From Bacteriovoracaceae bacterium (GTDB taxonomy: Bacteria > Bdellovibrionota > Bacteriovoracia > Bacteriovoracales > Bacteriovoracaceae): 16,601 nucleotides of DNA. This document shows, one piece after another, positions 1 through 16,601 of this stretch. The translations under genes and the position numbers were made by a program. The notes beneath the pieces are model-generated. The model made no database searches, was not told the origin of the DNA, and saw only the letters and a program-made list of their open reading frames with translations. The stretch spans positions 1 through 16,601 of the forward strand of contig JBMYPC010000065.1 of the NCBI GenBank assembly GCA_049599895.1, read 5' to 3'. How positions within the stretch are numbered: the stretch's first letter is position 1; the number at the start of each line of letters is the position of its first letter.

Positions 1-187
1 TGCTGACTTAGCAGCTTGAATAAATCTAATCGGCTCACTCTATGTGCTTTTCTCTACTTTCGAACTGGTGCAATTTGAGTTACCTAGGTGCAATTGGTGC
101 AGACCGTCAAAGTTTCTTGCTGTGCAAGGTCAAGAGTCTCCAAGTTTTGAGATCATCTTTAAGGCCAACCTAAGAAGTAAACCTCAA

Positions 188-228
188 TTGTAAAACAAGT
201 TGTAACATGTTATAATCAACTTAGGAGG
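188..228 (+). promoter_or_regulatory. Sigma70-like promoter, operator and RBS of the MazEF-like module
   Basis: TTGTAA (188-193), 17-bp spacer, TATAAT (211-216). The perfect palindrome TAACATGTTA (203-212) lies within the AAGTTG/CAACTT inverted repeat (197-202/217-222). AGGAGG at 223-228 precedes ATG 237. Confidence 0.8.
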
Positions 229-236
229 ACTCAATT

Positions 237-470
237 ATGGGTGCAATAAAGTTAACAAAAATAGGAAATTCACAAGGCTTAACTCTTCCCAAAGATCTTC
301 TTGAAAAAGGAGATTTCTCTCTAGGCGACACACTTGAAGTCTATCTTTATAATGGCAGATTAATTCTTTTTAAAAAACCTCTCCACCACTCGGAAATGAC
401 TTTTGAGGGAGGACAAGATTCGTCTGATCTTGAATGGACCAATGCTGATCTTGGAGAATGGGAGAATTAA
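237..470 (+). CDS. mazE: AbrB/MazE/SpoVT-family antitoxin
   Basis: N-terminal KLTKIGNSQGLTLPKDLL is the AbrB/MazE motif. Acidic C-tail ending DLGEWEN, strong RBS, 13-bp overlap with the toxin gene. Confidence 0.88.
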   Translation: MGAIKLTKIGNSQGLTLPKDLLEKGDFSLGDTLEVYLYNGRLILFKKPLHHSEMTFEGGQDSSDLEWTNADLGEWEN

Positions 471-793
471 ATTTGAAACGAGGTGAAGTTTGGTTAGCAC
501 AGTTAAATCCAACAAAAGGAAGTGAACAACAAGGGCATCGCCCAGTTGTTATTATATCGCCAGATTCTATGAATAGCTCTCTTCAAACGAAAGTTGTAAT
601 TCCTCTAACAACTAAAACCAAAAATTGGCCTTCACGTGTCTTAACTGAATTTAAAGGAAACAAAGGGCAGGCCATGTGCGAGCAGATCCGAACTCTTTCC
701 TCCTCTAGATTAACTAACTATCAAGGTAATCTTTCTGATAGTGAAATCGTTGAGATTATGAGTGTTATTGGAGCTTTATATGCGACACCTTAA
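458..793 (+). CDS. mazF: MazF/PemK-family endoribonuclease toxin
   Basis: KRGEVWLAQLNPTKGSEQQGHRPVVIISPD, VVIPLTT and AMCEQIRTLS match PemK/MazF signatures. It lies downstream of an AbrB antitoxin. Confidence 0.93.
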   Translation: MGELNLKRGEVWLAQLNPTKGSEQQGHRPVVIISPDSMNSSLQTKVVIPLTTKTKNWPSRVLTEFKGNKGQAMCEQIRTLSSSRLTNYQGNLSDSEIVEIMSVIGALYATP

Positions 794-795
794 AG

Positions 796-851
796 ATACA
801 TTCAAATGACACTCAAAACAAAAGCAAAAAGTGTCAAAATCCGTGTCATTT
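796..851. repeat. Dispersed ~50-bp TGTCA element, copy 1
   Basis: 801-849 matches 4716-4764 at 42/49 without gaps, and 796-855 matches 1993-2052 at 41/60 without gaps. It contains the IR AAATGACAC (804-812)/GTGTCATTT (843-851) and two direct GTGTCA 12 bp apart. Confidence 0.85.
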
Positions 852-878
852 TAAAACCGATAATCTCTTCATATTAAC

Positions 879-917
879 CATATCACCATTGATATGATCT
901 CAAGTTTGATATATAAT
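879..917 (+). promoter_or_regulatory. Sigma70-like promoter with two tandem XRE-type operators
   Basis: TTGATA (889-894), 17 bp, TATAAT (912-917). Perfect IR CATATCA-ccat-TGATATG (879-896) and a second, imperfect ATCTCA-agtt-TGATAT (897-912). Confidence 0.8.
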
Positions 918-925
918 TATGACCG

Positions 926-1237
926 ATGACATGGAAAGTTGTAATCACTAAAAAATGTGAAAGTGAATATTTAAAGTTACTGGATGAAGGTTATATTACA
1001 GACGCTCAAAATGATATTATCGTCGATATCATTGAAGCAATGGAAAAGTATGGCCCTGAAGTTTTTAGCGATTATGTCTCTTTCGATGTTAAAGACCATA
1101 ATTTAGTAAGAGACAAGAAATGGCATAAACATAAGTCTTGCTCTTTTTCTAAATCAGGAAGGTTAATATATCGTTATAGTGAAAAAAAGATTGAAATTGC
1201 CATAGTCCGTATCACTCCCGATCATGACTATAGCTAG
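926..1237 (+). CDS. RelE/YoeB/HigB-superfamily toxin-like protein (toxin-first module)
   Basis: 103 aa. N-terminal WKVVITKK, DHNLVRDKKWHKHKSCSFSKSGRLIYR and C-terminal RITPDHDY resemble the RelE/Txe-YoeB pattern. It precedes an XRE gene. Confidence 0.75.
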   Translation: MTWKVVITKKCESEYLKLLDEGYITDAQNDIIVDIIEAMEKYGPEVFSDYVSFDVKDHNLVRDKKWHKHKSCSFSKSGRLIYRYSEKKIEIAIVRITPDHDYS

Positions 1238-1246
1238 GAGCAAATA

Positions 1247-1534
1247 ATGAAGAATGCAAAAGACGTCATTAAAAGAAAAGTAAAAAAAGAATCGGCCGGA
1301 GATATCTTAAAAAGGTATCGTGAATCTTTTGAATTATCTCAAGCTGCTCTTGCTGAACTCATTGGAACAACCCAAAATAATATCTCTGCCATTGAAAATG
1401 GAAAAAGAGATATTGGAGTTAACGTAGCTATTAAACTTTGTGCTGTGTTTCCAGTTACTCTTGAAAAGCTTCTTGTACCCGGAGGGCTTAAGAATCATCC
1501 TGATTATAAGAAAGCGTTAAAAAGAGCGTCTTGA
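1247..1534 (+). CDS. XRE-family HTH protein, HigA-like antitoxin
   Basis: LKRYRESFELSQAALAELIGTTQNNISAIENGKRDI is a canonical HTH_3/XRE motif. AGGAG RBS at 1236-1240. Confidence 0.88.
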   Translation: MKNAKDVIKRKVKKESAGDILKRYRESFELSQAALAELIGTTQNNISAIENGKRDIGVNVAIKLCAVFPVTLEKLLVPGGLKNHPDYKKALKRAS

Positions 1535-1669
1535 TAAGACCTGTTTGCCTAAAAAGTCGGTTGCAAGCTCAAGAGATTTTTCCAAAGAAACAATTCCTTC
1601 AATTTTCTTGATAGGACAATTCAGTGTTTTCATCCATTCAAGATGTTTCTTTTTATTCCTGCCACTCAT
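1517..1669 (-). pseudogene. C-terminal fragment of a probable adenylate-kinase-like/P-loop protein, cut off by the IS remnant
   Basis: GRNKKKHLEWMKTLNCPIKKIEG resembles, from recollection, the C-terminus of small bacterial adenylate-kinase-like proteins. The N-terminal 28 aa of the called ORF are just the antisense of the IS remnant. Confidence 0.4.
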
Positions 1670-1781
1670 TTTGACGATACAGGGAGAAGAGTTGAGCCAC
1701 TGGATGACCCATTTGGTTTTAATAAAAAAGTGTAAACCATGTGTCCGATACAAAGTGTAAAGTATGTCTCCGGAATGGACC
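1670..1781 (+). mobile_element. IS481-family-like remnant: last transposase codons plus right end
   Basis: 1670-1735 reads FDDTGRRVEPLDDPFGFNKKV*, resembling the FD....LEPL.NPFG C-terminus of IS481-family transposases. It is followed by 25-bp-period direct repeats AAAGTGTAAACCATGTGTCCG (1727-1747) and AAAGTGTAAAGTATGTCTCCG (1752-1772), ending GAATGGACC. Confidence 0.7.
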
Positions 1782-1782
1782 C

Positions 1783-1810
1783 AAAAAGGCCCAGGAAAAT
1801 TGGGCCTTTT
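1783..1810 (-). terminator. Intrinsic terminator (probably bidirectional) downstream of the tRNA 3' half
   Basis: Perfect 10-bp IR AAAAGGCCCA-ggaaaat-TGGGCCTTTT, 6 bp past the CCA end. Confidence 0.8.
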
Positions 1811-1816
1811 AATATC

Positions 1817-1861
1817 TGGCGCGGAGTGAGGGATTCGAACCCCCGACCAAGCGGTTCGAAG
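1817..1861 (-). pseudogene. Orphan 3' half of a tRNA-Arg(TCG) gene (att-like site), allele C
   Basis: Minus strand reads CTTCGAA CCGCT TGGTC GGGGG-TTCGAAT-CCCTC ACTCCGC G CCA. The T arm and CCA are intact, and tRNA similarity stops exactly at the anticodon loop. 36/45 identical to the 3' part of the intact gene. Confidence 0.88.
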
Positions 1862-1992
1862 ACATGGAGTCTAAGTTCAATTTCCTCATTAAAACCATGC
1901 CTAATATATTAAAATCATTAATGTTCTTATTGTAAACTTTTTAACTATGGCCTTATCAAACAGCCTCATTTTTCTTTCATAACTCATTAGAA

Positions 1993-2048
1993 ATACATTC
2001 AACATACACTCAAAACAAGTAGATTTTCTGTCAATTTAACTGTCACTT
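1993..2048. repeat. Dispersed TGTCA element, copy 2 (diverged)
   Basis: ATACATTCAA..ACACTCAAAACAA and both TGTCA boxes (2029-2033, 2041-2045) align gap-free with copy 1. Confidence 0.7.
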
Positions 2049-2180
2049 TATAGTAACTAAAACAGTGAGAAAGTCGATAATAACTGGATATCTGACTCAT
2101 TTTAAGTTTGCTTGACTCTGTAAAAATACACTTACAAAGAAGGTGGCTCGAATCCACCTACTCTATAGTCTAAAAGCAAA

Positions 2181-2210
2181 GTGGATAAATTTGTCAACCC
2201 GTGTTATTAT
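2181..2210 (+). promoter_or_regulatory. Promoter/operator of the third TA-like module
   Basis: TGGATA (2182-2187), 17 bp, extended -10 TG-t-TATTAT (2202-2210). Imperfect palindrome GTGGATAAATTTGTCAAC (2181-2198). Confidence 0.65.
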
Positions 2211-2218
2211 GTATGTCC

Positions 2219-2539
2219 ATGGAGAAGGAAAGAAGAAACTATAAATTGGATAAGAGAATTAAGGTTAATGATATCTGGATTGAGGAAGTTATCATTGATC
2301 CCCACGTTGATAAGCATAGCGATCATATCGACGATAATTTAATTCTTTCTCTTGTAGAGTTACTTCATGGAAAATCATTTGTTCCAACAGTTCAGAAAGA
2401 TGGTTTTGCATATTTTCTCACAAGAATATTATTTGAAGAAAGAGTTTATAGACTCGTGTGGCTTCAAGAAAGTTGCAAGTTTTATATTGGAGTTATTACC
2501 TCTTTCAAAGAAAAAGGAGCTAAGCATGACATTCCCTAG
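2219..2539 (+). CDS. Hypothetical toxin-like protein (possible RelE/BrnT-like fold); start reassigned from GTG 2201 to ATG 2219
   Basis: 106 aa with IIDPHVDKH and a C-terminal YRLVW...IGVITSFK beta-strand pattern. It overlaps a downstream XRE gene. GTG 2201 lies inside the -10 region. Confidence 0.65.
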   Translation: MEKERRNYKLDKRIKVNDIWIEEVIIDPHVDKHSDHIDDNLILSLVELLHGKSFVPTVQKDGFAYFLTRILFEERVYRLVWLQESCKFYIGVITSFKEKGAKHDIP

Positions 2540-2834
2540 TGCAAATGAAATTAGTGATGTATTAAAGCAAATTTCAGAGAGCGAACCGACTCTTGTCATT
2601 GATTTTAATAATGCTTCAAAATCCGATATTCTCAAATACAGATTATGCCAAGAATTTGTAAAAGTACTTAAAGAAGAAAACCTTTCTCAAGTTGCTCTTG
2701 CTAATAAACTTGGAGTTGATAAATCTATTGTGAATAAAATTGTTCATCATAAGATTGAGACTTTTACTGTTGATCGGTTAATTGATCTATTTTCAAGCAT
2801 AAAGCCTTTAGAGGTTCTCTTCAAAGCAGGATAG
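2526..2834 (+). CDS. XRE-family HTH protein (HTH_37-like), probable antitoxin; true start ATG 2526
   Basis: AGGAG at 2515-2519. LSQVALANKLGVDKSIVNKIVHHKIETFTVDRL is an HTH motif. The 53-aa upstream extension in the ORF track merely overlaps the previous gene. Confidence 0.85.
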   Translation: MTFPSANEISDVLKQISESEPTLVIDFNNASKSDILKYRLCQEFVKVLKEENLSQVALANKLGVDKSIVNKIVHHKIETFTVDRLIDLFSSIKPLEVLFKAG

Positions 2835-2841
2835 TCTTTTA

Positions 2842-2982
2842 ATGAGTAAACAAAACAGAGCAAAAACATTCATTAGAAAGATCACTGGACATATTAGCTT
2901 TGGTGAAATGCTCCACTCCTATCCTATGGCCCAAGAAATCACTCAAGTTGAAATTGCAAATTCAGAGATAAACTTTCTTTGA
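2842..2982 (+). pseudogene. 3'-truncated XRE/HigA-like gene (not in the ORF track)
   Basis: MSKQNRAKTFIRKITGHISFGEMLHSYPMAQEITQVEIA parallels MKNAKDVIKRKVKKESAGDILKRYRESFELSQAALA (1247). It breaks at ~2958, inside the first HTH helix, where it runs into GNAT antisense. Confidence 0.62.
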
Positions 2983-3563
2983 AGTGCTTGCCCAAAACCT
3001 TTTCTTTTATATTCTTTTGTCAAAAAGATTTCTCCAAAATACATTCCACTATGTCCTAAAAAATCTTCTCTCTCGGCCGAAATGAGTCCAGCAAGACTGT
3101 CATCAACATAGACATAGTACATAAGTCCTTGCTCAATTGAATCTTCCATTACACTCTGTGAGTTTATGGTTACTTTGTCTTTTAAATCTGGATGCTCTTC
3201 ATGAAACTCATTATAGCCTTTCTGATACCAATCATAATAAGAGTTATCTTCAATTTTAGAGAATTTAATCCTTCCTTCTAGATCCCAGGGCTTTGAGTTC
3301 TTAATTGTCTTGGCCTGAGCGACAACATATAACTTTGAGCAATAATCTCCAAGTTTATTTGTTTTTGACTGAAATCTAATACTTTGAGGCTTAAATACCT
3401 CAAACAAGTTTTTACATTCCTCATAGATTTCAAAAACTTGCTCTTGAGAGATTATTTCAAAATCAGCCTTAATTTGTACAAAAGGAAGCTTAGGGTTGGC
3501 CCCTAAATGTCTTACTCCAGCTATAAAGTTTCCATACTTCGAACGAAGATAATACTCAGTGAT
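2943..3563 (-). pseudogene. GNAT-family acetyltransferase fragment, apparently truncated at both ends
   Basis: Motif A is EIFLTKEYKRKGFGQALQ. The frame stays open 52 codons upstream of TTG 3407 (..FIAGVRHLGANPKLPFVQ..) up to a TAG at 3564-3566, with no ATG/GTG/TTG start. The protein ends about 11 aa after motif A, without the final GNAT strands. Confidence 0.72.
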
Positions 3564-3681
3564 CTAGCTTATATGTCTTTGAAATCACTTTTCTAAGGTA
3601 TATGACAACCCAGAGATATAATAAGAGAAAGCGTAGCTTTAGAAAGAACCCTGTATTTAATCTAAATTTCTTCTAATATTT

Positions 3682-3719
3682 ACAATATAGGTTGAAATAA
3701 ACCTGTATTGTGATATATT
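3682..3719 (+). promoter_or_regulatory. Promoter/operator of the fourth TA-like module
   Basis: TTGAAA (3692-3697), 16 bp, TG-a-TATATT (3711-3719). 12-bp IR ACAATATAGGTT (3682-3693)/AACCTGTATTGT (3700-3711), 11/12 match. Confidence 0.75.
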
Positions 3720-3728
3720 ACCTTTAGG

Positions 3729-4019
3729 ATGGGAAAATCGAGGCTTATTTACTATTTAAAGGAAGAAATTAGAGGAAAGTACATAATGGAGCTTAGAATC
3801 CATACTGTTGAAGATAAGCGCTATTTAGATGGTATTAAATATGCTCTTCTATTGATTGAACCTAAAAGTGGTAAGAAAGTTTTGATGGATAATCATCATC
3901 CTAAAGGCCATCATTTTCATCTTGATGATGATGAGTTTGATTATAATTACAAGAATGATGACACTTTAATTGAGGACTTTAAAAAACTTGTATTGCAGCA
4001 TTTTGGAGAAAAGATATGA
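3729..4019 (+). CDS. DUF6516/TumE-like toxin-family protein
   Basis: GIKYALLLI...VLMDNHHPKGHHFH...LIEDF matches the G.KY.L...DN...KG.H.H signature. ATGA overlap with the next gene. Confidence 0.78.
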   Translation: MGKSRLIYYLKEEIRGKYIMELRIHTVEDKRYLDGIKYALLLIEPKSGKKVLMDNHHPKGHHFHLDDDEFDYNYKNDDTLIEDFKKLVLQHFGEKI

Positions 4020-4384
4020 AGAAACTAATTGTAAGCTTAAAATCACCTTCTGAGTCTTTAGAAGACTTCAAGATGGCCCTAAGATCAGCAAGAAAAGGGA
4101 AGAGCAAGAACGAACACTATGAGATTGCATTTGACAATAAAAAGGATTTTTCCAAATTTATCAAGAATATTGATATCCTTATGACAATTCAATCTCTCAG
4201 ACCATCATCTGTATATGAGTTGGCCAAGCTCCTTGGAAAAGATCAATCTAATATTAATAAAACTATTGCATTCTTCGAGACTTATGGAATTGTGAAGATC
4301 AAAGAGTCTAAAAAGAACAACAGAACTGTGAAAAAGCCAATTGTTGACTATAACAAAATAGAGTTCGATTTAGAGGCTGCATAA
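4016..4384 (+). CDS. HVO_A0114-like winged-helix DNA-binding protein, probable antitoxin
   Basis: PSSVYELAKLLGKDQSNINK...YGIVK...KKPIVDYNKIEFDL fits this family's pattern. It is coupled to the DUF6516-like gene. Confidence 0.78.
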   Translation: MKKLIVSLKSPSESLEDFKMALRSARKGKSKNEHYEIAFDNKKDFSKFIKNIDILMTIQSLRPSSVYELAKLLGKDQSNINKTIAFFETYGIVKIKESKKNNRTVKKPIVDYNKIEFDLEAA

Positions 4385-4582
4385 GAGAATTATCTTATGG
4401 GACATATTTATTGAGATTTTTTATATCTTGAAAGGCGTACTTCCACCCTACAAAAACTATCACCTAAATATCTGAGCTGCCTAGATTGTTGCACTGACAG
4501 AAGAAAATAGCTCATTAAAAAGAGAGCTAATGTTACTTAAGGCCCAACTAAAATTAGAAAGGCCTTAAAGTAATTTTCGAGC

Positions 4583-4616
4583 AAAAAAAAAGCTTCTGGA
4601 AACCTAGAAGCTTTTT
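4583..4616 (-). terminator. Intrinsic terminator of the intact tRNA-Arg
   Basis: Minus strand GCTTCTAGG-TTT-CCAGAAGC followed by 9 T, 4 bp past the CCA end. Confidence 0.85.
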
Positions 4617-4620
4617 ATAA

Positions 4621-4697
4621 TGGCGCGAGATGAGGGACTCGAACCCCCAACCCTTTGGTTCGAAGCCAAATACTCTATCCGGTTGAGCTAATCTCGC
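4621..4697 (-). tRNA. tRNA-Arg(TCG), complete, allele B
   Basis: 77 nt: acceptor GCGAGAT/ATCTCGC, D arm GCTC/GAGT with A20, anticodon arm TTTGG-CTTCGAA-CCAAA, T arm GGGGG-TTCGAGT-CCCTC, G73, encoded CCA. Confidence 0.97.
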
Positions 4698-4715
4698 ACA
4701 TACTTTTAAACTACT

Positions 4716-4766
4716 TTCAGATGGCACTCAAAACATTTTAAAAAAGTGTCAAAATCCGTGTCATCT
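4716..4766. repeat. Dispersed TGTCA element, copy 3
   Basis: 42/49 identical to 801-849. It sits between the intact tRNA and the split-tRNA junction. Confidence 0.85.
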
Positions 4767-4825
4767 ATTTATTAACCTAGGAAAGTCCTAGTAATTTCAA
4801 AAACTTAAATTCTCCAACCAACAGG

Positions 4826-4864
4826 TTCGAAGCGCATTACTCTATCCAGCTAAGCTACAGATGC
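4826..4864 (-). pseudogene. Orphan 5' half of a tRNA-Arg(TCG) gene (att-like site), allele A
   Basis: Minus strand reads GCATCTG TA GCTT-AGCTGGATA-GAGT A ATGCG CTTCGAA, then CCTGT instead of the required CGCAT. No T loop or 3' acceptor strand follows. Confidence 0.87.
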
Positions 4865-4895
4865 TAAGATTTAAAAGATGAAAATAAGAATTTGC

Positions 4896-4904
4896 AGTAT
4901 AGCA
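4896..4904 (-). promoter_or_regulatory. Extended -10 promoter of the original tRNA gene
   Basis: Minus strand TG-C-TATACT, 31 bp upstream of the 5' half. No clear -35. Confidence 0.5.
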
Positions 4905-5058
4905 AACCTCATCCCATTTTCCCATCTCTTTTTTATCTTATTTCGTTCTTAGGCCTTAGTCTTAACTTTGCATCTTCTTCAAAGCCGCAGTTAAGACATT
5001 TGAAGGGTTTACAACAATCATTCATGTGGGAGAGGACGTCAAACAGCGAAGGACGGCC

Positions 5059-8000
5059 CTATTCGAAATAAACGCTGTATTTGGAATCTTTTAAGTCCAT
5101 AACACATGAGTAATAACCACCAGCGAGACTCGAAGCGCCACCTGTAAAAATAAGATCCGAGACCCACGATTCTGCACCACAGTTTTCAGAGCTCCAGTTC
5201 CCGTCTCCAGAAGTTCCTGGAAAACTGGTTTCAATAGGCCCAATAATTTTATGGAGAGGGGCGTCATTATCGGAGTTCTCGAGAATACCAAGATTTGGGA
5301 AAAGGCATTTTGTCTCATCGGGATCAGAGGAGATGTCTTCTACAATGGCATCTGTCTCAACCCAAAAGCCTAAGAAGTCAAGGTCTGGATCATTCTCAAA
5401 ATCTTTAACGGCTTGAAGTTCAGTTTCAGACGTTAATTTTAATGTGGGAAAACTTGAACCGAGTTTAATTGTGGTTCCAGCGCAGTTCTCAGCGGCTTGA
5501 ATAGGACCAGTTAAGTCACTTTCAATGATATAGGTGATTCGATTATCATAATCGATTGTCATATCAGTATCTGGAGCAAGAATTTGGGTTGTATTGGCTT
5601 CAGTTGGCCATGCATGAAACGGTTTTGCTGGATAGGGATTTCCTCCAAGGGCCTTTGAAATAACCCATGGAGTGATCGTGACATTGTATTTTGCTCCAGG
5701 AACAAGGCCATTAATTTTTACAGTGATAACTCCATTTGTTTTCGAAGCAAGTCCACTGTCGATAAGACTACTCAATTGAAGAGTTCTTACAGCTCCGACT
5801 TTGATCTCGTAATCATCAATGGACTCGACCCAATCAGTGTCGATTTCAAATTCATTGAAGCTAAACTGAACCCAAGCACTGACTTCACTTCCACCAGTGA
5901 TAGAAGTTTTTGGAATACTATAAGTTTGGTTATAGTTTGTATTCTCTCCCGGGGGATCAAAACCAGTGACACTAAATGGAGGGGAGTCAACATCCCCAAC
6001 AATAGAGAAATAAATCTTTCGCGTGGGACATTCATCAATAAGATTGTTATTAATAAAGTTTGCACAATACTCCATATAAAGTCCTTCATGACCTGCGACA
6101 TTCTGACTATCACTTGCGTCAACAAAAGTTTCATCTGTTCGATAACCCACGGTCATGACACATTCATCACCTGGTCTAAGACCTGTGGTTTCAAAGTCGT
6201 CACAACTTTCAACTCCAGGGTAAAGAACTGGTGGGTGAGAGTTACTGACATAAATTCTTTGTTTTTTTCTTTTCTCAAAAATGTGCTTGAGATAAGGAGG
6301 GATGTCTAAAACCTTGGCACTCATTCCTCCGAGAGGTTGAGGGTTTTTGAATTTGATTTCAAAGAGCTGATCCATGGTGGGTTTTCCAAGATCTGGGAAC
6401 TCCTCATATTTTGCGGTATGAAGGTAATACGGTAAAGGTCCGGGAAGTACATTGTGAAGATCTTTGAGGTATTTTGGTAGGACAAGACCTAGTTGTGCGA
6501 CATCACTTGCGGCATTATTGTTATTCCAAAGATTTTGTGTTGCACCTGGGAGTTTAATTACAACTTCTTGAGGAGTGTCGTCCACATCGAGAAGTGTTGA
6601 GCGTATATTATTGGTTGCATCTGTTGCATCAGCGTAAAGATACATCTTCGATCCAGCAGTTAAAGTGGTTGAAGTCTTATTAAGTATGAGGTAGCGACCA
6701 TCGGCTTCAACAATCGTCGCTGATTCATCTCCCGATGCTGATTTTAAGACTTGTCCAGTTGTGAAAGAAAAACTATCAATTTCTGTTGATTTAAAGTCTT
6801 TGTCAGCATCGTTTGTAATCATAAGTTCAGCACTGTCGTTGAGAACGATACTATATTCATTACCTCCAAGATCTTGAAATTGAAAATAGTCCACACCGTC
6901 GTTGAAGGTTTGGCCAAGACGATTGGTATTGGTAAAAATGGGAGAGTCGTCGTTCACTGTAAACTCATCTAAGTAGGAAGCTAAGAAACTTTTGGCTTCA
7001 ATTTCAAGCTCAACTGTTGGAAGAGATTGGAATTTAAGTTCAAATTGCTCGTACATCCTTGATCCATCATCAAGTTCGTAAGAAATATTCACTGTTCTAG
7101 AAAGTGGGTTTGGTTCATAGTTATCAGGTTTATAGACCACCGAGATGAGACATCTCTCGTTTTGACTTAATTGAAAAGGAGTCGAAGCCCCTGCAAGGTC
7201 GTCACAGGTGTAACCAGCGTCATCTTCATCAACGAAGATAAAGTTATAGTCTTTAGTATTGAATTCAAACTCATCACCTAAAGGTTTACTATTTTGTTCA
7301 GTGACGGGGGGGCCAAGAATTCCATATGTTTTCGTGAGGTAAACTTCCATATTCTTGATCGGAACACTCTTGTTGTTTTTAATTTCAATATAGTATTTTT
7401 TATAATAACTATCTTCTGCAACGTCTGTAACGCCATATGTTTGCTGATAAACGGACTTGTGAAAAATCTTTCCCGTTGTGATGGGGATGCTTGAGATGTT
7501 TTCCAGGGAATCGCAATTTGCATCATCTGTATCTAAGAAAGGATGATCAATTTCAATGACTCCTGTTTCTGAATTTGGACAAACTTCAAAAGGATGAATT
7601 GTTACGGTTGGTGCAGGAGTTTCTGCGACAGGAAGTGTTCTTGCGATAAAAAGAATTTTCTTTTTAAACTCAACTTCTTCAAATAGCGGTTCGTGAGACC
7701 CGTCAAGTAAAAGATAACCATCGTCAATATTGTCAGTGTCGATGCCTTTACCTTTGTAACCCTTGGTTACTTCTTCTGATTCCGCACAATATTCACCATT
7801 TCTTCCGGTGTACATAAAGTTTCCAGACATATATCTGACTTCTGCTTCAATTAAATGAATGGCGCTCGCACCGGTTGTGTTTTTCTTGATGAGCATGACA
7901 AACTTTTCCATCTCATCAACAAGGTCATCAGGATCATTAAAAGTTGTTAAGTCTTTTTTGACCACAAGTTTTGCGGGATCAGTTGTGTCGAATATATCAA

Positions 8001-11000
8001 GAGCGGCCTCAAAGTTATTATCTTCAACGAAAGTTATCGCTTTGTCACTGGGGTCTGGATAAGTGAAAGTAATGTCTTTAAGAGTAAGGTTTTTGTCTTT
8101 TGTAAACTCAACAAGTTTCACTCGATCACTTCCTTGATTTGTGAAAGAGCCAAGATAAACCACAAAGTCATAATCATTGTATTCGTCGGATTTTGTTGGG
8201 TCAACCGTTGTGATTTTATTCATGATATCTGTTTCTTTAGAGAGAAAAAAGCTTTGTATCTCAGGATCGACATGTGATTGAGATGCTGTTGTCTTTTTAT
8301 TATAATAGACCGGTTTGATAACGAGATCTTCTTCGATATTTGTTTCGGTATCTGCTTCAATTGTACTTCCACTAGATCGAATAAGGGAGTTCGCCGGTAA
8401 AAGTTGCGATTGAAATGAAGGGTAGAAATAACGATTTCCTTTAGTCTTGTTATCAAAAGCAATTGTTCTTGAGGACGGAGGAAGATCACTGAGAAATGAA
8501 AGTCGATTTCCAAGAGTGGGATGTCCATCTGGCATTGGTTTTGGTTTATCGAGATCTCCATCATAATAATAGAATGAAATGGGATTGGTGTGGTGGCCAA
8601 CCCCTACGTGACGTGGTGAGAGCATATCAAGACTTCCCCGACAAGAATTCTCGTTAGCCGAAGCATCCCAGTTCCCTGTTGCGTAGCCCACAAGGAATTC
8701 CTCCATATCATAATTTTTAACGGAGGGATCATCTGTAAAGTCCGAAAGCCCTATTGAGTTTTGTTGGCCATGATCGGTTCTTGTCTCTTTGTGGCCATAG
8801 GGAGCTTTATAACGAAAGGAGAGCATACAAGATTGTCCAGGTTGCAGGTTCAGGTTTGTTGTTGCCGCAACAGAATAATAATTAAATTCTGGTGTACCAT
8901 CATCGACGGTTGTATCAAGTGGGTCCTCTACATCTTCTCTTGGGCCATAAACATTGGGTTTGTTTCTGATAAGGTCATAGCAGTCAATATACTTATCAAA
9001 TGTATCATTTCCTACGGTGACCGTTTCTCCTAGATCAAAGACTGGGTGACTTTTTCGATCAACATGATACTCTGGTCCTGCTGTAGGTGCTTTTGAACGA
9101 ACCAGTTGCACAATATTTTTATATGAAAAAGGGGCATCCTTATCATATTCTAGGGGATGACTTGGGTCGACATAGATGTAAGGGATACTCCCACTTCCGA
9201 TATTTTCAAACATGATATGGCGATAGACAGTGAGTCCATTAGGAACCTGTCCGAAATCAAGCGTACTTGTAAAGGTCCCTCCTGCGGTCGTGCTTGCCGT
9301 TTCAATATTTCGCATACGGATTTTTCCCTTAGAAACAAGGGAGGCCTTAAAATGAAATTCGATTTCTCTCATGATGAGATTGTCGTCAGCATCTGTTCTT
9401 CCTGAACCATCATGATACTCAATGATAAACTTCTTAGAGTTGTTTCTTGCCGTGATGATATAGTCATCTTTTTCAACACCATCAGGCCGGTCGTCATATT
9501 TGCTTGAATCTTTTGAAATATCATAGAGACATGACTGTTGAATGAGCTTATTACCCATAATCGGAGTGAAATCAAAGTTGATGTCACAGGTTCTTCCGAG
9601 TGGCTCGATGACAGTCCCTTCTTCTGCATTAGTACCATTTATGCAGTTATGGGAAATCTTTTCAAAATAAGGAGTAAAACCACAATTTTGATTAAGCGAT
9701 GGAAGACCTGGACCTGGAAGCTCAATCTTGACTTCATCTCCGTCCGAGTCCTCGATAATGGAATAAAGTTTTACGTTGGTGGCCTGAGTCTTCCCTGTAT
9801 TTTTCATTTTAATTTTAAAGTGATAAGGAAGAGACTTTCCTTCTTGAACCATTGCGATTCTACCGAGGTCAACTTCATAATAGATTCGGCTTCGATCAAA
9901 ACTGATAATATCTGAAACGGTTGCTGAAGTGTCCGTAAAGTTTTCACTTAGAATGAGGCGATCGGCAAGAACGGAGCTGATTTTGTAGTTCTTTGTATAG
10001 GGAGCGGGAAGAACTTCATCTCCTATGAAAACATATTCCGTAGGATCGGTGCCTGAAACATTGATGACATTGCTGCCGTTTGTGAAAGTAAAAAGTGCTG
10101 AAAATGTTTCAGAGAAGTTGTCATTGAGGCCATCGAAGACTTCCAGTCCTGGTGAATTGATTGTACTGTCTGTGAAAGGGGTATCAAGAGTAATCGTTGT
10201 TGCCGTTACAGCAATCACTTTGTATTTGTTGAGATAGGGCTCTGGACGAATGTTTTGATTCGATTTGAGTGCTATTAAAGGATCAATTCCAGTGACGAGA
10301 ACTTCATTGCTTCCATTGGTGAAAGTAAAGTTTCCAGAAATTCTTTTTTCACTGATGTCAACTCCACTTCCTTCAGGAAGGACGATTTTTTCTGAAAGAT
10401 AGCTAATCTCATCAAGAGCGATTTCTCCAAAAGAGACAGATCTTGCGTTTAGATAATAAAGAATATCTGTTTTGTAGATATGAGTATTAACGGTTTTTTT
10501 CCACCTTGAATCATATTCAACAAAAAATGGCATGTTGGGAAAGTCTCTTATTTCAGCATGAGCGCCATCGGCTTTGAGATTTGCATTGATCCCTGGTTTG
10601 AAATGAACATCAAAGAAGCAGGTTTCATTACCGTAAAGAGCAATGTTAAGGCCCTTGACGTCTCGATCAGCATGAAGACAGCCATCAAGATCGACAATTT
10701 CATAAGGAAAGAAATCGTTATGAAGAGGAGTCTTGTCAGGAGAGTCTTTCAGGCAATAGTGAAAGCTTGCACTCAAGTCAGCACAGGTATGGCCATCAAG
10801 AAGGTTCGCGGCTTCCATGTCTGATTTTTTGATGGAAAAGTTACCTCGAGACCATTCTCCGTCTTGAGGATGAGGAACAAAGAAAAATCCACCATCATAA
10901 CAGCTTAAGGTCGCTTCTCCTGGAGCATCGAGAGGATTCCTTTCACAGACAACGAGTCTGTCAGCTCCGTCAAGTTTTGACATTTTTGTGTTGATATCAT

Positions 11001-12102
11001 CAGTGGGAATGATGATATTTTCATCAACAACCAATTGGTCTTTAAAACCGACAAAGACTTTATCAATTTTTCCATCCGAAAAGCCTTTGTTACTGACGCC
11101 TAGCTTGATTTTTGATTCTTTTCCAGCAGTAATATCCGACGAAGCCGTAACAGGGTCTTTGAAGGTTTGGTTTTTGGTTGTACTTGAAGCATCAAACTTT
11201 GCCCGAATTTGTGTAGAGAAAGCTTTATAGGTCTGTTGCCTTCGATCAGTTCGACCGAGTTGATCCATCTTAAATTCGATATCAAAAATAGTCGTCAGAT
11301 TGGCTTCAACAAAAGGAGTGTTATTGGTGGGGTTATAGGCAACGACAACCTCACAACTTTCTCCAGCAGGAAGAAAGGCCGGACATTTATTTTCCGCTAT
11401 CGTAAAGGCAGTATCATAGCCAGCACTGTTGGGAGTGAATTTAAGACCGTGGGCACTAAGCTCTCCAATATTCTTTAAAAGAATACTTTCAAACTTAGGG
11501 TCTGCGTCAGCTTCAGGTACCGCCACAGAGAAAAAGGGAAGAAAAGGATCTTCAACCTCTTGAAGCCCTAGATCAATTATCGCTTCAGTATTTTCAATAA
11601 AAAGCTTTGCCGGAAGTCCCGTAAGAGCGGTGATACTAAAAGAAGTGGTTTCGGCTTCAATTAAGTTTTTATAGCTAACATTGAAATCGTATTTTAAGTT
11701 TCCAGATCCTTCAGGAGCAAATGTCACGACGACTGTACATTCTTGACCAGGGGCAAGCTTACTACCACAGGTCCCGCCATCTCCTGGGTAAACCGAAAAA
11801 AGTCCGTCAGTTTTATAATCGACTCCGGTCACTTCACCAGTATTTTTAAGAACCACATTAAATTGAGTGAGAGGATGTTCTCCGTCATTTTTAAAAGTGA
11901 TTTCATATGCAAAACCAGGGGTGTCAAGAGCGAATTCTCCGACTTCAAAGGGGTGGTTTGCTGAGATGATAAGATTGCCATAATACTTTTCAGCATTTTG
12001 AACTTTTACCTCGGCTTGCTGGCCTGGTATACAGCTTACCAAGAGTCCTAGGAACCCCAAAAGGAGGGCTTCGAATAGGGATTTAAGTTTAAAAGACTTC
12101 AT
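5059..12102 (-). CDS. Giant (~2347 aa) surface lipoprotein with repeated Cys-containing Ig-like (choice-of-anchor D/ASH-like) domains and a C-terminal FN3-like domain
   Basis: ATG 12102 overlaps the upstream TAA and follows GGAG (12113-12116). Signal peptide II MKSFKLKSLFEALLLGFLGLLVS-C24. About 7 motifs of the type L.PG..C.h.h.F.P, e.g. GTCGSKLAPGQECTVVVTFAP. VKINGLVPGAKYNVTITP is FN3-like. Confidence 0.9.
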   Translation of the reverse strand: MKSFKLKSLFEALLLGFLGLLVSCIPGQQAEVKVQNAEKYYGNLIISANHPFEVGEFALDTPGFAYEITFKNDGEHPLTQFNVVLKNTGEVTGVDYKTDGLFSVYPGDGGTCGSKLAPGQECTVVVTFAPEGSGNLKYDFNVSYKNLIEAETTSFSITALTGLPAKLFIENTEAIIDLGLQEVEDPFLPFFSVAVPEADADPKFESILLKNIGELSAHGLKFTPNSAGYDTAFTIAENKCPAFLPAGESCEVVVAYNPTNNTPFVEANLTTIFDIEFKMDQLGRTDRRQQTYKAFSTQIRAKFDASSTTKNQTFKDPVTASSDITAGKESKIKLGVSNKGFSDGKIDKVFVGFKDQLVVDENIIIPTDDINTKMSKLDGADRLVVCERNPLDAPGEATLSCYDGGFFFVPHPQDGEWSRGNFSIKKSDMEAANLLDGHTCADLSASFHYCLKDSPDKTPLHNDFFPYEIVDLDGCLHADRDVKGLNIALYGNETCFFDVHFKPGINANLKADGAHAEIRDFPNMPFFVEYDSRWKKTVNTHIYKTDILYYLNARSVSFGEIALDEISYLSEKIVLPEGSGVDISEKRISGNFTFTNGSNEVLVTGIDPLIALKSNQNIRPEPYLNKYKVIAVTATTITLDTPFTDSTINSPGLEVFDGLNDNFSETFSALFTFTNGSNVINVSGTDPTEYVFIGDEVLPAPYTKNYKISSVLADRLILSENFTDTSATVSDIISFDRSRIYYEVDLGRIAMVQEGKSLPYHFKIKMKNTGKTQATNVKLYSIIEDSDGDEVKIELPGPGLPSLNQNCGFTPYFEKISHNCINGTNAEEGTVIEPLGRTCDINFDFTPIMGNKLIQQSCLYDISKDSSKYDDRPDGVEKDDYIITARNNSKKFIIEYHDGSGRTDADDNLIMREIEFHFKASLVSKGKIRMRNIETASTTAGGTFTSTLDFGQVPNGLTVYRHIMFENIGSGSIPYIYVDPSHPLEYDKDAPFSYKNIVQLVRSKAPTAGPEYHVDRKSHPVFDLGETVTVGNDTFDKYIDCYDLIRNKPNVYGPREDVEDPLDTTVDDGTPEFNYYSVAATTNLNLQPGQSCMLSFRYKAPYGHKETRTDHGQQNSIGLSDFTDDPSVKNYDMEEFLVGYATGNWDASANENSCRGSLDMLSPRHVGVGHHTNPISFYYYDGDLDKPKPMPDGHPTLGNRLSFLSDLPPSSRTIAFDNKTKGNRYFYPSFQSQLLPANSLIRSSGSTIEADTETNIEEDLVIKPVYYNKKTTASQSHVDPEIQSFFLSKETDIMNKITTVDPTKSDEYNDYDFVVYLGSFTNQGSDRVKLVEFTKDKNLTLKDITFTYPDPSDKAITFVEDNNFEAALDIFDTTDPAKLVVKKDLTTFNDPDDLVDEMEKFVMLIKKNTTGASAIHLIEAEVRYMSGNFMYTGRNGEYCAESEEVTKGYKGKGIDTDNIDDGYLLLDGSHEPLFEEVEFKKKILFIARTLPVAETPAPTVTIHPFEVCPNSETGVIEIDHPFLDTDDANCDSLENISSIPITTGKIFHKSVYQQTYGVTDVAEDSYYKKYYIEIKNNKSVPIKNMEVYLTKTYGILGPPVTEQNSKPLGDEFEFNTKDYNFIFVDEDDAGYTCDDLAGASTPFQLSQNERCLISVVYKPDNYEPNPLSRTVNISYELDDGSRMYEQFELKFQSLPTVELEIEAKSFLASYLDEFTVNDDSPIFTNTNRLGQTFNDGVDYFQFQDLGGNEYSIVLNDSAELMITNDADKDFKSTEIDSFSFTTGQVLKSASGDESATIVEADGRYLILNKTSTTLTAGSKMYLYADATDATNNIRSTLLDVDDTPQEVVIKLPGATQNLWNNNNAASDVAQLGLVLPKYLKDLHNVLPGPLPYYLHTAKYEEFPDLGKPTMDQLFEIKFKNPQPLGGMSAKVLDIPPYLKHIFEKRKKQRIYVSNSHPPVLYPGVESCDDFETTGLRPGDECVMTVGYRTDETFVDASDSQNVAGHEGLYMEYCANFINNNLIDECPTRKIYFSIVGDVDSPPFSVTGFDPPGENTNYNQTYSIPKTSITGGSEVSAWVQFSFNEFEIDTDWVESIDDYEIKVGAVRTLQLSSLIDSGLASKTNGVITVKINGLVPGAKYNVTITPWVISKALGGNPYPAKPFHAWPTEANTTQILAPDTDMTIDYDNRITYIIESDLTGPIQAAENCAGTTIKLGSSFPTLKLTSETELQAVKDFENDPDLDFLGFWVETDAIVEDISSDPDETKCLFPNLGILENSDNDAPLHKIIGPIETSFPGTSGDGNWSSENCGAESWVSDLIFTGGASSLAGGYYSCVMDLKDSKYSVYFE

Positions 12103-15100
12103 TAAAAATCTTCTCCATAAACCATTACTGAACATCGACCTGAGAGAGTAAACTCTTTTTCAATTAAGCTCTGCATTGAGAGGTTTAAACTGTATCTTCC
12201 GGTGTACTCATCAGAAAAGTTTCCACCGTTGAAAAAGTACCCTGTTTGTGAATTACTTTTATTGACTGGGCGTCTGGTTCGAAGCTGAAGATCTCCATAA
12301 GCTCCGTTTGCATGCATGAATTGCCCAAGACTCGTGATTCTTCGAATGATGAAATTACCTTGTTTTCGAGTTTCACCTGAGCCATCAGCATGGTCACAAT
12401 AATTATCAAGATTTGCGGCATCTGTAGAACATCCTGAAGCGGCTAAATTATAATCTGCAACATAGTCATCTCCAGCTGATTGATCTTCGACATCTTCGAT
12501 ATAAGCAAGAATATTACCTCTTGCAAAGAATTCGGTCATGTCATAATTTGGGTTATTCGCTCCATAGTTCGCCGAAGTGTAACCATCTTCATAATCATCA
12601 ACACCAAAACTTTTAATAAGACTTCGTCCGGTAAAATAAGCACAGTCTGAAGTTGCAAGGGCATCCTCTGTCATGGGATCTCCATCAGGGTCTTCACATT
12701 TTCCTTTCGAATCATCAGCACCGCCAATCGTCTTATCAATAAGATTTTTTCTTAGATCATCAGTTGTAATAAGTTTATGATCGCCGGATGTGGCATCGCA
12801 TGCTGATCCATTACAGGCAAGTGGGAGTCCAAGAGTTGGTGAAAAATAAGTTGATTTATCATGTGGATTGAAATGTTCTCCATTGATCGTTTCTTCAAAG
12901 AGTGCGAGAGAATGCTCTTTTTTAGTCGGGTCATCCATGTTACTAATAAGGGGAGGAATAACCTGGGAGTTATTTCCAAACTCAAGAAACCTTCCATTAG
13001 AAGTATCTCTCAACATAAGGACACTTTCTTGATCATAAAAGTCATCTTGAGTGTAAGTGGTGGCACCTGTCTGAGGCTTGGTGAGAAGTTTCGCTCTTTG
13101 AATAACGGCTGCAGAGGATGCCGTTCCATCAAAGTCATAATTTGTTCTAAAGAAATCACCATAAATTGATTCAAAGGCAGAGCTTGGAGTTGGAAAAGGT
13201 TGAAAGATATCAGCACTTCTTTGCGCTGAATAACTTGTCACACTACAATCCCCTGGGAAAGCTCCAAGCTCTGGTGCAAGTTTTAGCTCTAAGCCAGTCT
13301 TTGCATTTGTGATGGCGTATGGTGGGAAATCTCCCCCTGGCCAGGTGTCAAGAGCATTAAAGAAAGAATCTCCATCAATAACTCCTCGGCCAAGTCGCCA
13401 CTGAACACTTTGAGGATTACACCAGAAGTTGTCAGTTCCCACTTCTTCGTAGTTTCCAATCGCATCTTGAATACCAAAGCGAGACTTGCAGTTATGAGTG
13501 GTGTAGACATTAGGACTATCTGAGTCATCAAGTCCTGATCCACTCCATAAAGGATGGTCGTTACCTGAAGTTTCAGCTCTTGGGAAGTTTCCTAAAAGCT
13601 CCGCTCCAATTGTCCTAAATAAACTTGGTGCGAGTCCGCCTGTCCAGCGTGTGTCGTTATTACAAGCACCATCTTCGTCGTCACTGGCACCTTCAACACT
13701 CAAAATCTTTGCTTTGTCAAATGTTTCAGGCCAAGCAGCAAAGGCAACAAATTCTTTTCTTCTTGGAAGGCGTTTTTTAATTCCAACACCTTGGTTTCTG
13801 GCCTTGACATCGATGGCGACAAAAGATTCGGTATCATTTCTAAAGCCGACATTGATATTATAGGTCTGGCAAAGCTTATGAAATTGTTTTTGTGAGAGTC
13901 CATCAATGGGAGGGAGCTTGGAGTTATTTGAAGTCATGACTCTTGTTAGAGGCATATCGGGATGAAGTCGTCCGGTGTCTGTTTTTTCAAGGTCGGTATC
14001 AAGTTCCATTGAGGCAATTTTTCGATTTGGGGTTGAACCTGACTCAGTTCTTAAGTCCGGTGCATCCCAAAGACCTCCATAGAGATCTTCACTTTGAAGA
14101 ACATCGAGAACCGTCTTTTTATAAAGAAAGTCACTTCCAAGATCTTTGACGACAATATCAGTGGGAGTTATCGAAGTTTCATGACGCTTATCTTTTGAGA
14201 TGGTCCAGTCTGAATCGAGAACCTGAGTAAGACCAATCCATCTTGGTCTATGAGTCCCTTCCATATTTTTTATTTCAGCATGACTAGGGTTTTCAATTGA
14301 GCCAGCATAGTCAACAGTCCCATCACCTTTATTGGAATCAAAAACAGTAGAGCGAATTCCACTTAAATTGATAAAGCATGAAGTAGGAGTATTCTTAGAA
14401 GACTTTAAAAAGAGAGCTCTGGTTTCGTCATCACCTCGATTGTCTCCATTAGTGTCATAGGCATTGCCAGCAAGGTTTGAAAAGCGGCTGGGATCAGTAC
14501 TTGAAAAGAATCGATTAAGGAGCATTGTCCGATTGTTTCCAGTGGCATAAGTTGGGTTGGAAGTTCGATTGTGCATGTACCTCATATAAAAAACAGCACC
14601 GAACTCAGATTGAGCAGCTCCGGGAGGGTAGTTATCATCATCGTGAAAGTTATTATCTCCTGAATTGTCGTAAGTGTTGGCAACTTGAAAAGGCTTATTA
14701 TGATTACCAGAATCTGAATTAACGTTATGAAGTTCATGGGTTCCATATGACCAGTCGGCACTTGGAAAGCGGTTAAAAGTACTTTGAGTGTAAGCACGAT
14801 AACAGTATGGATTTGACGCCGTTGTATTGACTGGTGATTTCTCTTGAAAGAGCCCTGGGAAAAAATACTCATGCCGATGATGCGTATGTTTTGAGTCATT
14901 ATTTTTTGCACGGTTATCACAGTCGGCGGCTCTATAGGCAGCAATAGACATCGTCTCATGGTCTGTACGCTCAGCGGAGCTATAACAGTCTCCAGGACGA
15001 ACTTGGTTATGAAGGAAAACTCCTTCTTCGTCATCGGTTACAGTCCCTGCTCCTTGAGCTTGTTCGGGAGAAAAACAGCCGACTTGAATATCTGATTCTT

Positions 15101-16601
15101 CCTCTTTTTCTGTTCCACCTTTATGATAATAAAGTTTTCCCATGTTAACGCCATCATCAACAGCTCCTGGAAGGTCTTCACGAATAGTGTCGGGATCACG
15201 ACTTGATCTTGATTGATCAGAAGCTCTTTGCTCATGGCCTCTTGTAAGGTTACAGCCTAATTCAAATCGATCAACTAATAAGTCACCGCCAAGGTCATAA
15301 ACCGATGTTTCCGGAGTCCAAGGAGGGCTTAAGGAGCGACCACCGATTCCGCTATAAGGACATGAATAGTATTGGTCTTTAAGGATGTCTTTTCCAAGCT
15401 CCTGACAAATCATACGATTGACCATCATTCGGCTTACAAAGGACATATTGGCCGGAGGCAGAACAACACGAATTTCATTTTCATCACGAGACGTATTTTG
15501 AAAAGAGACAGGCCTGCCATTAAAGACAGGAACAACTCGGTACCAATAAACTCTTGCTTGATCAATGGCCCCATTTTCACTGAAAAAACTTTGAACTGAA
15601 TAATCTGTAAAGGTCACGCGGTTTTCAGAAACATCAAGCCGACCATTGCTTAAATAATAATTTCTTGGGACTTTTTCGGGGAGGATGAGTCCGCCATTTC
15701 CTGGGTCTCCATCAGAATCCCCTTGTTGATACTTAAAATCAGGACTTGTAAGCTCTTTCCAAGTGGAGCGATTATCATCAGATCGATAGATTTTGTATCC
15801 AGTCGTTCTTTCGTGCTTGTCTTGTGTATAGGGATCTGTAAGACCAAGGTCTGAAGCACGCTCAAGAAGACTTTTTCCATAGTTTTTTGCCGTTCCTGTG
15901 GCAAGAGGGTCATCTTTAAGAATTTTAAGGTCGTCTATAAACTTTACTTCTTTAAATTGAATTTGGATAATTCCAGTGTTTGACCAGCGATGATAATTAG
16001 AATTTATTAAAGTTCCATCTCTTTTTATATACGATCCATAAACCCCATTGAATTTCTCTGTTCCGTCATCATCAACCTCTGTTCTTAAGAGCTTTGCGGG
16101 ATGTGCTGTTGGTGGAACTGGAGTAGATTCATCGTCGTCATAATCAACTTCCATCGGCTGGCCATGCTCATTTAAATATTCAGGAATTCTTCTTGTGATA
16201 AAAGCGCCATTGGGATATTCGCCTAAACCTTGAATGAACTTTTGTGGTTCACGTCCATCAACTTTAGGCCCTATCGCAACAATGTTGGTCCATTCGTTAA
16301 ACTCTGCTTTGAGTTCTGGAACAACACATTCTCTAATCGCTGTATTCGCTTCACTGTAGATGTCTTTTCCTAAAATAGCATCGTAATAATAAGAGAGAAC
16401 TCCAAAAAGAAATCTTTTTCCTGGAGTAAATTTGATGGTTGCGGGAAATGTCTTAAGTCCTGGAGTCGTCGGATCAGTTAAGCTGGTGTCACCCATAGTG
16501 AGTGCTGTCATATCGGGAGCAATTCCTCCAATCTCACCGTAATATGTGTTTCCATCAAGAGCATTTTTCCAATTGAAGTATGATTTAAGTTCAAGGTCTT
16601 C
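12102..16601 (-). CDS. Large (>1499 aa, 5' end outside the window) extracellular-type protein with an FN3-like region and an expanded FGE-sulfatase/C-type-lectin-fold C-terminal domain
   Basis: The frame is open from the window edge (EDLELKSYFNWKN..). FN3-like: GYKIYRSDD, FTDYSV, YWYRVVPV. FGE-like motifs in order: LLVDRFE, PPIDGLSQKQFHKLC, KRLPRRKEFVAFAAWP, SRFGIQDAIGNYEE, NGGNF..GRY..GRC. Confidence 0.87.
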   Translation of the reverse strand, partial: EDLELKSYFNWKNALDGNTYYGEIGGIAPDMTALTMGDTSLTDPTTPGLKTFPATIKFTPGKRFLFGVLSYYYDAILGKDIYSEANTAIRECVVPELKAEFNEWTNIVAIGPKVDGREPQKFIQGLGEYPNGAFITRRIPEYLNEHGQPMEVDYDDDESTPVPPTAHPAKLLRTEVDDDGTEKFNGVYGSYIKRDGTLINSNYHRWSNTGIIQIQFKEVKFIDDLKILKDDPLATGTAKNYGKSLLERASDLGLTDPYTQDKHERTTGYKIYRSDDNRSTWKELTSPDFKYQQGDSDGDPGNGGLILPEKVPRNYYLSNGRLDVSENRVTFTDYSVQSFFSENGAIDQARVYWYRVVPVFNGRPVSFQNTSRDENEIRVVLPPANMSFVSRMMVNRMICQELGKDILKDQYYSCPYSGIGGRSLSPPWTPETSVYDLGGDLLVDRFELGCNLTRGHEQRASDQSRSSRDPDTIREDLPGAVDDGVNMGKLYYHKGGTEKEEESDIQVGCFSPEQAQGAGTVTDDEEGVFLHNQVRPGDCYSSAERTDHETMSIAAYRAADCDNRAKNNDSKHTHHRHEYFFPGLFQEKSPVNTTASNPYCYRAYTQSTFNRFPSADWSYGTHELHNVNSDSGNHNKPFQVANTYDNSGDNNFHDDDNYPPGAAQSEFGAVFYMRYMHNRTSNPTYATGNNRTMLLNRFFSSTDPSRFSNLAGNAYDTNGDNRGDDETRALFLKSSKNTPTSCFINLSGIRSTVFDSNKGDGTVDYAGSIENPSHAEIKNMEGTHRPRWIGLTQVLDSDWTISKDKRHETSITPTDIVVKDLGSDFLYKKTVLDVLQSEDLYGGLWDAPDLRTESGSTPNRKIASMELDTDLEKTDTGRLHPDMPLTRVMTSNNSKLPPIDGLSQKQFHKLCQTYNINVGFRNDTESFVAIDVKARNQGVGIKKRLPRRKEFVAFAAWPETFDKAKILSVEGASDDEDGACNNDTRWTGGLAPSLFRTIGAELLGNFPRAETSGNDHPLWSGSGLDDSDSPNVYTTHNCKSRFGIQDAIGNYEEVGTDNFWCNPQSVQWRLGRGVIDGDSFFNALDTWPGGDFPPYAITNAKTGLELKLAPELGAFPGDCSVTSYSAQRSADIFQPFPTPSSAFESIYGDFFRTNYDFDGTASSAAVIQRAKLLTKPQTGATTYTQDDFYDQESVLMLRDTSNGRFLEFGNNSQVIPPLISNMDDPTKKEHSLALFEETINGEHFNPHDKSTYFSPTLGLPLACNGSACDATSGDHKLITTDDLRKNLIDKTIGGADDSKGKCEDPDGDPMTEDALATSDCAYFTGRSLIKSFGVDDYEDGYTSANYGANNPNYDMTEFFARGNILAYIEDVEDQSAGDDYVADYNLAASGCSTDAANLDNYCDHADGSGETRKQGNFIIRRITSLGQFMHANGAYGDLQLRTRRPVNKSNSQTGYFFNGGNFSDEYTGRYSLNLSMQSLIEKEFTLSGRCSVMVYGEDF

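Follow-up and report, generated by a model that had tools for sequence, protein, structure and literature searches.

The island described here very probably cut a resident tRNA gene in its anticodon loop, did not rebuild that gene and brought a complete spare, allele B. It lies in a 16,601-nt stretch of Bacteriovoracaceae DNA (hereafter the window) in which three tRNA-Arg(UCG) alleles, all on the minus strand, converge on the 7-nt anticodon loop: the 5′ half of allele A, the whole allele B and the 3′ half of allele C (Table 1). Allele B starts 128 nt downstream of the allele A loop, and GGTTCGAAG is present at all three allele sites. The sequence shared at the junctions amounts to 7–9 nt and a tRNA is formed at neither of them. 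Behind the 3′ half of C, a 9-bp hairpin and a T run are found that are absent from the list of the terminator scan. The layout reported in an earlier note, with both halves broken at the same loop and a terminator belonging to the 3′ half, was indeed observed. The 5′ half of A is what remains, stranded, of the front of the struck gene; A is likely the earlier resident gene and B most likely the replacement. The loop following the A half would be the crossover core at the left junction, and the ~3 kb between the two halves (1862–4825) most likely represents an integrative island that has become defective.

Table 1. Features of the tRNA-Arg(UCG) locus and its surroundings (positions in the window).
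Feature	Position	Strand	Basis or remark
5′ half of tRNA-Arg(UCG) allele A	4864–4833	-	acceptor GCATCTG, stem ATGCG
Anticodon loop CTTCGAA after the A half	4832–4826	-	relatives have these 7 nt at every junction
Island left end, 128 nt	4698–4825	-	tRNA 3′ arm vestige, short hairpin, repeats, candidate promoter
Complete tRNA-Arg(UCG) allele B	4697–4621	-	ARAGORN tRNA-Arg tcg; Rfam RF00005, 66.4 bits
Terminator-like hairpin behind B	4616–4587	-	terminator scan
Remnant of tyrosine integrase gene, last 27 codons and stop	4485–4568	+	points toward tRNA
Two-gene pair, likely toxin-antitoxin	3729–4384	+	second gene HVO_A0114 winged helix; first without family
GNAT-type acetyltransferase frame	2943–3566	-	weak Pfam PF00583 match
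Two-gene pair, likely toxin-antitoxin	2201–2834	+	second gene HTH_37; first without family
Island right end	1862–2046	-	two TGACAG repeats 12 bp apart (2045–2028), conserved box, ~185 nt to core
Loop CTTCGAA and allele C 3′ half at right junction	1861–1817	-	loop 1861–1855, CCA at 1817
Hairpin and T run behind C	1784–1811	-	9-bp hairpin
CCGGAGACAT / TTTACAC repeats	1730–1773	-	common to G022, G153:C43, G158
Two-gene pair, likely toxin-antitoxin, beyond island proper	926–1534	+	second gene HTH_3
Third arm-module copy, right-end-like	787–849	-	no core behind
mazEF-type toxin-antitoxin pair	237–793	+	PF04014 and PF02452

Stem pairing was then counted between the halves, G-U pairs being allowed. 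The two halves of B matched at 7/7 positions of the acceptor stem and 5/5 of the anticodon stem. The corresponding values were 2/7 and 2/5 for the 5′ half of A, both with the 3′ half of C and with that of B, and 5/7 and 3/5 for the 5′ half of B with the 3′ half of C. Because these halves do not pair with each other, the three alleles are distinct. The stem of A ends in CG, against GG in 146 of the 150 family stems among the matches listed, and the CCGCT arm of C is the only one among the 150 family matches listed. Of 66 fetched alleles, B is closest to the one carried by the element at the G153:C3 junction, from which it differs at 7 of 77 nt. Neither the 3′ half of A nor the 5′ half of C was found anywhere in the assembly. 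Energy folding of B gives no cloverleaf and was excluded from the evidence. A fourth allele type from family genomes has a 3′ arm similar to the bases after the A loop (CCTGT TGGTT GG).

The GC content of the island is 32.3%, compared to 37.7% for the genome. Its left end contains two TGACAC repeats spaced 12 bp (4763–4746), which may be arm-type integrase sites, and could also provide the promoter of B. The right end was alignable in register with the right ends from G152, G158 and G153. Repeat D1 is present in three copies (787–849, 1984–2046 and 4702–4764), the first of which is the arm module that adjoins the mazEF-type pair. The CCGGAGACAT / TTTACAC repeats are likely arm sites of another element; in the three relatives listed in Table 1, they also lie behind tRNA-Arg(UCG) 3′ ends. 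A scan of genome contigs with the TGACAC repeat of the window gave 24 matches, approximately the estimated chance expectation for an 18-mer, none of them beside tRNA-Arg(UCG). No phage genes were found among the scanned ORFs of the window, and the element does not classify as a temperate phage.

The integrase remnant ends 53 nt from the whole tRNA. It was chosen by eye ahead of scoring and no match was obtained at the DNA level. Scored against the C-terminal tails of four related integrases, it ranked first among 58,983 stop-ended genome peptides (46.75, runner-up 38.25); its whole-profile match was not significant (E 0.93). In the scan loci L071, L103 and L114, the distance from the end of a 469-aa PF00589 integrase to the whole tRNA is 92, 4 and 71 nt, respectively. 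Intact tyrosine integrase genes occur in related elements, and here only the 27-codon remnant is present. No intact integrase of the 469-aa family was detected in this genome by whole-profile search. With the three closest integrases as queries, only the two known copies were recovered from genome contigs and none from viral contigs. A search for an integrase remnant was negative both behind C and in six stretches from relatives, and no integrase was seen inside the G152 and G158 elements.

The half-then-whole layout was also observed in four family genomes, G152, G153 and G158 (3/237) and G096. In the complete elements L045 (7.5 kb), L098 (6.7 kb) and L108 (10.1 kb), the 3′ half at the far end pairs at 7/7 and 5/5 positions with the stranded 5′ half, and tyrosine integrase genes lie within L098 (split) and L108. 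Elements with a complete tRNA beside the att site, as anticipated in the earlier note, are therefore found. At G153:C3 the order is right end, CTTCGAA, left end and whole tRNA, which is an attP-form junction; no tRNA 3′ half is present at the core of this end-to-end junction. One relative carries two 5′ halves stacked ahead of the whole gene. In a tandem scan whose 48 loci were selected by the pattern itself, many of them being related to each other, the half-then-whole order was found in 43. Identity stops at most 5 nt from the loop in 37 of these 43 and extends 11–20 nt beyond it in 6, as partial duplications would. The whole genes end their anticodon stem in GCG in 15/43 cases, versus 0/43 for the halves. 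The closest relatives carry conjugation genes, and one scan locus (L117) carries capsid and portal genes. A DUF368-type gene precedes this tRNA in several relatives; in the present genome it lies on another contig without tRNA-Arg behind it.

A conjugative element that is 99.9% identical across 38,985 nt between G010 and G112, members of two genera, splits different tRNA-Leu(GAG) alleles at TTGAGGG, only the 7-nt loop being in common. The tRNA-Leu gene is intact in two congeners of G112. This element is driven by a homologue of the 469-aa PF00589 integrase. The proposal that a 7-nt core is enough for different alleles is supported by this case.

It is very unlikely that no replacement took place, A being a tandem paralogue of B that has decayed and C the ordinary scar of an old island. 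The sequence following the A loop still resembles a variable loop and the start of a T stem and pairs at 4/5 positions with the A stem, and the six scan loci with partial duplications of the tRNA would agree with such an origin. However, A has an intact D arm yet is unlike B in both stems, the left ends of related elements likewise open with such a tRNA 3′ arm vestige, and the island-type right end and the integrase remnant are left unexplained. According to PMC4383910, Islander contains a 5′ fragment in 159/3,919 islands and a 3′ fragment in 3,760/3,919. The first class is recognized, as described there, by a 5′ fragment upstream of a whole gene, and a 5′-restoring island shrunk to 128 bp would make B a hybrid of an element front and a host back. 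Such an event is most improbable here, since the 3′ half of B should then pair with the 5′ half of A, which it does at only 2/7 and 2/5 positions, and the host 3′ half of complete relatives lies at the far element end. We consider equally improbable a history of conventional 3′-restoring islands only, whose halves diverged later. This class is the common one, and in G022 an intact gene is likewise followed by the repeats found behind C, so that C may have arrived in this way; yet no reason is given for an upstream 5′ half, and B and C mismatch in both stems although the T arm of C is perfect. Finally, a chimera fusing tRNA genes from different organisms, conceivable for an assembly in 266 contigs whose source is metagenome-like, is hardly credible because two contigs of run X1 (a separate assembly, although X1 may be the source sample) span 21–6500 with 0 differences, run X2 from another study contains identical pieces at 4261–4581 and 4587–4743, and the same layout repeats in other genomes.

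In the favored explanation, that of an island which overwrote a tRNA gene and carried its own spare, a tyrosine integrase would bind the paired 12-bp-spaced repeats at both ends. Strand exchange would occur within CTTCGAA of a tRNA-Arg(UCG) gene and the target would be left unrepaired, the complete replacement B riding 128 bp inside the left end. The integrase gene would once have sat just behind the tRNA and would have been deleted to 27 codons, toxin-antitoxin-like pairs being found instead. B would be transcribed and would now serve the host. As A and C do not belong to the same gene, a single insertion is insufficient and at least two events are required. In route (a), A would first be split by a C-bearing element and C then by the B element, after which whatever lay between the two left cores would loop out. 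In route (b), the B element would split A and a conventional element would later enter the right junction, leaving the 3′ half C. Both routes fit about equally, and both predict that the 3′ half of A lies past the left end of the contig or was lost. The break-and-replace integration put forward in the earlier note is thus supported by the layout, the attP-form junction and the stacked halves of relatives, but one insertion does not suffice and no intact integrase is present here.

The expected empty site, with an intact allele A beside the flanking gene, was not found in relatives, metagenomes, viral contigs or run contigs, this genome being the only one of its genus in the searches. Allele A had 0 exact matches in the scans of metagenomes and of viral contigs, and allele C had 0 in viral contigs. 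No relatives of the flanking 2,358-aa gene were found for a synteny comparison. No excision joint was detected in the contigs of four runs, contigs being prone to drop rare forms. One listed joint, 1850–4838, has different letters between and hence does not derive from this locus. No RNA data set was listed as containing the stretch.

Among the 28 tRNA genes of the assembly, which is without several tRNAs, B is the sole intact UCG gene and the only UCG or CCG gene. Dependence of the host on the element for CGA decoding, as formerly suggested, is doubtful because a tRNA-Arg(ACG) gene and a TadA-like gene are present. From this gene content, host dependence on B would likely concern CGG more than CGA. 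It is not certain, since neither UCG nor CCG was detected in 3 of the 10 relatives examined.

The core strategy is already in print for phages, as tRNA-dependent lysogeny of actinobacteriophages (Fionnbharth/K4, cluster L, Cain, Gaia and BrutonGaster; Guerrero-Bustamante and Hatfull 2024, PMC10865867). As far as that account goes, the shared features are an attachment site that overlaps with a tRNA gene of the host (here with junctions in the anticodon loop), a short core with the tRNA unrebuilt at either junction, and a whole tRNA carried on the element (here allele B between the ends). Unlike the actinophages described there, some of the carriers here are conjugative and small non-phage islands, from Bdellovibrionota and Gammaproteobacteria; Arg(UCG) and Leu(GAG) are targeted, 5′ halves are stacked, and the integrase of this copy has been lost. 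The spare tRNA lies 95–200 nt inside the left end, whereas that of Fionnbharth overlaps gene 37. No non-phage cases were found in the literature searched (mostly open-access). Islander tDNA islands with the anticodon-centred site A are similar, as described in PMC4383910, in their anticodon-loop crossover, far displaced tRNA fragment and tandem arrays. Those islands restore the gene from attP, whereas here neither half is functional and a match between the far fragment and the whole gene is not required. The displaced fragment is of another allele than the whole gene, unlike the restored target of Islander.

These results extend the actinophage strategy of 2024 to islands of other phyla, conjugative ones and small ones, a point left open in PMC10865867. 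Going by the description in PMC4383910, island-mapping tools that rely on a match between a tRNA and its own fragment would overlook elements with differing alleles or misplace their bounds. The relatives hold intact, testable systems. We tentatively suggest a widespread non-phage element family that serially overwrites host tRNA genes, for which a 7-nt loop would suffice in any allele and any genus and whose own tRNA would be both addiction factor and next target. The tRNA-Arg(UCG) of some lineages would then be the property of mobile elements, with at least two rounds at this locus, and GCG-stem alleles may be shielded from their own integrase. A 7-nt allele-independent target broadens host range, as indicated by the two-genus element, and opens a way for a core tRNA gene to be turned over horizontally. 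Should CGG be read by the spare tRNA alone, this end of the island would be hard to lose even once the integrase has disappeared.

Sequence and tRNA-gene scans placed a stranded 5' half (A), a whole tRNA-Arg(UCG) gene (B) and a 3' half (C) where the earlier note had claimed them. In a pairing matrix of their halves, B paired with itself only (7/7 in the acceptor and 5/5 in the anticodon stem), with values of 5/7 and 3/5 for B5'/C3' and of 2/7 and 2/5 for A5'/C3'. The three pieces are therefore three alleles. The genome under study (G000; 3.27 Mb, 266 contigs) contributes the window as one whole contig, C65, and no partner half for A or for C was found in its assembly. This assembly holds 28 tRNA genes, with ACG, UCU and one UCG as the arginine set, and is incomplete for tRNAs, since several amino acids have no tRNA gene at all. 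Sequencing run X1, possibly the source sample, was assembled separately and showed no difference over window positions 21-6500, and small pieces from run X2 were identical to the window. The anticodon stem of A, ATGCG, is of the GCG type, versus a GG ending in 146 of the 150 family stems among the matches listed, a hint that A may once have been delivered by an element too.

Coordinates of the features at the locus and in the genomes and loci compared with it
Feature	Sequence	Position	Strand
Right-end-like repeat module	window	787-849	
3' half C	window	1861-1817	minus
Island	window	1862-4825	
Short frame	window	4485-4568	
Whole tRNA-Arg(UCG), B	window	4697-4621	minus
5' half A	window	4864-4833	minus
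ORF of 2,358 aa	window	5059-12135	minus
ORF of at least 1,469 aa	window	12102-16511	minus
Conjugative element	G010:C8	173-43950	
Conjugative element	G112:C17	from 264770	
Conjugative element	G112:C9	137681	
Viral contig	L117	1-10224	
5' half and two whole genes	L091	5436-10170	

There is good support for reading this locus as the product of an island, now defective, that integrated by break-and-replace. Between A and C lie a 128-nt left end, gene B with its terminator, two gene pairs that are likely toxin-antitoxin systems, and a GNAT frame; GC content is 32.3% in the island versus 37.7% in the genome. A pair of TGACA(C/G) repeats with 12 bp spacing occurs at both island ends, and the right end aligned in register, repeats and a conserved box included, with those of genomes G152, G158 and two G153 contigs. 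Because of their position and of the arm sites noted in PMC10865867, these repeats may be arm-type sites. A third module looks like a right end truncated by mazEF. Homologues of the toxin-antitoxin-like pairs occur elsewhere in G000, on C10 (beside an integrase), C31 (tRNA-Phe), C45 (tRNA-Cys) and C76. Of two very large ORFs in the window, the first encodes a product that begins like a lipoprotein and contains an Ig-like domain; with the C-terminal part of this product as query, no relatives were found. The second has no Pfam match.

The tRNA-Arg(UCG) is an ordinary gene in Bacteriovoracaceae, as its 5' and 3' patterns matched in 168 and 166 of 237 family genomes, respectively; G000 is the sole representative of its genus among the genomes searched. 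UCG and CCG arginine tRNAs seem mutually exclusive in the family (G003, G006, G011, G121, G126, G158 and G237 are among the genomes concerned). The core, the 7-nt anticodon loop CTTCGAA, lies 98-128 nt upstream of a whole tRNA gene at four places in 3/237 genomes, a pattern that excludes the window itself, where the spacing is longer; G096 emerged in addition when 401 genomes of the phylum were searched with looser criteria. In G152, two successive 5' halves, 132 and 131 nt apart, precede a divergent whole gene. A 3' half lying 7.5 kb further on is fully complementary in both stems to the first of these 5' halves (7/7 and 5/5), and a search of the remainder of the contig found no other 3' half. 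Contig 3 of G153 reads right end, CTTCGAA, left end and whole tRNA, the form expected of attP, and this tRNA is the nearest to B among 66 fetched alleles. The upstream half in G158 is decayed.

The history of the locus needs at least two events, for which two orders fit about equally well. In one order, an element bearing C would have split A, the B element would then have split C, and the piece between the left cores would have looped out; the extra right-end module and the stacked 5' halves of G152 fit this nesting. In the other, the B element would have split A and a conventional element would later have entered the right junction, leaving its own 3' half, C, which fits the repeats behind C, found also behind an intact gene in G022.

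Tandem scans beyond the family yielded 11 + 21 + 16 = 48 loci, 43 of them half-then-whole; as many are related (mostly Gammaproteobacteria where named) and two are the G152 and G153 loci again, these counts are neither independent nor a frequency. In 37/43 half-then-whole loci, identity stops no more than 5 nt from the loop. In the other six it extends 11-20 nt beyond it; these partial tandem copies of tRNA-Arg(UCG) (L085, L087, L089, L090, L094 and L104) represent another type of junction or repeat. The anticodon stem of the whole gene differs in 24/43 loci, and a GCG ending is found in 15/43 whole genes versus 0/43 halves, possibly reflecting self-shielding of the element-borne tRNA or the ancestry of one clade. 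Two complete elements, L098 and L108, carry genes for tyrosine integrases, and in each the far 3' half pairs with the upstream 5' half. Viral contigs gave two matches, one of them with core, tRNA and integrase. The other, L117, with capsid, portal and protease genes, opens with a 5' half, the core and a whole tRNA-Arg(UCG), and is a candidate, from its sequence, for tRNA-dependent lysogeny outside Actinobacteria. In L091, a 5' half is followed by two whole GCG-stem genes 4.5 kb apart.

In L071, L103 and L114, the gene of a 469-aa PF00589 protein is oriented toward the whole tRNA. A profile search of G000 found no intact integrase of this type. A short frame, picked out by eye before scoring, has the place and orientation of the integrase in relatives; among 58,983 stop-ended G000 peptides it is the best match to four integrase tails, but a search with the full profile gives it an E-value of only 0.93, and at the DNA level it has no match. 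We read it as a putative integrase remnant. Of seven more distant homologues, two are half-then-whole, three follow an intact tRNA without a visible half, and two are truncated by contig ends. The family therefore probably includes both restoring and non-restoring members, as the K6 phages do (PMC10865867).

Both half-then-whole homologues belong to one conjugative element of roughly 44 kb, present in different genera (G010, on one contig, and G112, on two) with 99.9% identity over 38,985 nt. In each host it starts after a differing host tRNA-Leu(GAG) 5' half, with which it has only TTGAGGG in common, carries a whole tRNA-Leu(GAG), and closes with the same right end followed by the respective host's own 3' half. 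In G114 and G009, congeners of G112, tRNA-Leu(GAG) is intact and the upstream flank homologous. The proposal that a short core suffices to use differing alleles is thus supported for this sister element (7-nt loop, different tRNA-Leu alleles), not directly for the present locus.

Restoring tDNA islands have been described (PMC4383910, text available in part). In the portions available, PMC10865867 defines tRNA-dependent lysogeny for phages and leaves open its spread outside actinophages, PMC12429752 and PMC11476347 mention a similar substitution in rhizobial prophage-like sequences, and PMC13626063 holds nothing further on tRNA-replacing integration. A literature search of main texts, mostly of open-access papers, found no paper on non-phage cases. 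The island probably functions like tRNA-dependent lysogeny but is not a prophage, as no phage genes were found among the window ORFs scanned.

G000 has both a tRNA-Arg(ACG) and a TadA-like gene (137.7 bits, below the cut-off of 150). By the wobble rule, inosine 34 reads CGA, not CGG. Among arginine codons in 2,358 long ORFs, CGA makes up 19.4% and CGG 2.9%, CGG being present in 772 ORFs; of ten family relatives, four have only the UCG tRNA, three only CCG, three neither and none both. Taken together, these data indicate that B is likely the tRNA that decodes CGG, with an auxiliary part in reading CGA. Any host dependence on the element, as had been suggested for CGA decoding, would thus be likelier to concern CGG, given the tRNA-Arg(ACG) and the TadA-like gene.
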